64,000 nucleotides of DNA from Candidatus Margulisiibacteriota bacterium (GCA_042562495.1 JBHPMC010000001.1:41983-105982); one strand, 5' to 3'. Shown: positions 1 through 64,000, counted from the first letter of the stretch. Notes: generated by a model not told the origin, from the letters alone. Translations and numbers: made by a program.

Positions 1-1154
1 GTTGTAGATTTTGTTGTGGTCTTTGCTGGAGCTTTCTTTTTTGGGCCTGCTTTGACCTGCTGCATCAGCTGTAAATTCCTTTTTACTTGTGAATTATTAG
101 GCTCCGCAGCCAAAACTAACTTTAATTCTTCTATAGCCTCATCTACCATCCCTAAGCTGTAATAACATTGGGCTAAATACTGGCGTGACAAGGTTTGCTT
201 GGGCTCGATCTGCAATATCCTATTATAAATGCGAATGGCCATTCCCCAATTCTTCTGACGCATCAATAAAGCACCTAGGCTTTGATAAGCCATAACATTT
301 CTTTTATTTGCCTTGATCTCTTCCACGAACTCTAGCTCTGCCGCCTTTAGCTTGCCCTGCGAATAATAGATCCGACCCAAGCTTAAATGAACATTTTTAA
401 AAGTAGGATTTACAGAGATTATTTTTTCATACATTTCAATTGTCTTGTCTATCCGGCCCTTTTGCCTCCAGATATCACCCATATTGAAATACGCCTCAAC
501 GAATTTCGGCTCGATCTCCAACACCTTTTCATAGAGGGCCAGGGCTTTATCAAATTCTTGATGTCGATGATACATATACGCTAAGCTCATCTGGAATAAA
601 GCATTATTCTCATCTAGGGAAGCAGCTTCATGTACTTTTGCATCAGATGAGACCAGATACTGTTTCTTAATAATTGGATCCTCTGCGATCCCTGAATATA
701 TCCGATATATCTCCGCCATCCTATTGTGATACCACGGATTCCGCGGAGAGATCGCCAAGATCCGCAAGTACATATCCTCAGCTTTTTGAGCCCAAGCAAG
801 CTTCTCTTCTTTGTCCGGCGCTTGTCTTGCTAAATTTTCATATATCTTCCCCAGGAATACTCCATAGAAAGTTTCCAAGGGTGCTAGTTTTACGGATTTT
901 TCCATGCTTTGGGCCGCTTCTTTATACCGCTTTGCTGCATCAAAATTATAGCCTTCCCGATAGTACCATTCTGCTCGAAAGGGATTAAAAACCCTAACCA
1001 GCATAACTATGCCTATTAACCAGACCAATCCTAGTAATATTTTTTGTTTCCTGGAAAGCTCGTGCCACCAACCAAGCTTGGCTTGCCCGGCCTGCTCCGT
1101 CGTTTTCACGGCTGGAGTATTTTCTTTTTGGTCTTTATCATCGTTTGCGGGCAT
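1..1154 (-). CDS. TPR-repeat protein with N-terminal transmembrane helix; partial, C-terminus lies beyond the window start
   Basis: Read by eye as an open minus-strand frame from ATG at 1154 to the window edge (no six-frame ORF listed here because it runs off the window). N-terminus MPANDDKDQKENTPAVKTTEQ followed by hydrophobic helix LLGLVWLIGIVMLV, then at least 4 TPR-like 34-aa repeats (e.g. AYFNMGDIWRQKGRIDKTIEMYEKIISVNP). Confidence 0.7.
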   Translation of the reverse strand, partial: MPANDDKDQKENTPAVKTTEQAGQAKLGWWHELSRKQKILLGLVWLIGIVMLVRVFNPFRAEWYYREGYNFDAAKRYKEAAQSMEKSVKLAPLETFYGVFLGKIYENLARQAPDKEEKLAWAQKAEDMYLRILAISPRNPWYHNRMAEIYRIYSGIAEDPIIKKQYLVSSDAKVHEAASLDENNALFQMSLAYMYHRHQEFDKALALYEKVLEIEPKFVEAYFNMGDIWRQKGRIDKTIEMYEKIISVNPTFKNVHLSLGRIYYSQGKLKAAELEFVEEIKANKRNVMAYQSLGALLMRQKNWGMAIRIYNRILQIEPKQTLSRQYLAQCYYSLGMVDEAIEELKLVLAAEPNNSQVKRNLQLMQQVKAGPKKKAPAKTTTKST

Positions 1155-1157
1155 TTT

Positions 1158-1436
1158 TTACTTTCTTCTTTTCTCTAATTCTTTGGAAATATCCTCGAGG
1201 GTAATCCCTTTTTGGTACATCAATACCAAGGTATGGAACCAAAGATCGGCTATCTCCCAGACCAGCTCCGGCTTGTCCTCCCCCTTGGCAGCGATGATCA
1301 CTTCTCCCGATTCTTCGCTGATCTTTTTTAAGGTCTTATCCGGGCCAGCCTTGAGCAGCCTACATACATACGAGCCTTCTTTTGGATTACTGCTGCGATC
1401 TGAAATTACTTCATAAATCTCTTCTAAAATATTCAT
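1158..1436 (-). CDS. hisE: phosphoribosyl-ATP pyrophosphatase (standalone HisE)
   Basis: 92-aa ORF; sequence ...[30 protein letters not shown]... is typical of the MazG-like PRA-PH family. Overlaps hisI by 4 nt. Confidence 0.85.
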
Positions 1437-1774
1437 TTTTTCAGCTTTCTATAAAAACAGCTTTTTTGCCCGGTATGACAGGCTGCGCCTTTTTGCTCGA
1501 CCTTGACCAAGAGCGCATCTTCATCGCAATCATAATAAATTTCTTTTACTTTTTGAATATTGCCGGAAGTCTCGCCTTTGTGCCAAAGCTCTTGGCGGGA
1601 ACGGCTCAAAAACCAGGTTTCGCCTGTCTGTTGTGTTTTCTCCAGAGCTTCTTGATTCATATATGCCAACATTAATACTTCTCCCGAAGAAGCCTCCTGG
1701 ACTATTGCTGGTATCAATCCCGTTTTATCGAACTTTAAATCGCTCATCTTGCCTTTATTATATAGCCCTAACAA
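1433..1774 (-). CDS. hisI: phosphoribosyl-AMP cyclohydrolase (standalone HisI)
   Basis: 113-aa ORF with the conserved [20 protein letters not shown] motif of PRA-CH. Confidence 0.85.
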
Positions 1775-1813
1775 CGAATTGGAAAAGATGCAGGAATTGG
1801 ATTTCTGGCAATA

Positions 1814-2917
1814 TTAATTCTTGAGCATTCTTGAAAGCTTAGGCCATTTATATGAACTATACTTGCTAAGCATTGTACCGGCTAGATCCACTACTTTTTT
1901 CCTCGGCAAGGCAGGAAAACTATTTACTTCAATGACAAAAACCTTATCTAGATCATTATTGACCATCACATCAACTCCGGCAAAATTAAGCCCCAGCGCT
2001 TTAGCCGCTGCCACAGCTTGCTGTTTTGCCTTTTTTACTATCGTTTTAGGCAATAGCTTTAGCTTGCTGGGATATTCCCCCTTGCCTCCCTGCGAAATAT
2101 TTGTAGTGATGTTTTTGAGGGCGCTGGTTCGTGGATAGATAAAAAGGGCCTCATTTAAAAAAACATATATTCTAAAATCCATGCGTTTTTTCTTTACCGT
2201 AAAACAATCCACGGCTTCTTCGACCATCATATCCCCTTCCAATAATCTTTCCAGGAAGGTGTGATCATTGGTTATCCCATTATGGAAGTGCCAACCGTAA
2301 TCAGCCTTTTTGCTGACTATCTTCTGATCCTTGTAAAGGAAATTAGTATACCAATTATCCTTGGTCAAATAGGTGATCCCCTTCCCCATTGAGCCGTAAC
2401 GCGGCTTTATAAACAATTGCCCATCACTCTGCAAATGTTCAATTATGTTCTTGGCCCTTTTAATCTCTAATTCCCGCGGGACCTTTACGCCCGCTTTAGA
2501 TATTATTTCCTTGACCAATATCTTATCCCGATATTTCTTCAATAGATCCGGCGAGTTCAAAAAATAAAAATTCTTATCTGGATAGACCTTTTTCAAATGC
2601 TTCTTTATTTTCCCCCAAAACTGCCTGAACTTTAGATAGAAATTTCTGTTGCCATAGATCCCGGCGCTTTTAAGGAATTCAATATGTTTGTTCCAGTAAT
2701 AAAAGGGGAAAAAGAAGAAAACAACTATATCCTTTGTTTCCACGTTTGGCATATTTTGATCATGCAAGACCCTTTCATAGCTTAAATATTTAGTAAACAG
2801 GGGCTTCCCCGCAAGCATGTGTCTTGCTCTATAAATTTTTTGATAATCTATATCTTTGGTGCGATCGCCAAGAATGAATAAAGTATGGTTCTGTTTATAT
2901 CCATTATTCGAACCCAT
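1814..2917 (-). CDS. ATP-grasp family ligase (RimK/LysX-like) with an N-terminal extension of about 110 aa
   Basis: 367-aa ORF. IKPRYGSMGKGI and FRIYVFLNE...NISQGGK...GLNFAGVDVMV...VFVIEVNSFP match the RimK-type ATP-grasp motifs. Confidence 0.6.
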   Translation of the reverse strand: MGSNNGYKQNHTLFILGDRTKDIDYQKIYRARHMLAGKPLFTKYLSYERVLHDQNMPNVETKDIVVFFFFPFYYWNKHIEFLKSAGIYGNRNFYLKFRQFWGKIKKHLKKVYPDKNFYFLNSPDLLKKYRDKILVKEIISKAGVKVPRELEIKRAKNIIEHLQSDGQLFIKPRYGSMGKGITYLTKDNWYTNFLYKDQKIVSKKADYGWHFHNGITNDHTFLERLLEGDMMVEEAVDCFTVKKKRMDFRIYVFLNEALFIYPRTSALKNITTNISQGGKGEYPSKLKLLPKTIVKKAKQQAVAAAKALGLNFAGVDVMVNNDLDKVFVIEVNSFPALPRKKVVDLAGTMLSKYSSYKWPKLSRMLKN

Positions 2918-2919
2918 AG

Positions 2920-4230
2920 TTACCTCAAGCTCCTTCTTAGATACAAAAAATCCGGAGTCAGCTTGCCCTGCTCAACAATTACCGCTTTTTTTATTTCTGG
3001 CGAAATGTTACCACAACGAACAATACTGCGTACACCACTAAATGCCAATTTCGCGATAAATACCCGGGACAACTTGCTGAACTCTTTTGAGGAATCCCTG
3101 GGAAGTTCTGCCGGCAAATTATCTACCGCTAAAACCGTGATGCCTTCGGGCCTTAATCCAGCCTCAACAACATTGCGCTTAGGATCATAGGTTAAAACTG
3201 GCCTGTCCGGAGTAGTCGCTTCTGCTGTTATTTCAATCCCTCCGTTAACATCGCAGGAAAGATCCCCAATAAATTGGCAACGCAATTTTCTTTGCCTTAA
3301 AAGCTTTTGAAGCATTTGCCTGGTAACCATTTTAGGAAAGCGCTTATCCCAATAGCTGCCATGTATAAGCAAGTTCAGGCAAGGTAAATAATGATCTAAA
3401 TTAGACTTATATTTTTCCGGATATTTAAGATATTTCTTATGAACATAGGGGCTGCCATCTTTGGTGCGCAACTTTTCTGTTTTCTTCAGGACTATCGTAT
3501 ACACCTGCTTGTTGTTTTTTTTATGCTTTTGAACATAATGATTAATATCTTGCGGATGGATCTCTTGTGGGCTTAAAATCTCAAGCATCTCGAGTGCTCC
3601 CTTGGCAACATTGCCATGGCCTGTTATGCCCACAAGCAGCGGTGCAATTTCTTTCGGAACACCCCGGGTTCTTATTGTCTTGGAAATTTTTCTTAAATCC
3701 TTCTTGGCTGTAGCTATTGATTGATATTTAAAGGCAGGCTTAAGCCCCTTAAAGGGATTCCGTATCTTTTGCTTTTCTAGTTTTTGCCCGAAATAATATA
3801 AGCTGTCGATCGCGCCACAAATGCCTGCAAAATGCCCAAAATATACCAGGCGCTTGCCGGCAGCATTTGTGATCTTTTCATAATCCAGCAAGCTGTTTTT
3901 ATTCTGTAATATTTTCTTCAACAAAGGCATATTCGCGGGCTGGCCCTTGCTCGTATGTGAAAAGATCAGGTAAGTCTTTGCTTTTTTGAGATCTTTTAGC
4001 TTGGGGGCTTTTATTCCTACCAGAAGTTCCGCCTGCCGGATATCCCGGACCACCCTAGCTCCTTGCTTTTTATATTCCGCATCTTTAAAGATCCTGCGAG
4101 AAGAAGCCTCGATCTCTACAAAAATACCTTTATTGATAAGCCACCCAACATCTTGGGGTGTAAGCGGAGCTCTTTTTTCCCACTTATTCTTTGTCTCTCT
4201 TAAAATACCTATAGTTAATTTTTTTTGCAT
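2920..4230 (-). CDS. saccharopine dehydrogenase (L-lysine-forming) / lysine-ketoglutarate reductase-like enzyme, AlaDH/PNT family
   Basis: 436-aa ORF. N-terminus IGILRETKNKWEKRAPLTPQDV resembles the LKR/AlaDH-PNT N-terminal motif. Rossmann motif VGITGHGNVAKGA is present. Confidence 0.5.
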   Translation of the reverse strand: MQKKLTIGILRETKNKWEKRAPLTPQDVGWLINKGIFVEIEASSRRIFKDAEYKKQGARVVRDIRQAELLVGIKAPKLKDLKKAKTYLIFSHTSKGQPANMPLLKKILQNKNSLLDYEKITNAAGKRLVYFGHFAGICGAIDSLYYFGQKLEKQKIRNPFKGLKPAFKYQSIATAKKDLRKISKTIRTRGVPKEIAPLLVGITGHGNVAKGALEMLEILSPQEIHPQDINHYVQKHKKNNKQVYTIVLKKTEKLRTKDGSPYVHKKYLKYPEKYKSNLDHYLPCLNLLIHGSYWDKRFPKMVTRQMLQKLLRQRKLRCQFIGDLSCDVNGGIEITAEATTPDRPVLTYDPKRNVVEAGLRPEGITVLAVDNLPAELPRDSSKEFSKLSRVFIAKLAFSGVRSIVRCGNISPEIKKAVIVEQGKLTPDFLYLRRSLR

Positions 4231-4288
4231 ATCAACCTTTTATATCATGAAAATAATTTATAAAGGATATTGTTTTGGTCTGCTCTTT

Positions 4289-7200
4289 TTAATCTACCCA
4301 GCTGTGCCCCGGGCCAACTAAGGCCGCAATTCTATCCCCGATCCCAGAATTCATATTGACCCAAAATTGTTTACCGGTCGTAACTTTTGCTTCTGGAGTA
4401 TGAATAATGACCGGGGTTTCCCCTCTATGTTCTATAAGTAATTGCTGCAAACGATCCAAGGTCCCCTTGCTGTCTGCGGCCACTAGCTCAACATGCAGGA
4501 TCTTTTGTATTTGGCCTTGGCCTAAAAGCTCCGCCTTTTCACAAACAACCTGCATTTCATCACGATTCATTCTTGCCCGGCCTTTAATTAATACTACATT
4601 ATCTGTTTCAAGGAATGGGGAACAAGCATCAAAGGCTCTCCCAGGGAACACAACTAAGGGAACGATCCCGCGGAGATCTTCCAGCTTGGCGATTATCATA
4701 TTCTTGTTCGTCCTGGTGATCAGCCGACGAACGCTTTGCAGGATCCCGGCCACGGCAACATCTTGGCCATCACTTTTGCTTTTAATGGAAATCGAATCAT
4801 CTGTGATCAACGATTCTAAGGGAACATCCAGGTGCCGCAAAGGATGATCAGAAATATATAAGCCCAGCAGCTCTTTTTCGTATTTCAGTTTTTCTTTGGG
4901 CAACCACTCCGGGATATCGGGAAGCGAATCGTGAATCGTAAAGACGGTTGCCTCTTTAATGCTGTCGCCAAAAAGAGATATCTGCCCATTGGCCCGTTCT
5001 TTTTGCAGGCGTAGCGCCCAGCCTACCGTGGGCTCTAAAATATTCATCAGCGGCGCCCGTTTGCCAAAAGCATCCATTGCTCCGCTTTTTATCAAGCTTT
5101 CCTGGACTTTTTTATTAACGGTCCTCAGGTCGGTACGCAAACAAACCTCACCCAAAGATAAAAAGGATCCATCTTTATTACGCATTTCAATTATATTTTC
5201 AATGGCGCCCTCGCCAACATTTTTAATGGCACTTAGGCCAAAGCGGATCGCTCCGCGTACCACTGTAAAATTTTTCCCGCTCTCGTTAATGTCCGGCGGC
5301 AACACCTCTATGCCCATGCGATTACACTCCGCTATATATTCACAGACTTTTTCTGTATCGCCGCTCACGCTGGTTAAAAGTGCCGCCATGAATTCTAGGG
5401 GGTAATTTGCTTTCAGGTAGGCCGTTTGATAAGAGATAACTGCATAGGCTGCACTATGAGATTTATTAAAACCATATTCTGCAAATTTAGCACAAAGATC
5501 AAAGACCTTTTCCGCTTTGTCTTTGGGTACTTTTTTGGTTGCGGCCCCCTCCATGAACAGCTCTTTCATCTTAGCCATTTCGGACACTTTTTTCTTGCCC
5601 ATGGCCCGGCGCATTACATCCGCTTGCCCCAATGTAAATCCAGCCAAAATACTGGCGATCTGCATTACTTGTTCTTGATAAAGAATAAGCCCGTATGTCT
5701 CTTTCAATATTGGCTCTAATTGAGGAAGATCGTACTTTGCCTTAGTTTTACCTTCTTTATTATTAATAAAATCTTGAACCATGCCGCTGCCCAAGGGTCC
5801 TGGACGATACAGGGCCAACAAGGCAATGACATCTTCGAAGATTCTTGGCTTAAGATCTTTGATCAAGCCCTGCATCCCGCGGCTTTCCAGCTGGAACACA
5901 CCCTTGGTCTCGCCCCTGCATAACAACTTATATGTATTTTTATCATCAAAAGGAAGCTTATGCAGGTCGATCTCTTTGGCCTGGGATTGCTTGACCAACT
6001 CAATAGTGTTCGCGATCATCGTTAAATTCCGCAAGCCTAAAAAATCCATCTTCAACAGGCCCAGGGTTTCTAGATCGCCCATGGAATATTGTGTCTGGAC
6101 TTGCTCTCCCATCTTTTGCAGAGGAACTAAGTCTGTCAGCGGCTTTTCAGAGATGACCGCACCTGCCGCGTGGGTCCCCGCATGCCTTGATAATCCCTCC
6201 ATTCTTCTGGCTACATCGATCAGCTTTTTAACGGTAGGATTATTTTCATAAGAATCTTTAAGCTCTTGATTGACCGCTAGTGCTTGCTCCAGGGTTACTC
6301 CCGGCCCCTCTGGTATCATTTTTGCTATACGATCTACTTCGGGCAAAGGAATATCTTGAACACGACCAACATCGCGAATGGAACCCCGGGCTTTCATGGT
6401 CCCAAAAGTTACTATTTGCGCGACATGGTCTGTGCCATATTTATTCGAAACATATTCCAGTACTTCTGGGCGGCGCTCTTCACAAAAATCTATATCAATA
6501 TCGGGCATACTTATTCTTTCTGGATTTAAAAAGCGTTCGAAAAGTAAATTATAACGAAGCGGATCAATATCGGTGATGTTCAACGCATAGGCCACAAGGC
6601 TTCCGGCCGCAGAACCTCGGCCGGGCCCTACTTGGATATTATGTTCTTTCGCAAAATTCACAAAATCCTGCACAATTAAAAAATAAGTGTCATAACCCAT
6701 TTTGTCTATGACCTCTAGCTCGTAATCCAGCCTGTTCTTGATGGAGGTGGTTATCTCCGAGAATTTTTTCTCCAAGCCCTTTTGGCAAAGCTTCCGCAAG
6801 TAAGTCTTTGGTGTCTCTCCGCTAGGAACCTGAAAATGAGGCAAATGCAATTTGCCGGTCTCCAGTTTAAAATTACACTTCTCCGCTATCTCCACTGTAG
6901 TTTGAATTACCTGGGGAATATCCTTAAATAATGCGATCATTTCTTCTGGGGATTTTAAATACAATTCCTCGGACAAGAATTTCATCCGATTTTCATTAGA
7001 AAGAACCTCTCCGGTCTGGATACACAAAAGCACGTCTTGTGCCTCTGCATCTTCTTTTTGTACATAATGGACATCGTTTGTGGCTACTAGCTTAACTTTT
7101 ATCTCTTCCGACAATTTGATCATGCTCTGTTTCACCAAGGCCTGCTCTGGCAAGCCATGGCTTTGTACTTCAAGATAAAAATCTTCACCAAAGATCTCTT

Positions 7201-7693
7201 TATATTTAAGGGCAGCTTCTTTTGCGCCAGCAAGATCATTTTTTAGGATCTTTTGGGAGACTCCTCCCGCAATACATGCTGAAAGGGCTATCAATCCTTC
7301 TTTATATTGGGCCAAAAGCTCCAGATCGATACGCGGCTTATAATAAAATCCTTCTAAATTTGCCAAGGAAACCAATTTTATTAAATTTTTATAGCCTTTG
7401 GTATTTTTTGCTAAAAGCACCAGGTGTTGATGGCCGGCATCTTCGCGGCCTTGCTTATCAAAACGACGCCGGGGAGCAACATACACTTCACAGCCTAAGA
7501 TTGGTTTAATATTTTGCTTTACCGCTTCTAAATAAAATTGGACAGTGCCATACATATTGCCGTGGTCCGTCAGGGCTAAAGTATCCATGCCCAGCTCTTT
7601 AGTTCGGGCAATTAGCTCTTTTATCCTAGCGGCACCATCTAATAAGCTATATTCGGAATGAACATGTAAATGAACAAATTGGGGTTTTATCAT
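4289..7693 (-). CDS. dnaE: DNA polymerase III alpha subunit
   Basis: 1134-aa ORF. N-terminal PHP domain (FVHLHVHSEYSLLDGA), polymerase core and OB fold are recognisable. Confidence 0.95.
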   Translation of the reverse strand: MIKPQFVHLHVHSEYSLLDGAARIKELIARTKELGMDTLALTDHGNMYGTVQFYLEAVKQNIKPILGCEVYVAPRRRFDKQGREDAGHQHLVLLAKNTKGYKNLIKLVSLANLEGFYYKPRIDLELLAQYKEGLIALSACIAGGVSQKILKNDLAGAKEAALKYKEIFGEDFYLEVQSHGLPEQALVKQSMIKLSEEIKVKLVATNDVHYVQKEDAEAQDVLLCIQTGEVLSNENRMKFLSEELYLKSPEEMIALFKDIPQVIQTTVEIAEKCNFKLETGKLHLPHFQVPSGETPKTYLRKLCQKGLEKKFSEITTSIKNRLDYELEVIDKMGYDTYFLIVQDFVNFAKEHNIQVGPGRGSAAGSLVAYALNITDIDPLRYNLLFERFLNPERISMPDIDIDFCEERRPEVLEYVSNKYGTDHVAQIVTFGTMKARGSIRDVGRVQDIPLPEVDRIAKMIPEGPGVTLEQALAVNQELKDSYENNPTVKKLIDVARRMEGLSRHAGTHAAGAVISEKPLTDLVPLQKMGEQVQTQYSMGDLETLGLLKMDFLGLRNLTMIANTIELVKQSQAKEIDLHKLPFDDKNTYKLLCRGETKGVFQLESRGMQGLIKDLKPRIFEDVIALLALYRPGPLGSGMVQDFINNKEGKTKAKYDLPQLEPILKETYGLILYQEQVMQIASILAGFTLGQADVMRRAMGKKKVSEMAKMKELFMEGAATKKVPKDKAEKVFDLCAKFAEYGFNKSHSAAYAVISYQTAYLKANYPLEFMAALLTSVSGDTEKVCEYIAECNRMGIEVLPPDINESGKNFTVVRGAIRFGLSAIKNVGEGAIENIIEMRNKDGSFLSLGEVCLRTDLRTVNKKVQESLIKSGAMDAFGKRAPLMNILEPTVGWALRLQKERANGQISLFGDSIKEATVFTIHDSLPDIPEWLPKEKLKYEKELLGLYISDHPLRHLDVPLESLITDDSISIKSKSDGQDVAVAGILQSVRRLITRTNKNMIIAKLEDLRGIVPLVVFPGRAFDACSPFLETDNVVLIKGRARMNRDEMQVVCEKAELLGQGQIQKILHVELVAADSKGTLDRLQQLLIEHRGETPVIIHTPEAKVTTGKQFWVNMNSGIGDRIAALVGPGHSWVD

Positions 7694-7777
7694 ATTCGCA
7701 AGAGACCTTTAAATAAAAATTATTTTTGAAAATTCATTTTAACATAGGTTTAAGAGAATACAAGAAAAACTATCTGC

Positions 7778-10700
7778 CTAAACGGTTATCAAACCAGGAT
7801 TTCTTCTATAGTGCTCCTGTAGCGACACCACTCTCAAGGCCTGCGTCTTCAAGGCCTCGATACTTTTTACCGCGGCTTGTGCTGCGGCCATTGTCGTAAT
7901 GCAAAAAACCTTGTGCCTCAGCGCTGCTTCTCGCATAAAAAAATCGTCAACATGCGGGCCCTTCCCCGAAGGCGTATTGATCACCAGGGAGATCTCTCTT
8001 TTCTTAATAGCATCTACCACGTTGGGATGCCCCTCTCTTATTTTAAGCACTTCTTTAACTTCAATATTGTTTTCTCTTAAAAATGCCGCAGTCCCTTTCG
8101 TGCACAACAGCTTGAAGCCAAACCCTTTCAGCTTGCGAGCGACATCCAGACAATGCTCGGTCTTGTCTCTTTTTACCACGGAAAGAAAAGCCGTTCCCGA
8201 CAGAGGTATTTTTTCTCCGGCAGCCATTTCCGCCTTGGCTAGAGCCAAGCCAAGGTCCATATCGATACCCATAACCTCTCCCGTCGATTTCATTTCAGGC
8301 CCCAAGACCGTGTCTTGGCCAGAAAACTTAGCAAAAGGAAGCACTACTTCTTTTACCGAAAAATAACTGGGCTCGATTTCTTTTAGCTCAAGCTCTGCTA
8401 TAGTTTTGCCCGCCATTACTCGCGCCGCCATTTTAGCCCAGGGGACCCCAGTGGCTTTGCTCACAAAAGGTATTGTCCTGGATGCGCGCGGATTCACTTC
8501 TAACACGAACAATTTATTCTTTTGCACAGCATATTGGATATTCATCAAGCCCACCACTCCTAGCTCAGCTGCTAATTTGTATGTCTGTTCTTTGATCTGC
8601 TTTACCAGCTCGGGCTTTAAAGAAACTGTCGGCAACACACATGCGCTATCCCCGGAATGTATCCCCGCTCTTTCTATGTGTTCCATTACACCGGCGATCA
8701 GGCATTGCTCTCCGTCTGCCAAGGCATCCACGTCAACCTCAATCGCATCTTCTAGGAATTTATCTACCAAAACCGGATGCTCCTCCGAGGCCTCAATTGC
8801 TAGCTGGGCGTATTTTTCCAAGCTTTTTTCATCATAAACGATCTCCATCGCTCTCCCCCCCAACACATAAGAAGGCCTGACGATAACAGGATAGCCAATA
8901 TTTTTAGCGATCTTTTTAAGCTCACCCAAAGATCTGGCTGCACCATTTGCAGGCTGCAATATCTCTAGCTTGTGCAATAAAGCACCGAACTCCCCCCGAT
9001 CTTCTGCACGGTGAATCGCCGCTGGTGTAGTTCCCAATATTTTTGCGCCCGCCTTTTCCAAGGACACCGCCAGGTTCAAGGGCGTCTGCCCGCCAAGCTG
9101 GACAATAACACCCTTAGGCTTTTCTCTTTTTATTATATTTAATACATCATCATAAGTCAGTGGCTCAAAATACAAGAGATTGGAAGTGTCATAATCAGTA
9201 CTTACTGTTTCCGGATTACAATTGACCATAACGGTCTCATACCCATCCACCTTAAGCGCAAAGGAAGCGTGGACACAACAATAATCAAATTCTATCCCTT
9301 GCCCAATACGATTGGGGCCGCCGCCTAAAATAATGATCCTTTCTTTTTTATTTTTAGCAGGGGTTATTTCATCCTCAAGATCATATGTTGAATAATAATA
9401 CGGCGTTTTTGCTTCAAATTCTGCCCCGCAGGTATCTACTTTTTTATAAACTCTTGATAATTGTTTTCCTTGAACCTCTGTTGAAATATTTTCATTTGAG
9501 ACTATCTCTTCGATCTGGCTTAAGAACCAGGGATCGATCTGGGTTAATTCTGCGATCTTTTCCATTTGCCATTTTTGACGAAAAGCTTCAAAAATATAAT
9601 AAAGCCGCACACTATTGGGAATCTTCAGCTTCTCTTCTATGTTTTGCAGGTCTAGCTTGGGCTTGGATATCTCCATCGAGCGCATTGCTTTTACTAATGA
9701 CTCTTTAAAGGTCCGCCCAATGGCCATTGCTTCGCCCACCGATTTCATCTGTGTGTTCAGCACATCTTTTGTGTCGGGAAATTTTTCAAAAGCGAACCTG
9801 GGGATCTTGGTCACTACATAATCGATAGTTGGCTCAAAAGACGCCGGGGTTTCTTTGGTGATATCGTTGGGGATCTCCTCCAACGTATAGCCCACGGCCA
9901 ACTTGGCTGCTATCTTTGCAATTGGGAATCCCGTGGCCTTTGACGCCAAGGCCGAGCTGCGCGACACCCTCGGATTCATTTCAATAATAATTACACGCTT
10001 GCTCTTGGGATCCATGGCAAATTGGACATTGGAACCTCCGGTATCTACCCCGATCTCTCGCATCACTGCAATCGAATGATCGCGCAACACTTGGTATTCC
10101 TTGTCGGTCAAGGTCTGTACCGGCGCCACAGTAATGCTATCCCCGGTATGCACTCCCATTGGATCAAGGTTCTCTATGGAACAAATGATAACGACATTGT
10201 CTTTAAGATCCCGCATGACCTCTAGCTCGATCTCTTTCCAGCCGATTATCGATTCTTCTACTAAAACCTGACCGATAGTGCTTGCATCAATTGCCTTTTG
10301 CACCATTAACTCTAGTTGTTCTTGATCATAGGCTACTCCGCCCCCGGTTCCGCCCAAGGTAAAAGCAGGCCTTAAAATAAGTGGATACCCCAGCTCTTCT
10401 GCCACCTTGATCGCATCTTCAACACCATAGACCTCTCTGCTTTTAGGCATTTCCAGCCCTATTTTAAACATTGCTTCTTTAAACAATTCTCTATCTTCTG
10501 CTTTTTTTATGGCCTCTAATTTAGCCCCGATAAGCTCCACATTATATTTTTTTAAAATACCTTTTTCTGCTAAGTGCACTGCCGCATTAAGGGCGGTCTG
10601 CCCTCCCACTGTCGGCAGGATAGCATCTGGCCGCTCTTTTTTAATGATCTCTTCTATAACTTCTGGAGTAATTGGCTCAACGTAAGTCTTTGAAGCAAAT

Positions 10701-10876
10701 TCCGGATCGGTCATAATAGTAGCCGGGTTGCTGTTGATCAAAACAACTTCATAACCCTCTTCTTTCAGCGCCTTACAAGCTTGCGTCCCGGAATAATCGA
10801 ATTCGCAGGCTTGCCCTATGACAATCGGCCCGGCACCAATGATCATTATTTTTTTTAAATCTGTCCGTTTAGGCAT
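7778..10876 (-). CDS. carB: carbamoyl-phosphate synthase large subunit, paralog 1 (1032 aa)
   Basis: MPKRTD...[22 protein letters not shown], two ATP-grasp halves and a C-terminal MGS-like domain. Confidence 0.95.
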
Positions 10877-10897
10877 ATTTATTACTAGGTAAAAAGA

Positions 10898-13800
10898 CTA
10901 TATATTCTTCACAAGCACTTTTTCATTTTCTTTATTTATAATATCTTGATGATACTCTTGCAAGGATTTTACTTCCGGGGCTTTCCCCTGATAAGCCTCG
11001 ATCCCCTTGGCTGCAGCAAGCGCGGCTGCTATGGTTGTGACATACGGGATCTTATGCTTAATGGCTGCTTTGCGTATGTAAGAATCATCGTCTTGGCTTA
11101 TTTTTCCACTAGGAGTATTGATAATAAGCTGGATCTCCCCATTCTCAATAGCGTCTACAATATTAGGTCGGCCTTCGTGCATTTTAAAGACCACTTCAGC
11201 AGCAATGCCGTTTTCTGATAATAATTGCTGTGTTCCCCGTGTAGCTAATATTTTAAAACCGATCTTTTTAAAAGCTTGAGCGACCTTTATTACAGCTTTC
11301 TTGTCAGTATCAGAAACTGTTATCAATGCCGTTCCCGACGAGGGCAAGCAAGCATTTGCCGCATCCTGTGCTTTATAAAAAGCTAGCCCAAAAGAATCTG
11401 CTAGCCCCAGAACCTCACCTGTAGAACGCATTTCTGGCCCCAAAATTGGATCAACTTCATGATACATATTAAACGGGAACACCGCCTCTTTGACCCCAAA
11501 ATGATCTGCGTTCTTGTTTTCCGGCTTTAAAGAAGATAGCTTTTTGCCCAACAAAAGCTGAGTCGCTATTTTTACCATGTTTATTCCACACACCTTAGAC
11601 ACCAAGGGTACTGTCCTGGAAGCCCTGGGATTTGCTTCTAAGATATAAACCTTATCGTCAGCAATAGCATATTGAATATTCATTAATCCGACCACTTTAA
11701 ATTCTATAGCGATCTTTTTTGTATATTCCCTTATCGTCTTAAGATGTTTCTCTGGGATATTTACCGAAGGTAGCACACAGGCTGAATCGCCGGAGTGTAC
11801 GCCGGCTTGTTCGATATGTTCCATAATGGAAGGAATAAAAACATCTTTGCCATCTGAGATGGCATCTGTTTCAACCTCCATGGCATTTTCTAGGAATTTG
11901 TCTATCAACAAAGGTCTCTCCGGAGATACGTCTACGGCCTTGGCAACATAATGACGCAGCATTTCTTCGTCATGAATAACTTCCATCGCCCGCCCGCCCA
12001 GCACAAAAGAAGGCCGCACCATCAAGGGATAGCCGATCTTATCCGCAACATTCAGAGCCTCGTCAACCGTGCTGGCCATTCCAGATTCGGGCTGAGGAAT
12101 ATTTAATTTTTCCATTTTCCGGCGGAATTTATCGCGATCTTCTGCTAAAGCAATGGTGCCGGTGGATGTGCCAAGGATACGAACGCCTTCTTGCTCCAGC
12201 TCCTCGGCAATATTCAGCGGAGTTTGGCCTCCAAACTGGACGATCGCTCCTTCCGGTTTTTCTTTTTGGTAGATACTAAGAACATCTTCTACGGTCAGTG
12301 GTTCAAAATATAATTTGTCGGACGTGTCGTAATCTGTAGAAACGGTCTCCGGATTACAATTGACCATAATGGTCTCATAGCCTTCCTCTTTTAAAGCAAA
12401 AGCCGTGTGCACACAACAATAATCGAACTCGATCCCCTGGCCAATACGATTGGGCCCGCCACCCAGCACTAGGATCTTTTTACTGCTACTGGAACTTACT
12501 TTATCAGAAGCATTATATGTAGAAAAATAATACGCCGCATTTTCAACTCCACTTATCGGCACGGGCTCCCACCCCTCGGTGATCCCCAGCTTGGCCCGCT
12601 GCTGTCTTATTTCTTTTTCGGGAATATTTAATATTTTTGCCAGATATTTGTCTGCAAATCCATCTTTTTTTACTTGAGTTAAGAGCTCGTCCGGCAAATT
12701 CTTGCCTTTGAACTTAAGCACTTTTTCTTCAAGCTCTACAAGCTCCTTCATTTGCTCAACAAACCAGGCTTTTTGATGGGTTCGATTGACAATCTCTTCA
12801 ACGGCAGCGCCTTTGCGCAACGCTTCATATATAAGGAATTGTCTTTCGCTGGAAGGAGTAACGATCTTTTCTAATAATGTCTGTAACGGCAATTCGGAAA
12901 AATCCTTGGCAAATCCCAGGCCATAACGTCCGTTCTCCAGTGACCTTATTGCTTTTTGAAAAGCTTCTTTATAATTTTTTCCAATGCTCATGACTTCGCC
13001 TACGGCACGCATCTGGGTGCCCAGCTTATCTTCTGCCCCTTTAAATTTTTCAAATGCCCAGCGTGCAAATTTAACCACCACGTAATCACCAGCCGGTGTA
13101 TATTTCTCTAGGGTGCCGTCGCGCCAATAGGGGATTTCATCCATGGTAAGTCCGCAGGCAAGCATTGAAGATATCAAGGCAATAGGAAATCCAGTAGCCT
13201 TTGATGCCAAGGCAGATGAACGCGAAGTCCGCGGATTGATCTCGATGACGACGACTCGTCCGGTTTTTGGATCGTGGGCAAACTGAACATTCGTGCCCCC
13301 GATCACCCCAATGGCATCAACAATATCATAAGAATATTTTTGGAGACGCGCTTGTAATTCTTTGCTGATAGTTAACATTGGCGCAGTACAGTATGAATCC
13401 CCCGTATGGATACCCATGGGATCTACATTTTCAATAAAACAAACCGTTATCTTATTGTTTTTAGCATCACGCACCACTTCCAGCTCTAGCTCTTCCCAAC
13501 CCAGCACAGATTCTTCTACTAAGACCTGCCCCACTGGGCTTGCAGATAATCCGCGTGCCGCTACGGTACGCAGCTCTTCTTTGTTATATACTAAGCCCCC
13601 GCCTGTGCCGCCCATTGTATATGCCGGACGTAAGACTACCGGATAACCCAATTCCTCTGCTATTGATTCGGCTTCTTCCACGCTTTGGGAAGGCTTGCTT
13701 CTGGGCATATCTATGCCCAGCTTGTTCATGGTCTCTTTAAAAACAATGCGGTCTTCCCCACGCTCAATAGCATCCATGTTGACCCCAATTACCTGAACCC

Positions 13801-14134
13801 CATATTTATCTAAGATACCTTTTTTATATAGCGCAGAAGAAAGGTTAAGCCCTGTTTGCCCGCCAAGGTTCGGCAATAAAGCATCTGGCCGCTCTTTAAT
13901 AATGATCTCTTCCAATGTTTTGATATTCAAAGGCTCAATATAGGTAACATCTGCCATTGCAGGATCGGTCATAATTGTTGCTGGATTAGAATTCACTAAT
14001 ACTATTTTATAGCCTAAGCTGCGCAAGGCCTTACATGCCTGTGTGCCGGAATAATCAAATTCGCAAGCCTGTCCAATAATGACCGGACCTGAACCAATAA
14101 TTAATACTTTCTTAATATCTGTCCTTTTAGGCAT
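10898..14134 (-). CDS. carB: carbamoyl-phosphate synthase large subunit, paralog 2 (1078 aa)
   Basis: Full-length CarB architecture. N-terminus is nearly identical in motif content to paralog 1; the oligomerisation region is longer. Confidence 0.95.
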   Translation of the reverse strand: MPKRTDIKKVLIIGSGPVIIGQACEFDYSGTQACKALRSLGYKIVLVNSNPATIMTDPAMADVTYIEPLNIKTLEEIIIKERPDALLPNLGGQTGLNLSSALYKKGILDKYGVQVIGVNMDAIERGEDRIVFKETMNKLGIDMPRSKPSQSVEEAESIAEELGYPVVLRPAYTMGGTGGGLVYNKEELRTVAARGLSASPVGQVLVEESVLGWEELELEVVRDAKNNKITVCFIENVDPMGIHTGDSYCTAPMLTISKELQARLQKYSYDIVDAIGVIGGTNVQFAHDPKTGRVVVIEINPRTSRSSALASKATGFPIALISSMLACGLTMDEIPYWRDGTLEKYTPAGDYVVVKFARWAFEKFKGAEDKLGTQMRAVGEVMSIGKNYKEAFQKAIRSLENGRYGLGFAKDFSELPLQTLLEKIVTPSSERQFLIYEALRKGAAVEEIVNRTHQKAWFVEQMKELVELEEKVLKFKGKNLPDELLTQVKKDGFADKYLAKILNIPEKEIRQQRAKLGITEGWEPVPISGVENAAYYFSTYNASDKVSSSSSKKILVLGGGPNRIGQGIEFDYCCVHTAFALKEEGYETIMVNCNPETVSTDYDTSDKLYFEPLTVEDVLSIYQKEKPEGAIVQFGGQTPLNIAEELEQEGVRILGTSTGTIALAEDRDKFRRKMEKLNIPQPESGMASTVDEALNVADKIGYPLMVRPSFVLGGRAMEVIHDEEMLRHYVAKAVDVSPERPLLIDKFLENAMEVETDAISDGKDVFIPSIMEHIEQAGVHSGDSACVLPSVNIPEKHLKTIREYTKKIAIEFKVVGLMNIQYAIADDKVYILEANPRASRTVPLVSKVCGINMVKIATQLLLGKKLSSLKPENKNADHFGVKEAVFPFNMYHEVDPILGPEMRSTGEVLGLADSFGLAFYKAQDAANACLPSSGTALITVSDTDKKAVIKVAQAFKKIGFKILATRGTQQLLSENGIAAEVVFKMHEGRPNIVDAIENGEIQLIINTPSGKISQDDDSYIRKAAIKHKIPYVTTIAAALAAAKGIEAYQGKAPEVKSLQEYHQDIINKENEKVLVKNI

Positions 14135-14136
14135 GC

Positions 14137-14868
14137 TTATTCTTTCCGCAATTTGAGATAAATGCTTGGACCAAATCTAACAAAACCTAATGGGGTTTGC
14201 AATAGATTTTCTAGCCATAATAAAACCCCGGGACCAAATAACTGCTTAAGAAAGCTCCATCGAAAATTTGAAACACTTAGCACCTTTTCGATCCTAAAGC
14301 CTGCTTTTTGACACAGCTTTTCAATATAGGCAGGATGATAATTATAAAAACCTTTTTGATTCCGGTCGGAAACATTATGTTTGAATGGGTTCATTTTTGA
14401 ACGCCCTATTAAAAATCGGCCAATTTCCTTAAAATTCCTTTTGTTGGCATACTCTAGAACGAACACTCCTTTCGGCCTTAATACTCGGGCTGCCTCTGCC
14501 AAGACCTTTTCAATTTTTTCCAAATGGTGGGAAACACGCACCATTAACACCGTGTCCGTGAACAAGGCATCGTAAGGCAAGCTATTGATATCCCCTTGTT
14601 GAAAGGAAAACCTTTCTGTATCTTGGTGCTTTTTCTTGGCCTGTTCCAATAAATTGTCTGCATAATCAAATAGGGTGATCTTTTGAAAACGATCTTGATA
14701 AACTTCCGCAAGCCGCCCAAATCCTGCGCCTAACTCAAGGATAGAGACGCCTTGTTCCGGCAATAGCTTAAGGACCGCGATTTTATCCGCCCCGTCCTCA
14801 TATTCGCGTTTTTGGTCCTGCCAAAACTCCTGCTTATAATCAGTATCTGAATAGTCACAAATTGGCAT
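14137..14868 (-). CDS. class I SAM-dependent methyltransferase
   Basis: 243-aa ORF. ILELGAGFGRL glycine-rich SAM motif I and VLRPKGVFVL post-motif. Confidence 0.7.
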   Translation of the reverse strand: MPICDYSDTDYKQEFWQDQKREYEDGADKIAVLKLLPEQGVSILELGAGFGRLAEVYQDRFQKITLFDYADNLLEQAKKKHQDTERFSFQQGDINSLPYDALFTDTVLMVRVSHHLEKIEKVLAEAARVLRPKGVFVLEYANKRNFKEIGRFLIGRSKMNPFKHNVSDRNQKGFYNYHPAYIEKLCQKAGFRIEKVLSVSNFRWSFLKQLFGPGVLLWLENLLQTPLGFVRFGPSIYLKLRKE

Positions 14869-15058
14869 AATAGCGGGAATTATAGCATGTCCCAGATCAT
14901 GTAAATATTGATCCTGATCAAATTTAGTGAAATTTTTTTCAGAAACTATCGATATCTTAGTGAATAATCCTTTTTTGCTTTTAAAAGGGGTTTTAGGGGG
15001 TAAGAAAGCAAAGTTTTCTTGCTCTAAAATAAAAAAACATACATGCCCGGAGGGCTAA

Positions 15059-18000
15059 ATGGGAAATCTTATTAAAAAGATAATTTCTTTTCCTTCTTCT
15101 ACCGAAGCAATAAATCCGCTTACAAGCGAGAAGTATCTGCCAACAAAACCTGGTAAAACTTTTGCGCTTTCTTTGATCAACGCACAGTTTGCCCGGGGCG
15201 AGGCCGCAGTGCTAACTCCTCATGGCTATTCTGAGATCGGCCTTGAGGCAACCATTGATCAAAAAAGAAAGCTTTTGCTGGAGGCGATCCCCGAAGTGCG
15301 CATCCAGGCCCAGCTGCTTATAAACAGCGTGGCCTTAAAAAAAGAGCTCCTAGAAGAGCTGCTAACCCACCTCGACCACGCCAAGAGACAAGGCCTTTCG
15401 CCAAAAAAGACATCCCAAGACCTCCAGGCAATCGTTAAGAAGTGGGAAGGAATCTGCGCCGCAAAGCTAGCTAACAACGCTAAAGACCTTAACAAGGAAT
15501 TGGTTGAGCTCGTTGAAAAATCAAAATATGATGATTTAAAGGAAGGCGCCGAGAGCAGGATTGAAGCGCTGTTCGTTAGAAAAGCAGAAAAATGCAAGAT
15601 CCAAGTAGGAGAAAAATTTCTCAAAACCCTATCCCATGAGCTCAGCTCTAATACAGACAATCTTGCCCACATTAAAAGCTATCTTAATGCTGCATACACA
15701 AACATCAACAAGCTTGCCGATTATTATGGCGGGCAATCTGCCTTTACTTCATACCTAAAAGAATTTTGCCGGATCCTAACTGTAAAAAAAGACGTGTTTA
15801 AAACCCTGGAAGAGCCCATCGATATTGACGAATTCCTGAGCAAGAAAGAAACCCTGCCCAAGATCATTGTTGAGCTTGGCGATGTCTTGGGCTCGCAAAA
15901 AAGAGAAGAGGTCGTAAGAGACATTTTTGATGGCCGGGCTAACAAGCTCCTTGCCGAGGATATTCCCTTTAAAGAACGAGAATACAACTGGGGTGAAGAG
16001 ATCTCTAATGCGGCAGGATTTTTTGCAAAATTTCTAGACAAGAATTTCTTGCAAGGAAATTCCTTGCCCCAAAATCCGATCATTTTTGCCAAAGAGCTTT
16101 CCCCGGTTGATTATGCCTTGCTTCCAATGGATGTCTTAGGCGTTGTTTTGTCCAAATGCAGCCCGCTTTCTCATATTGCCGTGGTTTCCAAGGGAAGCTC
16201 TCGGGCAGTGGTCACCAACAGAACGCTGTTGGCCAAACTCGAGGTTGAGAATGGGGATAGCATCCTGATCAATCCTGTCCGCAAAACAATAACGATCAAT
16301 CCAAACATTGATCAAGCCAAGGCGTTTTTTAAAGATAGGGCCCTCTTCTCTGAAAACAACGAGCTCAACAAGCTTTCGGAAACCTTTGTCTATGGCAAAA
16401 CCCCGGTTTCTTTGGATAACCGCGATCTTTCCCTTTCTGTTATTGTTAATACTCTTGCGGACATAAAACAGCTCAGAGAAATTGCCGAGGATCAGCAAAA
16501 TGATAGGCAGACTAAACAGCGCCAAAAAGATATCGGGCTTATCCGCCAAGAGCTATTGTTGGAGCTGGGAGACAGTCGTGGCCTTCCTTCTCTGGCAGAA
16601 TATTTTATGTTTAATTTTTACGCGGTCTCAACTGCCGACAAAGAGGTTGTTTTTAGAACTTTAGATATAAACGATACGGATAAAAGCACTTTTCGAGGAG
16701 AGGCCGCTCAGGGCAAATATGGCCTCGACTGGGACCTTGCTCATCCGGTTAATTTTAAAAACGAGATCAAGGCTTTTTACTATAGTGCAAACTTATGCCC
16801 AGAAAAACAGGTAAAGATAGTATTCCCGCAGGTCTACAATGCGGAGCAGGTAAAGGCAGCGCGCCGCCTGGTAAGACAGGCCGAAAAAGAGCTGCTTAAA
16901 GATGATGCTAAAACTTTCCCGGGCAAAAAGATGCCTAAAAACATATCCTTTGGGATCATGGTAGAAGATGCGCGCCTTGTTAAAAAGAATTTTAATGAGC
17001 TTAAAAAGATCTTGGCCCTTGGCTGGATCAAACACCTGCGTATCGGCGGCAACGATTTTTGCTGCAGCATCCTAGGCAAGAAAAGAGATGCTCTTTTAGA
17101 AAGCGACTTCTATTCGCCTAAGTTCCTGCGGGCGCTAAACGATCTGGTGTCTTTTGTTTCCAAAGAATACCCCGGGATCCGCATCGGCTTTTGCGGCCAT
17201 GCCGCCTCGGACAAAAACAAGCTGCCGACCCTGACAGGGCTTGGCTTAAGCGAATTTGCCGTTGGCCTGGACAGCTATTACTCTTCCAAGATGCGGATCA
17301 TCCGTGAGCTGCATGTTTCTGCTTGGCAAAAAGAAGTGGCCAAGTTACTTTCGTCAAATCTTTCGAAAAAAGAGCTTCAGGCGCGTCTTTCTCCGGAGCT
17401 TTTTATCAACATGAACAACAACAATGAGCTGACCTTTTTAAGACAATTTAAAGAGACAAAGGATGCACACGACGAGCTTCAGGCTGCCCACAAAGAACTC
17501 CAGCAAAGCCACGAAGAAATAGAATCCTTGTCTTCCAAGCTAACGAGCGATAATGAGATCCTTAACCTCTTCTTTAACATGGTAGCCTTTTTAAAGAAAA
17601 ACAGGCTTGACCACCCGGACAACCTAGAAAAAGCCTATGCACTCTTGTGGCGATATTCAGAAGTAAAATCTTTCTTCCAGACCGGGGAAGACTTGGTGCC
17701 GGACAAAATATTCACACGCCTACCAGAGGATTCCATGGGAATAAAAACAGCCAAGGAATATGTCAGCCTGGTTAAGACCGACAACTATATGAAGACTGTT
17801 TTTGCAGAGCAGGGGCCAAGTGGCGGCCATGTTCATAAAATGAAAGAGCTGTCTTTTGAAGACAAGCTCCTCCTCGAATACGCAACCAAGATATTTTCTC
17901 TTAAGGTAGATGATCCTCAGGAAATATTTAAGGCAGGCTCGCCGGATGAGGCCTCAGAAGTTGGCGGATATCTGGACGAGGGAAAGAACGTTTATGTATA

Positions 18001-18850
18001 TTTAGACATAAATACTCAGCGCCCCGTTGGCCTTTGTATCAGGAATCTGGATAAATATATTGAGGCCCACTATAAAGACAAAGACGATGCTGACTTGAAG
18101 AAAAAGCTGCTTGGTCTTCGCGCAGAAAAAAAGAAAAAATATCCCGGAGACGATGGGTCTACTATATTCTGGAAGATCCCACATCATCTGGAAGGCCACG
18201 GCGCTAGCCACAAAATACTTCGCTTTTCCAGAGAAATAGATTCTACAAATATTTATAAGCTTTGTGGCACCAAGCCCAATGGTGTTTTCCCGAAAAGCAC
18301 CGATGCTAATAACCCGGGCTTTTTTGCAGACATCAATAGCAACTACATCCCGCAGTTCGTTAGCTCTCCGGAAAAGACCAAAAAGAAAGCTTTGCGCAAA
18401 GCAGGAAAATCCTCTGCTGAGCCCAAGAAAAAAGATCCTGGCGCCCCATTAAAAAAAGAAATTCTTGGTGGAACGGAAAAAAACAGGGTTAAAATAAAGT
18501 ATGCCCAGGTCGTTTCTCCGGAAGGCATGATCGCCCTTGCTTCAGAAAAATTTGTGCTTGGGCTGCCCGCAGGGATACATGCCCGCCCCGCTACAGATCT
18601 TGCCATGCTATTGGGAACGCTCCCTGTAGTCCTGGCTAACGAAGACGGGATTGAATTCACCAACCAGGGCATAATGGATTGGCTTGCTTGTGGTCCGAAA
18701 TTTCTGCCAAAAAAGAAGCTCACCCTCTCCTGCACATTTGAGTCCAAGGACCTCGCAAAAAATGAAGCGCTGTTTATAAAGGCGCTTGAATATTTAAGCA
18801 ATGACGACGATGACTACCTAAAAGATCATCTCAAGAACGCAAAAGGATAA
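15059..18850 (+). CDS. giant PEP-utilizing Enzyme I-like protein fused to a C-terminal HPr-like domain, with a helical N-terminal extension of about 340 aa and a central region of about 360 aa of unknown function
   Basis: Residues 345-425 (LLPMDVLGVVLSKCSPLSHIAVVSKGSSRAVV...ILINPVRK) match the EI phosphohistidine swivel domain with a candidate His372 (nt 16172-16174). VFRTLDI, FGIMVEDA, RIGGNDFCCSILG and IGFCGHAASD align to the EI PEP-binding TIM-barrel motifs (LFRTEF, GIMIE, IGTNDLTQYTLA, CGE). The C-terminal 1145-1250 has GLPAGIHARPATDLAMLLG, the HPr His15 signature (His codon 18578-18580), followed by an HPr-like fold pattern. Confidence 0.7.
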   Translation: MGNLIKKIISFPSSTEAINPLTSEKYLPTKPGKTFALSLINAQFARGEAAVLTPHGYSEIGLEATIDQKRKLLLEAIPEVRIQAQLLINSVALKKELLEELLTHLDHAKRQGLSPKKTSQDLQAIVKKWEGICAAKLANNAKDLNKELVELVEKSKYDDLKEGAESRIEALFVRKAEKCKIQVGEKFLKTLSHELSSNTDNLAHIKSYLNAAYTNINKLADYYGGQSAFTSYLKEFCRILTVKKDVFKTLEEPIDIDEFLSKKETLPKIIVELGDVLGSQKREEVVRDIFDGRANKLLAEDIPFKEREYNWGEEISNAAGFFAKFLDKNFLQGNSLPQNPIIFAKELSPVDYALLPMDVLGVVLSKCSPLSHIAVVSKGSSRAVVTNRTLLAKLEVENGDSILINPVRKTITINPNIDQAKAFFKDRALFSENNELNKLSETFVYGKTPVSLDNRDLSLSVIVNTLADIKQLREIAEDQQNDRQTKQRQKDIGLIRQELLLELGDSRGLPSLAEYFMFNFYAVSTADKEVVFRTLDINDTDKSTFRGEAAQGKYGLDWDLAHPVNFKNEIKAFYYSANLCPEKQVKIVFPQVYNAEQVKAARRLVRQAEKELLKDDAKTFPGKKMPKNISFGIMVEDARLVKKNFNELKKILALGWIKHLRIGGNDFCCSILGKKRDALLESDFYSPKFLRALNDLVSFVSKEYPGIRIGFCGHAASDKNKLPTLTGLGLSEFAVGLDSYYSSKMRIIRELHVSAWQKEVAKLLSSNLSKKELQARLSPELFINMNNNNELTFLRQFKETKDAHDELQAAHKELQQSHEEIESLSSKLTSDNEILNLFFNMVAFLKKNRLDHPDNLEKAYALLWRYSEVKSFFQTGEDLVPDKIFTRLPEDSMGIKTAKEYVSLVKTDNYMKTVFAEQGPSGGHVHKMKELSFEDKLLLEYATKIFSLKVDDPQEIFKAGSPDEASEVGGYLDEGKNVYVYLDINTQRPVGLCIRNLDKYIEAHYKDKDDADLKKKLLGLRAEKKKKYPGDDGSTIFWKIPHHLEGHGASHKILRFSREIDSTNIYKLCGTKPNGVFPKSTDANNPGFFADINSNYIPQFVSSPEKTKKKALRKAGKSSAEPKKKDPGAPLKKEILGGTEKNRVKIKYAQVVSPEGMIALASEKFVLGLPAGIHARPATDLAMLLGTLPVVLANEDGIEFTNQGIMDWLACGPKFLPKKKLTLSCTFESKDLAKNEALFIKALEYLSNDDDDYLKDHLKNAKG

Positions 18851-19054
18851 GGTTTTTAGCTTTATAGCCCTCTTTTCCAAAATAACGCCAACTTTCTTGA
18901 ATAAGCCCGGGATTTAACACAAAGGCCTATATTTTTTAATAAATAGCCAAAGATTTTGCCTTTAGCTAGTGGGGTTTGCTGTATTTTTAAGAGCTTTTTA
19001 AACAATGGGGGTGTTTTTGGGTCATAGCTCCGTCTTTTTGCCAAAATCCGCGCC

Positions 19055-20410
19055 CTATTTGCCTACACAAAAATTATCAAAAATGTGATTTATAACTTCA
19101 TCAGAAACTTCATCGCCTGTTATTTCGCCCAGGGCAACTATCGCGGCCTTGATATCGATCGTCAAGAGATCTTGGACAACACCTTCGGCCAAGGCTTTTT
19201 CAACACGACGCAAGGCTTGTTCGGCCTCAAGCAGCCGCTCCTTTTGGCGGGCCTCCATAATGATCGGGGAAGAAGATTCCCTTTGCTCAAGAACCCCCGC
19301 TTGCTTGACCATCCTTTTCTCAAGAAGCCTTATTCCCTGTCCCGTTTTTGCAGAAACGCGAATGTCTGCGGCATTGTTCTTTTTTTTGTTGGCCAGATCT
19401 TGCTTGTTGCCCACAACCAGAACGGCAACTCCCCTGCCCTTTAATTCATTTATTTTTTCTTTTTCCTTTTTTGAAAGTTTTTTACTAACGTCCACTACAA
19501 ACAGTACCAGATCGGCAGTCTCTACATGCGCCAATGTTTTTTCTATGCCTATGCGTTCGACATGGCCCGGGTCGTGCCGCAGGCCTGCGGTATCGATAAG
19601 CCTTACCGGAACACCGCTTAGCGTTATTACATCTTCTATGGCATCTCGTGTTGTGCCGGGAATTTCTGTAACAATAGCTTTTGAATCGCCCACAAGGCAG
19701 TTCAGCAGGCTGGACTTGCCAACATTGGGCGCCCCGGCAATAACAACCTTCAATCCCTCTTTTAATAAAACTCCCCGCTTGTTCGTCTCGAGCAGCACCC
19801 TGGTCTTTGCCAACGCGTTACCCACTTGTTTTTTTAATGACTTTTTTGGTAGCTCTGTTAGCTCGTCTGGATAGTCCAAGGCAGCCTCAATCCTGGCTAA
19901 CAGCGCAACTAGCGTATATCGAATGTTTTTTGTTTCTTTAGAAAGTGCGCCCTCAAGGTGCAATAGCGCCGCCTGCGCAGCCTCAGTCGTGTTTGCAGAA
20001 ACTAGCTGGGCCACTGCCTCGGCCTGAGCCAGGTCTATCCTGCCTGCCAAAAAAGCCCTCTTGGTAAATTCCCCGCGGGCTGCAAGGCGCGCGCCATATT
20101 TAATTGCGGTGTTCAATAAACGATGGACGACCACCGGATTCCCGTGAGCGCTTATCTCTACAACGTCTTCTCCCGTATAGGTTTTTGGGCCCTTCATTGC
20201 CCACACTAGGGATTCGTCGATCTTTTTATTTTCCGGATCGAATATCGGGGCAAAGCAGACCTTGCGGGAGGAAAAGCTCTTTTTGTTTTTTTGTTTACAA
20301 AGTCTCTGTAATAAAAAAAACGATTTGGGTCCCGAGATGCGCACAAGCGCAACTCCGCTGCGGCCCGGAGGTGTTGCTAAAGCAATGATCGTATCTTGGG
20401 AGGCGGACAC
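19055..20410 (-). CDS. mnmE: tRNA modification GTPase MnmE
   Basis: 451-aa ORF. G-domain motifs GAPNVGKSSLLN and DTAGLR. C-terminal CVGK motif. Confidence 0.9.
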   Translation of the reverse strand: MSASQDTIIALATPPGRSGVALVRISGPKSFFLLQRLCKQKNKKSFSSRKVCFAPIFDPENKKIDESLVWAMKGPKTYTGEDVVEISAHGNPVVVHRLLNTAIKYGARLAARGEFTKRAFLAGRIDLAQAEAVAQLVSANTTEAAQAALLHLEGALSKETKNIRYTLVALLARIEAALDYPDELTELPKKSLKKQVGNALAKTRVLLETNKRGVLLKEGLKVVIAGAPNVGKSSLLNCLVGDSKAIVTEIPGTTRDAIEDVITLSGVPVRLIDTAGLRHDPGHVERIGIEKTLAHVETADLVLFVVDVSKKLSKKEKEKINELKGRGVAVLVVGNKQDLANKKKNNAADIRVSAKTGQGIRLLEKRMVKQAGVLEQRESSSPIIMEARQKERLLEAEQALRRVEKALAEGVVQDLLTIDIKAAIVALGEITGDEVSDEVINHIFDNFCVGK

Positions 20411-20436
20411 CTGCGCTCCTTTGGCCCGCTGGGGCC

Positions 20437-21057
20437 CTATTTGTTTTCTTCGACAGGAGCCTCTTCTTGTTGTGTGGACTCTGTATTTTCCGGCGCCATT
20501 CCTGGGGCAACTATTAGCCTGCGCGATTGTCTCTCGCCCGTGCTATAAGTATGCACGTCTTTTCTGTTCGACAGCTCCGCATGGATAACCCTACGCTCGT
20601 TGGCGCCCATTGGCTCTAGCTCCACGGGCTTTTGTTGGTGGACTGCCATTTGGGCAGCATCCTTGGCTATTCTGCATAAAGTTTGTTCCCTGCGATAACG
20701 ATAATCATTTGCATCGATCTTCACTAAAACTCGGGAGGCTTTCTGTTTGCTTAAGATCCCGCCGATCAGACATTGGAGAGCATTCAGCGTGGCGCCCTCC
20801 TTGCCAATAAGCCGCCCCATTTCTTCTCCTTGCATATCTAAATACAGGATCCCCTGGTCATCTTCTCGAGCCTTTATCTTTGGAGAAAAGCCCATCTTGC
20901 TCAATATTCCCTGGAGCTTTTCTACGCCGGTCTCGGCCAAAGGCGAAAGCTTTTTATCTGGCGCAGCTTGTTCTGGCGCCTGGTCTTCCTCGGCGATCGG
21001 CACTGGCTCCTTTTTTTCGTTTTTTTTCTTACCAAAAATCCCAAAAATTTCTTTCAT
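20437..21057 (-). CDS. jag: RNA-binding protein Jag/KhpB (KH plus R3H domains)
   Basis: MKEIFGIFGKKK... start chosen inside the longer ORF. ANERRVIHAEL is an R3H motif. Classic position after yidC. Confidence 0.8.
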   Translation of the reverse strand: MKEIFGIFGKKKNEKKEPVPIAEEDQAPEQAAPDKKLSPLAETGVEKLQGILSKMGFSPKIKAREDDQGILYLDMQGEEMGRLIGKEGATLNALQCLIGGILSKQKASRVLVKIDANDYRYRREQTLCRIAKDAAQMAVHQQKPVELEPMGANERRVIHAELSNRKDVHTYSTGERQSRRLIVAPGMAPENTESTQQEEAPVEENK

Positions 21058-21058
21058 A

Positions 21059-21832
21059 CTATCCTCCTTGTTTGTTTTCCGACTTTTCCGACTCGGAGGT
21101 GTTTTCAACCTCAATCACCGCGACTTTTTCTTTGACCATTTTTTGCTTGGAAAGAAAATATTGCTGTGCTGCCATCAACGAATTAGATGTACACCAATAC
21201 AATAAAACTCCGGTCGGCAAATTTGCGCAAATAAAAAGCATGAAGATCGGCATAAAGGCCATCATTTTTGTTTGCGACGACTCGGTGTTCGCAGACATTG
21301 TCTTTTGAGTTAAGTAAGTAGATAGGCCAACCAACAAAACCAATGGAGATAGGAACTTTAAAAGCGGCAGCTTATCCACTAGCCCTATCAACGCCGGCTG
21401 CCTCCATTCTGCCAAAGCAAAATCTTTGATCCAGAAAAAAGTCCCCGCAGCCCCTGAGTCGCGAATGACTCCCTGCACTTCCGGATTGTTCAGCGTGGCA
21501 AACAACGCAATTATGATCGGCAATTGTAAAAGCACCGGCAAGCATCCGCCCAGGGGATTCACTCCGTGCTCTTTATAAAGCAAGAGCGTCTCTTGCTGCA
21601 TTTTTTGCGGATCTTTACTGTGTTTGCTCTGCACTTCCTTAAGCCGGGGCTGGATCTTTTGCATCGCCGACATGGATTCGTACTGCTTGGCAGACAACGG
21701 ATAAAGCGCGGCCCGAACAGCCACTGTTAGAAAAATAATTGCCCAGCCGTAATTCCTCGTGATCTGAAAAAAGAACTCCAGCGCAGGAAAGGTCAAGTCT
21801 ATTAATATATTTCCCGTTTGAACTGTTTGCAT
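21059..21832 (-). CDS. yidC: membrane protein insertase YidC (short form)
   Basis: 257-aa ORF. YGWAIIFLTVAVRAALYPLSAKQYESMSAMQKIQP is the conserved YidC/Oxa1 core. Confidence 0.9.
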   Translation of the reverse strand: MQTVQTGNILIDLTFPALEFFFQITRNYGWAIIFLTVAVRAALYPLSAKQYESMSAMQKIQPRLKEVQSKHSKDPQKMQQETLLLYKEHGVNPLGGCLPVLLQLPIIIALFATLNNPEVQGVIRDSGAAGTFFWIKDFALAEWRQPALIGLVDKLPLLKFLSPLVLLVGLSTYLTQKTMSANTESSQTKMMAFMPIFMLFICANLPTGVLLYWCTSNSLMAAQQYFLSKQKMVKEKVAVIEVENTSESEKSENKQGG

Positions 21833-21856
21833 TATTGTTTAGCCCTCCTCATAAAT

Positions 21857-22066
21857 TTATGGCACAGGATCTTCGCCACCAGAATGCCAGGGATGACATT
21901 TGGCAAGGCGTTTGATCCCCAGCCATATTCCTCGGCTTGCGCCATGTTTTTCCACTGCCCGCAAAGTATATTCAGAGCAAGTTGGATGAAAGCGACAAGC
22001 TTTGCGTGATAAAGGCCGTAAATATTTTTGATAAAAACGGATCAGTAAAATTATAACGGCCTTCAT
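21857..22066 (-). CDS. yidD: membrane protein insertion efficiency factor YidD
   Basis: Internal start MKAVIILLIRFYQKYLRPL...CRFHPTCSEY is the YidD signature. Overlaps the rnpA stop. Confidence 0.8.
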   Translation of the reverse strand: MKAVIILLIRFYQKYLRPLSRKACRFHPTCSEYTLRAVEKHGASRGIWLGIKRLAKCHPWHSGGEDPVP

Positions 22067-22392
22067 CTTTTTTTCAAAAAACCTTTCAGCGCGCTTTCTA
22101 GCGCTGCGCGAATAGCCGGCTCTTTCTGCTGCAAGATAGCCCTTTTGGCAATAATTACCAGCTGCCCCGCTGGCCCTTGCCTTCGCCAAAGCCTCCTTGC
22201 TGCTTCCCGCAACAAGCGCTTTGCGCGATTTCTTTTTACAGCGTTGCCGACCTTACCGCCGGCAATGATCCCTAATTTTAGTTTTGCATCCCCTGGAAGA
22301 TAGCAGACGGTGAAAATTCCTGTTGTTAACTGCTTCCCTTTTTTATAAATTAAACTAAAATCACTTTTTTCCCGGATGCGTCCCAGCGCCAT
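22063..22392 (-). CDS. rnpA: ribonuclease P protein component
   Basis: 109-aa basic protein with RNase P protein motif KVGNAVKRNRAKRLLREA. Confidence 0.85.
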   Translation of the reverse strand: MALGRIREKSDFSLIYKKGKQLTTGIFTVCYLPGDAKLKLGIIAGGKVGNAVKRNRAKRLLREAARRLWRRQGPAGQLVIIAKRAILQQKEPAIRAALESALKGFLKKR

Positions 22393-22396
22393 AAAA

Positions 22397-22531
22397 TTAT
22401 GCCGAAAGACGTTTTCTGCCCTTGGCTCTGCGTGAACGCAAGGTATTCCTTCCGGACTGAGTTCTTGTTCTGGATAAAAATCCGTGCTTCTTTTTTCGCC
22501 TTCTTGCTTTTGGCTGAAATGTTCTTTTCAA
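22397..22531 (-). CDS. rpmH: 50S ribosomal protein L34 (TTG start)
   Basis: Translated by hand: [51 protein letters not shown] upstream. Not in the ORF track because it is 44 aa. Confidence 0.85.
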
Positions 22532-22696
22532 TTTATTCTGCCTCCTAAATTAAGGACGTTGATTATAACGACACTGTTTTAGGGCTGTCAAGGCACCAGG
22601 CCCCTAGAAAAAAATCCCTGGGATTTTTCGGTCCCGCTTTCGATATCCTGCAGGCCAAGCCTTGACTGCGATCAAGGGCTGGGATCAAGGAGAATT

Positions 22697-23302
22697 ATGT
22701 TTAATAAAATAATTTCTGCCAAACCTTTTTGCATCCCGCATTTTAGCGAAAAGCTTGTTCCGGGTGTTCACTATAAGATCGCCATTTGCTTGCCCAGGCA
22801 TACGGTAATAAATCTGGGGCCAGATGCTCGCCTAGAAAATGAAGATGACGAGCAGTTCTTTAAAGACCTGCTGCCTACCTGCGAAAAAAAATGCAAAGGC
22901 CTCTTCCCTCGGGGCAAAAACAAAAAGCTGGAAAGGCTTAAGCAATTTGTTTTGATCGGAATCTTTCGGATCCGTAAAAATCCGAAAGATAAGCACGTCG
23001 ATCTCGGCGCGGCGCTGGAGCCACCTCTCTATAAAGATAAGCTCGGACAATATAACTACTATATGTTTCGCAACGCAGTGATCCAAAGCGCTTGCGCCTT
23101 GGCCTCGTTTCTAAAAGAGAACCATGTCCCCCTGCATGGAGTAAGCTTTTTTCTTTCGGGCTTCCACGCCGGGGCCCAGAACGGGGCTTCAACAATAGCG
23201 CAAGAATGGATCGGCGAATTCTCTGAAGCATTAAAAGGGTCTCGCTCTTTGCTGGACTATATAGCGCTCCGAAGCCGAGTGCGACACGGAAAAATTAAAT
23301 AG
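22697..23302 (+). CDS. hypothetical protein inserted between rpmH and dnaA
   Basis: 201-aa ORF co-oriented with dnaA. No recognisable motifs. Confidence 0.4.
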   Translation: MFNKIISAKPFCIPHFSEKLVPGVHYKIAICLPRHTVINLGPDARLENEDDEQFFKDLLPTCEKKCKGLFPRGKNKKLERLKQFVLIGIFRIRKNPKDKHVDLGAALEPPLYKDKLGQYNYYMFRNAVIQSACALASFLKENHVPLHGVSFFLSGFHAGAQNGASTIAQEWIGEFSEALKGSRSLLDYIALRSRVRHGKIK

Positions 23303-23379
23303 TTAACTAGAACGCCCGAAAATAAATTCGCCTTGACGACAAATCTAAAAAAGAGTAAGATTTGCATCCCTTAAAATTA

Positions 23380-23580
23380 GCGCGGTTTTCCACAGCCTGT
23401 TTATTTCCTGTGGAAAAACCAAGAAAAAGCGCCCGCAAGGGCTCTTTGGCTCGATTCTTTATGGATTAATTATTTGCTGCCTTTCGTGGGCATTGTTTTT
23501 TTGCTTCTATACTAAGGAATTTTAAGGGCGCCTGTTATCCACATTGTCCTGTGGATAAAATAGATTAAAGTGGATAACTA
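23380..23580. promoter_or_regulatory. oriC / dnaA promoter region with DnaA-box clusters
   Basis: TTTTCCACA (23386-23394) and TGTGGAAAA (23409-23417) form a perfect inverted pair. TTATCCACA (23535-23543), TGTGGATAA (23550-23558) and AGTGGATAA (23569-23577) lie immediately upstream of dnaA. Confidence 0.6.
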
Positions 23581-23597
23581 GAGGAGCGCTGTGCATA

Positions 23598-24968
23598 ATG
23601 TCTAACAACTTGCCTGATATCTGGAACAAAATCGTTGACTATTTAAAGTCTCAGCTAAGCACTCCGGGGTTTAAGACCTTCCTTTCTTCAACCAAGCCCC
23701 TGGCCTTTAATGAGGGGATCATCCTAATCGGCGTGCCCAATGAATATACAAAAAACTGGATAAAAGAGCGTTGCGAGATCCTTATCAAGGAGTTTCTAAA
23801 AAATTCCCTAAAACAACACATTCTTATTGACTATAAACTAACCGGGGAAGAGCCCGCCGTGGAAATTCCCCAAGAGGGGCATGAGCTGTCCCCCGACATC
23901 TCCGTGGGCAAAAAAGACGATTTGATCCCGGCCCTTGCGGGAGCATATCTAAATCCAAAATACACTTTTGAATCGTTTGTTGTCGGGCACAACAATCGTT
24001 TTGCTCACGCGGCCGCCCTGGCTGTCTCTGAAACCCCGGCAAAAGCATATAATCCCCTTTTCATTTATGGGGGCGTCGGGCTGGGAAAGACCCACCTAAT
24101 GCAGGCTATCGGGCACAAGGCCTTGCAGATCAATCCCAAGCTAAAGGTTCTTTATGTAACGTCCGAACAATTTACTAATGAGCTGATAAATTCTATCCGC
24201 GACGACAAAAACGAAGAATTTCGCGGTCGATATCGAAAAATAGACATTCTGTTGGTCGACGACATCCAGTTTATTGCAGGCAAAGATCGGACCCAAGAAG
24301 AGTTTTTTCACACCTTTAATGCGCTGCACGAGACCAACAAGCAGATCGTTTTGTCTTCGGACCGTCCGCCCCACGATCTCCACGTAGAAGATCGCCTGCG
24401 CACCCGGTTTGCCTGGGGGTTGTCCGCAGACATAAAGCCTCCGGAGCTAGAAACGCGTATTGCTATTCTGCGCAAAAAAGCTGACGGGGAATCTTTAAAC
24501 CTTCCCGACGAAGTGTTGCACTATATTGCCGCGCAGATCCCGTCTAATATTCGCGACCTAGAGGGTGCTCTCATTAAGATTGTTGCGTACTCTTCTTTGG
24601 TCAACTCGGAGCTTTCTGTAGAATTGGCCGCAGATGTAATTAAGGATATTGTTTCTCCTCATCGGGATAAGCCGATAACTATCAGCACCATAAAAAAGGC
24701 TGTTGCTGAATACTTTAAGCTTGAGCCAGATATCTTGTCTGCCAAGCTGCGCACCAAAGACGTTGCCCACGCCAGGCAAACGGCCATGTATTTAGCAAGA
24801 GAGCTGACTACGTCCTCTTTGCCAAAAATCGGTGAAAATTTTGGAGGGCGCGATCACACCACGGTCATGCATGCCTACGACAAAATTAAAGAAGAAATGG
24901 AAAAGGATTCCCAAGTGAACGACCAGGTAAAGAGCATTATGAACAATATCAGCAAGGTCGACGCCTAA
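23598..24968 (+). CDS. dnaA: chromosomal replication initiator protein DnaA
   Basis: 456-aa ORF. AAA+ Walker A GGVGLGKTHL. C-terminal DNA-binding domain. Confidence 0.95.
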   Translation: MSNNLPDIWNKIVDYLKSQLSTPGFKTFLSSTKPLAFNEGIILIGVPNEYTKNWIKERCEILIKEFLKNSLKQHILIDYKLTGEEPAVEIPQEGHELSPDISVGKKDDLIPALAGAYLNPKYTFESFVVGHNNRFAHAAALAVSETPAKAYNPLFIYGGVGLGKTHLMQAIGHKALQINPKLKVLYVTSEQFTNELINSIRDDKNEEFRGRYRKIDILLVDDIQFIAGKDRTQEEFFHTFNALHETNKQIVLSSDRPPHDLHVEDRLRTRFAWGLSADIKPPELETRIAILRKKADGESLNLPDEVLHYIAAQIPSNIRDLEGALIKIVAYSSLVNSELSVELAADVIKDIVSPHRDKPITISTIKKAVAEYFKLEPDILSAKLRTKDVAHARQTAMYLARELTTSSLPKIGENFGGRDHTTVMHAYDKIKEEMEKDSQVNDQVKSIMNNISKVDA

Positions 24969-25216
24969 GCTTAATTTTATACACAGCGGCTTGTTGGTAT
25001 CTTCTAATAACTCTCCGGTTATCCATATATAATTCCTAATTGTTAACAAGTCCCTTTTACTGTAAAATTACGCGCAAGGTTATGCCCAGGATATCAACAA
25101 GGCAAAACGTTGTTTTTTAGTGTATGGGTACCACAAATTGAAATGTATATACATATTCACAGCCCCTACTACTATTACTACTACTTTATAATATATTAAG
25201 AAAGGATTAGTATTTT

Positions 25217-26338
25217 ATGCGTTTTAAATGTTCAAAAGAAGACCTGATCAACGGAATACATATTGTTGAAAAAGCGGTGGCCGTACGCAGCACGCTGCCA
25301 ATTGTTAGTAATATATTAGTGGAAACCGTGCCCAATGGAGTAAAGCTTATTGCAAATGATCTAGAGATCGGCATCGAGTATACTTTGAAGGCAAGCGTGG
25401 CTAAAGAAGGATCAGTTTTGGCCCCAGCGAAGACTTTTTCTGGAATAATCAACAAATTATCAACAGGAGAAGTGCAATTTGAGGTAGAGGAAAACGGCAA
25501 TATACGTATTACTTGCGGTCAATCTAAATTTAGCATACATGGTTTACCCACAGACGATTTTCCGGTGTTGCCAAAAGTAAAGGGAGCGCAGGAATTTGAG
25601 ATAGAAGCAGAATTATTAAAAGAGATGATCCGCCAAACGATCATTGCGGTCTCTATGGATGAAAGTAAACATGTTTTAAATGGAGTTTTAATAGAGGTTA
25701 ATAAAAAAGAGATCTGCTTTGTAGCCACAGATGGCTATCGTTTAGCTCAAAGGCGAGGCGAGCTTAATAAAGATACGGGCGCCAAGGAGAGTTTTATAGT
25801 TCCCACAAAAGTATTATCTGAGATCAATAGGGCTATACAGCAAAAAGAATTTAAAGGAAAGATAAAGGTATATTTTTCCAAAGAGCAGATCGCGTTTACT
25901 TTTGATAATGTTTATTTTGTTTCCCGCCTGATCCAAGGGCAATTCCCGGATTACAAACAAGTTATTCCTAAGAAAACGGAAGCAAAAATTATTATTCCCA
26001 GAGAAAATTTATTAAGAGCTGCCGAGCGATCATCAATAATAGCCAGCACTAGCGCAAATATTATTCGCCTAGAAACGGTCAATAAAAAACTACATATTTC
26101 TGCGAATACGCCGGACGTGGGGAACGCGAGCGAGCTAATTGATGTAGAGATTGCGGGGCAGGAAAAAAATAAAGTTGCTTTAAATGTGCGCCTGCTTTTA
26201 GATGCCCTAAAAAGCATGGATGAAGAAGATGTTTACCTGGAGCTTACAGGCGCCTTGAGCCCAGGAATATTAAAACCAAAGAACAAAGAACAATATTTGT
26301 ATGTAATAATGCCTATCCGCACAGCTGAATCAGCCTAA
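25217..26338 (+). CDS. dnaN: DNA polymerase III beta sliding clamp
   Basis: 373-aa ORF. Canonical gene order after dnaA. Confidence 0.95.
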   Translation: MRFKCSKEDLINGIHIVEKAVAVRSTLPIVSNILVETVPNGVKLIANDLEIGIEYTLKASVAKEGSVLAPAKTFSGIINKLSTGEVQFEVEENGNIRITCGQSKFSIHGLPTDDFPVLPKVKGAQEFEIEAELLKEMIRQTIIAVSMDESKHVLNGVLIEVNKKEICFVATDGYRLAQRRGELNKDTGAKESFIVPTKVLSEINRAIQQKEFKGKIKVYFSKEQIAFTFDNVYFVSRLIQGQFPDYKQVIPKKTEAKIIIPRENLLRAAERSSIIASTSANIIRLETVNKKLHISANTPDVGNASELIDVEIAGQEKNKVALNVRLLLDALKSMDEEDVYLELTGALSPGILKPKNKEQYLYVIMPIRTAESA

Positions 26339-26365
26339 TAAAGGCAAAGGTATAAATCCAGGGTA

Positions 26366-27452
26366 ATGAGAATCAAAAAACTGTGTTTAACACATTTTAG
26401 AAACTATTCTTCTCGACAGATAGAATTTTCCCCGAACATTTCTTTTTTTTATGGCAAAAACGCCCAAGGCAAGACTAATCTCTTAGAGGCGATTCATTTA
26501 TTATGCACGGCCCAATCGCCGCGGACCAGGAAAACACAAGATACGGTAAGCTGGGGCGAGGCGGAAGCGCTTATTGAAGGCGTGTTTGTATCTCGGGGGC
26601 AAGAGACAGAAGCAAAGCTCCAGATAAGCAAATCCGGAGAAAAAACGATAAGGATCGGCCGGCAATATCTTAAAAAGACAAGCGATCTCTTGGGGCAGTT
26701 CCCGGCGATCTTTTTTTCACCAGACGATCTGGAGATCATTAAAAAGACCCCGCAGGGAAGGCGCCGCTTTTTGGATCTCCTGTTTTCGCAAGCCAGTAAA
26801 AAATATACAAACGCTTTATTAGAGTATCAAAAAATATTAAAACAGCGCAACGAATGCCTGTGCCAGATCGCGGAACACAAAACAAACGAGCAGGCGCTAG
26901 AGCCCTGGGACGAGGCACTAATAACAACAGGCCTAAGCATAACTAATTGGCGAAAGCAGGGGCTTGAAAAGATCGTCCCGGTTGCTGAAGCCATACACCA
27001 GGAATTGACGGCCGGAAAAGAAAGCCTGCAGGTAAAATATTTATGCTCACTGGGAGAAACAAAGGAGCAGGCCAAAAAGAATATATTAAAACACCGGAGG
27101 AATGAGCTGGCCACGAAAAAGTCTTGCTTTGGCCCGCACCGAGATGACTTGGCGATATTGATTGACCAGCGCGAGGCAAAAGCCTATGCTTCCCACGGCC
27201 AGCAACACACGGCGATCCTTAGCTTAAAATTGGCGGAATTTGATTATATTAAAAAAGCATTTGGCGAAACGCCGATTGTTTTGTTGGATGACATTTTGCT
27301 AGAATTGGACTCCTCTCGCTTTGCAGCCTTGTTAAAAAATTTGCTGGAGAAAACCCAGGCGATCATGACGGGCACAGAGATCGGGCGGTTTCAAGAAATA
27401 GCCTTAGAGGAGATAAATTTTTACGAAGTAAGCCAGGGGTGTATAAAAGAAA

Positions 27453-27475
<23 letters not shown>
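26366..27475 (+). CDS. recF: DNA replication and repair protein RecF
   Basis: 369-aa ORF. Walker A GKNAQGKTNLLEA. ABC-type signature. Confidence 0.9.
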
Positions 27476-30327
<2,852 letters not shown>

Positions 30328-30338
30328 GAGAGGCAACG

Positions 30339-32897
30339 ATGGCGAAGAAGAAAAAAGAAAAAGTTAAAGCAAAAAAGGCTGCGGCCAAGGCAGGCAAGGG
30401 CAAGGCGCCCGCAAACACTCAGCTTAGCCTGCAAAGCGCTGGCGGCAAGAATGTTGTGCGCATCGACATCGAAGAGGAAATGCGGACTTCTTATATAAAC
30501 TATGCAATGTCCGTGATCGTCGGGCGTGCACTTCCAGATGTCAGGGACGGCCTAAAGCCAGTTCATAGACGTATTATGTTTTCCATGTACGAACAGGGCA
30601 TGTTCCACAGCAAGCCCTTTAAAAAGTCGGCGCGCGTAGTTGGAGATGTTCTTGGTAAATATCACCCGCACGGAGATAGCGCCATTTATGATTCCTTGGT
30701 CCGCATGGCGCAGGATTTTGCAATGCGTTATCCGCTAATTGATGGGCAAGGAAACTTTGGCTCTATCGATGGGGACAATGCGGCGGCCATGCGCTATACA
30801 GAGGCGCGCCTGGAGAAGATCTCCGAAGAAGTCTTGGCCGACCTGGACAAAGAAACAGTCGAGTTCATGCCAAACTTCGATGATTCGCTAAAGGAGCCGA
30901 CGGTCCTCCCCTCAAAGATCCCGGGGCTGCTACTGAACGGCTCTTCTGGTATTGCCGTTGGCATGGCGACGAACATTCCTCCGCACAATTTAGGAGAGCT
31001 GGCCGATGCGATCATTGCCCTGGTCGACAATCCCGATCTTGAAATAAAAAAACTATTAAGTATTGTTAAGGGCCCGGATTTCCCGACCGGCGCAACGATC
31101 ACGGGAACGCAGGGCATAAAAGACGCCTACGCCAAGGGAAAGGGCTCGATAGCAATGCAGGCTACCGCGGCCATAGAGCCAGTTCCCGGGAAAAAAGACA
31201 GGGAATGTATCATCGTTAACGAGATCCCCTATCAAGTAAATAAATCCAATTTAATTATTAATATTGCCGACCTGGTTCGCGACAAAAAAATACCCGGCAT
31301 TGCCGACCTGCGCGATGAGTCGGGGAAAGAAGGCCTGCGTATTTACATCGAGGTTAAGCGAGGAGTTCCGGCGCAGTTAGTTTTAAAGCAGCTCTACAAA
31401 CATACTGCGCTGCGCACAACATTTGGCTTTAATATGCTGGCGATTGTTGATGGCGAGCCGAAAGTGCTAACCCTAAAAGATGCCCTGACAGAATATATTA
31501 ATTTCCGAGTTGAAATAGTAACGAAGCGAGCGCAGTTTGAATTACGCAAGGCCAAAGAACGTGCGCATATTTTAGAGGGGTTGCGGATAGCGCTAAAAAA
31601 TATAGATGCGGTCATTAAATTAATAAAGGCATCAAAGACTGTTCAGGACGCCAAGTCCGGCCTGATGAAAAAATTCAAATTGTCCGAGATACAGGCCCAG
31701 GCGATATTGGATATGCGCCTGCAAAAGCTGGCGGCGCTTGAGGTCCAAAAGGTCGAAGCGGAATATAAAGAGCTCAAAAAGAAGATCGAAGACCTGGAAG
31801 ATGTCTTGAAAAAGAAAAAAAGAGTTTTTGACATAATTAAGACCGAAACAGCAGAAGTAAAAGAAAAATATGCGGATCCTCGCCGCACAATGATCACCGG
31901 CGAAGCAAAAGAAACAACGATGGAAGACCTGATCCCCGATAACGAAGTGGTGGTTTTCTTGTCTAAGCAGGGCTTTGCAAAAAGAATACCGGTGCAAACC
32001 TTCCGCAGCCAGCTGCGCGGAGGCCGCGGTGTTGCCGGGATGGAGACTACGGACGATGATCGGATCGACCAGATCTTTGTCACCTCAACGCACAGCTATT
32101 TAATGCTGTTCACTGATCGAGGCAAGGCTTATCGAATAAAAGTTTACGAGATCCCGGATGCCAGCCGTGCCAGCAAGGGGCAGAATATAAAGAATTTTGT
32201 CACCCTCACCGACGGAGAGGTCGTGACCGCGGCCATGGACATAAAAGATTTCAAAAAAGACAGCGGGTTTCTGCTGATGGCCACAGAGCAGGGCGTGGTC
32301 AAAAAGATAGATGTTTCCGAATTTGAAAATATTCGCAAGAGCGGGGTTATCGCAATAAACATCGATTCCGGAGATAGGCTGCGTTGGGTCAGCAAGGTCA
32401 GCGTTGGCGAAGAGGTTGTCTGCGGAACCCTGAAAGGAATGATGATACGTTTTAAAGAAAAAGACGTGCGGCCGATGGGGCGTAATGCCAGAGGCGTGCG
32501 AGGAATAAATCTTAAAAAAGATGACAAGCTGATAAGCATGGACGTGATCTCGGATGCCAAAAAGGCAGAGTGTTTAATAATTTCTTCCCTAGGCTATGGC
32601 AAGAGAACGGTGGTTAACGAATACCGGTCTCAATCTCGCGGAGGCAAAGGAGTAAAGGCCATGGGGCTAAGAGATAAGAAGGGCGACGTTGTGGCCAGCT
32701 TTTGTATCGTAACCCCGGAAGATGAAATAATGCTGGTCACCAAGAACGGCATTGTGTCCAAGCAAAAGGTTAAAAAGATCTCGCTGCAAAAACGCGCCGC
32801 TAAAGGCGTAACAGTTCAGCGTCTAGACAAAGAAGACAAGATCGTCGACGTAGCCAAGATCGACAAGACCGCGGAAGAGGTTGCGCAAAAGGCGTAG
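30339..32897 (+). CDS. gyrA: DNA gyrase subunit A, with a Lys/Ala-rich N-terminal extension of about 35 aa
   Basis: 852-aa [27 protein letters not shown] and the catalytic Tyr region are present. Strong RBS at the ATG. Confidence 0.95.
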
Positions 32898-32928
32898 GCT
32901 CCAGCACAATAACTCCGAAAGGAAAATT

Positions 32929-34029
32929 ATGGGTTTTTCAATAGGCATAGTCGGATTGCCCAATGTAGGAAAGTCGACATTGTTTAACGCGATCACCAAG
33001 GTCGGCGCGCCGGCGGAGAACTATCCGTTCTGTACGGTCGACCCTAACATCGGAATTGTTACCGTTCCCGACGAACGTTTGGCAATCCTTTCTAAAATGC
33101 ATGGCTCTAAAAAAACCACCCCGACTGCCATAGAGTTCGTCGACATTGCGGGTCTCGTCAAAGGCGCCAGCAAGGGCGAAGGGTTGGGGAATCAGTTCCT
33201 GGGCAATATCCGAGAGGTCGACGCGATCGCGCACGTAGTGCGCTGTTTTGAAGATCCAAATGTTGTCCACGTTGATGGCAGTATCGATCCAAAACGAGAT
33301 ATAGAGGTTATCAACCTGGAATTGATACTGGCGGACCTGGAGACAATAGAAAAAAAATGCCGCGGCGTGGAAAAAAAGGCGGCAACCGGCGATAAGGAAT
33401 CCAAAATAAAATACGATGTATTTAAAAAGCTAAAAGATGCTTTAGAAAAAAACTTGCCGGCGCGAGCCGTCGTGCTTTCCAGCGCAGAAAAAAACGTACT
33501 CAAGAGCGAAGTGCAATTATTGACGAGCAAGCCTGTTTTATATGTCGCAAATATTGATGAAGCGGAATTAAAAAAAGGAACGGATGAGTATATTAATAAA
33601 GTTAAAGAGCTTGCCAAGCAGGAAGCTGCGGAAACGATAGTAATTTGTACAAAGCTGGAAACAGAGATAGCAGAGCTGGGGGATGAAGAAGCCCGGGCGT
33701 TCATGAAAGAAGTCGGCATAGAGAGTTCCGGGTTGGAGCAGCTGGCTACCGCGAGCTATAAATTGTTGAACTTAATTACATTCCTTACTACAGGAGAAAC
33801 AGAGACCCGGGCTTGGACTATCACAAGCGGCGCTAAAGCACCGCAGGCGGCAGGGGTGATCCATACAGATTTTGAAAAAGGTTTTATTAAGGCAGAAGTC
33901 GTAGCCTATCCCAGGCTCGTCGAGGCCGGCAGCTGGCACAATGCCGTAGAAAAAGGCTGGGTGCGGCAAGAGGGCAAAGAGTATGTTTTTAAAGATGGGG
34001 ATGTTGTTATTTTTAAGTTTAATGTCTAA
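32929..34029 (+). CDS. ychF: ribosome-binding ATPase YchF
   Basis: MGFSIGIVGLPNVGKSTLFNAIT. TGS domain at the C-terminus. Start chosen at the internal ATG with AAAGGA SD. Confidence 0.9.
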   Translation: MGFSIGIVGLPNVGKSTLFNAITKVGAPAENYPFCTVDPNIGIVTVPDERLAILSKMHGSKKTTPTAIEFVDIAGLVKGASKGEGLGNQFLGNIREVDAIAHVVRCFEDPNVVHVDGSIDPKRDIEVINLELILADLETIEKKCRGVEKKAATGDKESKIKYDVFKKLKDALEKNLPARAVVLSSAEKNVLKSEVQLLTSKPVLYVANIDEAELKKGTDEYINKVKELAKQEAAETIVICTKLETEIAELGDEEARAFMKEVGIESSGLEQLATASYKLLNLITFLTTGETETRAWTITSGAKAPQAAGVIHTDFEKGFIKAEVVAYPRLVEAGSWHNAVEKGWVRQEGKEYVFKDGDVVIFKFNV

Positions 34030-34035
34030 AGGAGC

Positions 34036-34758
34036 GTGGCGATGGAAACAATACAGCTTCTCTTAGAAAGATTTTTAGCTCAAAATATATTTATTGCTTT
34101 GGCCCTGGCATATCTTGGCGGGCTTTTAACCACCTTTACCCCCTGTGTTTATCCAATGATCCCGGTCACGCTGGCGATCACGCTGGGCACAGAAACTGCC
34201 GATGAAAAAGATAAATGGAAAAAGCTGATAAATCCTTGCTTTTATTGCCTGGGGATCACGACGACCTATGCATTGCTGGGGATCTTTGCTGCTGTCACAG
34301 GGACTCTCTTTGGAACCTGGGCATCTAATCCTTGGATATATTTTGCCTTGGGCGCCGTGCTTATTGTCTTAAGCCTTAATATGCTGGGTGTTATTGCCTT
34401 GCCTACGCTGCAAGTCCAATATAAGGCAAACAGAGCAAGCAAGCCGTCTTTGTTTGTCTTTGGAGCGCTGACGGGCGCGGCCTTTTCTCCGTGTACGATC
34501 CCCATTCTGAGCATTTTTTTAGTTTATGCAGCCACAAAGAACATTTTAGTTGGGGGCTTGCTGCTGTTCAGCTTTGCTGCCGGATTTTCTTCGCTGCTCT
34601 TGCTCATGGCCTGGGCCAGCCTTTATGCCAAAGACAAGATCCCTCGTTCCGGGCGCTGGCTGGAAGTTGTAAAGCGGGCTGTGGTGACAATTTGTTCTCT
34701 CACAGCGCTGTATTTTTTATTCAAAGCCTACGTGCTTTTTACGGGAAGGATCCTTTAA
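34036..34758 (+). CDS. ccdA: cytochrome c-type biogenesis / thiol-disulfide transporter CcdA (DsbD transmembrane family)
   Basis: 240-aa polytopic membrane protein with TTFTPCVYPMIPV and AFSPCTIPIL, the two conserved Cys of the CcdA/DsbD TM domain. Confidence 0.7.
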   Translation: MAMETIQLLLERFLAQNIFIALALAYLGGLLTTFTPCVYPMIPVTLAITLGTETADEKDKWKKLINPCFYCLGITTTYALLGIFAAVTGTLFGTWASNPWIYFALGAVLIVLSLNMLGVIALPTLQVQYKANRASKPSLFVFGALTGAAFSPCTIPILSIFLVYAATKNILVGGLLLFSFAAGFSSLLLLMAWASLYAKDKIPRSGRWLEVVKRAVVTICSLTALYFLFKAYVLFTGRIL

Positions 34759-35084
34759 TTGCTGCAGAACTCCAGGCCTTGTTCATAAAGCCGTTCTAAA
34801 AAATCTTCAGCAGTATAGATCATCAAGAATTCACTTTGCCCTTTTTCTGATTTATTTATCATGGCCGCCCCTCCTTTGATTTGGTATTTAGACGATAAGC
34901 AGACAAGAAAAGTTCTCTAAAGAATAAAACAGAAAAAATCAATGTATTTATTTCTCTGCAGAGGGAATAGAGGAGGTGGGCAGAAAGGCCTGCCTGAAGA
35001 GATAAAAAGTGTTGAAATTATCCCTGAGAAGGCTACGATATATAGATAAGGAAATTGAGGATAAATAAAAAAGGAGGATTTTTT

Positions 35085-35678
35085 ATGACAAAAGCAAACA
35101 GCGCACTTACGTGGGGACAAAGAGTGGAGGCAAAAAAATATTATAAACAAGTAACTAAAGATAGCAAGATCGAGAAAGGCGACGTTGACTACAAGCTGGT
35201 TAATGCCTTTATGCTAAAAAAGCCTAAACAATGTAAAGAAATGCTGAGCATGATGACGCCGGACGCGCTCAATGCTTTTGCTTTACGGATCAGCAATCTT
35301 TCTCCGGTTTATATAGAAAAGATCAATAAAGAAGACGTTTTGTTTGACCTCTCCCTTAAAGTTCTGAATTTAGCAATAGCAGAAAACAAGGGTGCCGGGG
35401 GCGGCTTTGATACAGCAAAAGCGCTGTTTGAAACGCTCGATAAAGGCTGGCAAGCCTTCTTGGTGCCAGACAACGAGAGCGGATTAAATACCGAGCTATC
35501 CAAATGTTTGGCGTATGTACAAAAAGAGATACAAAAAGATCCCGGGAAGAACATAAAGACAGAACAGCTTGTAAAAGATGCTAACCGGGTGGCCTTTTTC
35601 AGAGAGTACATAATGTCTGGAGACAAAGGCAAGCTGGTGACATTTCATGACCCTGAGTTGGCCGAGGCTCTAGAGTAA
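35085..35678 (+). CDS. hypothetical protein
   Basis: ORF with AAAAAGGAGG SD before the ATG at 35085. No recognisable motifs. Confidence 0.4.
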   Translation: MTKANSALTWGQRVEAKKYYKQVTKDSKIEKGDVDYKLVNAFMLKKPKQCKEMLSMMTPDALNAFALRISNLSPVYIEKINKEDVLFDLSLKVLNLAIAENKGAGGGFDTAKALFETLDKGWQAFLVPDNESGLNTELSKCLAYVQKEIQKDPGKNIKTEQLVKDANRVAFFREYIMSGDKGKLVTFHDPELAEALE

Positions 35679-35842
35679 AAAAAGATTTTCAAGAACTTGA
35701 GAAAAAAATAAGAACGACCCAAAAAGGCTGGGCACCCCGCCTACGCAAAATGCTTTGGCGGGCAGGCCATGCCTTCGCCAAGGCTACGGCAGGCGGGCGG
35801 TGGAGGAAGTTAGAACTTTGATACATGGGTTGAATAAGGGTA

Positions 35843-36868
35843 TTAGGAGGGGCTGTCCGGAATAAAATCTTTTCTATTCTTTTCCATATCCCCCAAAATT
35901 TCGTCACTGGGCACGAGGGGTCCATGCTTCAGGGCGTCTCTTAAATGATTAATCCTCTTAATATTATAATTTTCACTAAAATTAAGATCCTCATTAAATT
36001 CAATAACACGATTTAACTTAGAAATGATAATATTTTTATATATATCATAATTTTTCCCCTCCACAAGAAGTATAGCAGCTCCATTAACTTTCATTCTACA
36101 TACAAAGTTCTCAGCATTTTCTTGCCCCGGCCTATTGTTAAGATCAATTTCTAATTTATATATTGTTGATCCTTCGCTCCACTCTAAATATATCTGGGGT
36201 GTTTTATCTATTTTATCTCTACCTTGTATAGCCCAGGTGCCGTCTGGAAGTCGGATCTTTTTTATAGCAAGCTCCTCTTGTTGGGAAGTTGTCTTTTCTG
36301 TTTGCCCATACGCCAAACCAATCAATTCGATTGGGAAGCTGTCCTTGGGAAAGGAAAATGTATCGCCATTTATTGATTCAAAAATAATATTGTTATTTTC
36401 AATATAAATATCTTTTATCTTTTCCTGGTTAACAGAGGATGCCAAAGAGGTATTTAAGTTTTCTATAAATACACTTTTATGCATTATCCTTTCGAAATAT
36501 TTGTTGGCTTGTACGTTCGTCGAGGCCCCATCTGGTACAAGAGTAAAAATAGTTTGATTTTTATTGAAATAGCCAACTATCTTTTTTATAAAAGCATTTG
36601 CAGTAATATTTTCTCCCTTAAGAGGATATCCACGCCAAAAACGAACTCCGCTAGCTGGTGAGATTGTTAAGGAATCAACCGATTTTAAATATTTTTCCCA
36701 TTCCTGATCAGTTATTTGTTTGCCAGTACTTCTCTGGAATACTTCTTCTTTTTGTACACTTCTATCTCGATGTTGTGAAGGGAGCCATTTATAATCTTTG
36801 TTAAAAGATGACCTATAAAATACATTTGGAAACGCAGGTAGCCACAGGACCACTCCTTTTCTTGGCAT
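35843..36868 (-). CDS. hypothetical protein
   Basis: 341-aa ORF. No recognisable motifs. Confidence 0.4.
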   Translation of the reverse strand: MPRKGVVLWLPAFPNVFYRSSFNKDYKWLPSQHRDRSVQKEEVFQRSTGKQITDQEWEKYLKSVDSLTISPASGVRFWRGYPLKGENITANAFIKKIVGYFNKNQTIFTLVPDGASTNVQANKYFERIMHKSVFIENLNTSLASSVNQEKIKDIYIENNNIIFESINGDTFSFPKDSFPIELIGLAYGQTEKTTSQQEELAIKKIRLPDGTWAIQGRDKIDKTPQIYLEWSEGSTIYKLEIDLNNRPGQENAENFVCRMKVNGAAILLVEGKNYDIYKNIIISKLNRVIEFNEDLNFSENYNIKRINHLRDALKHGPLVPSDEILGDMEKNRKDFIPDSPS

Positions 36869-37074
36869 ATTTATTGTGCACTATATCTATACCCATTCTA
36901 GCTGGTTTTTATACGGGGTTTCCATAGTTTCTTGGGATCTCACGGAACCCCGACTACGCCCTGTGGGCTTCGACGGGCAGCCTTCGCTTGTTGTGCTTGT
37001 ATGTATATAATTAATTTTATTATTAATTGAAACCTGCATGGCCGCGCCAGCCATAGCGCTGAAAGCGCGAAGGC

Positions 37075-37151
<77 letters not shown>

Positions 37152-37199
37152 ACGAAATAAATTACTTTTCAAATATTGTGCCAAAGCCCGGAAGCTTTC

Positions 37200-37257
37200 T
37201 TCAAGTCCAGGCTGCGGAATTTATCCTGAGCTAGCAAGGCTAGCGAAGGATCCCGCG
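37200..37257 (-). pseudogene. decayed partial duplicate of the tRNA-fMet 5' half together with its conserved upstream leader
   Basis: CGCGGGATCCTTCGCTAGCCTTGCTAGCTCAGGATAAATTCCG aligns loosely with CGCGGGGTGGAGCAGCCTGGTAGCTCGTCGGGCTCATAACCCG. The 28-nt leader cccgcgacgaa(a/t)taaatt(a/g)cttttcaaa is repeated at 37147-37175 and 37252-37281. Confidence 0.3.
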
Positions 37258-37386
37258 ACGAATTAAATTGCTTTTCAAAGGAAACGAAGTATACCAGAAA
37301 TATTTTTTTTTGACTATGTTGATAAGCTAAGTAGTATTTTCTTTGGGAATACTTTATTTCGCTGACGATATATATCCGGTGTTTAA

Positions 37387-38121
37387 ATGTCAGATCTAAA
37401 ACTTTTAAATAACACAAAAGCCACACAGGCCGATGTCGTATTGAGCACAAAAAAGATCACCAACCACAAGGCTTTTAATGGACATACGGTGGGCGTTTTT
37501 GGAGATTCGATAACTGCCGATATCCAATATGTTAATTATATTAGAGAACTAAAGAAGCTGTGTCCTTCTATGTCCTTTGAGAACCACGGGATATCCAACC
37601 AAAAGACCTGGGAAATAAAAGAGCGCCTTAAAACAGCATTAGAAACAAAAAAGTATGATCAAATAATCATTCTTTGTGGCGTGAACAATGTATACAATCC
37701 AGATAAGGTGATCGAAGACCTTAAAGAGATGTATGCCATGGCCAAGGCCCATGGGGCCAGAGTAATTGCTGTCACGCTTACCCCGAACCAAGGCTGGGAA
37801 GGCTTTGCAAAGAAACAAGACGTGTTTTTAAAGAACACACAGAAAGTAAACGATTTCATTCTGGGGCGCAATGGCTTTGATAGCCCAAAAAATGTTGATG
37901 TTGCTGTAAATGTCTATGATAAGCTTGGTTCGCAAAGCGATCCTCACAAAATGTCGGCAGAGTATACTAATGATTTTCTACATCCCTGCTGTTGTGGGCA
38001 AACAATAATCGCCCAAGAGATCTTTAAGAAAGCTTTCTTTTATAAGCCAAAGCCCCCGGTGCCCTTATTTATTGAGGACGACAATAGGATGGTAACCGCC
38101 AAAGAAGTTTCCGGTTCATAA
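37387..38121 (+). CDS. SGNH/GDSL-family hydrolase
   Basis: VGVFGDSIT (GDS block I), ILCGVNNV block, and DFLHP (DxxH catalytic block) near the C-terminus. Confidence 0.6.
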   Translation: MSDLKLLNNTKATQADVVLSTKKITNHKAFNGHTVGVFGDSITADIQYVNYIRELKKLCPSMSFENHGISNQKTWEIKERLKTALETKKYDQIIILCGVNNVYNPDKVIEDLKEMYAMAKAHGARVIAVTLTPNQGWEGFAKKQDVFLKNTQKVNDFILGRNGFDSPKNVDVAVNVYDKLGSQSDPHKMSAEYTNDFLHPCCCGQTIIAQEIFKKAFFYKPKPPVPLFIEDDNRMVTAKEVSGS

Positions 38122-38194
38122 TAATACCGAAGCGTTTTTTTAAATATTGAGCCAAAATATGTATGTTACAATATATGCAGGATAGGAAGGGCAA

Positions 38195-38419
38195 ATGCCG
38201 TTAAGTGAAATTCAGAAAAAACTTTTATGGGTAATTGTGGCGCTATTAGCGCTGTTTACGGGCCTAGTTATGTACAATACCGCCCAAGACATAGTAATGG
38301 AAAAGAAGCGCCAGGAAGTGATCGAGCAGCGGAAACAAGCTGAGGCGAAGCTTTCTCCGGGAACAAGTGTTCGGACAAGCCGCAGAAGATTGTTCTATAC
38401 GCCAAAATGGGAAGAATAA
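38195..38419 (+). CDS. small single-pass membrane protein, hypothetical
   Basis: 74 aa, one TM helix LLWVIVALLALFTGLVMY. SD-like GGAAGGG upstream. Confidence 0.3.
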   Translation: MPLSEIQKKLLWVIVALLALFTGLVMYNTAQDIVMEKKRQEVIEQRKQAEAKLSPGTSVRTSRRRLFYTPKWEE

Positions 38420-38426
38420 AAGCGAA

Positions 38427-38813
38427 TTAAACTATAGAGACGAAAATTCCGCAGATCGCAAGCTTAAATCCCCAAGAAAGAATATTTAAAAGCGTGGTAG
38501 CTTTTTTGGTCTCCAGCCAAAGCCAGTTGTTGAACAGCATATACAGCATGGGCAAGAACATAATATAAGCAAAATACAAGCCACCACCGATACTGGGATT
38601 CAACGCCTTAAAGACAGCCAGAAAACGAAAAGTAAATATGAATATCAGGGCAAAAAAGACCTGCATGAAAAGGCCGATCGGGATCGTAAATTTTAATTTC
38701 TCAATAAGCTCTTTTCTTTCTTCGTCATCTAGATTGGTTACGGCATATAAACCATAAAGCAATAGATCTACAGTGAAAATAATAAAACCTAAAATGACGC
38801 CCATGCCTACCAT
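38427..38813 (-). CDS. 4-TM small membrane protein, paralog A of 54076-54480
   Basis: LKFTIPIGLFMQVFFALIFIFTFRFLAVFKALNPSIGGGLYFAYIMFLPMLYMLFNN aligns with the plus-strand paralog (TIGGGLSYAFIFFVPMLYILLSN). Start chosen at the internal MVGMGV. Confidence 0.5.
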   Translation of the reverse strand: MVGMGVILGFIIFTVDLLLYGLYAVTNLDDEERKELIEKLKFTIPIGLFMQVFFALIFIFTFRFLAVFKALNPSIGGGLYFAYIMFLPMLYMLFNNWLWLETKKATTLLNILSWGFKLAICGIFVSIV

Positions 38814-38958
38814 TTTGTACTCCTTGCGTGTTAAGAATAAGCATATTATAGGGAAGGAAACGAAGATGTACAACTGGGCAAAACGAAAAAGATATAATTA
38901 ATATCGAGTATATTTTTCCTTAAATATGGGTATATTTTAAGCAGAGAAAGGCATTTAA

Positions 38959-39870
38959 ATGCGCAAATATTTGGCTTGCGGGTTGTTGATCATATTATGC
39001 ATAATCCTAGGCTGTGGCCGTACGCGTGAAAGTACGCTCATTACCGGATCGCCATTTGACAATATGCCTCCGCAAATATTGAGCCTGATCATAGATGCCA
39101 ACAATGTGAACGCTCCGCATATAATAAATTTTACAGCGATAGTGAGCGACCCAGATGAGGTTACGAGCAATTTGCAATTGATCTGGGATTTTGGGGATGG
39201 GACCACTATCAACGCTCAATCTCCGGCGCATAATTATACGTACCAGGGAGAATTTGCATATTCTCTGACGGTATATGATAGCCGCGGGGCTTCGGCCAAT
39301 CGCGAAGGGGCAACGACGATCAAGCTGATCGGTGGCAATCATAGGCCGCAGATCACTACATATAATGCAGCGCCAGTAACTCCCGGCCTAGGACAAATTG
39401 TGACATTTACCGGGGATGGAACAGATGCCGATGTCGGCGATACCCTAACCTATGTCTGGAGATTTGGAGACGGAGAATTTGTGCAGGCCAAGAATACCAG
39501 CCATGCCTATGCTTCCAGCGGATTATACACAGCAAAACTGATCATATCGGACCAACACGGCGCAATGAACTGGGAAGAGGTCTTAATAGCCGTTGCAACT
39601 AATATGCCGCCAACAATACAAAGCGTGGCTTGGCTGCCTACGGAAAACCTACAGGCTCCCGCAACGGTCAATTTCACTGCAGCGGCAACCGATATTGATG
39701 GCACGGTCGTTTCTTATTTTTGGAGATTTGGAGATGGAGCCTCGTTCGTATCACAGAACCCGATGCATGTTTATACAAATGCCGGAGCTTATTCAGTAGA
39801 GTTAACCGTAGTAGATAATGAGGGCGGAACCACCATAACGCAGAACAGCCTCCAAGTTTTAGCCGAATAA
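38959..39870 (+). CDS. lipoprotein with three PKD domains
   Basis: Signal peptide plus lipobox IILGC. Three repeats carrying the PKD signature W(D/R)FGDG(T/E/A). Confidence 0.75.
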   Translation: MRKYLACGLLIILCIILGCGRTRESTLITGSPFDNMPPQILSLIIDANNVNAPHIINFTAIVSDPDEVTSNLQLIWDFGDGTTINAQSPAHNYTYQGEFAYSLTVYDSRGASANREGATTIKLIGGNHRPQITTYNAAPVTPGLGQIVTFTGDGTDADVGDTLTYVWRFGDGEFVQAKNTSHAYASSGLYTAKLIISDQHGAMNWEEVLIAVATNMPPTIQSVAWLPTENLQAPATVNFTAAATDIDGTVVSYFWRFGDGASFVSQNPMHVYTNAGAYSVELTVVDNEGGTTITQNSLQVLAE

Positions 39871-39981
39871 ATTGTCAAGCTGATAAGTTATAAAATCCAA
39901 GGAGTTTTAACGGTTTTTTTGTTGCTTTTAAATAGAATTTTGCTATGATATTGTAAGCTTACTAGAGCAAGGGGGTGTAGG

Positions 39982-40146
39982 ATGGAATTGTTGAAGAAGT
40001 TTTTCACAGATGAATCCGGGCAAGGCCTTGTAGAGTATGCCTTGATCATTGCTTTAATAGCCGTAGTGGCTGTTGCAGCGATCACGATATTAGGTGGAAG
40101 AATCGCAACCATGTTTCAAAATGTTGCTAACGAATTGCCTAGCTAA
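39982..40146 (+). CDS. flp: Flp/Fap family type IVb pilin (54 aa)
   Basis: MELLKKFFTDESGQGLVEYALIIALIAVVAVAAITILGG. The GQGLVEYALI Flp motif, with the prepilin peptidase site after G. Too short for the ORF track. Confidence 0.85.
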   Translation: MELLKKFFTDESGQGLVEYALIIALIAVVAVAAITILGGRIATMFQNVANELPS

Positions 40147-40177
40147 TAAATTAATTTATTATCGAACGAGTAGCTAA

Positions 40178-40218
40178 AAGGGAGTCTTTGAAATATTTTC
40201 AGGCTCCCTTCGTTTTTA
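40178..40218 (+). terminator. intrinsic terminator/attenuator downstream of the flp pilin gene
   Basis: AAAGGGAGTCTTTGAAATATTTTCAGGCTCCCTTCGTTTTT, an imperfect GC stem followed by a T-run. Lies between flp and tadE. Confidence 0.5.
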
Positions 40219-40234
40219 AGGAGAGCATAAGTAC

Positions 40235-40654
40235 ATGTTCGGCAAGAAAAGAAAAGGGCAAGCCCTTGTAGAATTTTCTTTAGTAATAGTTTTGTTTTTA
40301 TTTATCATCCTGGGGACGATCGATTTTGGTCTATTTCTATACTCCACAATAATCCTAGATACGGCGACCCGAGATGGAGTGCGCGTTGCAGTCGTGCGCA
40401 CGGATTGGGGTACTAATTACGATGATATCGTTGAAGAAATAAAAGATGTTGTAGAAGATCGCTCTCGTTTTTTGCCCGAAACCACCGGGCTGCGTGGCCG
40501 GACAATTGTTACTTTAACGCCGAGTGCGATTGATCCGGAATCTATTACAGTAGAGGTGCGTAACCAGCCTTATAATACAATAAGCGGGTTTTTAGGCTTG
40601 ATCTTGCCGGACGATATCTCAACGGGGGCGACGATGCGATATGAAAAAAGATAA
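40235..40654 (+). CDS. tadE: TadE-like pseudopilin
   Basis: KGQALVEFSLVIVLFLFIILGTIDFG is the TadE/G N-terminal domain. Confidence 0.75.
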   Translation: MFGKKRKGQALVEFSLVIVLFLFIILGTIDFGLFLYSTIILDTATRDGVRVAVVRTDWGTNYDDIVEEIKDVVEDRSRFLPETTGLRGRTIVTLTPSAIDPESITVEVRNQPYNTISGFLGLILPDDISTGATMRYEKR

Positions 40655-41957
40655 TAGAAGACGTAACAAAAAAAAACAAAATCACGGGCAGATCATGGTC
40701 ATGGTCGCGCTGTTCTTTACAACGATCATCTTGGTCGGGGGCCTGGTAACAGATGTGGGCACGATGATGCTTGTGCGCCAGCGGATAAAACGGGCGGCTG
40801 ATGCAGCAGCCTTGGCCGGAGCCCAGGGCTTGCCGAGCGGCGCCGTCTCCGAAGCAAATGCCTTAAATTATGCAGCCTTAAATGGGTTTACCAATGGATC
40901 TAATGGCGTTACCGTTGTTACGGACATAAATCCAACCGGAGAGAATGAGAACTGGGTAAGGGTGACGATCACAGCACCTCATAATTTTTTCTTTGGTCGG
41001 CTGATCGGCTTGACCCAGAGGAACATTACAATGTTTGCTACGGCGCAGTTCAATACATTTATTCCGATCAGCATAAATCTGGCGGGGATTTACGGAGAGG
41101 AAAAGCCCGAAGTTACCTTAATGGTGCGAGGCAAGCAATCTCCATTTGAACATGGCGACCCGTATTCCGTGCCTATCTTAGATGATGGCTCCCCAAATCC
41201 TTTATATGATCCGGATGGCTATAATTATCGCCTTTATGTTCCAGAAGATTATGTGGCACTGAACGGATCGTCAATAATGAAAGTGGAGATATATGATCCG
41301 GATAGCTGGGGGAATTTCGATAGCGAGGGGACAAGAACGCTGACGCACTATAAATTATATGCACCGGATAGTACTCCCCAAGATTATAGTGATGATGTAT
41401 TGATCGCCACGTATTCGAAGAGTGGCGTGGCCGATACTTCAGTAACGTGGGCCAATCCCCCGGGCTTTATGGTAGATATAGCAGTGTGGGGAAACGGGAT
41501 CTATAGAGTTAATGTGAATTCGGACGATGGCTATAATGCCAACGGCTTTCATTTAAGGGCGGGGCCAGATGAAAAAAATTTTAACCCCAACAACGGGACA
41601 AGGATCACTACCGATGGGCGATTGCCGCTGAGATTCAATAAGACAGGAGATATTGTCATGGAGCTAGGCTATGTCCCTGCGTCTGCTGCAGGCACACGCC
41701 TACACATCAATAAATTTGATACGGATATCGGCAGCACAGATATTATTTACTCTTGCAGCACAGTATCGCAGACCTGGGGTGGCGAGTTGGCGGGCAATGC
41801 AGAATGGAAGGAAGATGTAATTGACGTCCCCAGTGCTTATGCCGGGGGTATCTGGTATGCCCAATATTATGCCGGGAATACCGATTGTTCGGTCTGGAGC
41901 ATGTGGTATGAAGGCATGTCCACTGAAGAGAATGGCTTTGTTTCGTTAGTAGAATAA
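40641..41957 (+). CDS. TadG-like Flp pilus assembly protein (large pseudopilin)
   Basis: N-terminal GQIMVMVALFFTTIILVGGLVTDVG...RQRIKRAADAAALAGA is the Tad/TadG motif. 438 aa. Confidence 0.65.
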   Translation: MKKDNRRRNKKKQNHGQIMVMVALFFTTIILVGGLVTDVGTMMLVRQRIKRAADAAALAGAQGLPSGAVSEANALNYAALNGFTNGSNGVTVVTDINPTGENENWVRVTITAPHNFFFGRLIGLTQRNITMFATAQFNTFIPISINLAGIYGEEKPEVTLMVRGKQSPFEHGDPYSVPILDDGSPNPLYDPDGYNYRLYVPEDYVALNGSSIMKVEIYDPDSWGNFDSEGTRTLTHYKLYAPDSTPQDYSDDVLIATYSKSGVADTSVTWANPPGFMVDIAVWGNGIYRVNVNSDDGYNANGFHLRAGPDEKNFNPNNGTRITTDGRLPLRFNKTGDIVMELGYVPASAAGTRLHINKFDTDIGSTDIIYSCSTVSQTWGGELAGNAEWKEDVIDVPSAYAGGIWYAQYYAGNTDCSVWSMWYEGMSTEENGFVSLVE

Positions 41958-41958
41958 A

Positions 41959-42492
41959 ATGCCACAACTACCTATTCCCTATTACGTTCTCTTCTTGATA
42001 ATTTTGATTGCGGTTAGCACAGACCTAAAGGCCAGGAAGATCTATAACCTGCTTACTTTTCCCGGAATGCTCTTGGGGATAGCGCTGAACATGCTTATTG
42101 TTTCTAAGGCAGCGCCGCTTGCCGGCCTATGGTTCAGCCTTCAAGGATTATTATTTGGAATCTTAATATTTTTCATCCCTTTTGCCCTGGGCGGGCTTGG
42201 CGCAGGAGATCTTAAGCTGCTAGGTGTTATCGGAGCTTTTGGCGGCCTTAATTTTGTCCTTTGGGCGGGGCTCTATAGCGCTATTGCCGGCGGCGTTATC
42301 TCCTTGTTAATAATATTATTTGATAGAACAAAGCTTAAGGTGACCGGCAGGTTTTTCAAGAACCTGCTCAATTCCTTGCTCTATCAAATAAAAATTACTC
42401 CTCCGGAAAAAGAAAACATTGCCGGCCGGCGGTTCCCCTATAGTTTTGCTGTTTTGACAGGAACTATCTTGGCGATACTATTTCAACTGTAG
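41959..42492 (+). CDS. cpaA: A24-family prepilin peptidase (CpaA/TadV)
   Basis: 177-aa polytopic protein. GGLGAGDLKLLGVIGAFGG with the catalytic Asp pair context. Confidence 0.8.
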   Translation: MPQLPIPYYVLFLIILIAVSTDLKARKIYNLLTFPGMLLGIALNMLIVSKAAPLAGLWFSLQGLLFGILIFFIPFALGGLGAGDLKLLGVIGAFGGLNFVLWAGLYSAIAGGVISLLIILFDRTKLKVTGRFFKNLLNSLLYQIKITPPEKENIAGRRFPYSFAVLTGTILAILFQL

Positions 42493-42813
42493 GCTATCTC
42501 CGACCTTTATTTTTTCTAAAAAATCCAGCCGAGGGACCTCTAAAAAGTATTTTGCTAAGCGATAGTATTTGCTGATTTGCCAGGGGCGCAGGCTGAATTT
42601 GTCTAACACGTTTAGCTTTTCATCCAGGACAAAGATAGCAAGCTCGAAGCACATGCAGAACATGTGGATCATTTGTGTATTCTCCAGAAGCAGCGCCTTG
42701 GCCGGAGGTTTTAAATAAAAAAGAAACCCGCGAGCTTTTGATAAAAAGCTGTGACAGAGAACGACCTGGTCCAACAGGACGGCATTGTTCAAACAAAGTT
42801 TTTTAGAAGACAT
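42478..42813 (-). CDS. DUF192-like (COG1430) protein
   Basis: LSKARGFLFY...TQMIHMFCMCFELAIFVLDEKLNVLDKF loosely fits the DUF192 pattern that often accompanies tad loci. Confidence 0.4.
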   Translation of the reverse strand: MSSKKLCLNNAVLLDQVVLCHSFLSKARGFLFYLKPPAKALLLENTQMIHMFCMCFELAIFVLDEKLNVLDKFSLRPWQISKYYRLAKYFLEVPRLDFLEKIKVGDSLQLK

Positions 42814-43699
42814 TTATAACTTGTATTATAGCTGGGCCGATAATTACGACCAAGAGCGAAGGCAAGATAAAAAGGACCATGGGGATCAAGATCATTACCG
42901 GGATCTTAGCGGCCTTGGCGCGCAGGGCTTGGGTCTGCTTAATGCTGATCTGGCGGGCCTGGCTGCGCAGGACATTCGAAACGCTAATTCCCATTTGATT
43001 AGCTTGGATGATCAGCGTTATAAAGGAGGAAAAATCAGGAAGGCTGATCCTTTTGGCCATATCCTGTAGAGCTTCAGGGACAGATTTGCCCATGCGAATT
43101 TCAGAAGTGACCTGAGCTGTTTCGTCGCGCAATGCGCCGGAAGATTTTTCAACAAGCTTGCTTAGGGCGCCCTCCATATCCAAGCCAGCCTCAACGCATA
43201 CTCTCAGCAGATCAATAAAATTCGGCAATTCACGTAAAATTACTTTGTGCAGCTTGGCTATCTTTGATTTAAGCATAAGGTCCGGGAAGAAAAAGCCAAG
43301 GCCCAGGAACATCAGCAATAAGCCCTGATTGGTCTTTACGCCGAGCATGGAAAAATATAAAGGGAAGAACACGATTATAAAGACCATGATAATGGCTTTT
43401 AAAAGAAAGTATTTAGCTGCGGTAAAATCTTTTATCCTGGCGATAACGATCTTTTGTTCAATATCCCGAATAATATTTGCGGGGATAAATCTATTGATCA
43501 GAACCTCGGTTTTTTTTGCTAAAGCTTCGGTCAACGGGCTGCGCGCGCTTTCTCCCGGAGTAGCCTTGGTTACGCCGGCGATCGCTTTGGCCAAGCGTTT
43601 TTTTATAAAGGCACTGTGTTTGCCTACTTCCCACAGAAAGTAAACCAGCAGGATGATTATCATTATGATTATCGTAATTATAAAGCCGTAAAATGCCAT
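42803..43699 (-). CDS. tadC: Flp pilus assembly inner-membrane platform protein TadC (T2SS F domain)
   Basis: 298-aa membrane protein with a GspF-like domain (FIDLLRVCVEAGLDMEGAL). Confidence 0.8.
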   Translation of the reverse strand: MAFYGFIITIIIMIIILLVYFLWEVGKHSAFIKKRLAKAIAGVTKATPGESARSPLTEALAKKTEVLINRFIPANIIRDIEQKIVIARIKDFTAAKYFLLKAIIMVFIIVFFPLYFSMLGVKTNQGLLLMFLGLGFFFPDLMLKSKIAKLHKVILRELPNFIDLLRVCVEAGLDMEGALSKLVEKSSGALRDETAQVTSEIRMGKSVPEALQDMAKRISLPDFSSFITLIIQANQMGISVSNVLRSQARQISIKQTQALRAKAAKIPVMILIPMVLFILPSLLVVIIGPAIIQVINVF

Positions 43700-43711
43700 T
43701 GTTGATCCTTT

Positions 43712-44638
43712 CTATTCAATACTGACGATCATCTTTATCGCAAAAATACCGATGACCTCTAGAATGAGCGCGGTCGTGATCATGGCCAGCCCTATAGCTG
43801 TAGTAAATAATTGCATGATGTAATCAGGATTTACCATAAAAACAAAAAGAGATATCACAAAAGGCATAAGTCCCACGATAAAGCCAGAAACTTTTCCTTG
43901 GGCAGTGAGCACTTTTACTTCGCCGCGGATCTCTTGTTTGGTCCGGATGGTCTCGGCGATCTTGCCTAGGATATCTGAGAGGGAGCCGCCAACTTCATTT
44001 TGGATCAAGATAGCGGTCACAAAAAGGCTTACTGGCTCGCTCGGCATTCTGTTGCCTAGATTTAACATGGCCTCATTTAAGGAAAGGCCCCAATTAACTT
44101 CCTGGTTGAGCAACTCAAATTCTTCACAGATCGGAGTAGGCATTTCTTTAGCAATGATCTGTAGCGCTTGGCGCAAGCTGAATCCGGAACGCAGAGTGTT
44201 GGCAATTAAATATAAAGCATCCCCAAAGAGTTTTTCAAAGGCCTTGGCTCGCTGCCTGGCCAGAAAAGTTACGATCAAATAAGGTAGGATCAAGCCTATA
44301 AAGCCCAGAACAAAGGCTACAGAGAGCTGCTTGCTTACCAAGAACATGATCAAGAAAAGCGAAAGATAAGAAATAAAATTAAGGGCCATAGCTTCTTTTT
44401 CTGAAATTTCAATTCCGATCTTACGAAAGAGTTCAATAAAATTATGAAGCAACTTAATAAAGATATTACGTTTTTTGGATTTGCCCATTTGATAAGCGCT
44501 CTGCCCGCTACTTTCTCTCATCTGCAGTTGTTGCAAGCGCCGGCGGACCAAAGAACCACGCTCGCTACCAATCTTATAAATATTAAGAACGATAAAAGAA
44601 AGCGAAGCGAATAAAAGCAGATAAGCAACGATGAACAT
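43712..44638 (-). CDS. tadB: Flp pilus assembly inner-membrane platform protein TadB (T2SS F domain)
   Basis: 308-aa membrane protein. GspF-like domain (LYLIANTLRSGFSLRQAL). Confidence 0.8.
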   Translation of the reverse strand: MFIVAYLLLFASLSFIVLNIYKIGSERGSLVRRRLQQLQMRESSGQSAYQMGKSKKRNIFIKLLHNFIELFRKIGIEISEKEAMALNFISYLSLFLIMFLVSKQLSVAFVLGFIGLILPYLIVTFLARQRAKAFEKLFGDALYLIANTLRSGFSLRQALQIIAKEMPTPICEEFELLNQEVNWGLSLNEAMLNLGNRMPSEPVSLFVTAILIQNEVGGSLSDILGKIAETIRTKQEIRGEVKVLTAQGKVSGFIVGLMPFVISLFVFMVNPDYIMQLFTTAIGLAMITTALILEVIGIFAIKMIVSIE

Positions 44639-44644
44639 GGTTGC

Positions 44645-46177
44645 TTACCCCGATGGACTAAATAAGCCTTTGGGGAAGGTGAACCCCTTGGCTTCTAATC
44701 CTTGCAGGAAGGAAGGGACAAGGCCGGTGGACGTGAATTGCCCTTCTACTTTTTTGGTCTTTTTATTGAAGGATTCTTGTTTAAAGATAAAAAGATCCTT
44801 AAGCACAACAGTATCTTCTTCCATGCCGCAGAGCTCAGTTATCTTTACTATTTTACGCGAGCCATCCTGGAGACGGCTTTGTTGGATAATGATATTAAAT
44901 GCGGAGCTGATCTGCTGCCGGATAGCCTTTACTGGAATATCGATCCCGGCCATTAGCACCATTGTTTCTAGCCTGGAGACCAGATCACGTGGCGTATTAG
45001 CGTGCGCAGTGGTCATTGAGCCATCGTGGCCGGTATTCATGGCCTGAAGCATATCCAACGCTTCACCGCCGCGAACTTCACCAACTACCAGGCGGTCGGG
45101 GCGCATGCGTAAGGAATTGCGGACCAGGTCTCTTATGGTCACTTCTCCGGTGTTTTCAATGTTGGGCGGCCTGGTTTCTAAGGTGATCACATGATCTTGC
45201 CCGAGGCGCAATTCTGCAGAATCTTCTATGGTCACTATGCGATCGTCGTTAGGGATAAAAGAAGAAAGAACATTCAGCAAGGTAGTTTTTCCTGAGCCGG
45301 TGCCGCCGGAGACCAATACGTTCATTTTGGCTTGAACGCAGATCTTTAAAAATTCTTCTATGGCCGGGCTATATGAGCCAAAGCGCACCAAGTCTTTTGA
45401 GGAAAAAGAAATCTTTGAGAATTTACGGATAGTCAAAGTAGGTCCGGTCAAAGCTAGCGGCGGGATGATCGCGTTAACACGTGAGCCATCCTTAAGGCGA
45501 GCATCCACCATGGGCATTCCTTCGTCGATACGCCGTCCGATCTTATTTACTATTCGCAAGATGATCCGGCGCACATGCTCATTGTCGTAAAAAACAATAG
45601 GAGTTTTTTCGATCTTTCCTTTGCGCTCAACATAAACACTATTGGCGCCGTTGACCATAATTTCGGTCACGGAATCATCGCCAACCAAATCTTCAATAGG
45701 CCCCAGGCCAACAGTTTCATTGATCACGGCCTCGACAAGGTCGCCTTTTTCCTTTCGGGAATAAATATCCGCTTGAGCCTCAATGATAGCCAGGATCTCG
45801 GTTTTTAATGTGGCGGTTATCTTTTTTATTTCTTCGGTATTAGTGGAAGCTAAATTGAATTTATTAAAATCTAACTCAGATTCATTGATCAGCTTGCGGT
45901 GAACGGCCAAGGCTTTGTCTAAAAAATCTTTACGAACGTCTATTTCTTCCGCAGGCGCTGTGGTTTGTTTTTGTTCCGGAGTTGGCAATAGAGCCTTTTC
46001 TTTTTCGATATTCTCAATGACTTGGGCGGTCGAAGCTAGCGCTGGCTTTGCTGTAGGAGCTATTTCTTTTGTTTCAGCCGAGGATTTATCCACAGGGGCC
46101 TGTGCGTGCCCTAGTTGTTCCTCGAGCTTTTTTTTAGCTTGGTCAGCTTTTTTGCCTAAGCGGTCGAATAAAGACAT
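44645..46177 (-). CDS. cpaF: Flp pilus assembly ATPase CpaF/TadA
   Basis: Walker A VSGGTGSGKTTLLN. Asp box, Walker B and His box of T2SS-E/VirB11-like ATPases. Confidence 0.9.
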   Translation of the reverse strand: MSLFDRLGKKADQAKKKLEEQLGHAQAPVDKSSAETKEIAPTAKPALASTAQVIENIEKEKALLPTPEQKQTTAPAEEIDVRKDFLDKALAVHRKLINESELDFNKFNLASTNTEEIKKITATLKTEILAIIEAQADIYSRKEKGDLVEAVINETVGLGPIEDLVGDDSVTEIMVNGANSVYVERKGKIEKTPIVFYDNEHVRRIILRIVNKIGRRIDEGMPMVDARLKDGSRVNAIIPPLALTGPTLTIRKFSKISFSSKDLVRFGSYSPAIEEFLKICVQAKMNVLVSGGTGSGKTTLLNVLSSFIPNDDRIVTIEDSAELRLGQDHVITLETRPPNIENTGEVTIRDLVRNSLRMRPDRLVVGEVRGGEALDMLQAMNTGHDGSMTTAHANTPRDLVSRLETMVLMAGIDIPVKAIRQQISSAFNIIIQQSRLQDGSRKIVKITELCGMEEDTVVLKDLFIFKQESFNKKTKKVEGQFTSTGLVPSFLQGLEAKGFTFPKGLFSPSG

Positions 46178-46180
46178 AAA

Positions 46181-47377
46181 TTATTTCTCCTTAAAAATAT
46201 GTACAAAATTATTAAGCCAACTGCTTTTAGCTGCTTTTTTATCTGTTTCCGGCACCTTAAGCTTGCCGCTTTTGCCTAAAAGGCAATCGGCAAGGCGCTT
46301 AACAGCATTATAAATTTCAGCAGTAGTTGCCTCTTGAACAAAGGGGATCCCGCGATTGATCGAGCGCAACACCGTCTCTCGATCCTCCGGGACCAAGACG
46401 CTTACTTTAAATTTTAAATACTTTTCCATTTCGGCGATGGTCAATTCGCTTTTGGCATCATAACGATTAACCACTATTTTGATCTTTTCCGTGGAGAAAT
46501 ATAAAGATTTAATGGTTTGTAGGCCCAAGTTCAAGTTTTTTATAGAGGCAATATCGAAATTGCTGATAAAAAAGACCTGATCAGAAAGCTCTAATAAGGA
46601 TAAGTTCAGATCATTAAAATAATTTTCTGTATCAATAATAATATGATCATATTTATCTTTTACCGAGTTTAAAATGGTTTTCAAGCTTTGCAGGGGGATG
46701 GTCTCCTGGTTTTTTTCACCGGCCGTAAGCAAGTGCAAGCCGCTGGCGTGAGTGATGATATTGTCTTCGATATCCTGCCAAAGAGCATCGTAATCATTGA
46801 TCTCCAAGGAAATGAGCCCCATGTTCTTTTTTTCATTGATATCGATCAGAATATCTAGGTTCCCAAAGCGGGGCACAGTGTCGATCAAAAGGACCTTATA
46901 ATTGAATTCTTTATGTAACAAGAAGGCCAGGTTTGTTGCCAGTAGAGATTTGCCTACCCCACCTTTGCTGCTTAAGAAAGTAGTGACCTTGGCAAAATTC
47001 TTGGATGCAGATTTTTCCATGGCCTGGATGTTGGCGATATAGTGATAGGCCTTGCGCAGTGCGATATTCAGATCATTTTTATTTATAGGCAAAGTAAGAA
47101 AATCTTTTGCGCCAAGGGCCAGGGATTGTTTGAAGATATCAGCGCTGGCGTCAGGCGATATAGCCAGCACATAAAGGTTTTGATTTTTTAAAGCATCCCG
47201 AACAGCATCGTTGATCTCATTGATATTGATGATCAAAAGATCTGGCTTTTCGGTGTTCATGACCTTGATCAGCTCATCTTCGTTGCGGAGGACCTTATTT
47301 ATACGATGTTCTTCAGCAAGGTTATCCTTGATATTGCTTACAATGCCAGCATTTTTCTCATACAAAACCGTGTTCAT
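46181..47377 (-). CDS. cpaE: CpaE/TadZ-like pilus localisation ATPase (receiver-like N-terminus plus MinD/ParA-like domain)
   Basis: TFLSSKGGVGKSLLATNLAFLL is a deviant Walker A. 398 aa. Confidence 0.75.
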   Translation of the reverse strand: MNTVLYEKNAGIVSNIKDNLAEEHRINKVLRNEDELIKVMNTEKPDLLIININEINDAVRDALKNQNLYVLAISPDASADIFKQSLALGAKDFLTLPINKNDLNIALRKAYHYIANIQAMEKSASKNFAKVTTFLSSKGGVGKSLLATNLAFLLHKEFNYKVLLIDTVPRFGNLDILIDINEKKNMGLISLEINDYDALWQDIEDNIITHASGLHLLTAGEKNQETIPLQSLKTILNSVKDKYDHIIIDTENYFNDLNLSLLELSDQVFFISNFDIASIKNLNLGLQTIKSLYFSTEKIKIVVNRYDAKSELTIAEMEKYLKFKVSVLVPEDRETVLRSINRGIPFVQEATTAEIYNAVKRLADCLLGKSGKLKVPETDKKAAKSSWLNNFVHIFKEK

Positions 47378-48654
47378 TACAAGCTTCCTTCCCCAAGCTC
47401 TTGCTGGGCCGTCAAATCAGTGTCAAAAACGACCTCAGGCTTCAAGGTTATTACTAATTCAGTTGTGTTTTTTTCAGACTCTTCATTTTTAACAAAACTG
47501 CCGATAATTGGGATCCAGCCAAAAAGATCTCCCAAGATAGGGATCTTATAATAATTGGCGTTTTCAGTTTCTTTGATCAAGCCACCAAGGACCAGGATCC
47601 CTTTATTGTGGATCCGGACTTCGCTGATCATTTCTCTGGTGCCAATAATAGGATTGTTCTCGGGGGTATATCCGGCTACCGAGCTTACCTGCGTAGCCAG
47701 CCAGCAATTTATATTATTTTCGCTATCGATCTTGGGGATCACGCCCAGAATAACTCCGGTGTATTGATATTGTACATTTTTATTCCCCTGGCTATCTGTG
47801 CTTTCAAAAGGGATCTTTTCTCCGGCATGGATAAAAGAATAACGATTATCAAGGCTTAGTATTTTTGGGCTGGCCAAGATTTTCGCCCTACCTTCAGTTT
47901 GTAGGGAGCGGAGAATATGGGTAGCAGATTCTGCGAAAATAGCCCCACTGCTAAAAGTATAGGTCAAGCCATCTGTGGACTTGTTGTATTCAACGGTGGA
48001 TTGATCTTTTTGATAGAGCATTTGCAGCTCATTGGTCAGATTGTTGTCTAATTTTAGTTCGTAGACCTCTACTTTGAATAATACTTGCCTTTCTTGCACA
48101 TCCAGCTTCTTGATCACTTGTTCGACCTGCTTATGTTCTTCCGGCGAGCCTACGACCATGACGGAATTGGTCCAGGGATTGACCGCGAAACGATTTGCTT
48201 CTAAATAACTGCTCAATATATTTTGCAGATCTTTAACGGTCTCTTTTAGGGGCTCACTATTGACCATGATCATTTTATCCGGGTCTTCAACGGTATGTTT
48301 GAGCAAGGTCAAATTATTCAGCTTGTATACCTTAAAAGAAATGTTCTCCGAGCCTTTATTGACCACGATCTTATAATCATAGTTTTTTAAGGCATCCCAA
48401 AGCGTCAAGGTGGTGATCCCTGGTCTTTTCCCGTTGACCAGGATCTTTTGCGCAGAAATGATCAGGACATCGGCTATCTCAGAATTACCGATGGCCAGAT
48501 TTTTTACGTTAAAATCTACTTTTAATAATTTAGAAGTACCCGCAGTAAGCTGAAAGATGTTCTCTATAGAATCCTTTTGTTCATCGGCTGCAAAAGCCGC
48601 TGAGTTCAAGATCAGAGAGGCAGCTATAATTATGATCACCAATTTCTTAAACAT
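47377..48654 (-). CDS. cpaC: Flp pilus secretin CpaC/RcpA
   Basis: Signal peptide. C-terminal secretin motif ANYYKIPILGDLFGWIPIIGSFV. Confidence 0.85.
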   Translation of the reverse strand: MFKKLVIIIIAASLILNSAAFAADEQKDSIENIFQLTAGTSKLLKVDFNVKNLAIGNSEIADVLIISAQKILVNGKRPGITTLTLWDALKNYDYKIVVNKGSENISFKVYKLNNLTLLKHTVEDPDKMIMVNSEPLKETVKDLQNILSSYLEANRFAVNPWTNSVMVVGSPEEHKQVEQVIKKLDVQERQVLFKVEVYELKLDNNLTNELQMLYQKDQSTVEYNKSTDGLTYTFSSGAIFAESATHILRSLQTEGRAKILASPKILSLDNRYSFIHAGEKIPFESTDSQGNKNVQYQYTGVILGVIPKIDSENNINCWLATQVSSVAGYTPENNPIIGTREMISEVRIHNKGILVLGGLIKETENANYYKIPILGDLFGWIPIIGSFVKNEESEKNTTELVITLKPEVVFDTDLTAQQELGEGSL

Positions 48655-48665
48655 TAATTTCTCCT

Positions 48666-49442
48666 TTATAGTTTCTTCGTGCTGGTCTGAGTCCCTTTAA
48701 TTATTCTTATGTTGTAACCGCCACCTGTAGTGGCTTTGCGATAAGGGAGCAAATGACCAGTTCCGGCTCCCCAAGAATTAATTATGCTAGTATCATCCAC
48801 TGGCCGTAATAATAGTTTTAAACGACCTTTATAAGCGCCCAAGACAAGCTTTTCTGCATCTTGGCTATCTAGGGCAAAGGTCGCGATAACAGAGCGATTG
48901 ATCTTACCGCTGGGCTGTTCTGCGCTTTCCATTTGGCGGTCAATCGCCAAGATGGGAACGTTTTGCAGAAGTGTTACGGTGCGATCTATATTGCCACCGA
49001 GAGTACAAAGGACATCGACCATGTCTCCCGGCTTGATCAGCCCGGCGATACTTGCCGAGGCATCCACCTCGACTGATACAGCACGTTTATTCTTGGGGAT
49101 AATAAATGATAGGCCCAAGGAGCGACCGCGGACGGCTAATTTATTAGAAAGAACTTGTTCCCCTGGGATAATTGGCGTAGTAGAGATCTTGCCTACAGCA
49201 TTTTCCAGCTTGCTAATAGCACCCGGAAGAACATATTTACGCGGAAGCGGTTTGCTCTCGAGCATTTCTTTGGTGATCACGGACCGGGGCGGGATATTTA
49301 CTTTGGCGACAATAATACTTAGCAATTCGCTGGCATGCTTCGTTTCCTTAGCAACCTTACCTAAGTACATGGTCGTGAACACAAAAGTCACGATACCGAA
49401 TATTAAAGAAATAATAAGCATTCTCTTATTAACATTACCCAT
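48666..49442 (-). CDS. cpaB: Flp pilus assembly protein CpaB/RcpC
   Basis: N-terminal TM anchor. SAF/CpaB domain IVAKVNIPPRSVITKEML. Confidence 0.75.
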   Translation of the reverse strand: MGNVNKRMLIISLIFGIVTFVFTTMYLGKVAKETKHASELLSIIVAKVNIPPRSVITKEMLESKPLPRKYVLPGAISKLENAVGKISTTPIIPGEQVLSNKLAVRGRSLGLSFIIPKNKRAVSVEVDASASIAGLIKPGDMVDVLCTLGGNIDRTVTLLQNVPILAIDRQMESAEQPSGKINRSVIATFALDSQDAEKLVLGAYKGRLKLLLRPVDDTSIINSWGAGTGHLLPYRKATTGGGYNIRIIKGTQTSTKKL

Positions 49443-49651
49443 CTGAGGGGCTCCTTATCTAAAAGATCTTTATTTTGTTTTCAAGATCAAACTTCAAAGC
49501 TTTTGTTCTATATATACCCATCTGGAGCATTTTTTATACGTCAAAAAAAGAAAAATGGTGTAGTTTTACTGAACAGCACCAAAGCAGCCAATTTTGAGTA
49601 TAGGAAGAATATTTAAATATTATCTTGGAAAATAGAAATGCTTTATATAGA

Positions 49652-50422
49652 ATGACCCAAAAGGAGACACCTTTGCTAAAAAAGAAGAGACCACTGAAAG
49701 TCGCTATTTTTATTATTGCCTATCAGGCAGTGCGTACTTTGATAGCTTGTTATACACGGATCCCGAAAAAATTAAGGAGATCTGCAAAAGAGATCTATGT
49801 TTTTGACGATTGCAGCAATGACAATACCTATTTTGCGGGATTGGGCTATAAATTAGAGAACCATATCAATAACCTGAATATTTATCGCAATAGTAAGAAT
49901 AAAGGATACGGCGGCAATCAAAAAATCGGCTATAAGTATGCCATAAACAAGGGATATGATGTTGTTGTTTTGCTGCACGGAGATGTGCAGTATGCACCGG
50001 AAAAGATCCCGCAGCTGATAAAGCCTATCCTAGAAAACAAAGCGGATCTGGTCATGGGCTCCCGGATGTTGGGCCGGCCAATAAAAGGCGGGATGCCTAT
50101 TTGGAAATTTTTAGGCAATAAATTTCTGACCGCCATAGAGAACATTATTTTAGGCTTAAGCTTATCTGAATATCATTCCGGATTCCGTGCGTATCGACTA
50201 GCTACGTTAAAAAAACTACCCTTTAATAAGCTTACCGATGATTTTCATTTTGATACTCAAATCCTGATAGAATTTAAAAAGAGAGACCTGCGTATAAAAG
50301 AGATCCCGGTGCCGACACACTATGGCCCTGAGTCACATCAGGTTAATTTTCGCACCAGCATACGTTACGGATTATCTATCTTGCAGACACTACTTAAATA
50401 TATCTTCAGCAAAAAGCATTAA
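49652..50422 (+). CDS. GT2 family glycosyltransferase, polyprenyl-phosphate sugar synthase-like (DPM1/ArnC-like)
   Basis: VAIFIIAY...FDDCSNDNT...NKGYGGN...HGDVQY are GT-A fold motifs. The ORF track starts at a TTG at 49625; the ATG at 49652 is preferred. Confidence 0.65.
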   Translation: MTQKETPLLKKKRPLKVAIFIIAYQAVRTLIACYTRIPKKLRRSAKEIYVFDDCSNDNTYFAGLGYKLENHINNLNIYRNSKNKGYGGNQKIGYKYAINKGYDVVVLLHGDVQYAPEKIPQLIKPILENKADLVMGSRMLGRPIKGGMPIWKFLGNKFLTAIENIILGLSLSEYHSGFRAYRLATLKKLPFNKLTDDFHFDTQILIEFKKRDLRIKEIPVPTHYGPESHQVNFRTSIRYGLSILQTLLKYIFSKKH

Positions 50423-52161
50423 AGCTTATATAAAGCATATTCATTGTTTTTATAGACTAAAGGGAAGGATACCGTGTGGCCATTTTTGGTAAGCAGATAA
50501 TCTGCCGAAAATTCCTGGCCAATATTTGATATTTGTTCAGACGAAAGAGCATAGTACTTACTGGCTAGAAAAGGCAAGAATGCCCAGCCTTTTAGACCGC
50601 TGGCAAAAAGATCTGTGTCAATAAGCTTATCCAGCCGATGTTTCCATTCTAAAGAATTGTTCTCTAAATATGGGCAGGCTTGAAAATCAGTAATTATGGC
50701 TCGCTCAGCATGCAATCTAAAACCTGCCACATGGGGAGGGGTAATAAATATTGCTTCCGGAGAAGTATTCATTTTTGCCCAATAAGCAATATCAATAAAG
50801 GCCGAGGCGTTTTTGCCAGGAGCCTGGCATTGAATATTAGCAAGCTGCTGGGGGAAAATTAATAAGTAAAAAACAATAAAGATCAATATGCTACACAAGA
50901 TCAAGGTGGAGACAAAAGAAAGCTTAAGTGCAGGGATAGAAATTTGTGATCTAAAGGTATTTAGCCCGGGGCTCTTTTTAAGGAGATATTCAAGCAGGAA
51001 AATAATAAAGAGAATAAGTAAGAGCACAGTCAATTGCTTATAGTTTTCGGGGAGCCTATAGATCAAGAGAGGCAGCAGGAAGATAATAAGCAGCAAGGAA
51101 GGCTTAAATATAATAGCGGGCCTTTTATTATAAAAATCGACCAGGACAGCCGCGAAGATCAGGAGAAAAAGATACTCTATTAGATAGGTTAAGCGCAATA
51201 ATTGAAGCTTGGCCAGAAAACCTATATGCAAGAGATCGACAAACAATAGGTTGATCAGAGAAAAAACAGCTAAGATCCCAGCAAGATACAAGAATTTAGC
51301 CCGCTTTTCTTTATCAGGGAGTACAACGCGAAAAAAATATAATAAGCAAAGGAGTGCTCCAAAATAAAACAAGCCTAAGGGGCCCGTGTGTAACAATAAA
51401 TAGTGCTGAGGGAAACGCAGCTGGGTGTTGATCTTGATAAAAAGATCAGGAGATAGAGAGGGATTGCCCAGGATTATTTGTATTTGCTGCCAAATGTCCG
51501 GGAGTAAAACAAAACAAAGGCCAAGCAAAATAAACCCAAGCTCTTTGAAAGAAGGCTTGCGGGCTTGCCAAGAAAAAACATAATACAATCCAAGGATAAG
51601 CAATATATTAATGCCGATCAGCAGATGAAGTTTGCCGGCTATAAAAGCCATGAAAAAAGCACCAATATAGTTCCCTCGAAAAAAGAAATACAGGGCGATA
51701 AGCACAAGGGCGATCCCCAGCATTCTGGGAGACAAGGAGGCTTGGATCATTCTGCTGCCTCCCAGGCCGTGGGGGATTATAAAGGTCATGAGAAAAGCAC
51801 TTAGCAAAGCAATATTTTTATTTTTAAAAAGCTCCCATGCAATAAAATAGGTGAACCAAATATAAATTAACAAGACCGAGGCATATAAAATTGCTGTAGC
51901 CCAAGGCAAGCCGAAGATCTGGCCCAAGCCCCCCCAAAGCTTTAAGGCAAAAGCATGGTAGGGAGCCAAGCTGATGAACCAATCCTGAGCTAAAAAGCTT
52001 GGATCCAATAAATGCCTGATCCGGGGGATATAAAATACTTGTTCCCAATGTCCGTAATGATAGCCATGGAAAAGTAGAAAGAAAAAAGATAGAAAGAATA
52101 AATAAGTATGTAATAAAAGTTTGTTTAATTTCAGGTTCATTATCGATATAGTATACGGCAT
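50419..52161 (-). CDS. polytopic membrane protein, putative GT-C fold glycosyltransferase
   Basis: 580 aa with more than 10 predicted TM helices and a soluble C-terminal domain of about 170 aa. Genomic pairing with a GT2 polyprenyl-P-sugar synthase. Confidence 0.4.
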   Translation of the reverse strand: MPYTISIMNLKLNKLLLHTYLFFLSFFFLLFHGYHYGHWEQVFYIPRIRHLLDPSFLAQDWFISLAPYHAFALKLWGGLGQIFGLPWATAILYASVLLIYIWFTYFIAWELFKNKNIALLSAFLMTFIIPHGLGGSRMIQASLSPRMLGIALVLIALYFFFRGNYIGAFFMAFIAGKLHLLIGINILLILGLYYVFSWQARKPSFKELGFILLGLCFVLLPDIWQQIQIILGNPSLSPDLFIKINTQLRFPQHYLLLHTGPLGLFYFGALLCLLYFFRVVLPDKEKRAKFLYLAGILAVFSLINLLFVDLLHIGFLAKLQLLRLTYLIEYLFLLIFAAVLVDFYNKRPAIIFKPSLLLIIFLLPLLIYRLPENYKQLTVLLLILFIIFLLEYLLKKSPGLNTFRSQISIPALKLSFVSTLILCSILIFIVFYLLIFPQQLANIQCQAPGKNASAFIDIAYWAKMNTSPEAIFITPPHVAGFRLHAERAIITDFQACPYLENNSLEWKHRLDKLIDTDLFASGLKGWAFLPFLASKYYALSSEQISNIGQEFSADYLLTKNGHTVSFPLVYKNNEYALYKL

Positions 52162-53814
52162 ATGAAATTCTTTCGAAAAGAATATTTTATTTATTTCCTT
52201 CTAATATTAGCGGCAGTCTTATTGTTCACAAATCTAGCTGGCGATCTTTTATGGGAAGATGAAGCAGAGACTGCTGTAATCGCAAAAAATATCCTGCGTT
52301 TTGGTTGGCCGAAAGCTTTTGATGGGGTAAATCTAGTGACTCAAGAATGGGGCCATGATTCGAACGCACAGAAGATCTGGATACATCAAACTTGGCTGCC
52401 GCATTATCTCACGGCCCTGTCTTTTCTGGTGTTCGGCGTTAGCACTTGGGCGGCAAGGCTGCCCTATGTGGTTTTAGCGCTTATAACAATATGGCTTATG
52501 TATTATTTTATTTATAAAGAAAAGAAACAATATTCATTAGCTTTATTGGCAGCTTTGTTTTTAACGACATCAGTAACCTTTATCCTGCATGCCAGGCAAT
52601 GTCGTTATTATTCTTTATTAATATTTTTTGCTGTTTTGTGGCTATTTCTCTATTGGCGCTGGCAGAACAACCAAAAAAAGAATGTTTTGTTATTAAGCAC
52701 TGTAGGCGCTTTGCTTTTTCATGCTCAATATATGTCTGCCCTGGCCTGGCTGGCATCAACTTTTTTAGCGGGATATTTTGTTCAGAAAAGAAAAGTAAAA
52801 AACAAAGAACATTTAACTATCTGGGCAGGGATCGCCTTGTTGTGTCTGCCCTGGATCATTTATGCTCAATTGTGGGATAAATTCGGAGAAGTCGGGACAA
52901 ATCTATCAGATCGCCTCATCAATTGGTTAATAAACATACCTTTGCATTTGTTCGGCGTAAATCATTTTATTTTTCCGGTAGTATTGTTTATAGGAATAGG
53001 CTATTTGTTTTATAAAAGAAAAATAGATGATTTTGATAAATATATCTTTCTTGCGGGGGTATTTTATTATTTGATAATTTGTTTTATCCCTTTGTATCCA
53101 GATATCAGATACATAATAGTGCTCATCCCTTGGGCTGCATACTTTTTAGCAAAAATAGTGCTAATGCTTAGCAGGAAAAGCAAGACAATGGCGGGCCTGC
53201 TTGTGGTCACGTTGATTTTTTCTAACATTTGGAGCTTGCCGTATTGGTATATTTCAAAATGGAGTTTGCCAGAGAAGATCATTACGCATTATAAAGATCT
53301 AAGATTTGACCTTATGAATTATTTTTATGAATTAAGGGATTCTGCTCAAGGCCCAGTTAAGGCTGCGGTTGAATATTTTGAACAACAGGCCAGCCCAGGG
53401 CAGTCCGTCTTTACTTCATATGGAGCGGAGCCCTATATCTTTTATACTAATTTAAAAATAGCCAGAGAGCTCCCCTTTAAGGATCCAGCCCCGGATTGGA
53501 TAATTTTAAAAGGAAATACTTGGCAGAAATGGATGAAATGGGTGTTGTTTCAAGATAATTTAAATAAGCAGGCGAGCACAAAAAAATATGTATGGAATTA
53601 TAAATCAGAAAAAGAAACTCCTGTTATTTGGGGGATCAGAAAAAGATATATTGAAAATTATCTAAGTAAGAACAATTATGAAGCAGTAAGGATTAGTGCC
53701 CCTGATAGATTGTGGGAAAATCGCCCTACTTTGCTTTGGCATGATTTTGGCAAGACAGCTTTTCAAAAAAACAGCTTAGTTATCTATAAAAAGCCACCAA
53801 AACAGCATAAATAA
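52162..53814 (+). CDS. GT-C family glycosyltransferase, ArnT/PMT-like (GT83/GT39-like)
   Basis: The first-loop motif LLWEDEAETAVIAKNIL resembles the DE motif of the ArnT/PMT_2 family. Polytopic, 550 aa. Confidence 0.55.
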   Translation: MKFFRKEYFIYFLLILAAVLLFTNLAGDLLWEDEAETAVIAKNILRFGWPKAFDGVNLVTQEWGHDSNAQKIWIHQTWLPHYLTALSFLVFGVSTWAARLPYVVLALITIWLMYYFIYKEKKQYSLALLAALFLTTSVTFILHARQCRYYSLLIFFAVLWLFLYWRWQNNQKKNVLLLSTVGALLFHAQYMSALAWLASTFLAGYFVQKRKVKNKEHLTIWAGIALLCLPWIIYAQLWDKFGEVGTNLSDRLINWLINIPLHLFGVNHFIFPVVLFIGIGYLFYKRKIDDFDKYIFLAGVFYYLIICFIPLYPDIRYIIVLIPWAAYFLAKIVLMLSRKSKTMAGLLVVTLIFSNIWSLPYWYISKWSLPEKIITHYKDLRFDLMNYFYELRDSAQGPVKAAVEYFEQQASPGQSVFTSYGAEPYIFYTNLKIARELPFKDPAPDWIILKGNTWQKWMKWVLFQDNLNKQASTKKYVWNYKSEKETPVIWGIRKRYIENYLSKNNYEAVRISAPDRLWENRPTLLWHDFGKTAFQKNSLVIYKKPPKQHK

Positions 53815-53882
53815 TCGATACATTTTAATAGCCTAAAAAAACGATATTTCTCATGGCTTAAACAAGGAAGGGGGAAAAAGAA

Positions 53883-53993
53883 ATGGGTGATATAATTTTT
53901 AGCGGGCAAGCGATGCAAATGTTCCTTTTGGCAATAACAACGATTATTCTTTCTCTTTTACATTTTATAATCCCAGCCTTAGGTATAATATAA
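53883..53993 (+). CDS. possible 36-aa hydrophobic peptide
   Basis: MGDIIFSGQAMQMFLLAITTIILSLLHFIIPALGII with AAGGAAGGGGG SD. Sits just upstream of membrane-protein paralog B. Confidence 0.2.
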   Translation: MGDIIFSGQAMQMFLLAITTIILSLLHFIIPALGII

Positions 53994-54075
53994 ATAATAA
54001 AATATCTTGAACGATTTGTTTTTGGGAGGGCCTGTAGTATAATACCAAACACAAATCTCTCGAAAGGAGCAGCGC

Positions 54076-54480
54076 ATGATTACAAAAAGCTTAATCCTGG
54101 GTATTTTAATTTTCCTATTAGATCTTCTAATTTTTGGTTATGGTATTGTCAAGAAAACAGCAAAGGGGTGTTCGCCGGAGGAAATGAAGAGGCTGAAAAT
54201 GCGGCTGACCTTTGTTATCCCAATTGTGCTTTTTATCCAGCTTTTTTTTGCTATTGTACTGATCTTTACTTTCCAATTCTTATCGGCATTTAAAGTATTT
54301 GAGAAAACAATTGGCGGAGGCCTTTCCTATGCTTTTATCTTTTTTGTTCCGATGCTTTATATATTGTTGAGCAATCTGCAGTGGGGAGATAAAGAGGCCA
54401 ATACAAAAATAATGCCCGGGATCATCAGTTGTGTTGTGAAATTTTCTGTAGTAGGGCTTTATCTGGGATTGGTAGTATAA
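54076..54480 (+). CDS. 4-TM small membrane protein, paralog B of 38427-38813
   Basis: 134 aa. Shares the RLTFVIPIVLFIQLFFAIVLIFTFQFLSAFK...TIGGGLSYAFIFFVPMLYILLSN block with paralog A. Confidence 0.5.
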   Translation: MITKSLILGILIFLLDLLIFGYGIVKKTAKGCSPEEMKRLKMRLTFVIPIVLFIQLFFAIVLIFTFQFLSAFKVFEKTIGGGLSYAFIFFVPMLYILLSNLQWGDKEANTKIMPGIISCVVKFSVVGLYLGLVV

Positions 54481-54541
54481 AGGTTAAAGAAACCGTTCAT
54501 AAGTAGTGAAACAAGAGAGAGGCTATCGCCTCTCTCTTGTT

Positions 54542-55201
54542 TTAATAAATACTGGTCATTTTTGTTCTAGGGTAATTAATATCAGCAAAGCGCAGATCCT
54601 CTTTTAAAAGCGCAGCCTGAGTTTCGACCTGTGTATTCTTGGGGAAACAGGCATAGGTGCCAACATAAGTAAAAGCCCCCAAGCTATTGCCGGAAAAAAA
54701 CAAATAAGAACCAATTAATCCAGTACTAAGCACGCTTAAACCATGCGGTCCTTCTAAGGTTGTGGCCTTGCTTTTTTTTGCATTTAAAAGGATCTCTTCA
54801 GCGGCAAACTTCTCTTTATATAGAGGAGCGCTAGTGTTCATTTGTTGAACTTTTTGCCAAGACCTTTCTTCGGCAGTTTTATAATTGCCTAAAACATAGG
54901 AAGAAAAAATATTTGTTATACCAGCGATCTGCAAAGCCCCCTTGGTCAGCGGGTCTGGCGCAAACGTGCCGGCAATAAACAAAGTGCCGCCAAGCAGCCC
55001 TGTTAGAAATTGATAGCTTTCTCTTACTAATTGACGATCGTGGGCAATGTTTTCTAAACGCAGAGAAGGCGCTGGATTAAGCTTAGAATACTTTATCTGC
55101 TCTGCCACATCTATTTCTGCCAACACTGTACTAGTTGTTATCATAATTATGACGAAACAGGTGATACAAAATACGGACATTTTAAAACCTGGCATAAGCA
55201 T
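54542..55201 (-). CDS. secreted hypothetical protein
   Basis: 219-aa ORF with an N-terminal signal-peptide-like hydrophobic segment. Confidence 0.4.
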   Translation of the reverse strand: MLMPGFKMSVFCITCFVIIMITTSTVLAEIDVAEQIKYSKLNPAPSLRLENIAHDRQLVRESYQFLTGLLGGTLFIAGTFAPDPLTKGALQIAGITNIFSSYVLGNYKTAEERSWQKVQQMNTSAPLYKEKFAAEEILLNAKKSKATTLEGPHGLSVLSTGLIGSYLFFSGNSLGAFTYVGTYACFPKNTQVETQAALLKEDLRFADINYPRTKMTSIY

Positions 55202-55212
55202 ACTCCTTAGGT

Positions 55213-55377
55213 TTAAAGTTTTTTTTGCACTAACGCGACATGATTGCGATCATTAATTGCTAACGGGACAGAAATCACGGATGTGTAAAGGATATTGATA
55301 ATTGACAGGATCAGAATCGTAACGCCTAGTACGAAATAACCTTCATTATTTGCCTGATCATTTAGCTTATCTTTCAT
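55213..55377 (-). CDS. small membrane protein, hypothetical
   Basis: MKDKLNDQANNEGYFVLGVTILILSIINILYTSVISVPL. One TM helix, AGAGAGG SD. Confidence 0.3.
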   Translation of the reverse strand: MKDKLNDQANNEGYFVLGVTILILSIINILYTSVISVPLAINDRNHVALVQKKL

Positions 55378-55541
55378 AGTGCACCTCTCTTCCTCCCCCA
55401 CTATGATTAATAAAAAATGTATTTATATATGTTTTATTTCTACAAGGCTTATACCCAGTATCAAAATAAAGTATACCTACTAAAAAACAGGGGTTAGCAG
55501 AAGTTAACTAGACAGAATAAAAATAGAAAAAAAAGTATTGG

Positions 55542-56021
55542 TTACTTAGAGATCTTAAAAATAAGATCATTGCGGAAGACTGGTTTGCCGGTAAGCAAGC
55601 CTGCTTCCGATCCTTTTTTTACGACCTGCACAGATTGGCGGTCGATCTGTAAGGATTTAACAGGCAGCATAAGGTTCGTGCGTTTCCCTTTGATTAAAAT
55701 AGTGTCCCCTACCCTAACGTTCTTTTTGTTGATCCTAATAACAGCAACTTTTAATTTATCAAGGAATTGAGTGACTTCTCCAACAAAGGTGCCATTGGGG
55801 ACCTTGATAGAAGAAAGCCGACGATCTCGTTTCCTGACCTTTAGCCAAGTGCGGAATGTTTTTAAAATAAGCTTCAGAAAGAATATTGAAAAAAAAGCAA
55901 AGGAAAAGCCAGCAATAAAGGCAGCTAGTGTAGAGTTCAAAATAAGCTTCTTTAGACCGAGCTCCAACTCGGCAGGCAAGAAGCTTATGAAGAAAGAGTA
56001 AATATCATTAAGAAAGCGCAT
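55542..56021 (-). CDS. membrane-anchored protein with a C-terminal EF-Tu domain-2-like beta-barrel
   Basis: N-terminal hydrophobic helices. C-terminal VRVGDTILIKGKRTNLMLPVKSLQIDRQSVQVVKKGSEAGL resembles a translation-factor domain II barrel. Confidence 0.35.
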   Translation of the reverse strand: MRFLNDIYSFFISFLPAELELGLKKLILNSTLAAFIAGFSFAFFSIFFLKLILKTFRTWLKVRKRDRRLSSIKVPNGTFVGEVTQFLDKLKVAVIRINKKNVRVGDTILIKGKRTNLMLPVKSLQIDRQSVQVVKKGSEAGLLTGKPVFRNDLIFKISK

Positions 56022-56131
56022 AGGCTAATTCTAAATGGATACGCGCGTAAGTCAACTAAAAAATGCAAGTTTTTACTAATAAATCACGATATATATAGTG
56101 AAGATATAATATATACGTTTTTTATTTGTGG

Positions 56132-56157
56132 GGGGACCATTTATGGGTCCCTTTTTT
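56132..56157 (+). terminator. terminator-like GC hairpin plus U-tract, just upstream of the RBS of the 56171 gene
   Basis: GGGGACC ATTTATG GGTCCC TTTTTT, a 6-bp GC stem with six T. Directly followed by GGAGGTAATAATG. Confidence 0.4.
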
Positions 56158-56170
56158 ATTGGAGGTAATA

Positions 56171-56692
56171 ATGGCTACGAATAGTGTATCAGAATCAAAA
56201 CAGGCTAATCATGCGGAGTTCAAAAAACTGCATAATCGTTTGATCCTGAAATATTTAAAAAAGAACGTCAGCAAGGCCAATCAAGTAGTAATGAAAGGCG
56301 AAGCGACCACCGCAGAAGAAAGAGCAGCGGCGCTAAGCAAGGCAGAGCAATTGGCAGCTGCGGAGGCGAAAGCTGCTGTAAATACAAACAAAAAGCCGGA
56401 AGACACAAAAAATACAACGAACAATGCTTACGCTGCGTGTAAAAATGCCCAGAATGAACAAAAAAAAGATATAAAAAACAAAACAACATTTGACCCTGTC
56501 CAGATATTATCAAAGATAGAAAAAGAAAATAAACAAAAAAAAGATATAAAAAAACTAGAAAAACCAGGCCTATTGCAATCTGTCATTGCTTTTATTGGCA
56601 CAAAGAAAACCGAGCTCAAGCAAATAGCTAACGAATTAAAAAAAGAACATAAAGAAAAAATAAAGAAATCTGCATTTAAAAACAAAGCATAA
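56171..56692 (+). CDS. Lys-rich low-complexity hypothetical protein
   Basis: Start at MATNSV with GGAGG SD. About 25% Lys and Ala/Glu-rich helical repeats. Confidence 0.4.
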   Translation: MATNSVSESKQANHAEFKKLHNRLILKYLKKNVSKANQVVMKGEATTAEERAAALSKAEQLAAAEAKAAVNTNKKPEDTKNTTNNAYAACKNAQNEQKKDIKNKTTFDPVQILSKIEKENKQKKDIKKLEKPGLLQSVIAFIGTKKTELKQIANELKKEHKEKIKKSAFKNKA

Positions 56693-56760
56693 AAGCTCCA
56701 CCAATAGAATATTTTCATGATATACTAGGCATCCTTAAAATAGTAAAAAAAGGATAAATT

Positions 56761-57810
56761 GTGCCTAGCAAGAAAACAATCAAAAATGACCTAATGCCTA
56801 AAAAGGCTAAAATATGGCCCCTAATGGCCGTTGCGGGGATATCGGCAATAGTGGCCGTGATCATCTTTACTGGTGTTTTGCAGACCACAAATGATTCAAA
56901 TAAGCTTGCTTTGGAAGATCCAATGGATACCAACGATATCATTATCCCCATAATAGCCAGAGCGTTAGTGCTTAATATGCCGCAAGGATATGAGGCCGCT
57001 ATAGAGAATATAAAGAATAATGAGGAGTATATTAAAAACAAATATTCACTGAAATTATCAATAGCCGAGCTTTATTATAAAGGGCTTAATGATCAGGACA
57101 AGGCCAAGGCTATATATGAAGAGCTTGTAAAAACATATAAAAATGAAAAAATTAAACATATAATAGTTGAGTTAGATAAAGGTTATGTGCGTAAAAAGAA
57201 AATATTTTTAATGTCCATTTCAGAGGTTTTAATGCGCTTAGCAGAGCTTAATTACGTAAATAACGAGACAGCAAAAGCCAAGGAGCTTTATAAAAAAATA
57301 ATAAGTAAATATAGCAAGGATGTGTTTGGGCAAGAAGAGTTGAAATATTATTATAAAGAACTGGCAGAATACAACCTTAAGGCTATTGGCAAAAGCCATA
57401 TGCAAATCATTGATACAGATCACGAGATCGAAAAGCTGCAGGGATTAGAGAATAGGTGGCAAGCGCTACAATTGGCGTGTATATCTCAAAATGAAGAGAG
57501 TATTAGCAATCAAATAAAAGACAAGCAGTTAATTATATCAATAAAAGAAGAGGATAATGTATTTGGCGCCGCAAGCATAATAAAGGCAATCAATGTAGGG
57601 CGGGGAACTATGGCTGATTTTATTAAGGAGGTATTACAGAAGGCATATGCCCGAAGGGATCTGCAATATAGTTTTAATTTTGCAGGAATAGCAAAGGGAA
57701 GAGTAAAATATGAAATGTTGATCAAAGATACGAATAACAAGAAGCTGGCAGAAGTAACGTTTTATGACCAAAATAACCGGTGGCAAATAGCAGAAATAAA
57801 GAAGTTATAA
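56761..57810 (+). CDS. membrane-anchored hypothetical protein with TPR-like helical repeats (GTG start)
   Basis: N-terminal TM helix WPLMAVAGISAIVAVIIFTGV. Lys-rich repeats such as AKAIYEELVKTYKNEK and AKELYKKIISKYSKD. Confidence 0.4.
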   Translation: MPSKKTIKNDLMPKKAKIWPLMAVAGISAIVAVIIFTGVLQTTNDSNKLALEDPMDTNDIIIPIIARALVLNMPQGYEAAIENIKNNEEYIKNKYSLKLSIAELYYKGLNDQDKAKAIYEELVKTYKNEKIKHIIVELDKGYVRKKKIFLMSISEVLMRLAELNYVNNETAKAKELYKKIISKYSKDVFGQEELKYYYKELAEYNLKAIGKSHMQIIDTDHEIEKLQGLENRWQALQLACISQNEESISNQIKDKQLIISIKEEDNVFGAASIIKAINVGRGTMADFIKEVLQKAYARRDLQYSFNFAGIAKGRVKYEMLIKDTNNKKLAEVTFYDQNNRWQIAEIKKL

Positions 57811-58335
57811 ATGAAAAAGCTAATACTGATTATATGTATATTAATGATGATAAACCCTGTTTATGCCGGATTAATAGGGGATTTTTATCAAAATGAACAG
57901 TATGGCTGTTCTATGAACGGTTATGGGTGGAAGGCAGATTTGTCTGGAAAAAAGAAGTTGATCTCCTTTAAGAATGAAGATGACGGCATTAGCGAAGTTT
58001 CATTAGATGTGGTCCCTGCCAAGAAGTTTGGTGCAGAAAATGCAAAACAAATCGCTATCGCCAGGATCGAAGCTTATGATAGCTGGATGTATGTCGGTGG
58101 TCGCCAGATGGAGCAATGGGAGATAGGCAATGCTAATGCGGCAGATGGTTTTATCGTAATGTATTCCAAGAACCTATTTAGCAAGACAAGCGGGACTATC
58201 AAGCTTATCGTTACTGAAAAGTACTATATGAAGGGGGGCAATGCCTATATGGTTACGATACTGACTACTTCCCAGGCGTGGTATTCAGTAAAAAGTACTT
58301 TATTAAAGATAGCAAATTCGTTTAAGATTACTTAA
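57811..58335 (+). CDS. secreted hypothetical protein
   Basis: Signal peptide MKKLILIICILMMINPVYA. ATG immediately follows the stop of the upstream gene. Confidence 0.45.
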   Translation: MKKLILIICILMMINPVYAGLIGDFYQNEQYGCSMNGYGWKADLSGKKKLISFKNEDDGISEVSLDVVPAKKFGAENAKQIAIARIEAYDSWMYVGGRQMEQWEIGNANAADGFIVMYSKNLFSKTSGTIKLIVTEKYYMKGGNAYMVTILTTSQAWYSVKSTLLKIANSFKIT

Positions 58336-58401
58336 CAAAACGATATTTTTTTGGTTACTAACGTCAAGAAAAGAGAAAAACAAAGTAAACGAACAATATA
58401 G

Positions 58402-58430
58402 TTGACATAGGCCTGTCTTTCATATATAAT
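58402..58430 (+). promoter_or_regulatory. consensus sigma70 promoter upstream of ssb
   Basis: TTGACA (58402-58407), 17-bp spacer, TATAAT (58425-58430). Confidence 0.5.
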
Positions 58431-58501
58431 ATATACAATTGTTTATTAAATAACTCCCCGCTAATTAATAGGCAATAATTACAAAAGAAAGGTGGTGTTA
58501 A

Positions 58502-58867
58502 ATGGCGGATTATAATCATGTTACTTTAGTAGGAAGATTAATAAACGAGCCAGAAGCTAAGGCAGTAAGCGATGATCGGTTAAGGACAGGCTTTACCTTA
58601 GCAATAAATCGTCCCTATAAAGATAACAATGGCAAGTCAGTGTCTGATTTTTTTAATATTGTTGCCTGGGGCAAATTAGCAGAAATTTGCAAGGAATATG
58701 TTAAGAAAGGAGAAGATCTGCTCGTCGATGGCAGGATACAATCCAGATCATATGAGCAGGATAACGAGAAAAAATGGATCACTGAGATCATTGCTGAATC
58801 GCTGAGCTTTTTAGGCCGGAAGAATGGCAACGGCAAGCCTAAAAGCGAAAAAGAAGCTGTTAAGTAA
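58502..58867 (+). CDS. ssb: single-stranded DNA-binding protein
   Basis: HVTLVGRLINEPE...DFFNIVAWGKLAE is the OB fold of bacterial SSB. Short C-terminus without the canonical acidic DDDIPF tip. Confidence 0.85.
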   Translation: MADYNHVTLVGRLINEPEAKAVSDDRLRTGFTLAINRPYKDNNGKSVSDFFNIVAWGKLAEICKEYVKKGEDLLVDGRIQSRSYEQDNEKKWITEIIAESLSFLGRKNGNGKPKSEKEAVK

Positions 58868-58892
58868 GAGATATATTGCTTAACTACAAGCT

Positions 58893-58928
58893 GACTTTCT
58901 CTAACTAGCGGAGAAAGTCTTTTTTTTA
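58893..58928 (+). terminator. rho-independent terminator of ssb
   Basis: GACTTTCTC taactagcg GAGAAAGTC TTTTTTTT, a perfect 9-bp stem with eight T. Confidence 0.65.
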
Positions 58929-59051
58929 TATAATGGCCGGACCAAATTGTGGAAAAATTAATGCTGCAGTAAAAATAAAAAATATAGTTGTATTCATATA
59001 GAAAGTTTTAAAAAAATAGAACTAAATATAATCCGCAAAAAGAAAAAAAGA

Positions 59052-60968
59052 ATGATCAAATATAAAAAAAAATATGAAGTAATAGTAATCGGAGCTGGAC
59101 ATGCCGGGTGTGAAGCGGCGTTAGCCTCGGCAAGATTAGGATGTAAAACATTAATCATCACCATGAATTTAGATACCATTGCCTTGATGTCCTGTAATCC
59201 AGCTATTGGTGGGCCAGCAAAGAGCCATTTAGTAAAAGAAATAGATGCTTTAGGCGGAGAGATGGGGAAGGCCGCAGATGCCACTTTTTTACAAATGAAA
59301 ATGTTAAACATGTCCAAAGGGCCAGCTGTCAGAAGCTTAAGGGCACAATCTGACAAGGCAGCATATCATGTGTATATGAAGCAGGTATTAGAGCACCAGA
59401 ATAATCTAGATATTAAACAAGGCATAATTACCGGTATTGTCTGCAATAAAAAACAGATAAAAGGCGTTTTAACTAAAATGGGAGTTTTGTACCAAGGGAA
59501 ATGCGTTATAGTGACCCCAGGGACGTTTTTAAAGGGGATTATACATATTGGCTTGGAACATATCCCTGCAGGCAGAATGGGCGAATTCCCGGCCGTAGAA
59601 TTATCAAATAGTTTAAAAAAGTGCGGTTTGAAATTGGGAAGACTGAAAACAGGCACAACTCCCAGGCTAGATCGCAGAACAATAAATTTTAAAAAAATGA
59701 GCGAAGAGCCTGGCGCAGAGGAGAAGTATAGATTTTCTTTTTATCCTGGGCAATATGATCCCGAGCAAGTCCCTTGTTATTTAACTTATACCAACAAGAA
59801 AACACATAAAATAATTCGCAGCAATTTACATCGGTCTCCTTTATTTCAAGGAGTTATTAAAGGCATTGGTCCACGATATTGTCCTTCAATAGAAGATAAG
59901 GTTGTAAGATTTCCCGAAAAGGAAAGGCATACGGCATTTATCGAGCCGGAAGGCAGAGATACACTTGAGATGTATACGCAAGGGATCGCGACAAGTTTAC
60001 CCGAAGACATTCAGCTAAAGATGTTAAGAACAATGGCAGGATTAGAAAATGTTGAAATAATGCGGCCAGGGTATGCTGTTGAATATGATTTTGTTTTTCC
60101 TAGTCAAATAAATCGTACTTTAGAGACTAAAAAAATAAAAGGCCTTTTCTTGGCAGGGCAGATCAATGGGACTTCAGGGTATGAAGAAGCTGCAGCCCAG
60201 GGGTTGATATCAGGAATAAATGCTGCAATGAAGGCAAAAAATGAAGATATGCTCATATTGGGACGTGAAAACTCATACATTGCTACGTTAATAGATGATC
60301 TAATAACCAAAGAGATAGCTGAGCCATACAGAATGATGACTTCCAGATCTGAATATAGGCTTTTATTGAGACAGGACAATGCTGACCTGCGTCTAACTGA
60401 CATAGGCTATAAAGTAGGCCTAATAAGCGAGAAAAGATATGAAAAATTCACACAAAAAAAACATGCCATAAAGGATGAAATTAGAAGGCTAAAGAATATT
60501 AAAATAATGCCAAGTCAAAAAAATAAGGCAGTTATGAGAAAAATGGGTGAGCCATTGAGGAAGGTTTGTTGTTTTTCTGAATTAATCGCAAGGCCTAGGC
60601 TAGGTTATGACAAGCTGAAAGCCTTGGATTACAAAAATAGCACAGAATTGCCTAGGGCAATAATTGAGCAAGTTGAGATAGAATTGAAGTATGAGGGCTA
60701 TATAAATCGCCAAAAACGACAGGTAGATGAATTCAAAAAGCTAGAAAACAAGAAAATATTTAATAAATTTGATTTCACCAAGATAAAAGGATTAAGAAAG
60801 GAAGCTCAATATAAGCTTCAGCAAGTACAACCCTTATCGCTTGGTCAAGCAAGCAGAATAGCAGGAGTAAATCCCGCTGATATTTCCGTACTTTTGATCT
60901 ATCTTGAAGCAATGCGCCGAGGGCAGAAAAGGTCAAAATATGTTCCACGTGAAACATTAAGAAAATAA
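59052..60968 (+). CDS. mnmG: tRNA uridine 5-carboxymethylaminomethyl modification enzyme MnmG (GidA)
   Basis: FAD motif [14 protein letters not shown]. 638 aa. Confidence 0.95.
60941..60956. promoter_or_regulatory. parS centromere-like site (inside the 3' end of mnmG)
   Basis: TGTTCCACGTGAAACA is a perfect palindromic match to the parS consensus. Confidence 0.7.
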
Positions 60969-60977
60969 CCAACGCAA

Positions 60978-61694
60978 ATGTCTAGTAAATATAAACAGCT
61001 TCTGATAGATACTTTAAAAGCCTGGGGGATAGATCATCAAGATGACCAAATTGAGCAATTATATATATACTTAAGAATGCTGCAAGAGGAAAGCAAGAAG
61101 ATAAACTTAACAAAAATAACTGAAGAACAAGATATTGTAGAAAAACATTTCTTAGATTCACTAGCTTTTGTCAAAATTATAGCTTTAATAGGCAGCGAAA
61201 AGATCGTTGATGTTGGATCGGGAGCAGGCCTGCCCGGGCTTCCAATAGCGTTATTATATCCAAAAATAAGCATGACTTTAGTTGATTCAACTGTAAAAAA
61301 GGTTGATTTTCTTAATAAAGTTATAAAAACTTTACATATAAAAAACGCTATATGTATAGTTGATCGTGCTGAAAATCTGGCTAAAGACACAAATCATCGT
61401 GGCAAGTATGACATTGCGCTGGCCAGGGCTGTTTCAAAGGTAAATATTTTACTAGAATTAATGCTTCCTTTTTTGAAAATTCAGGGAAAAGTAGTCTTAT
61501 ATAAGGGTGCAGCTGTTGGACAGGAGCTAGAGCAAGCGAAGAATTCTTTGAAAATATTAGGAGGAGAGCTTGCAAAAATGGAAAAATTTAGCATTGGAGA
61601 AAACAAACGTTCACTTATTCTAATCAAAAAAGTAAATGATACGCCACAAAAATATCCTCGCCGTGCAGGATTGCCGCAAAAAAAACCGCTATAA
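60978..61694 (+). CDS. rsmG: 16S rRNA (guanine527-N7)-methyltransferase RsmG (GidB)
   Basis: VDVGSGAGLPGLPIA is the SAM motif. Canonical position after mnmG. Confidence 0.85.
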   Translation: MSSKYKQLLIDTLKAWGIDHQDDQIEQLYIYLRMLQEESKKINLTKITEEQDIVEKHFLDSLAFVKIIALIGSEKIVDVGSGAGLPGLPIALLYPKISMTLVDSTVKKVDFLNKVIKTLHIKNAICIVDRAENLAKDTNHRGKYDIALARAVSKVNILLELMLPFLKIQGKVVLYKGAAVGQELEQAKNSLKILGGELAKMEKFSIGENKRSLILIKKVNDTPQKYPRRAGLPQKKPL

Positions 61695-61698
61695 AAAA

Positions 61699-61714
61699 TG
61701 TTCCACGTGAAACA
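61699..61714. promoter_or_regulatory. parS centromere-like site (rsmG-parA intergenic)
   Basis: TGTTCCACGTGAAACA, identical to the site at 60941. Confidence 0.7.
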
Positions 61715-61778
61715 CTGGACACCTGTAAACCATGTCTGCTATAATTGAACACATTAATTTAGCTTCAAAGGGGATTTC

Positions 61779-62546
61779 ATGGGAGTGATCTACGCAGTTG
61801 TAAATCAAAAGGGCGGCGTTGGCAAAACGACGACAACGGTAAACCTTGGAGCTTATTTAGCTGAGCAAGGGAAGCAAGTCCTTTTAGTAGATATCGATCC
61901 TCAAGCAAATGCTTCCAGCGGCGTAGGTTTAGATGTAGAAAAAATCGAGAGCGGCATCTATGAGCTGCTCTCGGGCAACAAAGAAGTATTAGATACTCTT
62001 TATCCAACATCTGTTAAAGGCTTAAATATTATTCCTTCCAGCCCTGATCTTGCCGGAGCTGTTGTTGAATTGTTGAATGTTGAGGGCAGGGAAAAAATAT
62101 TAAAAAATATTCTTGCTCCATTAAAAGAGGCATATGATTATATCTTGATCGATTGTCCTCCCTCCATAGGCATGTTGACCATCAATGCTTTGATCGCCGC
62201 GGATAAAGCCTTAGTCCCGGTGCAGTGTGAATACTACGCTCTAGAGGGCCTAGGACGCCTAATTAAGACAATTGAGCTGGTGAGAGAAGAGGCAAATCCG
62301 TCCTTAGAATTAGGGGGGATCGTCATGACCATGTTCGATCTGCGGACAAAGCTAAGCAAAGAAGTAGTTGAAGAAACAAGAAAACATTTCAATGATAAAG
62401 TTTTTAAAACGATCGTTCCTAGAAATGTGCGTATAAGTGAAGCGCCAAGTTATGGGCAGCCGATCACTATTTATGCAAAAAGATCTGAAGGAGCAAAAGC
62501 TTATCGAGAATTAACAAAGGAGGTACTGGCACATGGCAACAATTAA
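61779..62546 (+). CDS. parA: chromosome partitioning ATPase ParA/Soj
   Basis: Deviant Walker A VVNQKGGVGKTTTTVNLG. Confidence 0.9.
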   Translation: MGVIYAVVNQKGGVGKTTTTVNLGAYLAEQGKQVLLVDIDPQANASSGVGLDVEKIESGIYELLSGNKEVLDTLYPTSVKGLNIIPSSPDLAGAVVELLNVEGREKILKNILAPLKEAYDYILIDCPPSIGMLTINALIAADKALVPVQCEYYALEGLGRLIKTIELVREEANPSLELGGIVMTMFDLRTKLSKEVVEETRKHFNDKVFKTIVPRNVRISEAPSYGQPITIYAKRSEGAKAYRELTKEVLAHGNN

Positions 62547-63390
62547 AAGAGGATTAGGGAAAGGATTGAGCGCGCTATTGCCGACGAAGACTGCGCTTGC
62601 TTCGGGGAAAACTATAATCAATATTTCGCCTTATGAGGTCAAGCCAAATCCAAGGCAGCCCAGGCATAATTTTGCGGAAGATTCTATACGTGAGTTGGCG
62701 GCGTCGATAAAAGAGCATGGAGTAGTACAGCCGCTGGTGGTCCGCCTGATCGAAGGAAAATATGAATTAGTGGCAGGCGAGCGCAGATTGCGGGCAGCCA
62801 AGATCGCGGAACTAGAAACAGTTCCAGTAATTGTTAAAAATATTTCAAATGAAAAATCATTGGAGCTAGCGATCATTGAAAATATCCAACGAGAGGATCT
62901 AAATCCCTTAGATGAGGCGGAAGCTTATTTATTGTTGATGAAAGAATTTGAATTAACGCAAGAACAAGTTGCCAGCAAGGTTGGGAAGAGTCGCTCGGCA
63001 ATAGCCAATGCGTTAAGGATAATAGAGTTGCCAAAAGAAATAAAGGAAAGCTTACGCAAAGGAGAGATAACGGCAGGCCATGCTAAGGCCATTTTAATGG
63101 CAGGAGAGGCCAATAAGCGGATTCAGCTATGGAAAGAGATTTTAAAGGGAGGCCTGAATGTACGCCACGCAGAAGGCTTGGCAACTGCGACTAAGGGCAC
63201 GGGCAGCAAAATGGGCACTGGCAAGAAAAAAGTAAAAATAAGCCCGGCAATGAGTGATGTTCGAGATAAGCTTTCCAGCTATTTTGGGACCAAAGTTAAT
63301 CTGCATGGAACAGACCAGAAAGGCAAAGTAGAAATCATCTATTATTCACAAGATGATCTAACGCGGATCTTGGAAATAATTGAAAAATAA
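62533..63390 (+). CDS. parB: chromosome partitioning protein ParB/Spo0J
   Basis: ParB box LVAGERRLRAAK. HTH region. Confidence 0.9.
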   Translation: MATIKRGLGKGLSALLPTKTALASGKTIINISPYEVKPNPRQPRHNFAEDSIRELAASIKEHGVVQPLVVRLIEGKYELVAGERRLRAAKIAELETVPVIVKNISNEKSLELAIIENIQREDLNPLDEAEAYLLLMKEFELTQEQVASKVGKSRSAIANALRIIELPKEIKESLRKGEITAGHAKAILMAGEANKRIQLWKEILKGGLNVRHAEGLATATKGTGSKMGTGKKKVKISPAMSDVRDKLSSYFGTKVNLHGTDQKGKVEIIYYSQDDLTRILEIIEK

Positions 63391-63419
63391 CTTATGGCCT
63401 CGAAGATCTCGAGGAGTAT

Positions 63420-64000
63420 ATGTCTTATAAAGTAAAAGCTTTAATTGAATTTGATGGCAAGCAGCGTTTCTTTGAAAATCCCCATGCGTTGATTTCCTGC
63501 ACAAGCCCAAGCGATGTTTCTAAAACAATAAAAAAAGCAGAATATTTTCAAAATAAGGGCTATTGGGTAGTGGGGTTTTTGAGCTATGAAGCAGGATATG
63601 CTTTCGAAAAGATAAAAACAAAAAAAAACTATAAGTTTCCGCTAGTTTGGTTTGCAGTATTTAAAGCACCCAATAAAAAGGAAGCTTTTTCAGATTTAGC
63701 TGGAGGGCAAGAAGAATTAAAAATTGAAAATATAAGTTTGAATACTTCAAAAAAAAGATATATCCAAAAGATCAAGCAAATCAAGCAAGCGATCGCCTCC
63801 GGGTTTACGTATCAGGTCAATTACAGCATGCGTTATAGCTTGCAGATGCAGGGGGAGCCCTACCAGCTATATAAAAAATTAAAGAAGCAGCAGGGCACCG
63901 ATTATTCTGCTTTCATCCAGGCCCCAGAGTTCTCGATCTTGAGCTTATCTCCGGAGCTTTTTTTTAAAGTAAACGGCCGGGAAATAATCGCTAGGCCAAT
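63420..64000 (+). CDS. pabB: aminodeoxychorismate/anthranilate synthase component I family protein (partial, N-terminal part)
   Basis: GAGGAG SD, then ATG at 63420. ...GFTYQVNYSMRY...LYKKL..., the characteristic start of the chorismate-binding domain. Runs off the window end. Confidence 0.6.
   Translation, partial: MSYKVKALIEFDGKQRFFENPHALISCTSPSDVSKTIKKAEYFQNKGYWVVGFLSYEAGYAFEKIKTKKNYKFPLVWFAVFKAPNKKEAFSDLAGGQEELKIENISLNTSKKRYIQKIKQIKQAIASGFTYQVNYSMRYSLQMQGEPYQLYKKLKKQQGTDYSAFIQAPEFSILSLSPELFFKVNGREIIARP

Follow-up and report, generated by a model that had tools for sequence, protein, structure and literature searches.

Domain organization of the locus

The 64-kb stretch of DNA analysed here (the window) carries a gene for a 1263-residue protein (Table 1) that stands alone on its strand, between a divergent methyltransferase gene upstream and a convergent mnmE gene downstream, both on the minus strand. 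The first-pass annotation had read this gene as one intact chain combining Enzyme I (EI)-like and HPr-like parts, and its reading frame is indeed uninterrupted, the EI part included. The motifs it had listed were all found, with LSHIAV (His372) at 16166-16183, GIHARP (His1174) at 18572-18589, and VFRT, GIMVEDA, IGGNDF and CGH in between, as were the large unmatched regions said to flank the EI core on both sides. When the surroundings of the gene were scanned for promoters and terminators, no usable signal rose above background.

Table 1 Features of the gene and its product
Feature	Nucleotides	Strand	Residues	Basis and remarks
Whole gene	15059..18850	+	1-1263	1263 codons plus stop; ATG start; no frameshift
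N-terminal extension	15059..16063	+	1-335	Family-specific; predicted helices only; no homologs in Pfam or PDB
Phosphohistidine swivel domain	16064..16303	+	336-415	PF00391, hhalign; His372 codon 16172-16174
Connecting helix, swivel to barrel	16304..16438	+	416-460	Aligns to EI 230-270; equivalent of EI 231-260 linker helix
EI-type PEP-binding TIM barrel	16439..17368	+	461-770	Profiles, residue map, AF2 model
Family-specific C-terminal module	17369..18343	+	771-1095	Conservation with P0003; secondary structure of low confidence
Lys/Pro/Gly/Ser-rich linker	18344..18526	+	1096-1156	Lacking in P0003; open frame, composition
C-terminal tail	18527..18847	+	1157-1263	From in-frame ATG (M1157); remainder of unproven fold
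HPr-type active-site segment	18542-18610	+	1162-1184	His1174 codon 18578-18580

The core is a divergent Enzyme I

EI is the entry point that turns the PEP/pyruvate ratio into phosphorylation signals. The core of the protein is a genuine, very divergent EI, and it is the sole part of the chain that is firmly established. The swivel scored 24.2 bits against PF00391 (cut-off 23.1) with an hhalign probability of 97%, and that of P0003, the one relative of the protein, scored 36.3 bits. The barrel matched PF02896 with an E-value of 4.4e-21 (75.8 bits; cut-off 22.8) and E. coli EI in the PDB with an E-value of 2.5e-16, or 1.7e-26 when a two-sequence family profile was used. Its AF2 model (pLDDT 75-94) superposed on solved EI C-domains with a TM score of 0.82 and an r.m.s.d. 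of 3.4-3.8 Å, EI being the best match and PPDK and PEP synthase ranking behind. The EI-type swivel with His372 that had been proposed was upheld by its profile score, and the proposed PEP-binding barrel by profile scores and superposition. The TIGR01417 alignment spans residues 338-767, with scores that miss the EI equivalog cut-offs (TIGR01417, 91 bits versus 341.7; NF008382, 71.5 versus 824). In the connecting segment AF2 places a helix at residues 417-444, corresponding to the linker helix of EI (PMC5537066).

Swivel, connecting helix and PEP barrel follow in the same order as in PTS Enzyme I (PtsI; E. coli 2HWG and 2KX9, S. carnosus 2HRO), which is the best match in sequence and fold, at an identity of only about 20-25%. 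EI His189 maps to His372 and is kept in P0003. Of eight active-site residues compared in the barrel (Arg296, Arg332, Arg358, Glu431, Asn454, Asp455, Arg465 and Cys502), both family members conserve seven, in our protein as Arg496, Arg533, Glu636, Asn665, Asp666, Arg676 and Cys712, which together with the histidine makes eight of nine catalytic residues. The one lost is Arg358, which in EI contacts the PEP phosphoryl group and sits in a dimer-interface loop (PMC5537066); the corresponding residue is Asp559 in the HMMER alignment and Tyr554 in the MAFFT alignment, an arginine in neither and in neither member, and the β3-α3 loop is remodelled. That eight catalytic residues are invariant despite an overall identity of 33% argues for retained catalytic function. 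Unlike PtsI, our protein continues past the core with an additional C-terminal module of 325 residues, followed by linker and tail, and its gene does not adjoin ptsH or crr.

Outside the family, the closest proteins in the databases are of the PtsP/EI-Ntr type (P0002, P0004 and P0005). PtsP is likewise an EI paralog with an additional N-terminal module, in its case a sensory one, and feeds a regulatory relay rather than transport. That module is a GAF domain, and PtsP keeps both the EIN subdomain recognized by PF05524 and Arg358; none of the three was detected in our protein, which carries a C-terminal module and an HPr-like tail that PtsP lacks.

The N-terminal extension is family-specific and predicted to be helical

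The extension, 29% identical to that of P0003, was modelled by AF2 as all-helical at low pLDDT. It had been described as standing in place of the HPr-binding domain of EIN. PF05524, the profile of that subdomain, found no match at E-values up to 10 in the whole protein or in residues 1-340, and when the family N-region was aligned by hhalign with four EIN sequences, the swivel alone aligned. These results are consistent with replacement and do not demonstrate it, the all-helical model being of low confidence: the EIN helical subdomain may be replaced by the 335-residue extension or hidden within it. GAF profiles (PF01590 and PF13185) found no match, and a profile search of the extension against PDB sequences returned coiled-coil noise only. 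We also considered residues 35-52 as the EI N-terminal strand (GIAxGxA), with the extension as an enlarged EIN-α insert; hhalign did not support this placement, MAFFT placed the segment ambiguously and the AF2 model was too weak there, so that it is at most a speculation.

A conserved C-terminal module defines a two-member family

When about 15 billion proteins were searched exhaustively, a single relative emerged, P0003 (1100 residues, 33% identity); the family is known from two uncultured genomes. An exhaustive phmmer search with residues 765-1263 against 1.84e9 representatives returned P0003 only; word-indexed searches with the full protein, the extension alone and a two-sequence profile returned the protein itself and distant PtsP proteins only; and scans of genomes, metagenomes (twice) and viral contigs for patterns specific to the family added no member.

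P0003 has extension, core and C-terminal module in common with our protein but ends ahead of the Lys-rich linker, and the HPr-like tail is unique to the Margulisiibacteriota protein. The first-pass annotation had treated residues 780-1140 as an insert between barrel and HPr; because P0003 carries this region as its C-terminal module and then ends, 'insert' is a misnomer: the region is a C-terminal module conserved across a family of two, and the tail is an add-on. The architecture is hence that of a novel four-part family protein, with the HPr-like tail added in one lineage. P0003 keeps every catalytic residue conserved in our protein, yet has no HPr-like part, and no HPr is encoded within 23 kb of it, so that the core function of the family needs no fused HPr. 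Gene fission would place the missing HPr in one of two small ORFs that follow P0003. We rejected it, since neither ORF resembles the tail, and the one of 126 residues shares its position with a tRNA-Lys gene on the other strand.

The C-terminal module is 36% identical to that of P0003. Its invariant motifs include ALLWRYSEV, FWKxP and SREIDS, and its invariant polar elements comprise WRYSEV, SREIDS, His924, Asp983 and Cys993. AF2 suggests, at low confidence, a long helix (about residues 789-847) followed by a mixed α/β part; the model of residues 765-1263 had a mean pLDDT of 39.6, which makes a Foldseek search with it meaningless. The module matched no known family and no nucleotide-binding, kinase or substrate-binding fold, its profile search against PDB sequences gave coiled-coil noise only, and PADLOC and PHROGs searches gave no matches.

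Conservation of this kind bears on whether the enzyme is a PEP-dependent phosphotransferase, that is, a kinase, for a non-PTS substrate, in the manner of PEP synthase, PPDK or rifampicin phosphotransferase. In such an enzyme the swivel histidine would shuttle phosphate from the barrel to a second active site in the C-terminal module (or the N-terminal extension), where a small molecule or a protein would be phosphorylated, and the tail would be a lineage-specific accessory. The module is as strongly conserved as much of the protein, with invariant polar motifs like those of a catalytic or binding domain; P0003 keeps its catalytic residues with no HPr-like part; PTS partners are found at neither locus; and three-module logic around a swivel histidine is the norm for PPDK and PEP synthase, the next-best fold matches, which combine swivel histidine and PEP barrel with a third, partner-specific module. 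However, EI is clearly a closer match to both barrel and swivel than either enzyme, whose profiles gave marginal scores (E 0.007-0.025; 13-14 bits against PEP synthase cut-offs of 598-740). Pfam, at E-values up to 10, found no ATP-grasp nucleotide-binding domain such as those enzymes carry, and the order of modules differs, our protein having its additional module C-terminal to the barrel. As the module resembles no substrate-binding or kinase fold and its model is of low confidence, and as the HPr-type signature of one member points to protein-histidine transfer, we regard a kinase of this kind as rather doubtful.

The tail carries an HPr-type active-site segment

The extreme C terminus had been annotated as an HPr-like domain, a description that holds for one short segment. 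PF00381 matched residues 1162-1184 (profile positions 2-25 of 81) with an E-value of 0.02-0.05 and 14-15.4 bits, below the cut-off of 23; for the whole protein the E-value was 0.05 across all Pfam families. None of 2000 shuffles reached the score of this segment, and it was the sole HPr-like match among 659 six-frame fragments. It comprises strand 1 and a signature identical to that of Gram-positive HPr (GIHARPAT), with an arginine two residues after the histidine. By contrast, residues 1185-1263 scored at chance level against HPr (P = 0.13-0.46 in shuffles), and the roughly 80 residues after the motif gave z of about 1, compared with 10-20 for NPr, FryA, DhaM and FruB. On sequence grounds, then, the HPr assignment is secure only for the approximately 22 residues around the active site.

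The tail was modelled from an alignment that held no HPr rows, so as to avoid circularity. The resulting model (pLDDT 26-48) is unusable, and a Foldseek search with it found no HPr; at this low confidence the order of elements (β-α-β-β-α-β-α) and their spacing after the histidine resemble HPr. PDB matches to the tail were HPr chains only, at an E-value of about 1.2. Like HPr, NPr and Crh, the tail has a strand-1-like segment before the signature, and its length from histidine to end is similar; unlike these free-standing proteins of 85-90 residues, it is unrecognizable as HPr beyond the first helix turn. It had been said to lack the regulatory Ser46: the aligned position is indeed a glycine (in NQGIMD), in a region in which the alignment has no statistical support.

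GIHARPAT could be a chance or convergent motif, or the whole protein an inactive scaffold, and in either case there would be no His-to-His relay. The confinement of HPr likeness to 22 residues, the sub-threshold PF00381 score, the loss of Arg358 with a remodelled β3-α3 loop and a TIGR01417 score far under the equivalog cut-off all fit such an interpretation. We nevertheless consider it improbable: an E-value of 0.05 across all Pfam families was obtained for precisely the functional partner of the enzyme on the same chain, and eight catalytic residues invariant between homologs of 33% identity would be unexpected in a dead enzyme.

The fusion is read in a single open frame

A further concern was that the fusion is unreal: an indel error at an A-rich homopolymer would have joined the family protein to a small gene starting at the ATG of M1157, or the tail would also be made separately from that internal start. 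The linker contains three A6-7 runs (at 18428, 18451 and 18477), the in-frame ATG lies 17 codons before His1174 and is preceded by GGAAGG, P0003 stops about 25 residues past the shared module, and the gene is present in one assembly only. Against these points, the 61-codon spacer is open in the single joining frame, as happened in only 2.7% of shuffles, with stops in the other frames. In frame 0, every segment of the gene, linker and tail included, shows host-like codon usage, and the linker (coding log-odds of +0.40) has the strongest such signal of all. The 13 other homopolymers within the gene are intact and read in register with P0003, the window's long housekeeping genes are all unbroken, and GGAAGG is separated from the ATG by 1 nt, a poor spacing for a ribosome-binding site. 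We therefore think an artefactual or additional separate tail very unlikely; even if the gene were split, an HPr-like gene directly downstream would imply the same functional coupling.

No PTS partners are encoded nearby

EIIA, EIIB and EIIC genes had been reported as lacking nearby, and our searches agree for the window, which covers 64 kb of the 169-kb contig. It contains no homologs of EIIA/B/C, HPr, NPr, RapZ or DhaKLM, and tblastn searches for FruA, FryC, Crr, PtsN and DhaKL found no homolog there. EII, HPr, NPr and Dha genes are likewise found neither in the window nor in the 23-kb locus of P0003 (L001).

A putative intramolecular phosphorelay

Our best hypothesis, in line with the first-pass annotation, is a self-contained PEP-driven phosphorelay that would be regulatory rather than transport-linked. 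More specifically, we think it somewhat probable that this deeply diverged PTS Enzyme I paralog relays phosphoryl groups from His372 to His1174 on one polypeptide, with a non-transport output; every step of phosphoryl transfer is inferred, as are tail docking and the kind of output. PEP would bind the EI-type barrel and phosphorylate His372 on the swivel, which would then hand the phosphoryl group to His1174 in the HPr-type active-site loop; the Lys-rich linker, flexible and about 60 residues long, would be its tether. As output we envisage something other than sugar transport, exerted through the N-terminal extension and the C-terminal module or through a partner encoded elsewhere.

In weighing this relay we counted in its favour the profiles and superposition of the EI core, the conserved catalytic residues, the HPr-type segment, the open frame and the lack of PTS genes nearby. 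Counted against it were the loss of HPr signal past residue 1184, the PF00381 score below cut-off and the unusable tail model; the absence of Arg358, the undetectable EIN subdomain and a tailless P0003 with no HPr within 23 kb; and the restriction of the partner search to 64 kb of contig.

Known EI variants are set apart mainly by an N-terminal sensor, as in PtsP, or by fusion with HPr and IIA, whose order does not vary. Among the closest known systems are the multiphosphoryl transfer proteins (FruB(HI), FryA/PtsA and DhaM-type), which combine EI-type and HPr-type carriers on one chain; our gene is a single ORF in which the HPr module is established for its active-site segment only. The catalogued examples (IIA-HPr-EI, HPr-EI-IIAFru and HPr-EI; PMC2405797) place HPr on the N-terminal side of EI and usually include a IIA domain; in E. 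coli FryA, for instance, the HPr histidine is residue 15, ahead of EI. The HPr-like piece of our protein, by contrast, lies at the extreme C terminus, some 390 residues from the barrel, on a chain that has no IIA domain, and its gene forms no cluster with permease or Dha kinase genes.

More tentatively, it is possible that the two-member family represents an unrecognized PEP-utilizing branch in which the EI engine has been rewired to a new acceptor or effector, the conserved C-terminal module aided by a new helical N-terminal domain, yielding a phosphotransferase that senses PEP or is powered by it and acts on a non-PTS target. The Margulisiibacteriota genome would then have captured an HPr-type loop on a minimal or novel scaffold, reinventing the EI-to-HPr step independently and in reverse domain order. 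The reach of such a finding is limited: about 15 billion proteins yielded only two copies, their gene neighbourhoods are not conserved, and an experimental system does not exist. Even so, the protein keeps the catalytic engine, seems to swap the partner-binding region and adds a conserved module, with an HPr-type active site attached at the other end in one lineage. Were it active, it would show that the EI engine can drive processes beyond the PTS, here in a phylum of which only uncultured genomes are known.

An Enzyme I core on an uninterrupted reading frame

The gene for the protein with an Enzyme I (EI)-like core and an HPr-like tail starts with ATG and runs for 1263 codons without interruption; NCBI holds its product as MFC1516981.1, "putative PEP-binding protein" of Candidatus Margulisiibacteriota bacterium. 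The motifs reported in the first-pass annotation were all recovered, those around His372 and His1174 at the positions it gave, together with VFRT, GIMVEDA, IGGNDF and CGH. In Pfam, PEP-utilizers_C matched residues 462–744 (E = 4.4e-21) and the mobile domain residues 337–405, the latter at 24.2 bits and barely over its cut-off. The NCBIfam model TIGR01417 (PTS_I_fam), whose cut-off is 341.7 bits, aligned with residues 338–767 at 91 bits, and PEP synthase models reached only 13–14 bits. E. coli EI in the PDB was a sequence match (E = 2.5e-16), as was S. carnosus EI (E = 1.7e-26) using a two-sequence family profile made from the protein and its homologue P0003.

Transferring E. coli EI residues to both proteins through a HMMER alignment, we found His189, Arg296, Arg332, Glu431, Asn454, Asp455, Arg465 and Cys502 (E. 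coli numbering) kept in each, with no Arg counterpart of Arg358 in either protein by HMMER or MAFFT alignment alike. Arg358 of EI touches the PEP phosphoryl group and sits in the β3–α3 loop, which is the dimer interface (PMC5537066). Compared with EI and PtsP, the barrels of the two homologues have this loop shortened by around 5 residues, with DLAHP invariant; upstream within it lies an invariant arginine, Arg546, which might stand in for Arg358.

An AlphaFold2 (AF2) model of residues 1–790, built from five alignment rows, gave the barrel a pLDDT of 75–94. Foldseek searches with this model ranked full-length EI first (E = 5e-22) and aligned isolated EI C-domains with a TM-score of 0.82 and an r.m.s.d. 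of 3.4–3.8 Å, with PPDK and PEP synthase ranking behind. The EI core is real yet very divergent. The EI part of the first-pass annotation therefore withstands the refuting conditions that the annotation itself had named.

A two-member family with its own C-terminal module

A word-indexed homologue search returned the protein itself and distant GAF-EI (PtsP) proteins, and nothing else. Exhaustive phmmer of residues 765–1263 against 1.84 billion representatives yielded one further protein, P0003 (1100 residues), encoded on a 117-kb contig in the MAG of an uncultured bacterium (study SRP220891); scans of genome, viral contig and two metagenome collections added no members. The two proteins share 33% identity over residues 11–1095 (BLASTP, E = 1e-172), with 29% in the N-terminal extension, 45% in both the swivel and the barrel, and 36% in a region initially read as an insert between barrel and HPr. 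P0003 keeps this region and stops around 25 residues past it, without the Lys-rich linker or the HPr-like tail; residues 771–1095 are therefore the conserved C-terminal module of the family rather than an insert, with invariant motifs that include ALLWRYSEV, FWKxP and SREIDS. The HPr-like tail, by the same comparison, is an addition in one lineage.

Neither of the family-specific regions resembles a catalogued domain. The first 335 residues have P0003 as sole homologue, gave no Pfam, PDB-sequence or PHROG match, could not be aligned to EIN by hhalign, and were modelled by AF2 as long helices at low confidence. The C-module likewise lacked Pfam, PDB-sequence and PHROG matches, its low-confidence model showing a helix of around 60 residues followed by a mixed α/β part. 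PADLOC returned no match.

The locus of P0003 shares no neighbours with that of its homologue. A 205-residue orphan ORF close behind P0003 is probably co-transcribed with it and may encode a partner or substrate for the tail-less protein; Pfam, PADLOC and PHROG gave no match to the ORF, and the window lacks a counterpart. A called gene of 126 residues further downstream overlaps an opposite-strand tRNA-Lys (anticodon TTT) and is probably spurious.

The tail carries an HPr-type active-site segment

The absence of the tail from P0003 bears on whether an assembly error joined it to a family protein, and three A6–7 runs within the linker offer places for such an error. The 61-codon spacer from the conserved module to the in-frame ATG of M1157 is open, as were 2.7% of composition-matched shuffles, and both alternative frames are interrupted by stops. 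With ten housekeeping genes from the window as the codon-usage reference, each of the gene's six segments gave a positive score in frame 0 (linker, +0.40; tail, +0.18) and negative scores in the two alternative frames. Elsewhere in the gene, 13 homopolymers read in step with P0003, and the window's long conserved genes show no break. We consider an artefactual fusion unlikely. Lys, Pro, Gly, Ser, Ala, Glu and Thr make up 69% of the linker, a composition typical of flexible tethers.

Pfam HPr matched only residues 1162–1184 (profile positions 2–25 of 81) at 14–15 bits against a 23-bit cut-off, and a PDB sequence search with the tail, run to an E limit of 10, returned two HPr chains and nothing else (E of around 1.2). 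The annotated HPr-type domains of five E. coli proteins (HPr, NPr, FruB, FryA and DhaM) served to build HPr HMMs, both alone and together with five Gram-positive sequences. The tail scored 16 bits, which none of 2000 shuffles reached, and the entire score came from strand 1 and the GIHARPAT segment. When this part was left unchanged and only residues 1185–1263 were shuffled, 13–46% of shuffles scored equally well. In a global-alignment test the post-motif tail gave z of around 1 (p of around 0.15), and left-out E. coli HPr paralogues gave z of 10–20 each. The AF2 model of residues 765–1263 (two rows) was poor (mean pLDDT 39.6) and found no Foldseek matches; its element order after the histidine (α, β, β, α, β, α) and spacing are HPr-like. 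Of the HPr-like domain first proposed at the C terminus, the active-site segment (residues 1162–1184) stands and a whole HPr fold is conjectural; the sequence supports HPr identity at that level only, and a chance origin of the segment is very unlikely given the EI core. That the protein is an inactive scaffold or its motif fortuitous we likewise hold to be improbable.

A putative phosphorelay and its relation to known systems

On balance we favour a relay from PEP through His372 to His1174 with a non-transport output, all four steps of which we infer. PEP would be bound by the barrel and His372 of the swivel domain phosphorylated; the swivel would then carry the phosphoryl group to His1174 of the tethered tail, and the output would come from the family-specific modules or from a partner whose gene lies elsewhere. 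In the main rival reading, the family would be a PEP-dependent phosphotransferase with PPDK/PEP-synthase-like logic, its non-PTS substrate on the C-module and the tail an accessory. Its chief argument is that P0003 lacks the tail yet keeps all catalytic residues, and we regard it as doubtful though credible.

The protein is a real, extremely rare EI-family paralogue of new architecture. Although likened to EI in its working, it falls outside EI in having no PF05524, scores far below equivalog cut-offs and no Arg358. Like PtsP, it is an EI paralogue bearing a new N-terminal module, and like multiphosphoryl transfer proteins (MTPs) it places EI-type and HPr-type sites on a single chain. Catalogued MTPs have the orders IIA-HPr-EI, HPr-EI-IIAFru and HPr-EI, with permease or Dha kinase genes adjoining (PMC2405797). 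In contrast, and with motif positions in FryA and DhaM examined for the comparison, the order here runs the other way, a IIA domain is absent, around 390 residues separate barrel and tail, and there are no permease or Dha kinase neighbours.

The relay's putative non-transport output accords with the neighbourhood as first described, which lacked EIIA/B/C genes: annotated E. coli proteins used as tblastn queries (HPr, NPr, EI, Crr, PtsN, RapZ, FruA, FruB, DhaK, DhaL, DhaM, FryA and FryC) bore this out within the 64-kb window of the 169-kb contig, and across the window and the 23-kb P0003 locus the two EI-like genes were the sole matches. Among 659 six-frame fragments, the HPr HMM matched this ORF alone.

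Genomic surroundings

The gene stands alone on the forward strand, and the housekeeping genes between which it lies are on the opposite strand. Its surroundings are the replication-origin region: cumulative GC skew has its minimum and turn at around 22–24 kb, where gene orientation flips, around 5–9 kb from the gene.

Features of the window and of L001, the locus of P0003
Feature	Position	Strand	Remarks
EI-like gene	window 15059-18850	+	
LSH372IAV	window 16166-16183	+	
β3–α3 loop	window 16715-16735	+	residues 553-559; equivalent present in P0003
GIH1174ARP	window 18572-18589	+	
One flank		opposite	dnaE, two carB-type genes, methyltransferase
Other flank			mnmE, jag, yidC, then dnaA, dnaN, recF, dciA, gyrB, gyrA
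Origin region	window 20000-26000	-, then +	mnmE, jag, yidC (-); dnaA, dnaN, recF, dciA, gyrB, gyrA (+)
ATP-grasp and alanine dehydrogenase/PNT genes	window 1814-4230	-	adjoining
Carbamoyl-phosphate synthase pair	window 7778-14134	-	1032 aa + 1078 aa
dciA	window 27453-28337	+	between recF and gyrB
Three-PKD-domain protein	window 38959-39870		
Tad/Flp-type pilus cluster	window 40641-49442		complete
Upstream of P0003			rho, rpmE, prfA, prmC
Downstream of P0003			205-aa orphan ORF, then tRNA-Lys, purA, flagellar genes
205-aa orphan ORF	L001 13312-13929	+	starts 8 nt after P0003 stop codon
126-aa gene call	L001 14078-14458	+	
tRNA-Lys	L001 14335-14410	-	

The DciA-family gene and its place indicate that this organism has a DciA-type helicase loader rather than one of DnaC/DnaI type. 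Both genes of the tandem pair are full-length and of carbamoyl-phosphate synthase large-subunit type, the first matching CPSase_L in Pfam and the second judged to be CarB on visual inspection of the translated sequence. The YheC/D-type ATP-grasp gene and its alanine dehydrogenase/PNT-family neighbour may form a small amino-acid-ligase cassette. The pilus cluster encodes TadE/G-like proteins, a prepilin peptidase, two TadB/C (T2SSF) proteins, a TadA ATPase, a ParA-like ATPase, a secretin and RcpC/CpaB.
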